DNA of 64,000 bases, taken from contig JAUZTB010000057.1 in assembly GCA_034780895.1 (NCBI GenBank), positions 16,909,712-16,973,711 of the forward strand, written 5' to 3'. Shown here in pieces: positions 1 to 64,000 of this stretch. Within the stretch, counting starts at the first letter, position 1, and each line of letters starts with the position of its first letter. The translations under genes were made by a program, and so were the position numbers. Source of the DNA: Rhynchobatus australiae. Its lineage: Eukaryota. The notes under the pieces are model-generated. The model saw only the letters and a program-made list of their open reading frames with translations. It did not search any database and was not told the origin of the DNA.

Positions 1-200
1 TCAGCGGGTCAGGCAGCATCTATGGAGGGAAATGGACAGTTGACGTTTCAGGTCGGGACCCTTCCAGGTAGTCCGTATGAAGGGTCTCGACCCAAAACGT
101 TGACTGTCCATTTCCCTCTGTAGATGCTGCCTGACCTGCTGAGTTCTTCCAGCTTTTTATGTGTGCTCCAGATTCCAGCATCTGCAGTCTCTTGTGTCTC
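1..200 (+). mobile_element. Penelope-derived fold-back (inverted pLTR) element with hammerhead-like core
   Basis: 1-64 is the inverted repeat of 79-142; shared tail AGATGCTGCCTGACCTGCTGAGTTCTTCCAGC...CCAGCATCTGCAGTCTCTTGTGTCTC. Confidence 0.75.
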
Positions 201-1309
201 TATAAATGCAGGTTGTTCTTTTCTAGGTTTACCAAAGCCCAGATTCACTCAGAGTGCACCTCTTCGCTTTTACTGCGAACAGGATATTTCGCAAAAATGA
301 CATTAAATACCAGTTACTGGATGCTCTCAACTTTAAAAGTGGCACAGTGTAAAACGAACACATATTCACAAAGAAAGTCTGTTTCCTAAGTGCCATGAAT
401 TAGCATTTTTATTCATCACTTGGGTCATTTTATTTCCCTGCTGCTATGAACTGAAATTGGTGACATGGACTGGGCACCTGGGACCTCATAAATGCCAAGC
501 TCAATGGTACATCCCCTTAATAATATTTAGGCTAAAAAAAAGGGACTGACTGAAAGGAACTGAAGTTAAACTAGCCACAAGAAAAGAAACAAAGGGAAGG
601 GAAGAAAGAGAGGACGAGTGGGGGGGGAAGGGCGGTGGGGGAGAGAGAGACAAAGGAATAAATAGCAAAACAAAAATTAAAATTTAAGTTATCCCAGGAA
701 CAATCTACTTCTTGTGGGAGTGTCATTTCAATTTCACTGCTCACTTTCTGGATCTCCAGTGCTGAGTAACCAAAAATGAACTTCATTAACAGGGTCCAGA
801 TGACATGAATATCGACCCTAAATGACTGCAGAGAGATTAATTCATATTAATGAAGCAAATCAAGTAGTTACATGGAAGATTGTGGGGAAGCTCATAATAC
901 AATGTACAAATACTATTTACAAATCATACTGCAACTTGTGGTGAATCGAAACTCAGAGCATCACTTTGCACAAATTTTCTTTTTAAATACTAATAATGGA
1001 CACAGCTGGCATATTTTCAGCAATTTCTTGGGCATAAGAATGAACATCTATAACATTTTCCATGTCTGTGTGATATTTCAAAGAATCATTTTTGAAGTGC
1101 AATCATCAGCACATAGTTAAAAACTCCAGCTATCATGTATAAACAAGGCTCCACAGATGGCAAAGAAAACAAGGCCAGTCAATGTGATGTTGTGGTGTCA
1201 GACGGATGAATGTTGGCCAGAATAATATAACTATTTTAAGATCAGAATGTCATCTCAACGCCACGATTCCCTCCATATAACCCACAACACCCCACCCCTG
1301 CGGGACAAC

Positions 1310-1975
1310 TGATTTAACACCTTAACTTTGGATTATGTTGGTAAATTAACCAGGACAGAACTTGCACAGAAAAAGGCAGGGACCTGGAGAGTGTTATAGA
1401 ACAGAGACACCTAGGGGTCCAGGTACATAATTTCCTGAGAGTGGAGACATGGGTACACAGGGTGGTGAATGTGGGGTATGGCATGCTTGCCTTCATTGGT
1501 CAGGGCACTGAGTGCAGGAGCTGGGATGTCATGTGGCAACTGTACAAGTCGTTGGTAAGACCACACTTGGAGTATTGTCTGCAGTTCTGGTTGCCCTGCA
1601 TGTCATTAAGCTAGAAAGGGTGCAGAAAAGATACGGGAGGTTGTTACCAGGACTGGAGGGCTTGAGTTATAAGGAGAGGCTGGATAGGCTGGGACATTTT
1701 TCCCTGGAACATAGGAGTCTGAGGAGTGATCTTACAGAGGTATATAAGATCATGTGGGCACAGATTAAGTGGATGGTCACAGTCTTTTTCCCAGGGTGGG
1801 GGGAAGGGTCTAAACCTCGTTAGCATAGATTTAAGGTGAGGGAGGGTGGTAGGCATATGGAGCAAGCTGTGGGTACAACTGCAACATTTAAAAAAAGACA
1901 TTTTGACATGTTCATGGATTGGAAAGGTTCAGAGGGATATGGGCCAAATGCAGGCAAATGAAACTGGCTCATGAA
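1310..1975 (+). mobile_element. CR1-clade LINE 3' fragment
   Basis: RT C-terminal peptides LVRPHLEYC.QFW and LERVQKR...LEGLSYKERLDRLG.FSLE.R.LR.DL.EVYKIM, with frameshifts. Confidence 0.85.
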
Positions 1976-3094
1976 AAAAATTAGAATGGTTGAAGAGGTG
2001 GATTTTAAGATGAATCAAAAAAAGAGGCAGGGACACTGGAAGGTTCAGGATAGAAAGTTCAAAGCACAGGGCTTGACAAATGGAATGAAGGAAGCACTGG
2101 TGGGAAGGAGGCCATATCTGGAAGAATACCCTTAAGGAGTTGTAGGGCTAGAAAAGGTTAGAAAAAGGGAACTGCAAGTCCATGGACAGATTTAAGCCAG
2201 CAATTAGAATTTTTTAAATGAGGTTTTGGTGGATTAAAACTTAACATCAGTCAGTGAGCTCAGGGGTGATGCATCAACAGGACTTGGTACATGCTGGCAA
2301 CTGAGTTTTGGATGAGTTCCAGTTTATGCAGAGAGGAATAGACACCAACCAGGAGTGCGTTGTAATAGTCAACTTAGACAAGAGGGAGAAAGTAATGGAA
2401 CTTGATCTCCAATGTAATGATAAAAATACTAGAAAATGTAGAATAAAAATGAGAAATTCCTCTTCAGACATCTTGAAAGACTGCTTCTGAAATTATGGTA
2501 CGGGTATGATGCCCTCGTTATTACAAACTGAAACATTCTCCAATTTGACAAGAACAATCCATGGAGAAATATGTTATAAATTAAATTGAATTTAACCCAG
2601 AATACTTTGGATATATAATTTTTGGTAAATGAATGTGTATCAGAAACAGGGAAGTCTTGTTCCAACCAGGTCCTGTCCCAACCAGTCTGCACTAAATTTC
2701 TCAGAACACTAATTGATAACAGAAACCCAAAATTTTATCAATGCCTTCTGCTTTGTCAATTCTTCTCACATTTTTAGACTTGCAAAATTACTGCTGCTCG
2801 TACAATATAAACCATTATTGAAAGAAAAAAAAGCTTCTTTGTAGAACTGAGGTTTTTAAACAGCAGTTTTGAACTATTTTTAGATTTTAAATGTTGTTAT
2901 ATGTTTAGAATTTTTTTTAAATAAGGTTGTGGACAGAAGCTTAAAATTACCTCATGGCCAAATATAAAACTTTTAAAACAAAAACTTAGTCTGTTTTTGC
3001 TGCCTCACTACTGGGTTTCTCATCTTTAAAATGTTGGCACAGACAGAATAGTGCTCACTTCATAACCACACAAGTCAGAGTCCGATTATCTCAC

Positions 3095-3254
3095 CTAACT
3101 GGGCACCCCATTCCTCCTCATCTGCTTTGCGTTTTTCTCCAGGTGTTGCCTGTTTCTGGGCCTTTTTAGCAGCCTTCTTTTCAGATCTGACTTTCTTCCG
3201 TTGCATGTTTTTCTCTTCTTCCTGTTTTGTCAGCAGGGCTTCTTTCTCTGCAGC
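3095..3254 (-). CDS. SART3: SART3 exon 15 (AAEKEALLTKQEEEK...KRKADEEEWGAQL)
   Basis: 160 nt, TCCCAG| and |GTGAGA; Lys-rich NLS region. Confidence 0.92.
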
Positions 3255-6200
3255 CTGGGAAAAAATTAACAACAATTCAAAACTACTGTTTATAAGCCTC
3301 AATTCTACAAAGAGGATTCTCGTTTCTTTCAATGATATTTAAAGCTAATCTTTGTAGCTTGGTCAAGTTTAACTGAAAAGTACCAACAAATGTTCATACA
3401 TTTTCCTTGAGCATGTATCATGTTCTTTACATATTCTTGAGGAATTACATGATCACATCTAACTCTACAAGGCACGGTGGTGTAGCAGTTAGCATAAAGT
3501 GTTACAGCGCCAGTGACCCGGGTTCAATTCTGGCTGCTGTCTGCAAGGACTTTGTACGTTGTCCCCGTGTCTGCATGGGTTTCCTCCAGCTGCTCCAGTT
3601 TCATCCCACATTCCAAAGACTACGGGTTAGGAAGTTGTGGGTATGCTATGTTGGTGCTGGAAGCATGGCAACACTTGCGGACTACCCCCAGAACACTCTA
3701 CACAAAAGATGCATTTCACTGTATGCTTCGATGTGCGTGACTAATAAAGAGATCTTATCTTTAATATAATACAAGTATTCTTATTTTAGTCACTAAAATC
3801 AATAATCAAAACAGAGGCATGCAAAGTATCCAGGAGATGAGAATCTTGTTCTGAAGGTTGTGCTGAGGCTGGGTTATTTCTCCTATTTTTTTGAAAAGGG
3901 AAGGAATTATAGTTATTGGGGTCCATTGTTGTCCTGGGAGGGATTGGCATTTGATCAATGGGGTGGACACCTTTTATCATAACACAATGCTGATAATTAT
4001 CCACACAATGGGATTGACCCAAAAGTTTCATGCAGTAATGCTTACCAACATTTTCCAAATTCATTTCAGACCTGTTGCATTCACAAAACCTTTTGTTTGC
4101 ATGTATTTTGTAAATTTATATTATTAACAATTTTTTCCCTCCTGGAGCTGCAATTAAAGTCATTTAACACCAAGTCTCCCAGCATTATGCTTTACTGGGA
4201 CTGCAACGATCAAAGTTTTAACTATGACCAATTGTTCTTCATAGTTAGTTGCAACAAAATAAAAAATTCTTTCTGATTCAATGTTGACTGGAGAGTCAAT
4301 TATCACTTTGCACATTATATGGGATCACTTTATGGTATACTTTAGGTGCTTTACTCAACATCAGACTTGTAATACCCCAGATCAGGGAGCACAAAATGCT
4401 GGCTATCAGTACTGAAGGTGAAAAAGAACTCTGTTCTCTAGTAATGGAGATTCTATCATGTAGAAGGGAATTCAAAAAGCAAGTCTTTCCAAGGCAATAA
4501 CGCACACCTTCAGTCATCAGCCTGGAGATCAGTTTTGGTTATAATAACCTGCTAGCCTCCCTGAACGTGCAATGATAACCAATGATTACAGTATATGCCC
4601 CACAGTAATGACCAGACCTGCAGAAGGCAGTCTGGCACTGGAAGAATCTCTCCCAGTTTTATTAAAAGTGATCTCATGCCGGCAAACAACACAAAGCACT
4701 TACTTTGGCTCTCCACTCATTGACTTGATTAATTCTGGTCTCAGTCTTCTCTACAGCTAGGTCCCAATCCTCCAAAGACCCTGAAAAAGAAGAAAAATGT
4801 TTTTTTTTACATAAATTAAAAAAAGATCTTTTCATTATTCTGAAACTACTAAAATCAAGAAATATCAATTTGTACTTTGACTTGCACATTAAAGTTTCAT
4901 TTTAAAAAAACTCATTACACCTTTCTATTAAGCGACTATAACTACATGGATCTGTTTTGAAAACAGATTGTTTTTAGATTGCTACGATAAGATTGCTTCC
5001 TTTTTCCTCAGTCATGTCGGAGCGGAAATGAGAAACAAACATAGGTTCCTGTTCCTGATGGCAATCCAGCGACACTGGGTGTGAATATTCAATTATTTTG
5101 TCCTGTTTATCTGGCAGCCACTTACTGCCAATGGTCACACATAAATCATGGCCATTTGGCTAGGGGAATGAAGTATGATCACAGCCTATGGATCATTAAT
5201 ATTAAAACATTTCCAGGATAAAAATAAACAGAAAAAGAATTTCCATTTTCTATTATGATGTATCATGCTATTAGGGTTTTGTAAAATTAACAACCATTAC
5301 ATTTGAGAAACACTTTTTATGGGCAAATCTGGGAGCTATTTGAACCAAAAAATAATGACAAGATTATTGTTTTAGTAACCATGAATGAAGAAGAATGTTC
5401 CCTAAATACTGGACTGGAATAACTTCCTGCACTTCTTCAAATAGTCCTTTTTCACATACAGTATACTCTCAGCTGCCTGACATTCATGGGAATGGAGGGC
5501 ATGGTTGCATGAGAATGGCTGAAAAAAAATTATTGTACTTCACACACTATTCTACGCACAGACCTTTTCTAAAGTTGATAAATTATCCATCTCTCCTCTC
5601 CCTTTTAAACATGTTTTACATTGCAATCCTATATTTTAAGGCTAAACAGTATTTATGTAAAATACAGCAAAAACAAATCAAATGAGTGACTGTACTCGCC
5701 ATCACTTGAAGTACCAAATCTTCAAAGAGGATGTTGCTATTAATCAGCCTATATCTGCACTGCCCTTATATATAAATGTAAATAAACTAAAAATATCTTT
5801 TTGCACTTATTTTGCATAACACTTGAAATAAAATTCACTGTTTGAGCTTATTTTCATAAAAACAAAACAACCCTATGTAGGCCATGCATAGACTTTTATG
5901 CATAGCTAGTCTGGGCTAGGCTACCACTTACACTAAAATCACTCAATACTAAATGCAAAATTTTCTTTNNNNNNNNNNNNNNNNNNNNNNNNNNNNNAAT
6001 TGGATCCTACTACCGCTTGTAAACGCAGGAAGGACCGAGGGCGAGCTGCTGTGCTGTGGGCTGACGGGAGACAGCACTTGAACAAAATCGCATCGGAACC
6101 CAGCACACCAAATTCAAATTTATACTTTTCAAAAGTTTTAGGGAATTGCTAAATATTCTTCAAAAATTTCAAAAGTCCTCTGACAGTCCAGAACTCCCTC

Positions 6201-9200
6201 AGTAAGGAATTAATTTGTTCAAGTCAGTGTAAGGCTTGAACATAAATTTTTCTCACTCAATGACAAGAATGCTAGCAAGCCCAGGGGGCATTTCAATCTT
6301 GACAAAAGGGTGATTTACCACACAGCCTCAAAATTCCTTTTTCCTCTTTCCAATTTTTCTGCTTTTCTCTCTTGAAGACTTCACTAGAATCACTAGTTTT
6401 AGCAGCCAGCCTTCTCTCATTTATACATGGGTCTTTATCAGAAAGAGATTGACCACAGGCTACTTGAGATCAGTTCCCCCAAAGAATAATTTAAGAATTT
6501 TAAGTTCATTCTCATGGGCTTGATAATTGTACAGTAGAATGCTATGTGAGTACAGCAGTGCCTGAAAGGATGGGAGAGGCAGAAACCCTCATCACATTGA
6601 TAAAATACTTAGATGTCTTCTTGAAAAGCTGTGNNNNNNNNNNNCTGGTCCAAATTCTGGAAGGTGGGCTTGGGTTGACCAGCTCCTTTCACACCAACTT
6701 GAACACATTGGGCAAAATGGTCTCATGTTGGAAGTTGTCCTTGATTCTAGTATTCACAGTGTCCACACAACACATCAGTAGGGTAAAACTAACCTGTCTC
6801 ACAATGGTCTAAACCCAGCTCACGTTCCCCATTAGTGGGTGAACAATCCAAAGCTTGGTGAATTTTGCTTCACAGTGATAGGAACACACACACACTTTCT
6901 ATCCAAAATCTTGGACAATGATCATAAATGTTCTTACACCATGGGCATTGTGAAATTTCCAAAAGATAGAACAGGCACCTGGCAGTTTCAGCCTAAGTGA
7001 CTGAATGCCAGTATGTATTGCATTTTGTGATGTTTTCTTTAAGAATGAGAATGTTCAGGGTTATGGAAGTCAGGACGTATTTAAAATCTGTCAATTTGTT
7101 TGAGACTATCAGATGAATCGAAACCCTCTCAAAAAGCTTTCCACACCTGTAGAATCAGACAATAATACCCTCATATTCCTGAGATCAGTTTTTTTTCATC
7201 TTAATCCCATTAAGGGCAGAGAATATTGCTTTCCATAATATCTTCTGACAAGACATGGTTGCACTCAATACCTCAGGAGCCACCACCACCAGGGAGCAGA
7301 ATGGCAAAAAAAAATCTGAGTAAAGTGCTAATATCAGCAAGAGGTTTCACAGAGGTCATCATCTACTGGGATTCCAAGGGAACATTTAAGAGTCCCTAGG
7401 CCTGAAACATTTGGAAGAATGTCAGTATTTTCAGATATCCTTCAATAACCATGTACCAGTCTGAAAAATAGTACCTTACAAATATCAGTACTAAAGTATA
7501 TAATTTAATTTTACTTTTCTTTGTATCCAGGTAACTATCATACATGAGCAGTTTTAACACCCACACTGCAACATTGCATTCCCTCTTTTCAGTCACATAA
7601 CATATTGCCAAGGTCTCGGTACTCTTTATCAATTTAACACTATATGCTCACATACCCTCTACCCTTTCAAAGGTGAGCAGCACATCACAGACATGCTCGG
7701 GATAGTCAGTAGTACATTGTACTGCTCGATGCAAAGCCTTCCTGCAGTGCTGGGGGTCACCATGAGCTCTGTAAGAGAATGACATGCAAATAAAAAATAC
7801 ATCAAATTGCTTCTTAACATACACAGGTGCAGATATAAAGGGGAACAATTATAGCACTTCTGATGGAATCCACAGATCCAATAATACTGAATTTGGTTCG
7901 AATACATGTTTTCCAATCTCAGAATTGTGATCCCTATCACAGTTCTGATATTCTATCCCTTTGGTGAGAATGATTTTTAACATGTCTTATTTTTAATAAC
8001 TCGTTCTTCATTCTACTTTATTCTTTATTAACCTTGATTGATCCCAAGCTATTTTATTTTATCTNNNNNNNNNNNNNNNNNNNNNNNNNNNNNNNNNNNN
8101 NNNNNNNNNNNNNNNNNNNNNNNNNNNNNNNNNNNNNNNNNNNNNNNNNNNNNNNNNNNNNNNNTATTTATTTTATCTCTACATGTTATCTGACTTTTAC
8201 TCTCATTTTTGAAAAATATGTTCTGTCTACTATCCCCAACTAACACGTCCAGCTACACCTCATCTCTTTTACTGGATTAGAATTTTTTCCAAGGTCCCCT
8301 TTATCCTTTCTGCAAGGTCTGGTTTTCACACAGTTCAGATGCAATAGCATTCAAAGGATGGACACCTGGACAGAATTGTGGAAGAATCCCAATGCCAGTG
8401 CACATCAGCAACAGCTGTATCAACTAATGTCTTCAGGAGAGGATGGAAATTAATTAAATCAAATAAAAATAAATTGCTGCTTGACTGGGCTACTATTCTT
8501 ACCGCTCCAAATTGAAATACTCCAGCCACATGTTGGCATATTTTGCATTTCCTTTGGTCATGATTCTATCCCAGAGTTCCCGAGCTTTCTGCATGTTTTT
8601 ACAAAGTCTTGCCTATAAAGAATTAAAAAAAGAGGCAAACAATAATCATTATACAGTTCAACTTCCAGTGATGTGGCAAAGTTGTTTCCCTTGGTGGGTG
8701 AGACCAGGACTAGAGGGAGTCTTAAAATTAGNNNNNNNNNNNNNNNNNNNNNNNNNNNNNNNNNNNNNNNNNNNNNNNNNNNNNNNNNNNNNNNNNNNNN
8801 NNNNNNNNNNNNNNNNNNNNNNNNNNNNNNNTACCCATTTAGAACAGAAATGAGAAGACATTTCTTTAGCCAGAGGGTTGTGGATTTATGGAATTTGTTG
8901 CCACATACAGCTGTGGAGGCCTGATCATTGGGGGTGTTTAAGGAGGAAATTGATGGGTATCTAATTAGTCAAGGTGTCAAGGGATATTGGGAAAAGGCTG
9001 GGAATTGGGGCTAGATGGGAATAGTTTAGCTCATGATGAGGTAGTGGAGCAGACCCGATGGGCCAAATGGCCTACTTCTCCTCCTTTGTCTTGTGATCTT
9101 ATGATCAAGCACATACTATAAACCCTCATCTCTAGTACTGTAGAGCAGCATGTCATTCTTAGCGCAGAATAGTTAATCTTATTATCAGGAATATATGATG

Positions 9201-12200
9201 CAAACCATACTTTCTCACTAATTTCTAGGCACATACCGGGCACACTTCCTCTGTACCCAGGAATATATAAAGCAGCTTTATCCTCAGTGGCACACAGTGC
9301 AAGCCATATTTCTCTATATTCTTACATTCCCGGTGTCCCCTCCATCAACCTATCTCCAATATTTTTCATAGCAACACAAATGCCTGACATATCAAGAAAT
9401 CCTTTTTGCAGCTTAAACATAGAACCAGTGGATGAAGTCAGTAACTAGGTTGGTAATAATGAGAATTTTGAACGTACAGATAAGAAACAAAAAAGTTGGA
9501 TAATTTGTGTCCTTGATGATTCTTCAAGAAACTTTGGTAACTTTTTTGAGGAATATTTAGTTCAGATGGAATATTCAAATTACTGTCAGCTTGGAATTTT
9601 CAGAGATAAATCAGGTTATACAAGTTCAACAGCTGCCAAAGCTCGAAGTGAAAAGAAGGTTGAAAGTAAAGGTGAAGGTTTACTATAAGACAAAAGATTT
9701 GGTCTAGATATTTTTCTTTTGGGAAGCTGGTCTAGTACATTTACTATACACTTACAAGTTCACTTGACTGCTATGCTCTGAAACATGACTGACGTTCTGA
9801 TGATTTTTGAAGAAGTGAGAAAAGTCCTTTGCAACACAACAGATCCAGTAGAGGTCCAGTAGCCAAAGACATTTTTAAAGCAAAATTATGTTTATCGCAC
9901 TAGATATATTAACAGAACTAATGAAGGTAATTGTGATATTGTGAATGGATAGAACCCATCTTATCAGTTCATCTAAAAGAAAATGTTAAAAAGATTCAAA
10001 ATGTTTTTCACTTTTGGGAAGAAGCTGCCTTATCAATGTTTCAGCTCCTGATATAACAAGGAACTGATTAACATGGAACACAAGTCCTTCTTACGCAAAC
10101 ATCTGTAAAATATTCGAACAAGTATAGCCATGCAAATAAATGATAAAACAACCAGACCTGTTTACATATATTCAAACCCAAGGTAACAAGACTGACTTCC
10201 AAGAACAATCTACAAATATTTCTATGGATGATGCACTTTTGCCACTGGGACCAGAATAAGAGCAATTCACTAAAATATCACAGATTTGAGGAGCAGCAAA
10301 ATATGAGGTGGATGTGCATTGTAAGTAAGCAGTCTCGTAGAAAGACGATGACTTTTAGCACAAAGCAACCTGACAGATGAGTGAAAATGGAAGATACATA
10401 AAACTCGTTATGGGCTAAGATCCTTGTGCAGCTGGTACTGACACATATGGAATTAAGTAGATGGAAACAACTTTCTAACATTGCAATCCAGTTATTGAAG
10501 GATATTGTCTCTGTCCTAATGCCACACAGAGATCACCAACTCACCGGGAAGACAACTGAAACCCAGAAGGATCTTTCAGATATACTGCATAAAATGGTTG
10601 ACTATCACTCATACACAAAGGTTTTAAAGACTAACTAATAATACAGATACTAAGAGTAAAAAGGAAATCCTGATCAAAGTATTTCATATACCAGAAAATT
10701 GATATCCTGAAAAATTAACTTGAAATGGTCATTTAAGCAACACAATGAACAGATGAATAAGAGACCACTCGAATTTGTCTGTAACATACGTTACTGCCTA
10801 TAACACAGATTTCCCATTCTCTCAATTGTTTCCAGAGGACAAAACAAATATTGAACAACCAGAATTAATTCAGAAATCATTTAGCTGCCTTTATGAAGAA
10901 TTTCAAAGAAAGTAGATATACCACAATGTATCACTGTGACATTCTTAAAAAAAGGCACATGTGGACAAATGCTTTGCATTTCTTCTTTATAGATGAAGCT
11001 ACGTTCTAGGGTTGTTTTGCTGGCTTCTCAATTGCTTTTTATTGTTTGGCATATTTTCTCAAAATCCCCCAGATTCTACTTGTAACCTTACCTCAATTCT
11101 CGCCCAATTCTGTAAAATTGTACACGAGGGGTCCCCACTCTCACTGAATCCTGCAGGAAGTCCAGAAGTTACTTCAGTTTTAATTGGTCACAAATCAAAA
11201 TATTGTGTAAAAGACTGAAAACAATTCTTCTAAAGAAAATACTGAATTACTTCTCAAACTAAGGAAAAATACTGGATGGAATTACCAACCCAACCAGCCT
11301 TATTCTGCCTGTTACGATAAGACTAGGTATAGGTAACAATTGGTCAAATATCACCTGAAGTATATAGTGGAAAAAAAATCAATTTGTTTAACTGAAAGGA
11401 CGAGGGTGTCCACAATTAATTAGTGCTGAAATGTGACATACATAATTAATATATTTACCAAAAGTGAAGCAGAACATCATTCATTGAGCAAGGAACTTAC
11501 TCTATTATTAAGCACTAGAGCACATCTGTAATAAATACTCTACAAAGAGTTAGTGACCTACAACAATCTATTTTTCCTATTAATCAGTAATCAAATGAGC
11601 ACAACTCTCTCTCAAAGCTTTTCTATAATTGAAACTTATCTGTTCCTCTAAAGAAAGGCAAAATAATCTAAGCTATTAGATGTGGTTCAGGGTTGATTTC
11701 TGAGCCAATGTCAAACTAATAATTTCTATTCAATGAAATGTTGCATGACACAGAACCAAAATAACCTCCATGGTCTAGCGATCCTTGGCGGCAATATGCT
11801 TTTAAAATGTTGTTCCAGTAAACAGTAAGAGCAGGTACAGGTTAGTGAAAGGTTGGTTAAAATAGTTCTAATAATCAATAAATATTCACCAAAGATCATA
11901 AAAGTAACATTCCAACCAATTTTTGTTGTTTTCCTGAAACGTTATAAGATGCCAAAGCTGGTATAACAGAGGCACCTGATAAAGGGAACAGCAGGCCTAC
12001 AGAAGAGCTACAGATCCATTAACTCAACATCTGTAACAAACAAAATAAATCAATCTCCAAAAAACATACCAGGTAAATGAGAAAATGTCAGGAATCAAAT
12101 CTGCTCATGACTTAATGGTCAGAACAATAAATCACTGTAAGACACAGCTACAGTGAAACAGCCAGCAATTTGTTTTTTGAAATAAAGGACAAACATACGT

Positions 12201-15200
12201 TGCTCTATATCCTGTTTCAAGTAATCCACGCCACGACTGTAAGCTGATCTGAGCTCCTCCAATTCTTTACTGGAATCTATTCAAATAAAATGACAAAGAA
12301 TTAGCTGGAAATTAAACCACCAGGAACAGAGGTGTCAAGAGACTTTATCAACGAAGCAAGAGCTTGGTTTCATTGGTGAAGGTAATCAGTACATCCACAT
12401 GTCCAGCTATCTAACTTTGCCTGCACTGACTAAGAAGAGTTTAATTGTTCAAATCTTGGTCCTCAATCACTCATACTTTCCAAATGCTGCTGAGAGAACT
12501 GGTTCACTCTAAGTATAGCATACAGTTATTCAGCAGCAGACAGAAGACAAATACAGTATTGTATATTTCATTTCATACAATATGATGCTCTCTCTCTCTT
12601 GTACTTACGGCAGGTAATTAATAGCTATGGCACTTTGGCAGAAGGGCCCTAACAGTTCACATCTGAGTCCCAAGGAACATCATATGATCATATAAATGCC
12701 ATTTGGATCACACTGCTAGCTGCTATTTTTTTACTCTTATAAATAGCTCTCGTTACTCTTTACTCTCACTCTTTGTTCACTGTATTACACTTTCAAATCT
12801 GCCATGAGCAAACCTTCCTCAAATAGTTCATGCGTGACCCATGACATTCACACTTCCCATCTTTCCTTCATAAAAAGGTCCTCAGATACTGTGTGACACT
12901 TATTTCCACAACCAACATAAGACAATCAGATCTCTCCAGCTACAGGCTTGAGACTACGCTTTGAAGTTATCAACAATATTCAATCTCTGCAAGGTATTCA
13001 GCCTACACCTTCGCTACATTATCTTTCTTGTGTGTTTTAGCTCCATTGATTGCACTGATTTGCTTCCATTTCTATTTGCCTAAAAGCAAGAAGGAATCTG
13101 AAAGAAATACCCCCTCCTCTGCACCAACAACTCTAGGGTCGTGCAGGATTCTATCATGGTCCATTCTTTTTCCTCATCTGCTGCTTGTGTAACATCACCC
13201 AGTCTGAGCATCAGTTTGCACAGAATGCTGATGGCACCCTACTCAATAGCAACACTGGATTCCTCAAAATACAACTGCCTGTATATTGTCCAGTTGCTTG
13301 TCTAACACTAAATCACGACTGAGCCCAAACTGTCTCCAAATAAATAACAGGTCGATTAAGGACTTTGTTTTTGTCCTGACCTAAATCTCTATTCCTATAG
13401 CACAAACTCCACAGATGCTTTCTCATGTGGACCCACACTGCACATAACCTCAGAGACTTTTTTAACCCACAACCATATTTTAAACCTCTCATTTTATCTA
13501 TCAACAATGCCGCCACTTTTAAGTTCAAAATAACACCTACCTCTCCCCTTACATCACCCTACTGATTCCATGACATTTATGTTTTCTCCCTGATGTTCCT
13601 TCAGATGGCCAAATCTTATCCCCTACAGTGGCTTTGACTCTCTAACCATCTCACACAAGTCCTCAATATATATCATGCTTTCATAGAACAGTACAGCACA
13701 ATNNNNNNNNNNNNNNNNNNNNNNNNNNNNNNNNNNNNNNNNNNNNNNNNNNNNNNNNNNNNNNNNNNNNNNNNNNNNNNNNNNNNNNNNNNNNNNNNNN
13801 NNNNNNNNNNNNNNNNNNNNNNNNNNNNNCTCTAACCAGGCACAATTGCCAGGGAAACAAGTTAACATATTTTACAGATACAAGAGATTGTGGATGCTGG
13901 AATCTGAAGCAAAAATACAAACTGCTTCCTCCAGCTTTTTGCTGACAGAATTTACACTTTGCCATTTGATATCTTCATCAAGATGAGGCCAAAAACACGA
14001 ACTCCCACTTTTTATGGTATACCTTGGCTAAAATTGACTCTGCGTCTCAGGTAGTCAAGAAACGCCTGCCAGAGCTCCACGTAGTCTGTAGCCTGGATGA
14101 ACCCAGCGTTCAATGCCTTTTCAAAAGTATCTACCAATTATAATAAAAACAGTAATCAGTTGCACTGTAATAATGTTCTACGTTATAGTATTTAATGATT
14201 ACTGTAAAATATTCTAAAATGTATTACCAACTTCCACTTTTCCAATTACCCATCTCATCTCCTTCAGAAAATGTATGAAATAATCATCCCAGTAACACCC
14301 ATTGCTACATAAGCTGCACTTCCTCACAACCGCCAATCCAATAAGGAACCTATTCAGCCTATTACCTGTTATGATCTTGTGTTCAACTTGGTGTCGCTCA
14401 AGTGCCAGAAGATACCTTTTCCACAATCCAACTATCCAAGGGCAATTTCGAACAGCTCGCTCATGTGCAGATAGAACCAAATCTTTAATCTTCAATTGCC
14501 TGTCCTGGAATGGTATGGAGGGCAGGGCAAAAAAAAAGACATCAATAACGAAGAAGAAACAAAGATAATTCATCCTAAAACTCAGTTTTCATGGCATATT
14601 ATTTATAGTTTTACAGACATGAACATAATCCACCTCAATGAGTCTGCGACAAATGAGGAAACAAAGCTTTGAGAATCAGATCACAAAACACAATGGACCC
14701 TAGGGAAGAACTGCCCTGTCCAACTAAAAGTGGATCAAGCAGAGAGGCAGTGAAACAGTGTGGGCAGGAAAGGAGAGCATTGCATACTGCACCTTTAAAA
14801 GTAAATCAGAGAAGGGCTGTGAATAACATCAAAGAAAAAATTAGATCATGCAAGAGGAAGGAGCTGTGTATATTAAACAAATAAAAAGGACCTGGGAATG
14901 AGCTTCTGTACATTCCACAACTAATGCTGGATGGAGAAGCTCAATCCAATGAGGGTCCAATTAAAAGTGAATCAAGGAATTTTGTAGTCAAAATAAATTC
15001 AGATACTCAGTTATGATAAGTTTTATAAGGGAGAGCAGATGCAATAACAACTTTTCTATGCATAAAATGAAGCAGTAAACAGTTTAGTCTAAAACTGTCA
15101 TGATATTTGTACATATTAAACCATCATATCCTACTGTCCTTAAATTCTTTAGATTAATTAGAGGAGAAAGTATAGCATAGTCGTACAATTCACAGGGACA

Positions 15201-18200
15201 CAAGGTACTTACAGAACCAGAAGACCATGCAGTCCATCTTAATTCATCCATGCACAAACAAATAACGATATGTATTTCTATAGCAAACTGAACATCGAAG
15301 ATCCTAAGGTGTTTTACAACTTATCAACGGCTAAGCCACACAAGGGTAGATGACAAAACATTAGTCAAAGAGGTAAGTGTAAAAGATTTGTCTTAAAACT
15401 GGAAAAGAAATAAAGAGGCAGAGATGTTTAAGAAAGGAATTCTAGAGCTTTGGGCCATGGTAACAGTAGGGACAGTTGCCAATGGTGAAAAAATTACATT
15501 CAGGAAATAACCAAGAGGCAAGAACCAGAGGAACACAGATAATTTTGTGGTCGAAGGAGACAGGGAATGCAAAGCCATTTAGGGATTTGAAAACAAGAAT
15601 GAAAATGTTATCTGTCAGCAAAGGTTGGCAAGCACAATGTTGAACGGCAAACAGCAATTGCTGCAAGTTAAGGTACAGGTGGCAGAATTTTGGATAACGT
15701 CAAGTTTAGAAAGACAAGTCAACCAGGAAGCTATCGGAATTTTCAAGTAACAAGGTAACAAAGGCACGGATGACGATATAAACAGTACATACGCTAAGGC
15801 AGCTGGTTAAGGGTGAGGGGTGATCTTAAGGGTCGTTGGCCATAGGTGATATTACAGATCAACAAATAGGCAATTTAAGTGTATGCATGGCTATGTGGTC
15901 TAAAGCTCATTTCAGGAAGTCTACCAGTTTCTTGCCCTATGATTATCTTATAACTTAAAAATTCTCCAATCACCAGTAAAATTGTTTTGCTAAAGACTAA
16001 CAAAAATGCTCTTAAGCAATCAGCCTTATCACCTTTTCCTTACCAAATATAGAGTGAAGCGTGCCCAAAGGTCTGGCACTAAACAGTTCTCAGACAGTGC
16101 CCGTTCAAAGGTGATCTGAATCCTTGCTGGGTCCCCCTCCTTCATTTCAAAGTCAATGTAAGCTTGATACTCTGCCAGTTTCGGAGGATCTGCTACCAAC
16201 TGCAATAGAATAAACAAAAATTATTTGGAAAATTTGTCCTAATTTCCTTTTACCTATTCCCTTCACAAACAGTACTTCCAGGTGAAGCAGCAATCTACTT
16301 GCACTTCTTTCAATCTAGTATTCTGAGTTTGGCTGTCATAGTGTGGTCTCCTCTACACTTGACATGCCAAATCCAGATTGAGTGACTGCTTTGCAGAGCA
16401 CCTCTATTCAGTCTGCAGGGACAACCCTGAGCTTTCAGCTGCCTACCACCTATTATCCATCCCACTCCCACCCTGACCTCTGGCTGTGGCTTCCTGCACT
16501 GTTAAAATGAGGCCTAACACAAGTCTGACGAACAATACTTCACCCTCCATCTCAGTACATTGCAGTCTTCCAGACAATATTGAATTTACCAATTTCAGGT
16601 AACTCTTATTTCTCTATTTGTATTAGAACTGGCCAGTAAGTCATCCATCTCTAATATTGACTATCTACTAGATAGCCTGACCTGCCTGGTATCACCTGCA
16701 GTTCTGCACATCACAGAGTTTATATATTTCTATCTTTGTGTTTTTTTTTCTCTAACTGCCCTCATTCACCTTTCAATTTGATGACTTCATCAATAGCTTA
16801 TTACTATGTCAACCCTGTCTTTATTCTGTCAAAGATATTCCCTGTTCTATCCATCCATCCCCTACACCCATGCAATTTAAAACTCCCTTTCCCCAGTTCT
16901 GACAAAGGGTCTTCAAACTGAAGATTAACTGCGTCTCTTTCCACAGATGCAGTCTGGCCTGCTAAGTGTTTCCAGTATTCCAGTTTTGTTTTTAATGATG
17001 ATCATTTCAAATCCAAGATATATTTTGTTCCAAACAATTCATCAATGCTCATCACATGCCAGCAGTAATCGCATTTATATGCATATCATTTCATTCCTCA
17101 AATTATCGACCATTTCACAACAGTATTGTTAAGTAAACCTACATTAAAGCTAGAATCATGGGAATAAAAGTATCAGAAAATCAATTTGAAAATTAAAACA
17201 GAAAATCTAACGAGGGCAAGAGGAACAATAAGAAATCAAGTCCAGTTGTGTTTTTAAATCCTTCCCAGAAATACAAAAACAAACGAAACAGGTAATTTTA
17301 GCCCAACTCCCAAAGTACAAGGAAAATGGGGAGGTAATTCAATCTTGCAATTGTTACAGACTAATCTAAACAGGCCTTGAAGGGATGCATAAATCCACTC
17401 AGATAGGTGACATTCAAGAATTTTCTGCCTGAGAAACAGCCCATGCCATGATTTACATTATTGAATCTCTAATATTCACGTATTTAATGTAAACTAAATC
17501 AACCTCTAGAACACAAGGTGTTAGGCTACTTATCTCCTGATAAATCAGTCATGATTCATTACGATCATGACTGCTTTATGATCCAATTCCATATTTTTCC
17601 CCCCATTTGGTTAACCATAATATCTCAAGTTTGGGTTTCAAATTCACAGTTAATCTATCATCAATTGCTATTTGTGGAAGTGCGTTTAAAATTTCTTCCA
17701 TCCTCTACATTTGGATGAGTTTCCTAACATCACTCCTAAGATGCTTAGTTCTCATTTTCAGATAATACCCTTTAGTCCCAGATTCCCCAGTCAGTGAAAA
17801 ATTCTACTTTATAATTTCCTTTAATACTTTGGAAACTTCAACAAATCATCTTTATTTCAGGGAATACATGCTGGTTTGTGTCATAATTTTAAGACTTTGG
17901 ATCAAGGTAACATTCTGGTAAATTTATGCTGCACTCCCTCCAAATAACCCTTCTTAAGGTGAGGTTGCTGGAGCTGCTCAACACTTCTCCAGAGGACCTT
18001 GTACAGCTGTAGAATAAGTTATGGTCACTTGCGCTCCATTCTCCTTAAGTTAAAAGGCCTTCTTGATGAAAAAAATATCACGGACAGGTACAGAAAACAA
18101 TCAACCACCATTATACCCACCACCACCTGTGTCTCCACCTCTCCCTTACTCCCACCAATTCTCTGGATTGCTTTCACCATTTATAAAATACTCAGTTTCG

Positions 18201-21200
18201 TCCCATTTATGTAAACTTACATCTGCCTACATTAAAATCCAGTTACCATCATTTTGCCCATTCACTTAAAGTATTAGACTCGCTATAATTTATTCCCTCC
18301 AAGAATATCACTTAAAATGCTACCTATCTTTATGTCATCACCAAAATTAGATATCTAACTTTCTATCGCTTCATCTTAGTGGGTTATAAATACTGTGATT
18401 AGTTGCTGCCCAACACAGGTCCTTCCAAGAGACCTTTACTTCAATCCTACTGATTTGACTACATGTCCATCATTCCTCCTGGCATTCTACCAAGTTCCTA
18501 GCCAGCCAGAAAATTTTTCTTTCAATTATATGATCTTCAACTTTAAATAACAGTCTCTTCTAAGGGAATTTATCAAATGCCTTTTGGAAGTTCATATAAG
18601 ACTAACATCAATAAACATTCCTCTAGCAACTGCTTTGCATACTTCTTCCAAAAAATCAAGTCTATCAGCTATAAACCTATGCTAGACTCACTGATCAGTT
18701 GAAAGTATTGTTTATTCACTTGATCCTTAATTACATACACTAGTAACATTAGGCTTATTGATCAAAAATCCCTTAGTCTACCTTGCTCACCTTTTTTTAA
18801 ATGGTGAAGCGTCATCCACAATGTCCTATCCTAAAACAATGGTTCCCAGATCAAGGAAACTTTGGAAGATTATAATTAGGGGTATTGCAAAGTTCTCATC
18901 TCCTTCCCGTAAGGTCCTGGGAAGGAATAAAACAGAAATGCTGGAAGAACTCAGCTTGTCAAGCAGATCTGTACTAAGAGACAACAGTTAATTGGGTCAG
19001 GGACCCTTCCTCAGAACAGTTCTGAGAAAGGGTCCCTGACCTGAAACATTAACTTGTTTCTCTTCAACAGACAAGTTGAGTTCTTCCAGCATTTATGTTT
19101 ATGTTTCAGATTCCAGTATCTGCAGTTTTATTTGTTCTCCTGGGAAGGAATAAGTGTCTTGGGACCACTTCTACCACTTGTCAGAAGCAGCACTTGAACC
19201 TTGCCGGTCATAGTTACTCATAAAATTAGGAGTCAAATGTTCTTCCAATCAAATATCATAAATGGAATGTCACCATTTTGCCAAAAAGATGTGGNNNNNN
19301 NNNNNNNNNNNNNNNNNNNNNNNNNNNNNNNNNNNNNNNNNNNNNNNNNNNNNNNNNNNNNNNNNNNNNNNNNNNNNNNNNNNNNNNNNNNNNNNNNNNN
19401 NNNNNNNNNNNNNNNNNNNNNNNNNNNNNNNNNNGAGCCAGTGTTCAAAACTGATTTTGTGATTACCCAATGTAAGCAACAGTCAATACCAGCGAAGGTC
19501 TCTGTGTGATCGGCGTCAACTTGGATGAGATCAATTGTCTCAGTCAAGAGCCAAAAGGAGGGAATGTGGTGAAAGCAGAATCAAGGGTAGCTTCAAAAAG
19601 GAGAATGGATAGATTGGATAGGTACCAATCAGGGAAAGATTACAGGCTACGTGGAAGTTCATGGCATGAGTTCATCAGTCTCTCTTTCAGGGCCATCCTG
19701 AGTTCCCAGTTGCATGCTATGTCAATTCCCATTCCCACACTGTCTATGCTTGGCCTTCTCCAGTGCCAGGGTGAGGCCCGACACTAACAAGAGGACCACC
19801 ACCTCATATTCTGCCTGGGTGGTCTGGAACCCAATAGCATTAACACTTTTTTCCAATTTTAGGTAACCTTCCCCTCAGATGGGCTTTTCCCCCTCCCCCC
19901 TCCGTCCTTCCAATCCTCCTGCTGTTCTCCCATTTTTGTCCTCTCCCCCCCCTCCTTTAGCCCCCACCACCATCCCTCGTTCTCTAACCTTGGATTCTAT
20001 CCAGCTACTACACATATAGTTCACCCACAGGCTTCAACCTCTCCCCACCCCAGCTGGTTCTGGTTTCAAATGACATACACCTCTCCCCTAAAGGTTCCTA
20101 TTATCACCTCCTTATCAGATTCCAACATTGGTAGCCCTTTGAGTTCCTGCTTATTTCCCTCCATCAGCTGTCTCCACTCTCCCCTCCTCCCACCTCACTC
20201 CATCTGCCTGTCATTTTATCTTCTCCTTGCCTCATTTTTCTTCCCTCTGCCACTGCCTCCAACGCACCCCCACCCCTCCCCTACCTGCCCGTCATCCTTT
20301 ACCCCTCCTCAGTCTACCAATCACCTCGGGCTCCTGTCTCACCACTCCCTCTCTCCTCCTTAGACTGGCCATTTCCCCCCTCCAGTCTCCATCCTGATGC
20401 AAGGTTTTGACCCGAAACATCAACAATTTCTGTACCCTCTCACAAATGCTGTTCGACCCGCTGAGTTCCTCCAGCAGATTGTTTGTTGCTCCAGGTTCCA
20501 GCATCTGCAGTCTCTTGTATCTCTCCTTCAGGGAGCTTACACAGAAATGCAGTCTGGTGGTGCTGACCTTACAACAAGAATCGAGTACTCAGAAATTCAA
20601 AAACAAAAGCCAAAAATGCTGGATTTACTCAGCAGATCCGGTTGAAAGATCATTGACCTGAAATGTTAATTCTGTTTCTCTCTGGGTAGATGCTGCCAGA
20701 CTTGTTGAGTGTTTCTGGCACTTTTGGTTTATATTTCTGATTTCCAGCATCTGCATCTATTTTTATTTTGGCCACAGGGTGGAAATGTCAGAAGCTAGAA
20801 GATGGAGCTTTAAGGAGAGGGGGCAAAGTTTGGAGCAGGTGTGCGGGGAAAATTTTTTTTTACACACAGTGAGTGGTAGGTGCCTGGAACGGACTGCAAG
20901 TGCTGGAAGCAGATACCATAGTGGGGTTTAAGAGTCATTTAGACAGCCACAAGAACATGCAGGGAATGGAGGGATATGGATCATGTGCAGGCAGACAGAT
21001 TTAGTTTAATTTAGCATCATGGTCAGCACAGACATCGTGGGTACTTTTTTTCAATGTAGTTTTTCCTGTAATGTGGGAAACACAGCAATGAATTTGTTCA
21101 CACAGCTCTTACTAACTGCAATATGGTAATACCCAGATGTTGACTGAGGGATTAGTATTGGCCAGGATACCAGGTATTTGTTCTTTGAAGTAGTGCTTTG

Positions 21201-24200
21201 CAACTATTTCGTTAGGAGATTTGGTACGTCACCAAAGGCTCTAACCAATTTCTACAGTTGCAAGGTGGAGAGCATCCTGACTGGTTGCATCACAGCCTGG
21301 TATGGAGAATCCAATGCACAGGATCGCAAGAGGCTGCAGAGGGTTGTAGACTCAGCCAGCTCCATCACGGACACAATCTCCTCACCCACCGTTGAGGACA
21401 TCTTCAAGAGGCAGTGACTCAAGAAGCTGGGGATTATCACTAAGGAACCTCACCATCTGGGACATGCCCTCTTCCTGTTACTACCATCAGGGAGGTGGTA
21501 CAGGAACCTGAAGACCCAAAATCAATGATTCAGGAACAACTCCGCCATCAGATTTCTGAACGGTCCATAAACCCATGAACACGACATCATTATTCCTTGT
21601 TTTTTCACTATTTATTTATTTTTGTAGTTTATATTAATTTTAGGTCTTTGCCACTTTACTGCTGCCACAAAACAACAGATTTCACATCATATGTCAGTGA
21701 TAACAAATCTGATCCTGATTTTAACTGCGAGGACAGGGGGGCCTCAGTGTAATGTGATATCTGAAACAGTTCTCGAACAAGACTTCCTGTTTCTGTCTGT
21801 GAAGTTACTGATCTGATCAGTGCAATGACTCTACTGGGCTGAACAGTGTAGTACTGCAGTATCAATCAGCTTCAGGTGTTTTCAAGTCCCAATTTATGGT
21901 AAAACTTTTTAAACACTTACCGCTCTTCTGCTTCTTTACAACTCGTTATAGGGTTCTTCCACAGAGTTATTGCTGAAAAGAGAAAATTGCTCAAGATTTA
22001 CTGGCAGTCTGAGGAAAAGGCTTAAAGCAGTGCCCAATTCTAACCAATCATAGCACATCCTGAAATCTTTTGTTTTATAAGCAGAGTTGTGTCAGCCAAT
22101 GAGTTAGAGGTGGGGCACAGAATATGACCATGCTCTCAACAATCAATTGTCTTATACTGTAAGTAATGTCAATTTACCCCAGTCTATTTAAACAGAACTT
22201 ATGACAGAAGCTACAGCAACGTTTTGTGATAAAAGAGGATAAATTCACCAGAGTCAATGTCAGTCACTTTTGCTCATCAGGTTTGATTGACAGGAAGCAA
22301 GAAGCAATCTTTCAGAGGAACCCAGCAGTTCTGCAGTATTTGTGGTGGTGGGGAGGAATTGTCAACATTTCAGGTTGAACATTGCCGAAACGTCGACAAT
22401 TCCTTTCCCCCCACACAGATGCTGCTCGACCCACTGTGTTCCTCCAGCAGATTGTTTTTTTTTGTTCCAGACTCCAGCATCTGCAGTTTCTTGCATCTTG
22501 CTTGATTGGGAAGTCACCCAGTCACCTATCATTGCACTGGCTGGGAATACTGTTGTCACCATATGCAAGCTCTAATAAATACTTGAGCATTTCAATGGTG
22601 CTGGAGATGACTCAAGGGCTATTTGTTCATCTTAAAGTGTTACCAATAATACATGGTGTAACTGTCTGGAATGGTATTAAAAATAAGCAAGGTATTATGA
22701 TTTTTTTTGTGAGGATAAGAACCATTCACAGTCTAACTGTACATCAAAATATGCTTCACACAGTATGAAGTCATTATTAACTCATTAGGGCAAAAGCTAA
22801 TATGTATTCAACTAAGGGTGGCCATTTCTATTATGCTATCTTCATTTCAAATAACAACATTTAAAAGACACTTGGACAGGTATATGGATAGGAAAGGTTT
22901 AGAGGGATATGGGCCAAATATAAGCAAATGGGATGAGCTTAGGTTGACATGGATGAGTTGGGCTGAAGGGCCTGTTTACATGCTGTGTTGCTCGATGCCT
23001 CTGACTCTATGTATGGAGGTGAAGCTTATTTGGAAGGGACCTAATTTGGACCCTCCACCCTATCTTTCCTCTATGATTGTTCACCTTCAAAAAGTTTGAG
23101 CCCAAATAGTAGGAACAGTTTGTTAACTGAAGTCCTTGCAAGCCTATGGGGAATAATTGCTGATGTTCTCTGACTAGACATGGATAAGAGAACTAATGGT
23201 CTTGCAGATATTTGCCAAACAGAGCCATCTGATGAGGCAAGGGTGTTATCTATAGTACAGAATGGAGCCGTTCATTATTTCTTGAAGCCGGTATTTATGC
23301 TCTTCTTGAGTTCCCTCCTATCCTTCCCTGTTTAACCATCAGTGAGTTTTCTACTCCCCCATGTACTTAACTAGCTTCCAATTAAAGTCATTCTTTTTTC
23401 TCCCCTCTCCTGTTGGGCAGAAGATACAAAAGCTCGATAACATATACCACCAGGCTCAAAGACAGCTTCTATCCTGCTGTTAACAGACTCTTGAATGGAC
23501 CTCTCTTATGCTAGAACAGTTGATCACCCAATCTACCTGATCGTGGCCCTTGTACTTTATTTGTCAACCATCACTACACTTTCTCTGTAACTGCAACACT
23601 ATATTCTGCATTTTTTTTCCTTTTTACTTTGATGTACTTAGTTATGGATGATCTGTTTGGATGGCAAGCAGACAAAAGCTTTTCACTGTATCTCAGTACA
23701 AATGACGATAATAAAGCAATACCAATACCAATCAAAACTGTTCATCTTAATACACACATTGCTAATGTGATTACTTAACAACCATCTCCCATTTATGTGG
23801 GAAAACTCTTATGCTTTATCCAAATACAAGGAGCCCTAGCTAAGGAATTCAATTGGAGGCGCACACCAAGGATCATCAGCTTGTGAGCTTGGCAGTCAAG
23901 AGAGGCCCTGAGGTGGGCCTCTCTTGACTGCCAAGAGAGGTCCACCTAAGGAAATGGAGCAGGTAAAGAGCATCTCTTTGGTCTGTGCACTATAGGCAAT
24001 GGGGAAATGCAAGGTAGTTCTGCATTCAATGTACAGGGACTCCCTGGGTTATGGATGACATGACTTATGCATATTTATGGATGAATATGCATAATCTGAC
24101 TTTATGCATATTCTCCCTTAAAATTTTAAAGCATTTTTCAAGACAAGGAAGTTTGTTACAGAAATGTAAACATCTTCAGGAGTTTTGGAATAGGGGTAGC

Positions 24201-27200
24201 AGCAAATTAGTTCCAAAGACAAAGACAACCAGTCTTCAAAAAAATCTGTTTACCTGTAACCTTCCTGCAGTAAGCAAACAGATACATTTTCTTTAAGAAC
24301 AGCTGCTGGTTCACAGTGGGAGGCCACTTAATAGATTAGCTTTGGAAACTGACAAGGCAAATCTCTTCACCTGATAGTTGCAACATACTTTATCAAACAA
24401 TGTAACATCCATTGATTCTTTACGGCCATCAAAACTAGTCATTGGATGTGGGACATTCTGATTTTGTACCACTGTAATTACATAGAAGACAATAAATAAA
24501 TGAATAATAAATGTCAATAAATAAATTCCATTTGTGTCCAAAGATGCTGCTTGACTCACTGAGCTTTTTTTGCTCCATATTCCAGCATCTGCAGTTTCTT
24601 GTGTCTCCAATAAATAAACATTCCTGTTCATCAACCCTCATTGAAATTGTTCATTTCTGACATGGAAAAAATTGGCTTATGGACAGTTCTCAGGAACAGA
24701 AGCCCTTACATAACCCAGGGACTGCCTGCACCCGAAGGAAATGATGGAGAAAAATTGCGTAAAATCCTACCTAGATTCTAGGTCAGAACCTTGGAAAGCA
24801 TATTCTCCGTAGTTCCTCCTCCATATCTGGAAGGTGACATTAAAATCAAGAATATTTTTAGTTATGCATTTCCTCATTAGTTTTCCATTAATATTTCTTA
24901 TGCGAGAATACCCAGCGAGATAACTTATACATTATGGTTTAAGAGTTGGGAACTGAACGAGCTTAAGTTTTTCAACCAGTACAGAAACATTGAGCTCCTT
25001 CTGTCCTCTAAACGTCTATGATTCTTTGAATGAATATTTAATCTACAAACCTACTGCTGTGTGGGAGAAATACCAGGGGGCAGAAATTTTTCTTTGGTTG
25101 ATAGCATTAAGCTGCACTAAGATATGGCTGCCTGTTGACTTCATAAGAAAAGAATAGATGGAGTGTGACTTATACTGTTGCACTTGTCAGCAACCAATAA
25201 TTAACTATCACCCACTGGTTTCCTCCTTTTCAGTACATTTCCCTTTTTATGGAACACACACATACGATGAATTGTCATGGATCTCTGGACCAGTGAGCCC
25301 TTACATGCGTTGAGAATGGATCGGAATATTGCTAGTTACAACAAGCAACCATGTGTAGCTGATTAAGACAATGCAAAGGAGTCAGTGCTTCGTAGAAGTC
25401 GAGGTGTATTACATAAGTGATCCAAGTTTTGGACTGGTGAGTCCACTTGTGGGGAAAGAATATCACCATTTTGCAAGGTATTACCCTTGCAGAGAGCTGT
25501 TATCCCAAGGAAACACTGGGCAATCAGAACTGAGAGCTGGAGAAGCTGCTTCGACAGGAAAGGAATGAAGAAATTAGATATCAGGAAAAACCGGCCTCTT
25601 TGGAGTTNNNNNNNNNNNNNNNNNNNNNNNNNNNNNNNNNNNNNNNNNNNNNNNNNNNNNNNNNNNNNNNNNNNNNNNNNNNNNNNNNNNNNNNNNNNNN
25701 NNNNNNNGTTTGATTATTTTGTATCAATTATATGTTAAAACAGAAATGTATTTTCTTTTGTAATACATTTTGAACACACATTTACAATTCAGAATTTAAA
25801 AACTAAAATAACAGAGGTTCAATCCATACCAGGGCTTCTTCAAAGGGTTTGCGCTTTTCCATTTGCTGCAAGGCCTTCTTGTACAATTGTACCACTGATT
25901 CATTAGGCACCTCATCAGCCCATGCCTCATATTCAGCATATGTGGATTCCATGTCTATTCCAAACATACACAGCCAGGATTAAGCAAGGATGAAATAAAC
26001 ATAGCTAATGCCTCTACACTTAGCAGTGGAATCTAAAATGTTCTATTTGCAAAGATGCTAAAACTCTAGAAACAAAATTTACAGGTACTTAAAAGTTAAA
26101 AAAAAATTATTCATTTTCATGGACACAATGAGGTGGACAATTTCTTTTCCAAAATAGCCACCACAGGCACAACAAACTGAATCACCTTCTTGTGCTGTCT
26201 GCCTCTGATTTAATAAAATAAAACAGATGCATTAATTTAGAATAACTAATTTGCATTTTACTGAACCTCTTTCGATTATTAAGGCACAACAATCTAGGAC
26301 CCAGCCAGATGCATAGACAACACTTCAGCACTACAGCTAAAAAGATCAATGAAGTTCTTTGCAGAGCTCTAGTAATATGAATGCTTTATTATGGCAGCAA
26401 AATAAAATACAAATGGTCAGGACTGCCTTTTACTGGCAGTTACAGTACCTGGCAGTCTTCATGGAATGGTAGACCTATAGGATGCAAGATTTTATAGCCT
26501 AGGTTGCAGGAGCTTGATTTTAAACAAAGCCAACTCATTACAGGAGGATAGGGCAGCACACTAATTATGCCATTCATGAAAGGTGGGAATACAGATGGCA
26601 AAAGATTAGTTAGTTTTTTTTAACCTCTGATAATCAATTTGAAGATTAAACATTAGGGAGACTGTACTTACACGTTTCACATTGTATGTTGGAAGCAGAA
26701 TCCTCTTTTCTCATCTTTGCTCATATTTTTGAAGGATGGCATAGTGACACAGCAGTTAGCTCACAGCTACCCTTCAATTCTGACCTCCAAGCTTGCACAT
26801 CCTCCTTGTGAGCATGTGGGCCTCCATCAGGTGCTCCAGTTTCCTCACACATCCTAATGACATTTTGGTAGGTTAATTGGCTACTGATAATTACCTACAT
26901 TTACTAGCACTAAGGGATAAATGGTGTAGGGAGTTGATGGACATATGAAAGGTTATGGGGCTGGTCTCTTTCTGTATTATAGTAAACAAGGTTGAGAGCT
27001 ATAGTTGTCTGTATGACAGTGGAGATCATCAGTCTCTTGTGTGTGAGCTACATTCAGATGGGTCTTTCTGAATTACATCAGCCATGGTTCTCATGCTCTT
27101 TCAAATTTTATTCAGAATATCGAAATTCATGCTGTGATCTGATCTATATTCTCTTTATGACAAACAGGATGGGATTGTGAATTGTGAGAAGGATACAAAA

Positions 27201-30200
27201 AAGTTTCAAGGGAACAGCAAGTGGGCAAAAACATGCTTGATGCGCTAATAATATGGATAAATACAATGTTATCCCCTTCAATAGGAAAAGCAACNNNNNN
27301 NNNNNNNNNNNNNNNNNNNNNNNNNNNNNNNNNNNNNNNNNNNNNNNNNNNNNNNNNNNNNNNNNNNNNNNNNNNNNNNNNNNNNNNNNNNNNNCAAGGC
27401 AGCATATTATTTAAATTGTGCTTGTTTGGGAAGATATGCAAACAGACTTGGTGCTCAGTTACTAAAAGCAATACACGTACGGCAAGCAGTTAAGTAGGAT
27501 TGAGTACAGGAGCAAGGATGTTTTGCTGCAATTGTGCAGGGCCTTGCTGAGACCACACTTGGAATAGTCGGTGCAAGTTTCAGTCGCTTTCCCGAAGAAA
27601 AAGAAATTATTTGCCATTAAGGAATGCAACCAAGGTTCACCAGACAATACTTCCCCTGGCTGGGGGATCTAGAACAAGGAGTCACAGTCCCAGGTTACAG
27701 GGCAGAAGATCTAGGGTTGAGAAGAAATGTCTTCATTCAGCAAGCTGTGGGAAGAAGAATTTGCTTCCACAGATGGCTAGAGCGGACAAGTTGCTAATTA
27801 TATTTAAGAAGTGGATGGATAAATTTCTAGATGCAAAAGAAATCAAGAGTTATGATGAGTGGGAATATGGTATTGAGATTCATGATCAACCATGATCATT
27901 TTGAATGGAGGACCAGGAGGGCCAAATAGTCCACTACTGCTCCTATTTTATAAGTTGCTGAAATTTAAATTCATGTTCCAAATATGAAACATTTATAACT
28001 GCCTATCATGTAGGCACTCTACACAAAGCAAGTTCTGCCTGATGCACATTTCCCAAGGATGCACATTTATCCATATGTAAACTAAAAGCACTTTACCAAG
28101 CAAAGGGACAGCCAGCTGCCTCTTGAAGAGTGCATGTACTCGGTCAATTTGTGCGTTCATCATTTCCTGCTGTTCTGGAGCCAAAATGGTGCCAGGTAAG
28201 GGCTGTCAGAGAAAAAAAATTCATATAATCGAACTGACAATTACTGAATTTAAATATGAGAAATTTAATTGAACATTCCAGAATACTCCAGTCCTTAATC
28301 ATTTCGAATACCAATAAGTTATCTGAAATTTTACTTAAAATGGTAATGACATTTCAGAATTTGACAGATTCAGAAGATTGCGCACTCTACCTGTGACATA
28401 TGGTCCATTCAAAGCCATAATCAATGCTCTTTCCTTAAAAGAAAAAGTAATCATGCTAAAACACTGTTTTAGCATGAATCCCCTTGACCTTATGCAGATA
28501 AAGGCAAGTATGAACAGGATGAAACATCACAGGATTATCCGCAAATTTCAGTAACAATCATCAATCTAAAGCTCAACTATTATTGCTCATTTTAATATTG
28601 TTCACTCTAAATCCACAAGTTTACATCAACTGTGCATTGCACTGGAAACATAAGGACAAACATCCAATCACTACTGTGTCCATACTTCCATTTAAAAAGT
28701 CCTATTTTCTGAGATTGGCCAAGTCTTCAGTGTGGATGATGGGCAGCAAGTTTGCTAATGCCTAGACAAAATTCTACTCCCATTTCTTCACTAAAGGAAA
28801 ATTAAACACAACTATCTAGCTGATAAAATTAATGAAACAATCGATCAACTATTGTGAAATCAAGACTGAATTAATGCCTTAAACCAGAGAACACTATGTC
28901 ATCCATGAAAATTGGGTTCATGTCTCATGCATGGATTTCAAGTATCTTTTTACCAGCTACCGAACACAAATTAACCAATAGTTTGGCACTCATTTNNNGT
29001 GTTTGGGCTGGACTGACATCACACCCACCAAAAGGCGCTCTGAGCAACGTGCATATGGTGGAGGAAGATGAGGTATGAGGTTAAACAGGCATGAAATGAC
29101 TAAGAAGAAGCTAAAACAGAACTTGCCATTCCATATATTCTGCATTACTAGCTAATTACTTTTAGCTGGTTCGCGTCTACCTCCATGAAAAAGAACATGT
29201 AAACAGCTTCTGATGTATTAATCTTCAGTTATATTTGCTTACCTGTAGAGTTCCTAAAATAGCATTTTCAAATTCTCTAAAGGCCTCCCAGATTGCTAGT
29301 CCTTTTGTCATATGTAATCCAACAGCAGTTAAGGCTCGATCAAATATCCCACGAGCTCGCTCGATACCACCCTGCAAGCCAATCCCTCCAATAGAGTACT
29401 GTGCATATTCCAGCCATATCTCAGGACCTGTATTTATTAATAGTAATGTATATTAAAACAGACCAAGGAATAGCATATGCATTTTTATAACCAAGTCATG
29501 GTAAATACTAGCCATTTACAGCAAAGGAATTATTCCATTAAAACTCAATTCACATATAAATTCTGGCTTCTTGCTTGCATGTGGGTAGAATGTCCCCTTC
29601 AGACTGAGCACTGTTTTTGACTCCAAAACATCACATTGGTAGTAAAACATTCCCATGGAACAAAGTGCGGTCTTTTGTGACAGACCCGACAATCTCTTCA
29701 CTACTGACTCTACTGTGGAACAATGTCCCCATATATGTCACACAGCTCCTAAAATTATGTTGTGGGCTAATTATTCAAAAAAGCTTCATCTGCTTTTAGT
29801 AGCAGGACGATTTAAAACATGCTAACACTACAGAAAGGAACTGTAGAGAGAGCACTAAACTTCTGTGCACTGATATTCTGTGATATTATTTCAGAACATA
29901 AGTCATCACTTATGCAAACTCATCATAAGCAAACTCATCACCAAACTCTCAGACCTGGGACTCAACACCTCCCTTTACAACTGGATCCTTGACTTCCTGA
30001 CCAACAGACCGCAATCAGCAAGGATAGGGAGCAACACCTCTAGCACGATTATTCTCAACACTGGTGTCCCAGAAGGCTGAATCTTCAGCCCCCTACTCTG
30101 CTCCCTATACACTCATGAATACNNNNNNNNNNNNNNNNNNNNNNNNNNNNNNNNNNNNNNNNNNNNNNNNNNNNNNNNNNNNNNNNNNNNNNNNNNNNNN

Positions 30201-33200
30201 NNNNNNNNNNNNNNNNNNNNNNGATGCCTTTGTATATGATTTCAGTCAGAATTTAGTAAGTTCTTCATGGAAAAGTTTAAAATGCCTAGGAAGTCTTTTT
30301 AAATTTTCCATCTCCTTTCAATTGTCACACTTTGTAACGACAGATAAACAAGAACAGAATTCCTCATTTATGTACCTTAAAGTGCATAAATAAATGTAAT
30401 TGTAGTATTATTTTTACACCATTACAGTCATTTCTTCTTTTGCCAACAGCGAGACTCTGTTCTGAGTGAACCAGCGATTCAGGTACGGCGGAAAAGCAAA
30501 GGCAAGCAGATCTGGTCACTGGAGAAACTGGAAAACCGACTCATTGATATGCGCGAGCTTTACCAGGAATGGAAAGACTGTGACGAAGACAATCCTGTAA
30601 GTGAAAGATTTGTACTTGTATTACTCGGGACTGTGGAGATACACAGAACCAAAGGAGGGCACTGCAGTTCTTGTAGGGTTTCCCAGTGTTCAAAAGATGC
30701 TACACACGAATCAGCTCTTACATCCTTCTGCTGCTTTTGGTTGTATTAGAATGTCCATGGCATTATTAGTATTGTGGCTATGTTTGTGGATTAGTAACCC
30801 AGAAACCTGGACTAATTTATCAGAGACATGTTCAGATCCTACTGTGGAGTTAGGGAATTTAATTAGTTAATTAAAGAGAAAGAACGAACAAAAAGTAATG
30901 GTGACCTTGAAACCACTGGACTATCATAAAAATCCATCTGATGCATTTATGGGTGGAATTCTGCCATTCGTTTGTGCAACTCTGGACCCAGAGCAATACA
31001 GCGGACTTGTTAAAAGCTACCACTTCCTTGAGAGTAAAAAGGGTGGACTGTAAATACTGGCTTTGTGAGTGCCTCTCAGTGTCAGCAAAATTTCCCTCGA
31101 TGTCAGCAAAACAAAAGAGCCAGTCGTTGACTTCAGAAACAGGGCTCCTGTTTACATTACTGCTGAGGTGGAGATGGTTGAGAGTTTCAAGTTCCTAGGT
31201 GTAAACATCACCAATAGCTTGTCCTGGTCCAACCATGTAGATGCCATGGCCAGGAAAGCACACTTGCACTTTCTACCTCCTCAGTAGGCTAAGGAAATTC
31301 AGCATGTCTGCATTGACCCTCACCAATTTTTATAGATGCACCACAGAAAGCATCCTATCTGGATGCATCACGGCTTGGTATGGCAACTGCTCTGCCCAAG
31401 ACTGCAAGAAACTGCAGAGAGTTGTGGACGCAGCTCAGCACATCACAGAAACCAGCCTCCCCTCCATGGATTCTGTCTATACTTCTCGCTGCCTTGGTAA
31501 AGCAGCCAGTATAATCAAAGATCCCACCCACACTGGATATTCTCTCTTCTCCCCTCTCCTGTTGGGCAGAATATACAAAAAGCTGCAAGCACGTACCACA
31601 AGGCTCAGGAACAGCTTCTTTCCCACTATTATAAGACGATTGAATGGTTCCCTCGTATGAAAAGATGGACTCTTGACCTCACAATCTACCTCGTTATTTT
31701 ATGACCTTGCACCTTATTGACTACCTGCACTGCACTTTCTCTGCAGCTGTGACACTTTACTCTGCATTCTGTGTTGTTTTACCCTGTACTACCTCAATGC
31801 ACTGTGTAATGAATCGATTTGTATGTACAGTATGCAAGACAAGTTTTTCACTGTACATGTGGCAATAGTATTCCAATTCCTTAGTGTTTATACATAGTTG
31901 TTCTGCAATGTCCATTACACGTGGGAGTCTCTTCAGTTCTGCATGCTGTTTTAATGGAATATAACCATCATGACTTCACAAAATAAGAAATAGTGTTAAA
32001 AAGCATGATAATCATTGAGAATTCATTTATAGAGATGCCTATACAGCTTTTATAACTAAAGTTAGTCTCAATTATCTGAAGATTTCCTGTATCGGTAATT
32101 GCAGGTTCTGCCATTTGTCAAAAACAAATGAGTAACAAAGTGAGTAATGGAGAACATGATTGTCTCAACATATAGGACAGATTCTAATACAGAAAACTAA
32201 ATCATGCTACTGACACAGTGACATTACTCCCAGTTATTTATCTGCTCTAAACAGAATGGACATCTCATTTCCCAGTTAATAAGCACATAGTTTTAAAATT
32301 AGGTTTATTCAACAGCCAAAAGTCATTTTCACGCAGTCTAACTTTAGCTTTAAATACAAAGCTATATTGTGGCTAGAACTTAGCTAAACTAACACAATTT
32401 TAGCAACCCTAAAATCCCTTCCCTTCTCCACTCAGATAAATCTCTGTTTGGCCAACAAGCTGCGATCTAACTTAAAGAAAGCAGAGAGAGTGTTTTGACT
32501 TACTAAGACATATAAGGAAACCATTTGCCCCCCTCAAGTTCATACCGGCCCCCAGCCCAGCAATCCCATTATTCCCAGTCTTCCTCTCCTATTTTTCCGT
32601 AACCCCTGAAACTATTCCCCCTCACCATCAGGTCGCCTTTGATTCTTTTGCCTCTTACTTACATTAAAGGGCAATTTACAATAGTCAGTTAACTTATCAG
32701 CACATCTTTGGAACGTGAGAGGAAACTGGAGTACCTGGAAACCCAAGCGGTAATGAGGAGCACATACAAACTCCACAGAGAGAGCATGACATCAGGATTT
32801 AAACCCTGGAGCACTAGCTACTGCGCTACCATGCTAACAGGTTGATCAGAGGGACTTATGATTGCTCTTTCCTGTGAATTGTGGATGGAGCTAAAATGTA
32901 GCAAATAAAGCAACTCACAAATATAATCTTTGATGGCCGTCTCAAACAGTTCATAAACTTTCTCCCTGTCATGTGGTTCTTCTGCCATTCGAATCTCATC
33001 TTTCAACCAGTCCAGCCAAAGCTCTGCAAAGAACAATCACATTCACTTACTTTCTCAATATTCCCAATACAGCAAAGCCCAATCTTCGCAAAATAAGTTA
33101 TTCATAATTATGTGGGTGGCATTTGACTACATTAGGTTAACATCAAAAACAGATAAAAATTACAATTACAAAGAAGATTCACAGACACACAATCCAAAAA

Positions 33201-36200
33201 AACAGATCACAGACTACTGACGAACAGTTAAAACTACTCCAGCAACTCCATAAAAGTTGGTTGATTACAACTTCTGAGCACCAAGCTGGTTTACAAATGT
33301 GCTACAAAATCTGGTCCACTTTAAAAGGTCACAAGGCCCAATCTTTCAATTTGTTTGCAATTATAACCTTACCTTCAGTAAGTGGAAAAAGCTCACTCAT
33401 CTTCTGTCGAGCGCACTGCAATTTCACCAGCTCTCCCTCCTGACGTAGCAATTTAATTAAATCAACATGACAGTTGTAATCATAGGCACTGATGGAAAGC
33501 TAAAAAAAAGCACAAAAAACCATTACCTCTTTGCCAAGATACCAGCTAGTCTCCTAATGATTATTGACATGCGTATAATTTTATTTAACAGTGATTTGTT
33601 TAATTTAATTTATTTTATTTAACAGTGCTAACACATGATTAGGAAGGACCTATGTAAATTGCATGAACTTCAAAATAATTGTGGTTAGTTGACAAAACAG
33701 GCAAAATTACAGAAAGGTAATATTTATTTGCTATTACTTGGACTAATTTGCAAAAGTCAGTAGAGAGGGCACCTAGGGACCCTGCCAAATGGCCGAAAAG
33801 TAAGCCAGATACCCCAGGAACTGCAGAGTTGACGTCCTTCTGAAATGCAGAGTTAGTGGATAACACCATCAAGTTCATTGCAAAAAGTAGCCTCGCATCA
33901 CAAAATCTGCAGTACTGTAATTTAAGCAGAGCACTAGTGCTGACCCCACTGAAGTTAGTCTACCCCAAGTATGACAATGAAGTCCCTTGCAGACCTCTTT
34001 ATCCAAGCTAAGCTACCAAAAACGATTTATTTCCAACTGAATCACATAGAAGCCAAACAGGCAAGACACAAATATTCATGTTCACTATCTTCACTACCCA
34101 CTACACACACCAAGTAGGTTTCTGGTGGCACTCGTTCGCTAAAAATTTCTGTTCTGCCAAATATTCAAGAAAGCCATTAGAGGAAAAATGAAAGGGGGAA
34201 TCATTAGCAGTGTACAAAATAACATGCATTTTAGACAACGTCAAGAATGGCATTATCTCCTTGATCTTCAATATTATAATTACACTTAAAAAGAAATTTA
34301 GTCATTTAATGTTGTACCCTCTTAACTGCATTCTGAAATGCACAATTTAACTTCCTGACCAAAAATCAATTAAACCTGATCACATCCATTTAATTAATAA
34401 CTCAGGACTATTTGACTTTAAGATAATAATCCTGTGCGTGCAAAATAAATTACGTCATGAGAAAACTCCATGTCTTTTTAAACACTTCATTCATATGCCC
34501 AAAACATTTTATTNNNNNNNNNNNNNNNNNNNNNNNNNNNNNNNNNNNNNNNNNNNNNNNNNNNNNNNNNNNNNNNNNNNNNNNNNNNNNNNNNNNNNNN
34601 NNNNNNNNNNNNNNNNNNNNNNNNNNNNNNNNNNNNNNNNNNNNNNNNNNNNNNNNNNNNNNNNNNNNNNNNNNNNNNNNNNNNNNNNNNNNNNNNNNNN
34701 NNNNNNNNNNNNNNNNNNNNNNNNNNNNNNNNNNNNNNNNNNNNNNNNNNNNNNNNNNNNNNNNNNNNNNNNNNNNNNNNNNNNNNNNNNNNNNNNNNNN
34801 NNNNNNNNNNNNNNNNNNNNNNNNNNNNNNNNNNNNNNNNNNNNNNNNNNNNNNNNNNNNNNNNNNNNNNNNNNNNNNNNNNNNNNNNNNNNNNNNNNNN
34901 NNNNNNNNNNNNNNNNNNNNNNNNNNNNNNNNNNNNNNNNNNNNNNNNNNNNNNNNNNNNNNNNNNNNNNNNNNNNNNNNNNNNNNNNNNNNNNNNNNNN
35001 NNNNNNNNNNNNNNNNNNNNNNNNNNNNNNNNNNNNNNNNNNNNNNNNNNNNNNNNNNNNNNNNNNNNNNNNNNNNNNNNNNNNNNNNNNNNNNNNNNNN
35101 NNNNNNNNNNNNNNNNNNNNNNNNNNNNNNNNNNNNNNNNNNNNNNNNNNNNNNNNNNNNNNNNNNNNNNNNNNNNNNNNNNNNNNNNNNNNNNNNNNNN
35201 NNNATTGCACCATTATTACTACTCTTAAAGCATTATATCAGAGATGCACAGGGATACTGCTGCATTTCCAAGCTTTGATTTTCTTTAAACTGAGGATCAA
35301 GCCGTAACAAATGATCAGAGAATATTATTGTGCTTTGAGATGATTCCTTCTATTTGTTTATGATGCTTGGGATTGGTTTATTATTGCCACTTGTATCGAG
35401 TTACAGTGAAAACCTTGTCTCTCATACCGTTCGTACACATCATTACACAGTGCACGGCTTGATCCCCCTGGCACGCAGCTAGAAGTTCTGCCCTACTCTT
35501 TCAAAGAAAGGTACTTGTGTCCGCGGGTGGATTGTGTTCCCTCTCTAGTGAAGCCCACAGCAACGGGCTCTCCTTTTTGTTCAGGGCTCTGTGGCTGACC
35601 CTTCAGAGAAACCACTCAGGGGAACGCCCCGGGTGTCTGGGCTCCTGACACACTCTGCGCTTCATTCCCCTGCTGCGGGGGCTGCGCGGAGGAGCTGCGG
35701 GTGGGGACCGGGGGTGGCCGGTGGGTTGGGGGGGGCGACAAAATTAAACCGAGAGATGAACAAAATTACACCCTGTCCCTTCGCAGTGTCCCACACCCGG
35801 ACCCTCGCTGGGGGACGTCCCCCGCACCCGGACCCTCGCTGGGGGACGTCCCACACACCCGGACCCTCACTGGGGGACGTCCCCCGCACCCGGACCCTCA
35901 CTGGGGGACGGGTCCCACACCCGGACCCTCACTGGGGGACGGGTCCCACACCCGGACCCTCACTGGGAGACGGGTCCCNNNNNNNNNNNNNNNNNNNNNN
36001 NNNNNNNNNNNNNNNNNNNNNNNNNNNNNNNNNNNNNNNNNNNNNNNNNNNNNNNNNNNNNNNNNNNNNNNNNNNNNNGGGGGGGGGGGGGGCCGGCGCC
36101 GGGGGGCCCCCGGCGGGGACCGGGGTTTAAACCCCGCGGGCTCCGGCCTCCCTCCCGCCCGCCGTGCGGCCGCTGCCCCGGGCCCACGTCGCACCTGCTC

Positions 36201-36353
36201 TTCCAGCCGCTGGATCTCGGCTTCGTTTTCTTGCTCGTCCTCCGAGGAGTCCTCCATCTCCTCCTCCATCTCCGCCTCCTCCTCCGACCCGCCCGCGGGT
36301 TCGGGCTCCGGCTCCTCGGCCTCGCTCGCCCGCCGCCTCCCGCTGGTCGCCAT
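3095..36353 (-). CDS. SART3: SART3 (U4/U6 snRNP recycling factor p110/Tip110, Prp24 homologue), exons 1-15; 3' exons lie left of the window
   Basis: 15 GT-AG exons splice in frame (1807 nt, 602 codons + 1 nt). The product has an acidic N-terminus, HAT/TPR repeats (ELWLDWLKDE, IWLEYAQY, FERALSENCLVPDLWARF, MWLEYFNLER) and a Lys-rich NLS region, matching recalled vertebrate SART3. Head-to-head with ISCU as in other vertebrates. Confidence 0.97.
3471..3765 (+). mobile_element. tRNA-derived V-SINE
   Basis: A/B-box-like head (GGTGGTGTAGCAG...GGGTTCAATTC), V-domain-like GGGTTTCCTCC...CCCACATTCCAAAGAC, LINE-like tail with AATAAA. Confidence 0.7.
4704..4780 (-). CDS. SART3: SART3 exon 14 (SLEDWDLAVEKTETRINQVNEWRAK)
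   Basis: 77 nt, TTTCAG| and |GTAAGT. Confidence 0.95.
6767..6884 (-). pseudogene. 28S rRNA fragment (domain V, peptidyl-transferase-centre region)
   Basis: Reverse complement reads TTCCTATCACTGTGAAGCAAAATTCACCAAGCTTTGGATTGTTCACCCACTAATGGGGAACGTGAGCTGGGTTTAGACCATTGTGAGACAGGTTAGTTTTACCCTACTGATG. This matches highly conserved eukaryotic LSU rRNA with a few substitutions. Confidence 0.93.
7656..7768 (-). CDS. SART3: SART3 exon 13 (AHGDPQHCRKALHRAVQCTTDYPE...ERVE)
   Basis: 113 nt, TTACAG| and |GTATGT. Confidence 0.95.
8503..8612 (-). CDS. SART3: SART3 exon 12 (ARLCKNMQKARELWD...YFNLER)
   Basis: 110 nt, TTATAG| and |GTAAGA. Confidence 0.95.
8670..9100 (+). mobile_element. CR1 LINE 3' end (gapped)
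   Basis: FRTEMRRHFFSQRVVDLWNLLP peptide followed by 3' UTR. Confidence 0.8.
9480..10700 (+). mobile_element. Highly degraded hAT-like transposase fossil
   Basis: Ordered motif remnants across frames: FRWN, LL*DKRF, MTDVLMIFEEVRK, WKQLSNIAIQLL, EGSF, ITHTQRF*RLTN. Confidence 0.4.
11092..11150 (-). CDS. SART3: SART3 exon 11 (FSESGDPSCTILQNWARIE)
   Basis: 59 nt, CTGCAG| and |GTAAGG. Confidence 0.94.
12199..12276 (-). CDS. SART3: SART3 exon 10 (SSKELEELRSAYSRGVDYLKQDIEQ)
   Basis: 78 nt, GAATAG| and |GTATGT. Confidence 0.94.
14023..14130 (-). CDS. SART3: SART3 exon 9 (TFEKALNAGFIQATDYVELWQAFLDYLRRRVNFSQ)
   Basis: 108 nt, TGGTAG| and |GTATAC. Confidence 0.95.
14366..14504 (-). CDS. SART3: SART3 exon 8 (DRQLKIKDLVLSAHERAVRNCPW...)
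   Basis: 139 nt, TTCCAG| and |GTAATA. Confidence 0.95.
15280..15920 (-). mobile_element. Degenerate L2-like LINE fragment
   Basis: Minus-strand remnant reading ...IFILVFKSLNG.A, typical of the L2 RT C-terminus. Confidence 0.45.
16044..16199 (-). CDS. SART3: SART3 exon 7 (LVADPPKLAEYQAYIDFE...RFTLYL)
   Basis: 156 nt, TTGCAG| and |GTAAGG. Confidence 0.95.
16275..16990 (+). mobile_element. Penelope-like element, GIY-YIG endonuclease 3' fragment plus pLTR
   Basis: Degenerate FQVKQ..TCTSFNLV..., CGLLY, RLSDCFAEHL, followed by a pyrimidine-rich pLTR with a degraded ribozyme-like motif. Confidence 0.75.
17550..18920 (-). mobile_element. Old CR1-like LINE remnant
   Basis: Minus-strand MNFQKAFDKF motif (TTATCAAATGCCTTTTGGAAGTTCAT) and FGDDIK remnant. 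Confidence 0.55.
18925..19135. mobile_element. Penelope-derived fold-back element
   Basis: GGTCAGGGACCCTTCCTCAGAAC / GTTCTGAGAAAGGGTCCCTGACC inverted arms; outer arms ATGCTGGAAGAACTCA / TGAGTTCTTCCAGCAT. Confidence 0.75.
19690..20525 (+). mobile_element. Penelope-like element 3' fragment
   Basis: GIY-YIG tail remnant (LGLLQCQGEAR...HLIFCLG), C-rich pLTR, CCTGATGCAAGGTTTTGACCCGAAACATC motif. Confidence 0.75.
20600..20765. mobile_element. Degenerate Penelope-derived fold-back element
   Basis: AAATGCTGG...CTCAGCAG versus AGATGCTGCCAGAC...CCAGCATCTGCA. Confidence 0.55.
20775..21040 (+). mobile_element. CR1 LINE 3' end
   Basis: Same 3' UTR as other CR1 copies (TTTAGACAG...GAGGGATATGG). Confidence 0.7.
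21070..21870 (-). mobile_element. Deu-domain SINE (SacSINE1-like) split by a Rex1 insertion
   Basis: Halves at 21070-21200 (GATGTTGACTGAGGGATTAGTATTGGCCAGGATACCAGG) and 21725-21870 (GGGGCCTCAGTGTAATGTG...GTACTGCAG) flank the LINE. Confidence 0.55.
21210..21720 (+). mobile_element. Rex1/Babar LINE 3' fragment
   Basis: RRFGTSPKALTNFYSCKVESILTGCITAWYG...RLQRVV...LPSGR; tail with AATCTGA-like repeats. Confidence 0.85.
22293..22498. mobile_element. Penelope-derived fold-back element
   Basis: GGAATTGTCAACATTTC / GAAACGTCGACAATTCC inverted arms plus common tail. Confidence 0.7.
22850..23010 (+). mobile_element. CR1 LINE 3' end
   Basis: TFKRHLDRYMDRKGLEGYG peptide plus UTR. Confidence 0.75.
23395..23730 (+). 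mobile_element. Rex1/Babar LINE 3' end
   Basis: GRRYKS...TTRLKDSFYPAVNRLLN; tail with AATAAA and ATACCA repeats. Confidence 0.75.
25830..25954 (-). CDS. SART3: SART3 exon 6 (MESTYAEYEAW...KPFEEAL)
   Basis: 125 nt, GAATAG| and |GTATGG. Confidence 0.94.
26736..26960 (+). mobile_element. Degenerate V-SINE
   Basis: CAGGTGCTCCAGTTTCCTCACACATCC...GGTAGGTTAATTGGCTACTG core. Confidence 0.55.
27440..27955 (+). mobile_element. CR1 LINE 3' fragment
   Basis: ALLRPHLE remnant and CR1 3' UTR. Confidence 0.7.
28097..28202 (-). CDS. SART3: SART3 exon 5 (PLPGTILAPEQQEMMNAQIDRVHALFKRQLAVPLL)
   Basis: 106 nt, TGACAG| and |GTAAAG, phase consistent with neighbours. Confidence 0.92.
29243..29427 (-). CDS. SART3: SART3 exon 4 (PEIWLEYAQYSIGG...ENAILGTLQ)
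   Basis: 185 nt, ATACAG| and |GTAAGC. Confidence 0.95.
29925..30122 (+). mobile_element. Rex1/Babar LINE, internal RT segment ending at an N-gap
   Basis: KLITKLSDLGLNTSLYNWILDFLTNRPQS...NTGVPEG*IFSPLL..LYTH. Confidence 0.85.
30450..30596 (+). other. KIF13B: Isolated KIF13B-like coding exon (orphan fragment) inside SART3 intron 3, antisense to SART3
   Basis: Acceptor TTTCTTCTTTTGCCAACAG| and donor |GTAAGT bound 147 nt, phase 0-0, open. It encodes RDSVLSEPAIQVRRKSKGKQIWSLEKLENRLIDMRELYQEWKDCDEDNP, close to recalled KIF13B stalk sequence (SEPAIQVRRKGKGKQIWSLEKLDNRLLDMRDLYQEWKECEEDNP). Confidence 0.88.
31095..31880 (+). mobile_element. Rex1/Babar LINE, 3' RT segment and tail
   Basis: SLDVSKTKE.VVDFR...[42 protein letters not shown]. 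Confidence 0.88.
32500..32835 (-). mobile_element. V-SINE
   Basis: Reverse complement has GGTAGCGCAG head and GTACTCCAGTTTCCTCTCACGTTCCAAAGATGTGC core. Confidence 0.6.
32919..33023 (-). CDS. SART3: SART3 exon 3 (ELWLDWLKDEIRMAE...KDYI)
   Basis: 105 nt, TTGCAG| and |GTGAGT. Confidence 0.95.
33373..33499 (-). CDS. SART3: SART3 exon 2 (LSISAYDYNCHVDLIKLLRQEGEL...FPLTE)
   Basis: 127 nt, TTTTAG| acceptor, |GTAAGG donor. Confidence 0.95.
35786..35978. repeat. 31-bp GC-rich minisatellite in SART3 intron 1
   Basis: At least 6 copies of ~GTCCCCCGCACCCGGACCCTCRCTGGGGGAC, running into an N-gap. Confidence 0.92.
36195..36353 (-). CDS. SART3: SART3 exon 1 (MATSGRRRASEAEE...EAEIQRLEEQ)
   Basis: ATG in GC-rich island, 159 nt, donor CAG|GTGCGA. 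Confidence 0.92.
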
Positions 36354-36844
36354 CGTGAAGGCAGTGCGAGAAGCTCACGGCGCCCGATCCAAATCGGGGC
36401 AATCCCCCGTCCCCAAAACACATCCTCCCCCCATAACACCCTTCCTTAATTCAACCAAAATTTGCAAATAGGGGAAAAATACAAACAATTTGGCAGAAAG
36501 TGAGCCGAGCATGGGATTTACTATGAAGAGAATAAAGTAACTAAAGAAGGCTAATAAATGCGTCATAAAACGCGACAAAATTTTAAAACTGGGCTTTCAA
36601 TGAGCTAGCGGTTCAAAATGACATCATTAGATCTTATTGCTGAAAATACGTCTTTCAGCGATCGCCATCTTGGTAAGGTCACAGTGTGAGAAGAGTTGGG
36701 TGTTGCAATATCATTGCTCACAGGAAAACTACATTATCTGCAATACTCAATCTGATGCTCGATGGAGCCTGTTGGAGTTGACCAACCGTCTTGCACATAT
36801 TTATCCTTCCACTTATTTGTTTCCCAGAATTACTTTTATATATA

Positions 36845-36980
36845 CAACATAGAACAGTACAGCACAGGAACAGACCCTTCAGCCCATGATGTTGTGCTGA
36901 ACTAATTAAACTAGTAATTAAATGCCTAACTAAATTAATCCCTTCTGCCTACATGATATTCCTATCCCTCCATTCTCTGC
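36845..36980 (-). mobile_element. CR1-type 3' end fragment
   Basis: ATAGAACAGTACAGCACAGGAACAGACCCTTCAGCCC is the reverse complement of the CR1 tail seen elsewhere in the window. Confidence 0.6.
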
Positions 36981-37259
36981 TAGATTGTTTTCTCAAAACA
37001 GATGTGATACATTGGGCTGCCTAAAAATGATGAAAGCTTGCACCTGCAAAACCATGATTATTTTGAACAGTTTATGTTGAATTTTTTAAAAAATCTTATG
37101 CTTTATTGCAGAACATTCAATTCAACATTTTTATAACAAGTCACATTATTCCTTTGTCAGTTTTCATTCATTTATAACCATCATGCAATTAGTTCATGGG
37201 GGTTTAAAACACATTTCAATTCATTTGTGTGGAATAGGAGGGTCCTAAACTCTTTACTC

Positions 37260-38420
37260 ATACAGTTCTTTTGTTGCCTGCATACAGCTTCAGCGCTTCT
37301 CTTAGTACAGGACTTTTGAATTTGCTATTTTGCAGCACTCAGTCATGGATGACACCTTGCTCAGGAATACCAGTGAACTTCAGGCAGGTCAATGGATGTC
37401 TTTCACGGCATTGATGGTTTCCCAGCAATAATTGGTATTTGCTTCAGAATTATTTTCCTTCTGCCAGCCTCTTTGCTCCATTTTAAAGGAGACATCACCA
37501 TTACTCTATGCATCCTCTAGGTGTCTCTTACTTCTTTGTACATTGGTACCACTAGATTTGTGGGCTTTGCCTTCCTTGCCCTGCTTCTGAGTCACTTTCA
37601 ATTTCCCCTGCAGCCTCTGGACTGGTTTGGAGGTGGTTAGGGATGTTTGTACCATACTTCAGTTAGCTGTCTTGTTCTGTTTTCTTCTTCCTTCTTTTCT
37701 TTCTCCTTTTCCATTACTTGGGGCTCCTCATTTTGTTTAACAGTGGAGGCAGGAACCTTGCTTTCTATTGGAACCGCTGTTGCTCTCCGTTCCTGCATTT
37801 CTTCTCATTTCACTTGCCTTGTCAAAGCTGTGTTTTTGGTTTGGGCAGGTTTTGTAAAGGTGGCCAGCCTTGTCACACAGGTTGCAGCATTCAGCTCCTT
37901 GGTAGTCAAGTGTTTGGTGCCAATGTCACTTTGGGAGAAATTGCTTCGTGATTTGCCACAGGAAAACCATGCAGCTGTAACATATGTCAATGGAAAAACA
38001 AAGACTAGTGGAATACATCACTATCCTTCTCTGCCCTCAGCCTATCCATATTGCATGCATATCCTTGGTATCTCTGGTTTTCTCTGAGCAACGTGAAGAC
38101 ATCTAGGTCAGAGATATGCAGATTGAATGGATAGACAACAACCATTCATTCTTTTTTTTCCCTGGTAGTAGAAGACAGGCTCGACTCTCAGCGGAAGCAA
38201 GGGTACTTCCTTACAATTGTCCCCAAATGATTTGTGTATCTTCATGCAGCAATCCATTTTCAAAAAGTTTTCAAAATAACCACAACGAGAGAAATCTTGC
38301 AGCAAAAAGTTCTCATCTGGTCTGAAGCCACATGCTCCAAACAACACATTCTTTGTGAAGATTCCTCACTTTCAAGGTTCTTCAGGAATTCATAGTGTAC
38401 AATACGCTCTGGTGGAATAA
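37260..38420 (-). mobile_element. Degenerate L1/Tx1-clade ORF1 (ZCCHC3-like) fossil
   Basis: Intact CCHC knuckle CNLCDKAGHLYKTC at 37886-37845. Upstream lie a CGKS knuckle remnant and an LFGACGF.PDE.F.LQDF...EPVF segment; downstream a Glu/Lys-rich tail. Stops and frameshifts present. Confidence 0.65.
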
Positions 38421-38769
38421 CTCTTATTGCCATGGTATGTTAAGGTTAGATCTCCCACGTTTATGCAGCTCTTGAAAGAACTACCCAATCTTTGGCAGAT
38501 CACAGCCTCTCCCCTAACAAGTAAATATACTATCATCCAAGAAATGAACCAAGGTACAAGAGACCTTTAACAAAAGTATAGAACGTCGCAAATGCGTAAA
38601 TCAGCCAGCATCCTATCTGAACCACTGACTTTCTTTTACAGCTGATATTTGATCTGATGTGCATTTTCAATGTCTCAACACTACATTAGTGTTTAAAGAG
38701 ACTGTAATATTGCAGCTTTTTGGTACAATTGCAACAAGACAACATGCACCACCACCTCTGCAGCACAGG

Positions 38770-39130
38770 CTGCCGAAGCGCGCGCAATCCCTGGCGGGGT
38801 TTCTAAGGCAACCGCCGCGGTGACGTCACGGGCGGGAGGCGCGGCCTGTGGGTGATTGACGCCTGACGTATGGTAAACGGGACAGGTGACGCAGTTGCTG
38901 TTGTGCGGTGGGTTGCGGAATGATGGCGTTGAGCAGTGGTCCGGTCCGGTGGTTGCTGCTGCGCCTGGCGGTGAACACTCGAGCCCTTCTCTCGGCTGCT
39001 TACCACAAGAAGGTGGGGGACGGGCGCGGGGTGGAATTTTTTATCTTGTGTGTGGCAGCGGGTCAGTGGCGACCAAATGCAGGGGGTGATTACACGGGTG
39101 GGGGGTGGTGGTGAGGGCGCTGGGGAGAGT
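38770..39130 (+). promoter_or_regulatory. ISCU CpG-island promoter
   Basis: GCGCGCGC near 38778; perfect CRE palindrome GTGACGTCAC at 38820-38829; GC box GGGCGG at 38830; further TGACG half-sites at 38857, 38864 and 38887. Confidence 0.75.
38920..39012 (+). CDS. ISCU: ISCU exon 1 (presequence ...YHKK)
   Basis: Tandem ATGs at 38920 and 38923, donor AAG|GTGGGG. Confidence 0.88.
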
Positions 39131-42100
39131 GGGAGCCCGTTTTCTGGATCNNNNNNNNNNNNNNNNNNNNNNNNNNNNNNNNNNNNNNNNNNNNNNNNNN
39201 NNNNNNNNNNNNNNNNNNNNNNNNNNNNNGAGGGGGGAGGGTGGGTGGGTGGGGGTGGTGGGGGGGAGGTGAGGTGGTGGTGGCGGCATTAAATGTTGGT
39301 GCTGCCCCTGACTTGAATGTTTGCAGCATCTTGTGTAACGAGGTAAAGCCGGGAGGGAGATGGATGGGTTGATGGGGAAGGTGGAAAGTAAGGACATAAA
39401 TCTAACTGGGGTTAGGGTGACGATTGACTGATGTCTGTGGAGCATGGTCAGCTTAACGGCAAGAGGTCAGAAGTGCTGAGTCATGGGTCATTGAATCGTC
39501 AGACCTTGATGACTGAGCAGTAAATGGAGCTTTGAGACGTGGATATGTACTTGCAGTTTTGTATTAAATTGTACTTTACTGCCTTAAAAATGAGATTGAG
39601 GATATTAGTAACTTTATATCTAGTAGAGAGATAAGAATGATGTTAATATAACTTAGAATAACTCAGTTGTGTTTTATTTGCATATAATCAGGGAATTTTT
39701 TTAAACAAAGTTGCTTGTTTACCTATTAGTTTGCCACTTTTATGTCATGTGTAGGAACTATAAGTGATTAGAAGCTGAAAAAGAAAATTGATGTAGTGGT
39801 GGAATTTTTTGTAATTGATTTTCCCTTAACTTGCAGGTCGTGGACCATTATGAGAATCCCAGAAATGTTGGTTCCTTGGATAAGAATTCAAAAAATGTTG
39901 GGACTGGCCTTGTTGGTGCCCCAGCTTGTGGTGATGTCATGAAGCTACAGGTAAACTATTAACATGCAGAATGTAGTGACTTACTTGTGAATTTCTTAAC
40001 TATGAATTGGTCCTGACTTTAACATAGTTTATGGTTGAGGTATAATAGTTGACCTCTGTTAAATAACCCCAAAGTCCTGCTTGTGATTTGCTACCCAAAG
40101 AATTCTACTGCAAAGTATACAATGGGTATAAATAAAATCTTCATTTAAATAGTCCAGATAGACCTAGACAGTTACTGCTGGTATTTGAAGACCAGTGTCA
40201 AATGGCATTTCAAGCTATTTGTGCAACTGATGTGTTCTGCAGTGCCATCTAATCTAATGTGACTGACCTGGAGTTCCTTCCATTTTTTAAAAAAAAAGTC
40301 ATTTCCTAATCTAGTTACTGCACATGGTTTTTTTTTCTAGCCAGTGGTCAGGCTTTGAAGGATTTTTGGAGTAGTTCTCCAAGCCATTAAACTGACTTGA
40401 GAAAAGATGTGATGAGGGGAGACTGCAGTATGTCAAAGAACTTTACAGGCTATTTCCCAGCCAACTCCCTTGCATTGCACATTAGAATATTTGCAGCAAT
40501 TACTCCAAGTTAATATCCCCCCCCAAAAAAAATTGTGACTGAAATGTTACTCAGTGAAAGCAAAGATTTCAAATCATTTTCATTTACTTTCTCTTCCAAG
40601 ATTGAAGTGGATGATGATGGAAAAATTATTGATGCGAGATTTAAAACATTTGGATGTGGATCAGCAATTGCTTCCAGCTCTCTGGCAACAGAATGGGTGA
40701 AAGGAAAAACGGTAAAGATACCATTTTCAAAATATAACTCTTGACATTGTTTGTCTGGAATACTTCAACAAAAATATATTGGAAGGAATGTTTGCTTAAA
40801 ATAAAACACCATTAAAGCACCAAAGTTGATCACTGAGATTTCTAAATGGCCACAAAATTTCTTTCCTTCCAACAGAATATTTACATGAGCAGATACCCTC
40901 TTTTCCTCCCTCTTGAACTTTATCCAGCAACCCATGCAAATATGTTGTATGATTGAGGCTTTGCACCATTGAATTCATGGTTGTATGGTAGGAAGAGGGA
41001 CTACATAAAATTGAATACAATATAGAAAAACAGCTGTATCATAGAAGGTAAACTATCTAATTTTCAGGAATTGCTATCGATCAGAAACTTCCAAAATTTG
41101 GAAACTTCCAAAAACTAATAGTAACAAACGGAAAAGGTGCTTCTGTGGCACTGATGTTAGCCAGAGATATTTTATTCTGATGGAAATTTGCATTCTGGTA
41201 GATTGAGACTAATCTTGGCGTATATGCCATTGCTCTGTACCTTGGGTGGCATGGTATTATATCAAATATCAGATGTTTCTGCTGCAGGTTTTAAAATTTG
41301 TATAGCAATATTGTTTGTGCCTCATTATTATGCCTGGTTTGAAGAAATTGTCATTGGCTTTCACTTAATGACAGGTGGATGAAGCCTCGAAGATCAAGAA
41401 TACAGATATTGCGAAGGAGCTCTGCCTTCCTCCAGTCAAACTGCATTGCTCAAGTAAGTCTGGGTTTATTTCATAGTGATGGAAAGCACAGCAAACTTAC
41501 CAACTAATTTGAATTTCTGTAGACTTCTTGGGGGGGGGGGGGGAGGAGGAGCAATCTTATTGAGATATGCAGGTTCTGAGAGAAGTTATAAGGGTAAATG
41601 CTGTTTTTCTTTCCCCCTCTTAACTGCATACTTTTGAGAGCATAATCTCAGATCAATCATTTAGGAATGAGACAAAAATCTGCAGACCTCATTAAACTTA
41701 AGCCTTCAAGATGGCAGCACATCTTTGGGCTGTGATTTGATTCATTTTTGGACTTGGTATATGCCATTCAGACAGGAAATAGACTTCAGGCAATAATCAG
41801 CCATGATCTTCAAGACTGAGCATAAACATTTGAGTATTTTCACTACATCTCTTGGCATTCTCATGATTTTTGTCAAAACACTAGTAAAGGATCTTACTTT
41901 CCATGTTCCACCAGTACAGACTTTGCCATAAAGCTATGCAGACCACAAACAAATATAGGAAAAGGTTAAATGAAGTATTATCAGTACAAACCTGAAAGGG
42001 CGATTGGGACGTTTTATCATTGGGTGCAAGATTGAAACATTGGGATCAACTGGAAACTAATGCAGATGCTGAAAAGTCCTTAATAGTTATAAGAAATTCA

Positions 42101-42746
42101 GCAACTTGAAATTACTCTTAACAGATGACTTTTGTATATTCTTTTTCAAAGAAGTTGAGTTCAATTTCAATAAAAAAATTATTCAGATTTATAAAGCATT
42201 TACTTATTGTTGCTATTGATTAACTTTTGAATGTTGATGAGAAAATAGTTTTAAGTTGTTATAACTGAGTTTGTATCTCATACTGTGTTCCTGAGTAATT
42301 TAAGTAATAGTACCATCATTTGTGAATCAGTAGCTTGTGTATTCAAGACCCACTTCAGCACTTCACATTGCTGGCTAACTTTTCAGTGTAATACTCTTTC
42401 CTCTTATGTAAAGATAAATCAGACTTTTATTCTCAAACTCTGCATCTTCCCAAATGGTACAAATTGGTTCTTGAATGAAAGCTAGAAAAAGCTTTGTTTA
42501 TTCACACTGTACTTTCAGTACCTGCTTGATTTTTATTTAGACACATAACCATTCTACTATTGTTCCTTCAAAATATATAGATTGGAATTGAGGGCTATGG
42601 AAGTGGGTTCAGTTGAGATGTTTGCTAATATCTTCAAGTAAATGTTTGAACTTAAAAACACATTTAATTGTTCTTTTGTTTCAGTGTTGGCAGAAGATGC
42701 GATTAAAGCTGCTCTGGCTGACTACAAAGTGAAACAACAAAAGTGA
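38920..42746 (+). CDS. ISCU: ISCU, mitochondrial iron-sulfur cluster scaffold (complete, 5 exons, 152 aa)
   Basis: Exons 38920-39012, 39837-39950, 40601-40711, 41375-41453 and 42685-42746 splice to 459 nt. Motifs: [47 protein letters not shown]. The N-terminus is Arg/Leu-rich with no acidic residues, like a mitochondrial presequence. Confidence 0.98.
39837..39950 (+). CDS. ISCU: ISCU exon 2 ([10 protein letters not shown]...CGDVMKLQ)
   Basis: 114 nt, TTGCAG| and |GTAAAC. Confidence 0.97.
40601..40711 (+). CDS. ISCU: ISCU exon 3 ([25 protein letters not shown]...GKT)
   Basis: 111 nt, TCCAAG| and |GTAAAG. Confidence 0.97.
41375..41453 (+). CDS. ISCU: ISCU exon 4 ([26 protein letters not shown])
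   Basis: 79 nt, TGACAG| and |GTAAGT. Confidence 0.97.
42685..42746 (+). CDS. ISCU: ISCU exon 5 coding part ([19 protein letters not shown])
   Basis: TTTCAG| acceptor, TGA at 42744-42746; AATAAA at 42904 and 43089. Confidence 0.96.
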
Positions 42747-43624
42747 AAGGATTACAACTAGAAACTAAAAATATGCTTTTCCAAAACTGTTAATGAAGAT
42801 GTAACTAATAGAGTAGTGTAGTTCTGTAGTGGAATTTCAAAGTAAGCAGAAAAAATACATTTAGTCTTTCACTGTAAGAAAGGAGACAGAAAGCCATCAG
42901 TATAATAAATTGACTCATCTGTGATATTCTGTTTGTGCCTTAATTTTATGGATTATAGAAAATATTTTGGGAGGGTGCTTGGCTTTTTGAACTATAAATA
43001 TGGGTATAAACATCACATTCATTGTATTATGGTCTTGTATGATATGTACAAATGTAGTCATATTGATTCTAGGTTTTCTTTGGATTTCAATAAAATCAAG
43101 TGTGAGCTGATTTCTAAACTGATTCAGAGCCCACAGCTGTCCAACTCTTTTGGTTAAGTTTCTTCAAAGATCATCTGTGGAGTGAGAACGGAAACAAGTC
43201 AAGTCAATATATATCGCGCCCAGCTCCATTTGCACCTTCTACAATGAAATTAATAGCATAAGTTTTTATTACTTAATTTAAAGCAATTAACCAAAAATAA
43301 TATGCTGATTTGATTGATGTTACGTGATTTTGCTCACCTATGGAAGTTTAGCTGAAATGCTTAGTGACTATTTGAGTAGCAGCAAATTATGAATGTTTGT
43401 CCAAATAGAAACTGGACAACCAAGAATCTTGTTTAATCTATAGCATTAAAAATGCAGACAAATGATTTTTTTCAAGTCATTAATGAAGTTTTAATGTAAA
43501 AGAATTCCTCACTGATCTCAAGACTCCACTTATTTGTTTTAAATCTCATTATTGGTAAACAACAACCTGTAAATCAGNNNNNNNNNNNNNTTGTTCTTTG
43601 ATTTTTGTCTAAAGGACTACATTA

Positions 43625-44040
43625 AAGGTCAAGTTTATTGTCATCTGCTCAAGTACCTATATGCAGAGGTGCAATGAAAATGCTTAGCTGATAGATTCAC
43701 AGGAAAATAAGTTATACATAATTTTTACAAGAAAGAACACAAATAGAGCAAAAAAAAATTCCATTTTAGTGCACAGTGGTCCTTGTGTTGCTATACTGAG
43801 CTAGTGATTAGGGTTGTGCAACTTCATTCATGGTTGAATGGAAGTAGCTATTTCTGAACCTGGTAGTGCAGGACTTGAGGCTTCTGGACGTCCTTGATGG
43901 TAGCTGTGAGAAGATGGCATAGCCCAGATAGTGAGGATGGACACTGCCATCTTGAGGCAGTGCCTTGTGTAGATATTTCTTATGGTGGGAGGGATGTGCT
44001 GGTGATACATTGGGCTGAGTCCACTGCACAGGATCTTGTT
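43625..44040 (-). mobile_element. Rex1/Babar LINE 3' fragment
   Basis: HYLGYAIFSQLPSRTSRSLKSCTTRFRNSYF. Confidence 0.7.
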
Positions 44041-44749
44041 GATTGTCAAACAAATTACCTAAGATTGCTTTTCTCTGCTTCAAACTCCTTATCCCTGTAT
44101 CTGCCACCCTTGTATCCATGTTTGAGATGTTCATAAACTATCTTGTCACTAAGATTGAGACTATTTGATTAGCTGCCTTTGCCCCTTTCAATGAGCTCGA
44201 CATGTCTGAGATCCATTTCTCGACCCTTCTGTCCTACTTCCACTATTGTTAACCACCCAGCTTCTCTTTCTAGTATGTATTCTTTTCAGGCTTCTGTCTT
44301 CTAAAGAACTGTATCAAGTTCTGGGATTGCTCTGATCTGTTTTATGACATTTGGCCCATATGAGTCCATGCTAGGTCCTGGCAAAGCCATCTCTCTCCCC
44401 TCTGCAACTCCCCTTTGATTTTTTTTTGCTACTTTTCCACTGTAAGGGATAATTTATTGCAGTCAAGCCTAGCAGCAAAGCTTGTGAGGAATTTGGTGTA
44501 ACTGCTTGAAGCAGGGAGAATGTGTAAACAAGCAACACCTGAGGCCAGGATCCTCCCTGACTGGCTCCCTGGAGCAACACTAACTGCTACACTACTGTGC
44601 TGTCTCTCAAAAACAACTCAACTCTTCTGTCCTTGCAAGCAATACCCCACATATAATTTCCTTGTTGCTGTATATCAATGGTCTATTACATGCCCTAAGA
44701 TAAATTATAGATCCTTATATAATACTATGTGGTAATCGTGTGGAATTTC

Positions 44750-45090
44750 TGAAATGGATTTAAGAGGGTAGATGCTATGAGTCTGTTTCCTCCACTGGAT
44801 TTACTCTAACTGGTGAACATGATCTCAGGAGAAAGGGTCAGACTAAGGTGAAGAGAATTCTTTCTACATAGAGGCTTGTAAAACCTCAGAATTCCTACCT
44901 CCCTGAAGGAAGGTGGATGCTCAGTCTTAGACTATTCAAGGCTGAGAATGATTTTTGGACACTAAAGGAATCAAGATATGGTGCTTGGCAGAAAAGTGGA
45001 TTTGAGATACAAGATTAGCCATGATCTTATTGAATAGCAGTGCAGGCATGAGGTGCTGAGTGATCTGACAGCTTCCAGTTTCTCTTATGT
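44750..45090 (+). mobile_element. Degenerate CR1 3' fragment
   Basis: Resembles other CR1 3' ends (GATTAGCCATGATCTTATTGAATAGC). Confidence 0.55.
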
Positions 45091-46049
45091 TTTCTCTAAC
45101 AGTCGTATCAACAGCGTTGGGAGGAGGGGAGAGCGCAAACCTGATGAGTAAAAGAGAAATTATGTCTATGTGAAGGCCATATTTAAGAGAAGTAAAGACT
45201 CAGAGGGAAAGGAACTAGGAATAAAATGTATTACAGATCCTTATGGATTTATTGGATCTATCATTCATAATGACAGAAATGTTGCTGTAGCAGTGGTGCC
45301 TGAACCAAACTTGACCAAAATTTCAGCCCAGCATGCCATGAGGAAGCAAAGAACTTTATGATTTGACTGTAGACTAAATTTTTTCTGAAAGCATCAGTGA
45401 CAAAGACTTGAGATAAACCCAAGGACGCATTTATCTGCTTTCACCACAGATATTCTATAATGTAATTGGCCACAGAATTTTCAAGTCAACAGATAAGTGT
45501 TCGCAAGAGTAAGGACTTTACAAGGTGCTGATAAGCCCAGAGTTCTTCCTCAACAAGATCCTTTTCTGTCAAAATTTATAACAAAGAAATTAAGACATTC
45601 ACGGACATACTGTATATAGACCTATTTGGACACATGGTACCTCTGAGAGGAAGAGGTTGGTATCATCACAGGTGTGACTTTTGTATTATAAAGAGTTTTA
45701 GGGCAACTTACAATGAAACTGCTAACAGGATTAATCAACTGTACAGATGGGACAAAGTTCCTTTGAGTGTGAGAGTTGTCTTCAGAGTCATAGTGGTAGA
45801 GAAGTACATGTAAGTTGAAGATATATTTCAGAGCTAAAGCTCTGTTATATATAAAACAAAGAGTTCATGTCAGTTCACAGCATTTTGAAGTTTTTTATAT
45901 TAACTTCTTTTGCAATTTCTTGAAATTGTTAAATTTTCATTGTGCTTTATATTAATCTGCCTATATAGTCATAGTTCACTAGGCATGCAAATTTGAAATT
46001 GTGTACTGTATATAAACATTCAAGCCATTAATACATATTAAGATAAATA

Positions 46050-46900
46050 GTGGGTCCTAGCACTGATATCTGGAGAGCTCCACTGGATACTTCACTGCTG
46101 TTCTATGTTTTCTGTTACTTAGACAATTTTCTATCCATGCTACCACAGCCCCTTCTCATAAGTATACGGCATCTTATCAAGTGCCTTTTAGAAGTTCATG
46201 TGCGGCACACCAAACTCATTGGCCTCATCAACCCTTTCTGTTGCTTTATCAAAAACGCTATCATTAGTAATTTGCCTTTTACAGGTCCATACTGGCTTTT
46301 TCTGTTTATTTCATACTTGTTCAAGCAACTGCTAATTGTGTCTCTGACTATTTCTAGAACTTTCCCTACCACCAAGGTTAAATTGACTGGTCTACAGCAA
46401 CTGAGTTTATCCCTTGCAATTCACTCCAGAACCACCCCTAAATCTATATGTTCAGAAGGTTATGGTGAGGACCTCTGCAATTTCCTTACTTCCTTCAGCA
46501 ATCTAGGATACATCCCATCTGGACCAGGTAATGTATCCACTTTAAGCTAGACTTCTTGGTAATCAATTTTTATCCCATCCAGAATCTCGACCACATCTTT
46601 GTTTGCTGAGCATCATTTTCTTCCTTAGTGAGGACTGATGTGGAATATTTATTCAGTTCCTCAGTAACGCCTCCAATCTCCATGACTACATTTCCTACTT
46701 GGCTTCTGATAGGACACAGCTCTCCTCTGACAGCTATTTCCCTGTTCGCATACCTGAAGAATTGTTGGATTCCTCTTTATGTTTATGGCCAGTCTTTTCT
46801 CGTGTTCTCTCTTTTTATGTTTCTTTTTTTCACTTTTGCATTGAACTTCAAATAATCAGACTGGTTCTAATCTGTGTTAACTTCTGTTATAAAAGAGCTA
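46050..46900 (-). mobile_element. Old CR1-like LINE remnant
   Basis: Minus-strand F*KALDK and CRPVNLTLVVGKVLEI RT motifs. Confidence 0.6.
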
Positions 46901-47949
46901 TACAGTCTCTCTGAAGTTTTACACTGAAGACATAATGCAGTAGTTCTCAACATTGAAAGTTAACTGCACTGTGTAATGGGGTAAAAAACAATACACCAGG
47001 TCTGAACAGGATTTTCAGAGCTCTGCTAATTTTTAGTACCAAACAAAGCAAACAGACATCGGATTTAAAAAGTTAGTCTTTGTACTAAGCACATATATTT
47101 AAGTTATCTACAATGCATGTATGTTATTTGCAGTGTATGCAACTTAGTAGCATCTGACAATGAAACACCATTCTCATTAGCATAGGCTTCTGGTCAGCTT
47201 GTAATATACAACTGTAAAATACTGCTGAGTCATTATCAGTGACTGATGCACACTCGCTTTGTACCTTGCCTTGTCAGTGCTTGTACTCCAGCTTAAGTTT
47301 ACATGTAAATCATCAAATATGGTTCAGTTTTCAGTTACCCAAATGCTAATGTTAAAATGCAGCATTCACGGCACCTTTAGGTGCCACCATAAGCACCATT
47401 AAATATATTTTATGCATTGACTGAATATTGAAAGTTACTTGGAAGAAGTCATGTCAATCAATGTGCACAGTTTGCCAGTAATACTGAACTATTCCGCCAA
47501 GGACATCACTACAGCTGTGAAACGGCCAATGAGACCTTTCAAAAGAGTCCATATCAGCTTCAGCCAAAAAGGAAGCAACAGTTTACTTAGAAATGGATGA
47601 AATTCTGGTGCATAGGACCTGTATATCAAAAGAATGTACCATTGAAGAGTTAAGGTGAGTCCTTGCAATGCATGTTATACTGCAGAAAAAGTGCCTAAGA
47701 ATGGACCACAGTTCACTTGACATTTAATTTAGATCTCTCTGCAATGTAATGATAATAAGCATTTCTTGACGTATCATCCTCCTTGCAATTGGGCAGTAGA
47801 AAGATTTGTACATAGAGTCAGACAGCACGGAAACAGGCCCTTGTGCTAAAAGAAGGTTTGGAAATACAAGTGTAAGGATATCTCTTATGGGTCATGTTTG
47901 TATTAAAATAATGTGTGGGACTGAGAGCTCAGAATCTAAGTTGTACCTT

Positions 47950-48540
47950 GAGGTAATCAGTGTTTGGGGCCCAGCTGTTCACAGTTTATACAGTTTGGTT
48001 GAGGGAGCCAAATGTCATATTTCTAAATTTACTGATGATACAAATCTAGATGGGCTTGTGAGAAAAAGGGAGTATGTAAATATGCTTCAAATTGATCTAG
48101 ACAAATTAAGCGGGTGAGCTAGAACAAGATAGATGGAATATATTGGTGAGAAATGTGAGAGATTGTATGTATTCTCCAGAGTTTAGGAAAATGAGTGGTG
48201 ATCTCATTGGATCATACGGTGAATGCAGGGAGGGGGTACCCCCAGTTCAGATGCTTAAAACCACAGCTCATGATATCAGAATAAGGGATAGGTTACGTAG
48301 AACGGGGAGAATTTTCTTCACAGAGGGTGGTGAATCATTGAAATTCTCTATCCTGGAGGGTTGTAGGGATTCAGTCATTCAGTTCATTCAAACAAAAGGT
48401 TAATTGATTCCTGGATATGAAGGGAATTGAGGGATATGGGCATAAGGTATGAAAGTAGCATTTAAGTATCAGTTATGATCTTGATGAATGGTCGGAGGCG
48501 ATGGAAGCAAGTACTCTCACAACATTTAAGGAGAATTTAA
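47950..48540 (+). mobile_element. Degenerate CR1 LINE
   Basis: ISKFTDDTNL...LQIDLDKL RT motif plus 3' remnant. Confidence 0.65.
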
Positions 48541-48605
48541 ATTGTTACGAGTCAAGTTGCTGTTTGGTGAATGTCCCTTTAAGGCACCTGGACAGTAGAG
48601 TAGTA

Positions 48606-48633
48606 GTGTGTGTGTGTGTGTGTGTGTGTGGTG
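48606..48633. repeat. (GT)n microsatellite
   Basis: Run of GT dinucleotides. Confidence 0.85.
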
Positions 48634-49102
48634 TCATCAGGACAGCAAGGTTACAACATGCTGATGGTTTAGCTCAGTGAATCGAAGGGAGTCAGAGAAC
48701 AAGGAGAGAGAGCACTGACTGCTGGTCTCTGTATCGATGGATGAAGAACAATAGCTGTGTCTGTCAGTACAATCCACGTATGGATTTTTGGAGCAATCAA
48801 GTGGAGTCCACTTTGTTGTTAACCTGTAGTGGGAAACAGGTATTTGTGTGGGTGGCCACATATCAAATGCCTTTCGGAATGGCAGACAGTTCAGAACAAA
48901 GCAATGGAGATCATTAGTGATTAAGGTGTCATATGGGTTCCATTGTGGAACATGTGGATTTTGTAATTTCTCTCTACATTCTCTCTATGTTTTGTCTTCA
49001 GTCAACAGTGGTTTTTCAAAAGCCTTTGCTCACCTTTCACCTTATGACTTGCTGAACTGAACTTTGAAAACGACTTGGGGGGGGGTGTGGTTTGGGAATT
49101 TG

Positions 49103-49128
49103 CCACACACACACACACACACACACAC
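49103..49128. repeat. (CA)n microsatellite
   Basis: Run of CA dinucleotides. Confidence 0.85.
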
Positions 49129-49710
49129 TTTGAGTTTAGTTTTGGGGATTATGTTTGATATCTAATGTTTTTACTTTTATTATTACAAGTAGTTATTAAT
49201 AAAATAGTTTTTAAACACTTGTACATGGCTTGGTGTGTTTCTATTGTTGCTGGTACGTAACAAAATGAACATCTGAAACACCTTGACATAGATGTTGTGG
49301 TTTGAGTGTTGGGAAATTGAATTAGAATACACAACACAGATATGTTGAGTCAAAGGGCCCGTTCCTGTGCTTTATGACTCTGTGACATTACTCTGAAATC
49401 TGAAGGATGAAATGGCCAAGTCCTGCTCCAGATTCTTATATGTTGTGTTCATATGCACCAGGGCAAACTCAATTCTGGTACCTCTTTAGCCAATCTGGTT
49501 CTCTCCAATGGTCTCAAAAACCTACTGTTAGTTGAATGCTACTGATCTCAGCTGCAGAAGCACTGGTCAAAATTTGCTATATTCATTCCATGCAACAACG
49601 CAGGCTGTGTCTTATGGGGGCAGTATTAATATTAATTTCATACTTACTGCTTACAAAATACACTGTATCGTCTTTAAGTAGGATAAACGAGAAAGCATCG
49701 TCGTGCTCAG

Positions 49711-49782
49711 TCCTCGTTAGTATAGTGGTTAGTATCCCCGCCTGTCACGCGGGAGACCGGGGTTCAATTCCCCGACGGGGAG
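49711..49782 (+). tRNA. tRNA-Asp (GTC)
   Basis: TCCTCGTTAGTATAGTGG...CTGTCACGC...GGTTCAATTCCCCGACGGGGAG, 72 nt, canonical vertebrate tRNA-Asp; TTTTT terminator at 49792. Confidence 0.97.
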
Positions 49783-50181
49783 AGCACTGCATTTTTATTA
49801 CTCCCTACCATGTCATTAGTCTCTAATGACCATTGTATTGTAACCAACTCTTTTAGATTTGGATATGTGTTTTTTTGAAAATAGATTTCGTTAGCTTCTT
49901 CGCCGTTTATTTAATCACAGATCAATAATCTAAGTAACTTTGTCTCCTTATGAAGTCCAAACTAGTTAGTTACTTAGATGGTGACAAGCATTGTGTGAAT
50001 GAAAGCTGGTCCATTAAAGCAGTAACAATACAGTAGTGCTTCTGATAGCTGATGCTGATAACCTGAGTTTTAATAACAAAAAAACGCTTAAGAAAGATAC
50101 CTTCTACTATTATACACAGGGAACACCAACTCCCTGCTGCATTCTATACAGAGGCCGGTTTCCAGCTTTGCTTCATGGGTA

Positions 50182-50253
50182 GGGGATGTAGCTCAGTGGT
50201 AGAGCGCATGCTTTGCATGTATGAGGCCCCGGGTTCAATCCCCGGCATCTCCA
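50182..50253 (+). tRNA. tRNA-Ala (TGC)
   Basis: GGGGATGTAGCTCAGTGGTAGAGCGCATGCTTTGCATG...GGTTCAATCCCCGGCATCTCCA, 72 nt, G3:U70 identity pair; TTTT terminator at 50257. Confidence 0.97.
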
Positions 50254-50789
50254 CACTTTTATTTCCTAACCATCCGGGGGAGTTTGATTCTAAAGAACAG
50301 CATTGGGCATTTTCTAGCTTTTCACATCGCAGGACACACGTGCAAACAAACGTGTTTTTGGTAAAAATACGAGTCTAAAAATAAAATGAAGAAAATGCTC
50401 GAAATGTAAACAGTCCGCGAGCACTACAACAGATTTCACTTAAACACATATTTGTCACAGCAGATGGCGATTGTAATAATTCTGGCATTTTCTGATGTTA
50501 TTTCAATTTTGAACAGTATTTAGTTAGAATATTGAAGAGAGTGGCTTAACACTCTCTTTTTACTATGTTCGACTCACTTTGAAAACGGGTCGTCTTCCAT
50601 ATCTTGTTGACTTTTACAACTTCTAACTCTCCAGTAATGAAATACTCATTAGATAGTAAGGAAATTGAACAATATTGGAAGCAAGCCAAGCTTAGCAAGC
50701 AAACAAAACTAATCCAGTTAACTATGAATCTGCTAATGAGAAAAGAATATATTGTTGCATCAGAAAGAACAAATGACTACAGATGCTTG

Positions 50790-51235
50790 AATCTAGATTT
50801 AAAAAAAACACATACCTCATTTTCCATCTTGGAACCTTGCAGCCTAACAGCATAAACATTAAATTCTCCCACTTTAAGTAATCCCCACCCCCTTCCCTCC
50901 ACCCACCCCAACCACACCACCTCGCTTCTTCTCTTTCTTACGTTCTCTCTTTTTTCTACACCCATCTCCCACTTTCTTTTCCTTTCTCTCCCTACATTTG
51001 ACCTGGTGGTCCCTGGTGTATCTGCTCTCCCCTCCTCCCCTGCACCTGCCTATCACCATCTTGTGCCCACCCCACATCCCTCTTTTGTCCACCTATCACT
51101 GCTCTGCTTTCCCCTCCTATATATTGTGCCATTTCCCACCCTTTCCTATCTTCAGCCCCCAAGGGTCCTGAGCTGAAATGCTGACTGCCTGCTTTTCTCC
51201 ACAGATTCTGCCTGGCCTGCTGAGTTCCTCCAGTG
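50790..51235 (+). mobile_element. Penelope-like 3' fragment
   Basis: LIFHLGTLQPNSINIKF remnant, C/T-rich pLTR, common tail CTGCTGAGTTCCTCCAG. Confidence 0.7.
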
Positions 51236-51879
51236 TCAGACTGATGCATCACATTTGTTCTTCCAATTTGTATGAATATGAGTAATCCATAACCCACCTC
51301 CATATATGTTTAACAGGACTCTTATCAGTCTTAAATTTTAAGTTAATAATTCAACCAGCATCTGCTATCCCAAACTAGCATCCTCTGTGTATAAAACTGT
51401 CTTCTAGNNNNNNNNNNNNNNNNNNNNNNNNNNNNNNNNNNNNNNNNNNNNNNNNNNNNNNNNNNNNNNNNNNNNNNNNNNNNNNNNNNNNNNNNNNNNN
51501 NNNNNNNNNNNNNNNNNNNNNNNNNNNNNNNNNNNNNNNNNNNNNNNNNNNNNNNNNNNNNNNNNNNNNNNNNNNNNNNNNNNNNNNNNNNNNNNNNNNN
51601 NNNNNNNNNNNNNNNNNNNNNNNNNNNNNNNNNNNNNNNNNNNNNNNNNNNNNNNNNNNNNNNNNNNNNNNNNNNNNNNNNNNNNNNNNNNNNNNNNAAC
51701 ATTCACCTAATTGCTTCTGAGTCTTCTAAATTCCGGGGAACACAATCCCAGATTACCCCTTGCTATCTAAAGAGACCACACTGCCCCATGGACCATCACT
51801 AGCCCCATCTGTGGAACAATTTGCAGGTTCCAAGTTATTTCATATCATTAGCTACCTCAGAACCCACAAAACTGGAGTG

Positions 51880-52200
51880 GAAGATCCTTGATCCTGAGGG
51901 ACTGCCTAAGAAAGAACGGTAATTTGTGGTGTGGCATCTTCCACAGTTTACATTGGGCTTCTGTGTGGTCACCATGCATGAACTCAATTCAGGGTGCTCC
52001 CCATGCTGAATGCTCCATTTCTACTTTGAGCAGTCATGGGCCAGGGATTTTTCAAGATGGCTTTGAGCACATTCTTGAGTATTTTCTTCGATCTGCCTGG
52101 TAATCTCTTACTGTGACAGCTTAGAATGAAGTATGTTCCAAGAGTCTGAAAGCAGGCATGCAAACATTGTGCTTGACCAACTGACTGTAAGAAGGGCATC
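51880..52200 (-). mobile_element. RTE-clade LINE fragment
   Basis: KRLPGRSKKILKNVLKAILK, similar to the RTE C-terminal motif. Confidence 0.55.
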
Positions 52201-53802
52201 AATGGCCTTGGAGAGGACACGGTTGTTGTTTCACTTATTCTTCCTCCTTCCTAGACCAAAACAACCATCCTAAAAGTACGGTACCTTGAACTGAATACAA
52301 GTATCTAACCAGGGCTTTGTTAGGCTGTAGTGGAATTTGCAATCCAATTTACTTCTTTTCTAAATAAGAGCATCACCAACAAATCCAGCATTATTGGTCT
52401 CACCCTAGAAAATGTAATGTGCCATCCTTCTTGAACTATAGTTGCTGTTGCAGAAAGCAGTCCAGCACTTAGACCCATTTGTCCTCTCGACCTTCAGGTA
52501 TCATTCCATTTGATTTTTGATTATTTTTTGTACCAATCCATGACATTTTAACAACTTGTGTACAAAACACCAAGTCACTTTGAACCCCTGCTGGTTCTTG
52601 GTTTAACATTACATCATAATTGGTAATGATTATACTAGATATACAGATTGGATGAGATAATTTAACAATTTACAACAGGACATTTCAAGAGCAAGTCCCA
52701 CTTGAGATTACTACTATCCACATGAAGACTGCTGAGGAAACCAGATCCTTTCGAGTTCAAAGTAAAACTTTAGCATGCTCAAAGCTGCTGGAAAAATGGC
52801 CGAGAAACTTACTAAATTCCAGCATAAAATCCAGCTGATAAAGAGAAATTACTAAACCCCTTCACTCCACCAAACAGTTACAAATTTCATATTATTAGAG
52901 CATGTTTGCACATGGAAGCTTCACCTTCCTAAAGCAAACAAAATGTTCAGAAAAAGCTTGCATTATAATGTTTTTGCTCTGAGACATTAGGAAGTTCATT
53001 TTAAGTTATTTTGTAAAGCAATCTTCATCATTTGATGATGTTTAAATTTGTCCCACAGCAAGGCAAATTATCACACTCCATAGCTGGCAATACTTATAAC
53101 AAATCGACAGTGAGTTCTGCAGCGTACAAGAATGATTCCATTATATGAGAATGAAACTTAAAGATCAGACTCTTTGATAATGGCAAAAAAAACACTCAGA
53201 AGCAGCTTATGTATACTATAAGTTTTATTTGTAAAATTGCAACTACCAAACAAGAATGAATTGGTCTGCTTAGACATTTTTAATGGTGTTTTGTGGACTT
53301 GTCTTGGACCATTTCTTTCCCACCCTGATCTTATAAAGACCAAAATCTTAGTTTACAAGGCAACTGCACCTAAAGTACTTTTACTGCTACAGTAAAATTA
53401 CAGGTTAAAAATAATGCTACAAGTGGCATTTATTTTTCACGTTACAAATGGTTACAGCGCAGCAAAATAGGGAATACGAGAAATCAAATAAAGCTCCTTT
53501 GAAATCAGTATCAAAAGCTACCTCAATACAAGGGTTCAACTGCAATGTGGATCGCTCCAATGCCAAACCACCAACAAATCCAAATTGGTTTGCTTCTCAG
53601 ATACATGTACCAGTTAACACTTTTACATTCTTTGACATGTGCAAAATATTATTTCATATCTACACTCTTTTGAGTTAAATTTTCTTTCTTCAAACACTGT
53701 TAAATGAATTCATGATCAGAAAGACATACAAAAATAATTCCACCAAAGAGGGTCATTTCTGGATTAAAACGATTTCCATCAACTGGAAATTAAAGCTGCA
53801 TT

Positions 53803-53885
53803 TTATATTTTTATTGGAGGCCAGTGAAGAGAAATTTCTGCGTGCATTGCCTCGGGAAGCCATTGACAATAAGCTGATAATAGGT
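53803..53885 (-). CDS. DHX37: DHX37 terminal coding exon ([26 protein letters not shown])
   Basis: GAACAG| acceptor, TAA at 53805-53803; downstream AATAAA at 53434-53429. Confidence 0.94.
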
Positions 53886-56800
53886 CTGTTCAAAAGAAAA
53901 AAAATGAAAACAATAATACAAGATTAATTATCACAGAATATTTAACTATCAGGAAATCTAAACATTTAGTATTTTTTAAAAAAACAGAAAAGCAAGTTAT
54001 TCATTAAATTGAGAGAAATTAGGAGTTGACATTCAAAGAGACCAAGGTATGTTTCTACACGTGACACTGAAAGCGAACACACAGGTGCTGAGAGTGATTA
54101 AGATAGCAAATGGCAGGTCAGTCTTTATTATGAGAAAGTTTGATTAGAGAAGTAATTGTTTAGGACCTTGCTGAGACTGCGGCTGGATATATTTTGTACA
54201 GTTTTGGTCTCCTTACCCAAGAAAGGAAATACTTGTGATTGAGGGAGGGCAGCAAAGACGAACCAGATTGGTTACAGGAATGGGAGACATTGAATAGACT
54301 GGGACTGTGTTCCTTAGAGTTTAGAAGGATGAGGGATCTCATTGACACTTACAAAATTCTTAAAGGGCTTGACAAGCTAATGGCAGAACAGTTCCCCTGA
54401 CAGAAGAGTCTAGTTTGGGAATAAGAGGTAGGTTGTGCAGGGCTGAGAGGAGGAGAAACTTCTTAACTCAGAAGATGGTGAACCTTTGGAATTCTCTACC
54501 CTGGATGGTTATGGAAGTTCAATCGTTTGTTCATTTGAGATTACTGGGCATTAAGTGAATCAAAAGTATGGAGCTAGTTCTGGAAAGTGGCACTGAGGTA
54601 GAAGACATCAACCCTGATCGTGATGGATGGAGAAGCAGGCTCCAAGGACTAGATGACCAACAACTGCTCCTATTTGTTACACTCTATAATTTTACTGGAG
54701 CATTACTATATTCAACAAAAGAACTTCTGAGTTGTGCAAACATTTATCTCGGCACTAGGCAACATGAGATAAAAGCATAATAGTCTTCTCACATTTATTA
54801 TCTTTCTTCCAGGCAGCGAGCAACACATCGTGGCTGTCCACCTTTTCAGAAACCAGAGCTCTCAGCAGTGCATCTGTCCTTGGCTGAAGCCTTTGAAATA
54901 GCAGGATTTTAGTTACTGGTCTTGCACACAAATCAAAAAATGACACCAAGTAATAAAATCTATTTAATTTCCCCACTCCACCCAATGCCACCTGCACCCC
55001 AAATAAGTATCTCAATAATATTGCTAAATTAATTTTTATGGCATAACTCATAGGCTTTGGCAATTATTTAAACAACAACAATACCTCCAAAGAAACAAAG
55101 TTCTACGAAGTGTAACACACCGACACGTCCCCACCAGGGGGTGCGGCACGCTGACATTCCTCTCCCCCCCTCCTCCCCCCACCGCCGCCTGGTGTCAGGG
55201 TCATTGTGCCCAGTACCAGACAATAGAAACAGACACTGCTTCAANNNNNNNNNNNNNNNNNNNNNNNNNNNNNNNNNNNNNNNNNNNNNNNNNNNNNNNN
55301 NNNNNNNNNNNNNNNNNNNNNNNNNNNNNNNNNNNNNNNNNNNNCTTCAAGTTCTTTCACGGGAAGAGATTGCCCAACAAACAGAAAAAGATTCAAGGAC
55401 TGCTCAAAGTAGAGGAGCAGCATCTGGAATGGTATCAAGAATTTTGAGACCATGCATCAGGAGCACAGAAGCTCTGTGAGAGTGGTGGAACACCTCACAA
55501 ACTACCCACCCACCTTACCTCCTGCCTCATCAATGGGGGAATCCAAAGCTCCCACATGGGCACCATTAGCTACCCTTGACTCAAAACCACAGTGGAAGCA
55601 AGTCATCTTCAATCCCGAGGAAATGTCCAAGACGAGAAGACAGTAACTACTTGATCCAGTACACCGGCATAGCAGCCTTGATCCAATTCCAAATGGGCGC
55701 ATATGCACTTTTATCAAATTCACTAAAAAGTCTCTCTGTCTTTAGCACTAGAGATTAGTAATTGAAATGGTGAGAGTTTATCAAATACTACTCTAACATT
55801 GTCATTTCATGCTTAGTTGTTGCTGAAAATGTACAAACTTACTTGGCCCAGGACTTTAACATAGTCGATGGACTGGAAAGTAGACACTTGGTGTACGAGG
55901 CAAATTTTTTAATTACCTTCAATGTAGAGTGGAAAATAAATAAACAATTAGTTATAAAGCAGGTAATGCATGATTAATTGTCTTCCATCTTTACTTAACT
56001 CAAGAGATCAGCAATTTTTCACCTTCCTAACCAAGTAGAACTCAACCATTACTCTCTCTCCTTCACCCTGTCAATTAATTTTTTTAGGTCACTGGTACGC
56101 AAGGATCTGCAGGTTGGTGACCTTATTAAGAATCAGCCAATCTCACTGAGCTCAGCCTTTAGAAGAGGCATAAATGCTTCCATCATTCCTGTGGAGAAAT
56201 ACCCGCTCTAAAACTGGCAGCTTGATGCATCCTTACAGCTTTCCTTACCACCCATATTCCTGGATATCTTTGTTCACTTTGCCATTTCATTTCGAGTTCT
56301 GTTCCTCCATCACTGGGATGTCACCACATATTTTGCAGAATGAAACTAAGATCCACTTGATTGGACAGCAGTACAAACACCCTGCTCTTTACATTGCTTT
56401 TTGAAAGTTCAGTATTAATTAGAAGTTTATGAGATAATTCTGTTAGAAATCCAGCTATATGCTTTCCTTTACATAATTGATTTCTAGAACAATTTAAAAA
56501 AAAATTTACAACCAATGATATTCACTGGTTCGAACTTCCATTGATGTAATTGGTTTAAGAATATATTACTGCAATTCAGTCAAATTGCACTCACCATTTT
56601 AAATACTTCAAGCTGCACGAAACCATGCATTGTGAGTTGTGCCCCAGGTTTCCTCATTTATGTTAAATTAGTTGACCTCAGCTGAAATGGCAGAACTGGC
56701 TTCTGCCATTCAGTAAAAGGAGGAAAAAAAACAAGTGCGGATATCTAATAAGGAAACAGTTGCGTGTGATGACGCTCCATGCAAATGTACACCACACTGC

Positions 56801-59800
56801 CACTCACCAGATAGGAATGGCAAAGTGACAGATTTCGACTTGGCAACCATGAAAATGCACTTCAGTAAGTAATTAATGCCACAAGAGAGGAATGACATGG
56901 GAGAAAACCATTAGACGAAGGCAGAACAGAAATACACCACCATCCACACAAAAAAAAACTTGTTTCATTGGGCGTTTTTGGCAAGGGGCTTTGCAATTTT
57001 TGGCTGTAGAATTCATCTCATCAATAATTTCACTGTAAAGGCTGCAATTATGGAATTCATCAGATGTAAAATTGACAGCTAGAATTCAACTCCTTTAGTG
57101 AAGTATTGCTTTAGGAAATACTCACTGTTCCTTCCAACAAAAACTTGGCAAAGTACTTGTATCGGTCCAGTCCCTCTGGGTAGTCTACTTCGACCGCAGG
57201 AAGTTGCCAGCCAACTCTGACTATAAATAGAAATATAGCAATTGATGAATATAGAAAACTTACCTTTCTACACCAAATATAAAGGCAAGAAAATTTTTAC
57301 TGAAGTCTAAGTTTCATTGAGTAAAATCCCTTGCCCTTCCATTACGTAGTCCTTGTACTACCCAAAGGCAGAATTCCTCCTCAGGGTCCAGTTAACACAG
57401 ATACGTATTAGTAATAGTTAACCCATCAACTTACAAAAGGTACTTTCTCTGTGACATTTAACCCGACCAGTCTTAGGGCAGTAACGTGGAGGGGGTGTAT
57501 CCAGAGGTTTTCCATAATGACTGTACTGGGGCAGGAGGAGAGGGATCCACTCAGGTTCAATCACAGTCAGCCCTGGTAAGAGGATTTGATTTCACAATTG
57601 TTAAATTTGCATTAAATGAACATTAAAAATATAGCTTTATAAATTTTACAAAAGAGATGTTCAACAGAATTGCTACTGTATATGAGGCGTTCAAATTGTT
57701 ACACATTTCATAACATCATNNNNNATACAGCCTATCAAAAATCTCCCCGTATGAAACATCTTTCTAGCCTAATTTGCTCCATTCCATTGCTCTCAGAAAA
57801 AACAAAGAATGCAATGAATAATATTAATGAAAAGCATTTGATCTACAGATTGAAAATAGTTTGAAATGTCTATTATACCTAGACATTTAATGCTTAGACA
57901 TATTATACCTGTCTATTTCATATGCTCATATTAAATCAATATGAACATATTGATTTGGAAAACTATATTAGAATCTTTTAGAAAGTGAAAGGGACAGCCA
58001 TAGTCAGGCTGGCCAAAGTGGTGGCAGGCAGTGTATTGCAGGAAAATGAGAGGTTACCCACTTTGGCAGGAAGATCAAGAAGAAAACCTATTGAGCACTG
58101 AGAAACTACTAAATGTTGGTGAAGGATCACAGAAGTAAATATGCAAGATAAGAGAATTTGCTATGTGCACAAATGTAGCTTGAGGTATTTTCAACAATAT
58201 TTCTTATGTAGATGAATGGCAAAAATGTGGCTGAAGTCACTTGCAGATGTGAAGTTCAAAGATCGGCGAGCAAGCTGCTCCAAAGGCCCAGTCAACAAGT
58301 CCAAGTTCAAACTATCACTAAAGCCTATATTCCCCAGGGTGTGTGGTTGAGATTGTTTCACTTTACAAATATATTTTTTGCAATAATCCAAGCACCTGAT
58401 TAGTGATAAAGTACAGAATAAAACAAAGCAATTGTGAAAGAAGGGATTTTCAGTGTGCTAACATTGAACTAATTTAAAAACATTTATAGCTGCAAATGGA
58501 TCTAATATGGCAAAAAGGAAAGCATTCCCAATGGATAAATACACATTTCTGCTGTATCTTTATGGCTGTAGGGGTGATTCCGCTTGGTTCATGTGGTAAT
58601 ACTCCAGGTACATGTAACATTTCCACTATAAACAGGTCTTTTGGCCAACCACATCCATGCCAACGTTTTGCCTATCTACACTAATCCTACAAGTATCTGC
58701 TCCCAATCTGCTTTTGCCAGGTCCTCTCTTCTTATGCTGTTGAAATCAGCCTTCCCCCAATTCAAAGATGCAAAACTACCTAGCTATGGTTTTAAAAACT
58801 ACGCTTTAGGTCTTTGCTAGGTTAACGGAACTATAACCATTTAAAAATCCNNNNNNNNNNNNNNNNNNNNNNNNNNNNNNNNNNNNNNNNNNNNNNNNNN
58901 NNNNNNNNNNNNNNNNNNNNNNNNNNNNNNNNNNNNNNNNNNNNNNNNNNTAGGTTAACTGAACTATAACCATTTAAAAATCCATTGTTAGGATAAATAG
59001 TGATGTGAAATAGAATGGATTAAATCTAGTTGTGAAAAATACATCAAAGCTACAAATGTTCTCAAAAATTCAGAATCAACTTTTGGAAATCAGTGCATCC
59101 TTCCTTAATTTTAGGAAGATAAAATCCATAGCAGTTTTGCCAGAACACAGCTACTGCAAACTCAATTTCCTGTCCATAAAATGAGAACTGCTGCAAGTAG
59201 AGGAATATATAGCAGCATGCTTCAATATCTCACCTTTAATGGCCTTGTCTTTTATATTTATGAATCATCCTTGTGATGTTAATTGTTAAAAAAGGACTGC
59301 AAAGTTTGTTAGTAAGTTTGGAGAGAAGTGCATCCTTTTTACCTTGCATGTACATCTTAGAAGTCTCAACTATTTCTTGATAAACCACAAACTCAGGAAG
59401 ATGTTTGAAAAGCACTGAATTTGGATGGATAAACACTGGCTCATCAAGGAGAGGGGTCTGAAGAGCATAATAGACAAGAGTTAGATCAAATCTAGAGCAG
59501 TTCATTCATGTCGCAACTCAAAGCTGAAATCTTTGCGCCAAGGTTCAATTCACTCTACCTTGTAGGCATGTCTCCATTTTTCATCTAACACTTCCTCCGA
59601 TTGGATTTTCCTTGCAATGTGATCCCCAAGACCAGCCATTACAATCTGTCTTAAGTACAGGACCTGAGTCTCTGTTGGTGGTTTCATCTTGGGATCAACA
59701 AACAATCCAAGTTGTGGAAAGACAGCAGTTACTGTAGAAGGCAAAGAGACAACAGCCATTCAGAAAGTACCCAAATTACAATAACTAAAATTCAAGAACC

Positions 59801-62800
59801 ATTCAGTTCTTGAACCAACTGGCAGAACCCTAATCACTACAGTTTAGCATCACTATAATCACTTTGCACTAAAGTGGGTAGTTTTCCAATGCTGTGCAAA
59901 GATGGAGCACTTGGAGAGCAGATATACCACCTTAAGTAGTAAAATTGAACATTGGAAAGAGCTGTATGAAGAGCAAATAAGATTACCCATCAAATAAACA
60001 ATGAAGCTATAGAATAGAGAAACCATAAGGCATTACCACAAGTGGCTTTGAACCCAGTCAAGTTAACCACAGCACTTGTTTGTGCATAAATGCATACCAG
60101 TATTTACACAGCACCAGGATTCAACTGAACCAACCCTCATCAGGATGGGGGAAAATGCTTATTCAGGCATGCACCTAATCTGCAGACACTCCTCAATGCT
60201 GCAGAGTGGATAACCCGATTGATCACTCACCATCTTATTGTTAGGATTGTAGGAAAAGGAGTTAGCCATACAAGCTCTCAAATCAGTCCTATCATTCAAA
60301 TGGGCCATGAATGATCTGTACCTTAACTTTATTTATCTTATTTTGATCCACACCCAATGTCTACAACCTACTGAAGAAAAACTGCAGATCTCCTTGGTAT
60401 AGAAAAATTGCTTCCTGATTTCACTCAGGAATGGCCAACTCAAATTTAGAAACTGTTCTTCCTTGTTCAAAATAAATTCATTTATTTAAATGCAAATTAA
60501 AAAATATATAGTTTAAGAGTACAAAACTGGGAAGTAGTGTTGAAATTGTCTAGGCAACAACTGAAGTACTCCATCCAGTTCTATCCACCACACTTTAGGA
60601 AAGATGTGAAGGTCCCAGGGAGAGAGCACCAAAGATGTGGAGTGGTTCTCGGAATGATTTCAGCTCTAAGGTTGGAATGTAGAAGCTGGGGTTATTCTCC
60701 TTGGAACAAAGATGATTGAGAAGAGATTTGGTGGTGATGTATTAGACCTGGTTCAGATGGGATAACTAAAGGGAAGCTGTTCCCATTGGTGGATGGTTCG
60801 ATGACTAGGAGAAACAGATTTAAAATTCCAGGCAAAGGATATAAAGGGGATGAGATGAAAGGAATTTTTTAAATACATAATATAATCATAATCTGGAATT
60901 CTCTGCCTCAGGTGGCAGAATAAGGGGTTTCAGTGGAGAATTGGAAAGAGAATAATTTATCCAATGAATTACTGGTCCATTTTATACATGGGAAAAGAGT
61001 ATTAGAATGGGACTGATGAGATTGCTCAATTCAAAGATGGTGTTGACTTGATACTTCAAATGTGTTGTAACGATTCTAATTTTGCCACCAAATAGCTTCT
61101 CTGTATCTATCCTTTCAGATCCTTCCATAATTTCAAACACCTTAATTGGACCATGTAATCCATGTCTCATTGTAGCTCCTTACACCCTTCTGTTCCACTT
61201 AATTTCAAAGAAGGGCTGCCAAGTGATGAATAAAATAAAATTCTGGCCTGCACGAGATATTTTAAAACATGCTTTTTGAAAAGCACAATTTATTTGCAGG
61301 GTTGGGGCCCCAGGACAAAATGGGGAGCCAAGGGAGGGAGGAAAGTCTGCAACAAAATAGCACCAAGGGCTTCTTGGAACAGCATGTGCGATATTTACTT
61401 TTAAATGTTTACCCCCTAATTCTGTTTTTTTAATCCCATTAAGACATACGATTAACATGCCAATAAAGTTTCTGTTAATCGCATGTTAACTACAATTAAT
61501 GCGCTCAAAACCTACTTAGAAACTGCTGCAAATTAGAGGCATAGAGCTGAACAGCACAGTAACAGGCCCTTTGGCCCACTTCATCCATACTGACCGTGAT
61601 GCTCACCTGCGCTAATCCCACTTGCCCGTATCTCTCTATGCCTTTCCTATCCAAGTACCTGCTCAAATGAATTTTGAGCATTTTAATTGTACCACCTCTA
61701 CACTTCTTCTGGATGCTACTCCCTCCAGGTTATTGATAAAAACGATGAGAAGCCAAGACTCTATTACAGATTCATGGGAAATTCCACCATGGTTATTGTG
61801 CCAATCAGAATATATTAATTACCATCTGCCATCTTATCCAATATCCTAAACAAATCACACAATGAAACACCAATTTCATTTTTCTTTGTTTTGGAAAATT
61901 CTTTTAACAGTTGAAGTTATTCATCAATTCTTACCAACATTTGTTAGCTGCCCTCGTAAACGTCTGACCTCAACCATCGCCTTATGTCGAAGTCCATTTT
62001 TTATACAGAACTGAGGGGTACATCCTGCATACTCACAGGCACCAACAGCACCTAAATAATCAGAAACATGCAGGAAAAGAAAACTAAAATGTAGTTATTT
62101 AAACAGTAAAAAGCAAAGTATTAGAAATTGCAGGATTTTACTATTTTTAAGACTGCAATGCAATAACTTTGAAAGCTCAGTCACAGTAACTGTGCCTGAA
62201 TTTTTAATGTGATTTACCACACAGTCCTTGAAGTTTGGAACCATCGTTAATATAAGCCATTTTGTTTGTTTTCAACCTTTCCCATCCCAAATATTAATTT
62301 CATTCTGTTGTGACAAATAAAGCTACAACTAACATTTTCCCTATTTTCCACTCAAGTTAGTTTTCTGGCATTTGACCTCTTATCCAATGAATTATTTGTC
62401 TATTTTACAGACACTAGCCTGGACACAGTGTTGGCTAGCTTACTATGTACATACTTCACTTAACACTGCGATCTCTGCAAATGTACTTGAGAAACAAAAC
62501 CAGACAAAAATGCACCTCAAACCAAAGTAGTAAATGTTAGGTAACTAAAAAGGTCAAAAAGACACAGTTAAAGCCATGAAGTGGCTTAGAGAGGGAAGTT
62601 CAGTCCTGGTTTCGCCATTGTTGGTAGATTCTCAGATGGCAACGAAGAGGCTTACAGGAATGAGATAGATTGGCTGGTTGAGTGGTGTCACAACAACAAC
62701 CTCGCACTCAACGTCAGCAAGACCATGGAATTGATTATGGACTTCATGAAGGGGAGGTTGGGAGAACACACACCAGTCCCCATTGAGGGGCCAGCGGTGG

Positions 62801-64000
62801 AAAGGGTGAGCAGCTTCAAGTTCCTGGGCGTCAACATCTCAGAGGATCTATCCTGAGCCCAACACATTGATACAGTCATGAAAAAGGCACTCCAGTGGCT
62901 CTACTTCATTAGGAGTTGGAGGAGATTTGGTATGTCACCAAGGACTCTTGCAAATTTCTATAGATATACGGTGGAGAGCATTCTGACTCGTTGCATCACA
63001 TCCTGGTATGGAGACTCCATTGCTCAGGATTGCAAGAGGCTGCAAAGGGTTGTAAACTCAGCCAGCTCCATCACAGGCACAAGCCTCCCCACCATCGAGG
63101 ACACCTTCAAGAGGTAGTGCCTCAAGAAGACGGCATCCTTCACTAAGGACACACACCATCCAGGATATGTCTTTTTCTCATTACTACCATCAGGGAGGAG
63201 GTACAGGAGTCTGAAGACCCACACTCAACGATGAAGGAACAGCTTCTTCCCCTCCACCATCAGATTTCTGAATGGTCCATGAACACTACCTCGTTGTTTC
63301 TTTTCTTGCACTATTTATTCTGTAATTTATAGTAATTTTATGCCTTTACATTATACTGCTGCTGCAAAACAACAAATTTCATGACATACAAGTCAGTGAT
63401 AATAAACTTGATTCTGATTGAAGTCACACCTGCAAACGGCAAAGGGATTTTTTTTATGCACAAGCCAGACTTGCAAAGATAGGATGGCAAGACTGGAGAA
63501 GGAAATAGCCCTGAATTTGTTTAGAACAGCTTACATCAAGGAAGAGGTTAAGCAGCAAAGTATCTTTGTTGTTTGTATAGCATTATGTCATATCATCTGT
63601 TGTATTTATCCAATGAAACCAGACAGACAGGAGAAAATAAAAGGGGGGATAGCGAACAGAAATAGAGAAATAACACTAAAATTGCTCCAGTCACATTCTC
63701 TCCATTTAGAGCAGATAACTTTACATCCCTCTGAGAATCATTAATGACCCAAGCTTGTGTCCTTTCACTGCAGCTAAATTACCATTCCACTATCTGGAGA
63801 ATGTGAGGTACTAAATTACTGCACAGCCTTCCATAAAATGGGAGCCCATTCACAAACATTACTTTTGACTCTCATGCTCATGAAACTGACACAAAACTGC
63901 AATCCAAAGATGTTAAGTAATTTTCAGTACCAAGCATCACCATGATGTCACCAAGCTTAAGAGAGGGACCTTGCCCAGCCCAAACACGCTGCATTTGTGA
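53803..64000 (-). CDS. DHX37: DHX37 DEAH-box RNA helicase, last nine coding exons (gene starts right of the window)
   Basis: Exons splice in frame to 320 aa + stop, reading [25 protein letters not shown]...[30 protein letters not shown]...[19 protein letters not shown]. This matches the recalled DHX37 C-terminus (HA2/OB-fold/CTD). Confidence 0.96.
54040..54675 (+). mobile_element. CR1 LINE 3' fragment
   Basis: [49 protein letters not shown]. Confidence 0.8.
54793..54890 (-). CDS. DHX37: DHX37 exon ([32 protein letters not shown])
   Basis: 98 nt, TCAAAG| and |GTGAGA. Confidence 0.94.
55345..55720 (+). mobile_element. RTE-like LINE 3' fragment
   Basis: [14 protein letters not shown] remnant; AAGCAAGTCATCTTCAATCCCGAGG tail. 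Confidence 0.5.
55843..55916 (-). CDS. DHX37: DHX37 exon ([24 protein letters not shown])
   Basis: 74 nt, TTGAAG| and |GTAAGT. Confidence 0.93.
57126..57220 (-). CDS. DHX37: DHX37 exon ([31 protein letters not shown])
   Basis: 95 nt, TTATAG| and |GTGAGT. Confidence 0.95.
57435..57572 (-). CDS. DHX37: DHX37 exon ([14 protein letters not shown]...HRESTF)
   Basis: 138 nt, TACCAG| and |GTAAGT. Confidence 0.95.
59343..59457 (-). CDS. DHX37: DHX37 exon ([17 protein letters not shown]...KMYMQ)
   Basis: 115 nt, CTTCAG| and |GTAAAA; preceded by a 101-nt intron. Confidence 0.95.
59559..59731 (-). CDS. DHX37: DHX37 exon ([18 protein letters not shown]...WRHAYK)
   Basis: 173 nt, CTACAG| and |GTAGAG. 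Confidence 0.95.
60520..60960 (+). mobile_element. Degenerate CR1 LINE
   Basis: [16 protein letters not shown] and LGLFSLEQR remnants. Confidence 0.65.
61935..62051 (-). CDS. DHX37: DHX37 exon ([15 protein letters not shown]...RGQLTNV)
   Basis: 117 nt, ATTTAG| and |GTAAGA. Confidence 0.95.
62610..63418 (+). mobile_element. Rex1/Babar LINE 3' fragment
   Basis: [21 protein letters not shown]...[43 protein letters not shown]. Confidence 0.88.
63931..64000 (-). CDS. DHX37: DHX37 exon truncated by window edge ([23 protein letters not shown])
   Basis: donor TTG|GTACTG. Confidence 0.9.

Follow-up and report, generated by a model that had tools for sequence, protein, structure and literature searches.

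The window analysed here (the whole stretch of 64,000 nucleotides, from a draft assembly of the ray Rhynchobatus australiae) contains an intact exon of KIF13B within intron 3 of SART3. The location of this exon is probably an artefact. It is best explained, as we judge with considerable confidence, by a chimeric assembly join that connects two LINE copies, one from a KIF13B intron and one from SART3. The features of the locus are as follows.

29243 to 29425, minus strand: SART3 exon 4 (tblastn: SART3 of Mobula and Hemitrygon matches at 100% identity along 61 aa).
29911 to 30122, plus strand: left LINE piece, reverse transcriptase (RT) codons ∼ 665–730 of P0269, with one stop codon.
30123 to 30222, no strand: 100-N placeholder gap, the N count of which does not give its true size.
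30223 to 30449, plus strand: intron-like 5′ flank of the KIF13B exon, 30% GC, with pyrimidine tract and CAG acceptor; the first 227 nt of the N-free contig 30223–34513.
30450 to 30596, plus strand: intact KIF13B exon, phase 0-0, residues 729–777 of Heterodontus KIF13B, start of the Pfam KIF1B domain.
30597 to 31069, plus strand: intron-like 3′ flank of the KIF13B exon, beginning with GTAAGT; its base skew is opposite in sign to that of SART3 introns (a weak signal).
31070 to 31879, plus strand: right LINE piece, RT codons ∼ 776–966 of P0269, 3′ UTR and short tail.
32902 to 33024, minus strand: SART3 exon 3, which shares its N-free contig with the KIF13B exon.

Identity and borders of the exon

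The exon comprises 147 nt without a stop codon, encodes 49 amino acids and is bordered by an acceptor (...TTTGCCAACAG, with a pyrimidine tract and CAG upstream) and a GTAAGT donor. Translation and splice sites agree with an earlier note on this DNA, which had described an open exon of this length with a good acceptor and the same donor. That note had also assigned the peptide to KIF13B, and we arrive at the same assignment: it matches PDB 5b64_B with E 5e-24, and its best matches are named KIF13B, with Heterodontus (98% identity) and Rhinoraja, Narcine and Rhincodon (96%) at the top of the best 120 of 2183 protein matches. The name KIF13A occurs on none of these 120 and, judged by its sequence, the peptide is closer to KIF13B than to other kinesin-3 proteins. 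Short read-through fragments (< 300 aa) of other vertebrates lose their likeness to KIF13B at both exon borders, in 14 of 14 cases, and the loci L001 and L002 carry AG and GT at the same two places; because of these common borders we regard 30450–30596 as a canonical KIF13B exon. A metagenome scan with the exon returned three loci with 81–86% protein identity, the DNA similarity being confined to the exon itself. Two further origins were considered and rejected, a chance open frame on account of the protein match (E 1e-22) and a processed retrocopy because both intron flanks and the splice sites are retained around the exon.

A tblastn search with five full-length KIF13B proteins found no other KIF13B exon in the 64-kb window. 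The exon is the single match and has no KIF13B neighbours in cis, which bears out the earlier observation that no second kinesin exon is present. A looser search to E 100 (P0002 results only) likewise gave no further KIF13B exon in the window.

The SART3 setting

Exons 1–15 of SART3 lie on the minus strand of the window, from 36353 down to 3096; after those of Mobula and Hemitrygon, the next matches of exon 4 are from Narcine and Amblyraja, which places the host among the batoids. The placement of the KIF13B exon in SART3 intron 3, as the earlier note had it, is confirmed by the flanking exon 3 (33024–32902) and exon 4 (29425–29243), both on the minus strand. Being on the plus strand, the KIF13B exon is antisense to SART3. 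Since it faces away from SART3, the exon could not be spliced into that gene even if it were truly inserted, and for the same reason a functional effect on SART3 is unlikely. In Heterodontus, KIF13B is on a 120.9 Mb record and SART3 on an 83.7 Mb record; the corresponding records in Amblyraja are of 83.6 Mb and 38.2 Mb. The two genes are therefore not neighbours in either species. The Narcine SART3 is on a 0.25-Mb record and is uninformative for linkage.

Other genes were seen around SART3. A NifU_N exon (Pfam) is located at 40514–40741 on the plus strand, with a likely first exon at ∼ 38940–39030 (plus strand) in a CpG-rich stretch; we take these to belong to ISCU, presumably arranged head to head with SART3. 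Helicase exons at 54758–55063 and 59239–59505, both on the minus strand and with DHX37_C and OB_NTP_bind domains (Pfam), presumably represent the 3′ part of DHX37. We assume that ISCU and DHX37 are near SART3 in other vertebrates as well. Open frames at 37640–38090 (minus strand), located between the CpG-rich stretch and SART3 exon 1, give a weak zinc-knuckle match (E 6e-4, below the curated cut-off) and may be what is left of a retroelement, or else a retrocopy in decay. A GC-rich tandem repeat in SART3 intron 1 (35788–35978) enters a 100-N gap that is followed by a G run.

State of preservation of the exon

The exon contains 8 CpGs, with an observed/expected ratio of 0.93 compared with 0.39 in SART3 exons, in keeping with the many retained CpGs reported earlier, and all 13 CpG positions at which decay would alter the protein are unchanged. 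The accompanying claim of 'no decay' was nearly right: one of 48 conserved positions is in a rare state (G16S; serine is found in 2 of 120 relatives). KIF13B of stingrays or devil rays is absent among the protein matches listed; G16S may be typical of the lineage. Our initial test of exon decay relied mostly on bird homologues and was uninformative (7/49 versus 17/133, p = 0.81); it was replaced by counts of rare-state changes. By these counts the exon is less altered than the left LINE piece (1/48 versus 9/42, p = 0.005) but shows no significant difference from the right one (p = 0.42–0.66, with 0.66 for 1/48 versus 5/89), and against both pieces pooled p is 0.07. To judge from these positions, the exon is no less intact than one in use. 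Since its intactness and that of the right LINE piece differ non-significantly, the two could have been inserted together.

The LINE pieces on either side

Compared with the RT protein P0269, the two LINE pieces are collinear, as the earlier note had stated, and they share a strand. Its further statement that the second piece resumes where the first breaks off did not hold. Residues ∼ 731–775 of P0269 (∼ 45 codons, including FADD at 742) are missing between them, or are hidden in the gap. The left piece opens with a 15-nt tandem duplication (29911–29925 / 29926–29940) and the 5′ junction of the right piece carries a 16-nt duplication (31075–31090 / 31096–31111). Such duplications occur in 58 of 18,954 random 60-nt windows; there are six in the 64 kb, two of them at LINE starts. 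In zebrafish, ZfL2-2 elements are described as having extra letters at their 5′ junctions (PMC4245944). The duplications at both starts may likewise be natural LINE 5′ junctions. The pieces also differ in decay. Rare-state changes in conserved columns amount to 9/42 on the left (one of them the stop codon) and 5/89 on the right (p = 0.012). Decay is uneven within the right piece, the RT of which has two deletions and one frameshift: these fall in its first part, together with 3/27 rare-state changes, and 2/62 changes follow. A comparison of all three parts gave p = 0.013, by a test picked after inspection of the data. Because of the ∼ 45 missing codons, the separate 5′ duplications and the unequal decay, the sequences appear to favour two separate LINE insertions over one split element. 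On the simplest reading, one LINE starts in SART3 intron 3 and another starts ∼ 475 nt behind the KIF13B exon. These findings, together with the antisense orientation of the exon, weaken the earlier proposal that ∼ 0.9 kb of KIF13B was captured into one LINE as raw material for exon shuffling; otherwise the observations of the note largely hold.

The LINE had been called Rex1. In favour of this label, relatives of both pieces carry PF00078 and PF09004, a pairing that we take to be a mark of Rex1; the name itself is on 0 of the 60 protein matches listed for the pieces, and our continued use of it is an assumption. Pfam did not recognize the LINE pieces themselves. Both begin inside the RT, and no AP endonuclease region is present. 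The same family makes up ∼ 4% of the window, where four more decayed copies were seen (21205–21564, 23377–23700, 43841–44038 and 62596–63419); the closest in-window copy to the right piece is 70% identical to it.

The DNA behind the right LINE piece bears on one reading of the locus, in which a larger part of KIF13B was truly duplicated into SART3 intron 3 at an older date and the right LINE arrived afterwards. The 8 nt at 31075 and those that follow the LINE tail, at 31880, agree in 7/8 letters, resembling a target-site duplication. If the match were real, the DNA behind the LINE would be continuous with the flank of the exon, as an older duplication predicts. A match of this quality was, however, equalled in 413 of 2702 random zones (15%). 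The base skew behind the LINE is −0.067, compared with a mean of −0.051 (sd 0.064, 39 windows) in SART3 introns and with +0.022 and +0.055 in the exon flanks; by this weak signal the DNA resembles SART3 introns more than the flanks of the exon. An old, unused copy would in addition be expected to lose CpGs and residues, and we consider an older duplication very improbable indeed.

Gaps in the draft assembly

The window contains 18 N gaps, which divide it into 19 N-free pieces of 567–7817 nt. Overlapping flanks were found at three of eight gaps of exactly 100 N (33, 15 and 6 nt) and at 0 of 10 gaps of other sizes; the 100-N gaps are placeholders. It follows that the 100 N at 30123–30222, which the earlier note had correctly placed just before the exon, say nothing about the true distance there. 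At this gap the two flanks show no overlap. The KIF13B piece begins exactly at the contig start (30223) behind it, and the contig on its other side ends in the upstream part of the same LINE family on the same strand. N-free sequence links the exon to SART3 DNA solely through the right LINE piece.

Elsewhere, 33 nt in front of a 100-N gap recur behind it with one mismatch (58818–58983), as overlapping alleles would. Two other 100-N gaps are adjoined by 8832–8980 and 27150–27540, which seem, from their appearance, to resemble CR1-type LINE ends.

Origin of the arrangement

We propose that KIF13B has a 5′-truncated LINE copy ∼ 475 nt behind the exon, and that SART3 intron 3 has a copy of its own from 29911. 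The assembler, moving leftwards from SART3 exon 3, would have switched from one LINE copy to another at a word common to both, run on for 0.85 kb into KIF13B and stopped; scaffolding would then have set 100 N between that contig and its true SART3 neighbour. The switch may have taken place within the LINE or else in a different repeat closer to exon 3. A stretch at ∼ 32.5–32.8 kb is a second possible crossing point; we take it to resemble a common shark and ray SINE. The foreign piece is at the end of a contig and is joined through a repeat, as expected of a chimeric contig. A misjoin explains the arrangement with no coincidence and accounts for the exon looking like a working one. Against it, no N interrupts the sequence between the exon and SART3 exon 3, the LINE included. 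A long exact word common to two LINE copies is moreover an assumption, because the right LINE piece is decayed and shares only 70% identity with its nearest in-window copy. The earlier note had suggested a chimeric join through near-identical LINE copies; the join fits best, but near identity of the copies is not evident, since the right piece has a frameshift and two deletions. The 6 Pfam matches from 447 of the 466 open frames (≥ 48 aa; the scan omitted 19 frames within or next to stretches already assigned to the LINE or to SART3) revealed no further misplaced gene, so misjoins are not demonstrably common here.

A recent, real insertion of the KIF13B piece is possible, if unlikely. A Rex1-type LINE would then have very recently moved the intact exon and both its flanks into the SART3 intron of this ray, probably from another chromosome, by homology-driven repair or read-through retrotransposition; we give such an event a minor share of the probability. 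In the first of these routes a break in the SART3 LINE copy would have been repaired by invasion of a similar LINE copy in the KIF13B intron, with at least 0.85 kb of flank and exon copied before rejoining, by gap-filling or a one-sided template switch. This DNA-level route predicts the same anatomy, with a homologous right join and the other join in the gap, and a recent segment present in two copies would be likely to break a short-read assembly here too. Gap-filling capture is described for animal DNA transposons in PMC8277862. According to that source, donors are biased towards nearby sites on the same chromosome, whereas KIF13B and SART3 are on different records in two of the two species with large records for both genes. 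The event would also have to be recent, the exon being almost unchanged, and is likely to be much rarer than a misjoin. On balance we regard it as rather improbable.

The second route is RNA-mediated (5′ transduction). An unspliced KIF13B transcript ending in an intronic LINE, or a template switch from LINE RNA to KIF13B pre-mRNA, would have been reverse transcribed and inserted as one unit. The exon and the right LINE are on the same strand with the exon upstream, as this requires, and the state of the exon is compatible with that of the less decayed 3′ part of the LINE (2/62 changes). The unit would, however, have to land by chance beside a same-strand, collinear piece of the same family, the 3′ part of which is unseen; the right LINE piece has two deletions and a frameshift where the exon has none; and the outer flanks have no word of > 5 nt in common, the left end of the unit lying in the gap. 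We consider this route decidedly improbable. Both insertion mechanisms are already known from other elements.

If the chimeric join is correct, the locus is a warning only: the KIF13B model of the draft may miss an exon, and orphan exons beside 100-N gaps in the draft should not be taken as biology. A real insertion would catch, at a young stage, the dispersal of an exon by a fish-type LINE in a cartilaginous fish. A literature search, mostly confined to papers available without subscription, found none joining Rex1, Babar and elasmobranch; two papers name KIF13B and SART3 jointly and, to judge from their listing entries, are unrelated to the arrangement in the window.

Comparison with known systems

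The exon shares 96–98% peptide identity, equal borders and equal phases with KIF13B of cartilaginous fish (PDB 5b64 chain B), from which it differs by the single change G16S. At L001 and L002 further KIF13B exons are present within ∼ 3 kb, whereas the exon in the window stands alone. The LINE pieces resemble Rex1/Babar elements in having a 5′-truncated RT region, a 3′ UTR and a short tail, and PMC6274825 describes loss of the endonuclease region by truncation in that group. The pieces in the window are without the endonuclease part, and their assignment to Rex1 is a putative one. With gap-filling capture by Pack-TIR elements (PMC8277862), the locus has in common that host sequence lies between two parts of one transposon family; here, in contrast, a LINE takes the place of the TIR element, the two parts appear to have been inserted separately, and the donor is probably on another chromosome.

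The closest likeness to the chimeric join that we favour is found in short-read assemblies, as described in 10.1101/2020.05.22.110833. Those of one hummingbird had ∼ 5,000–8,000 mis-joins, false duplications may pass as exon duplications, and repeats make up 54% of the thorny skate genome. The join in the window is, in contrast to the published ones, a proposed join; it shares with them an intact foreign exon, a contig end, a gap, a link through a repeat and the setting of a repeat-rich batoid genome.
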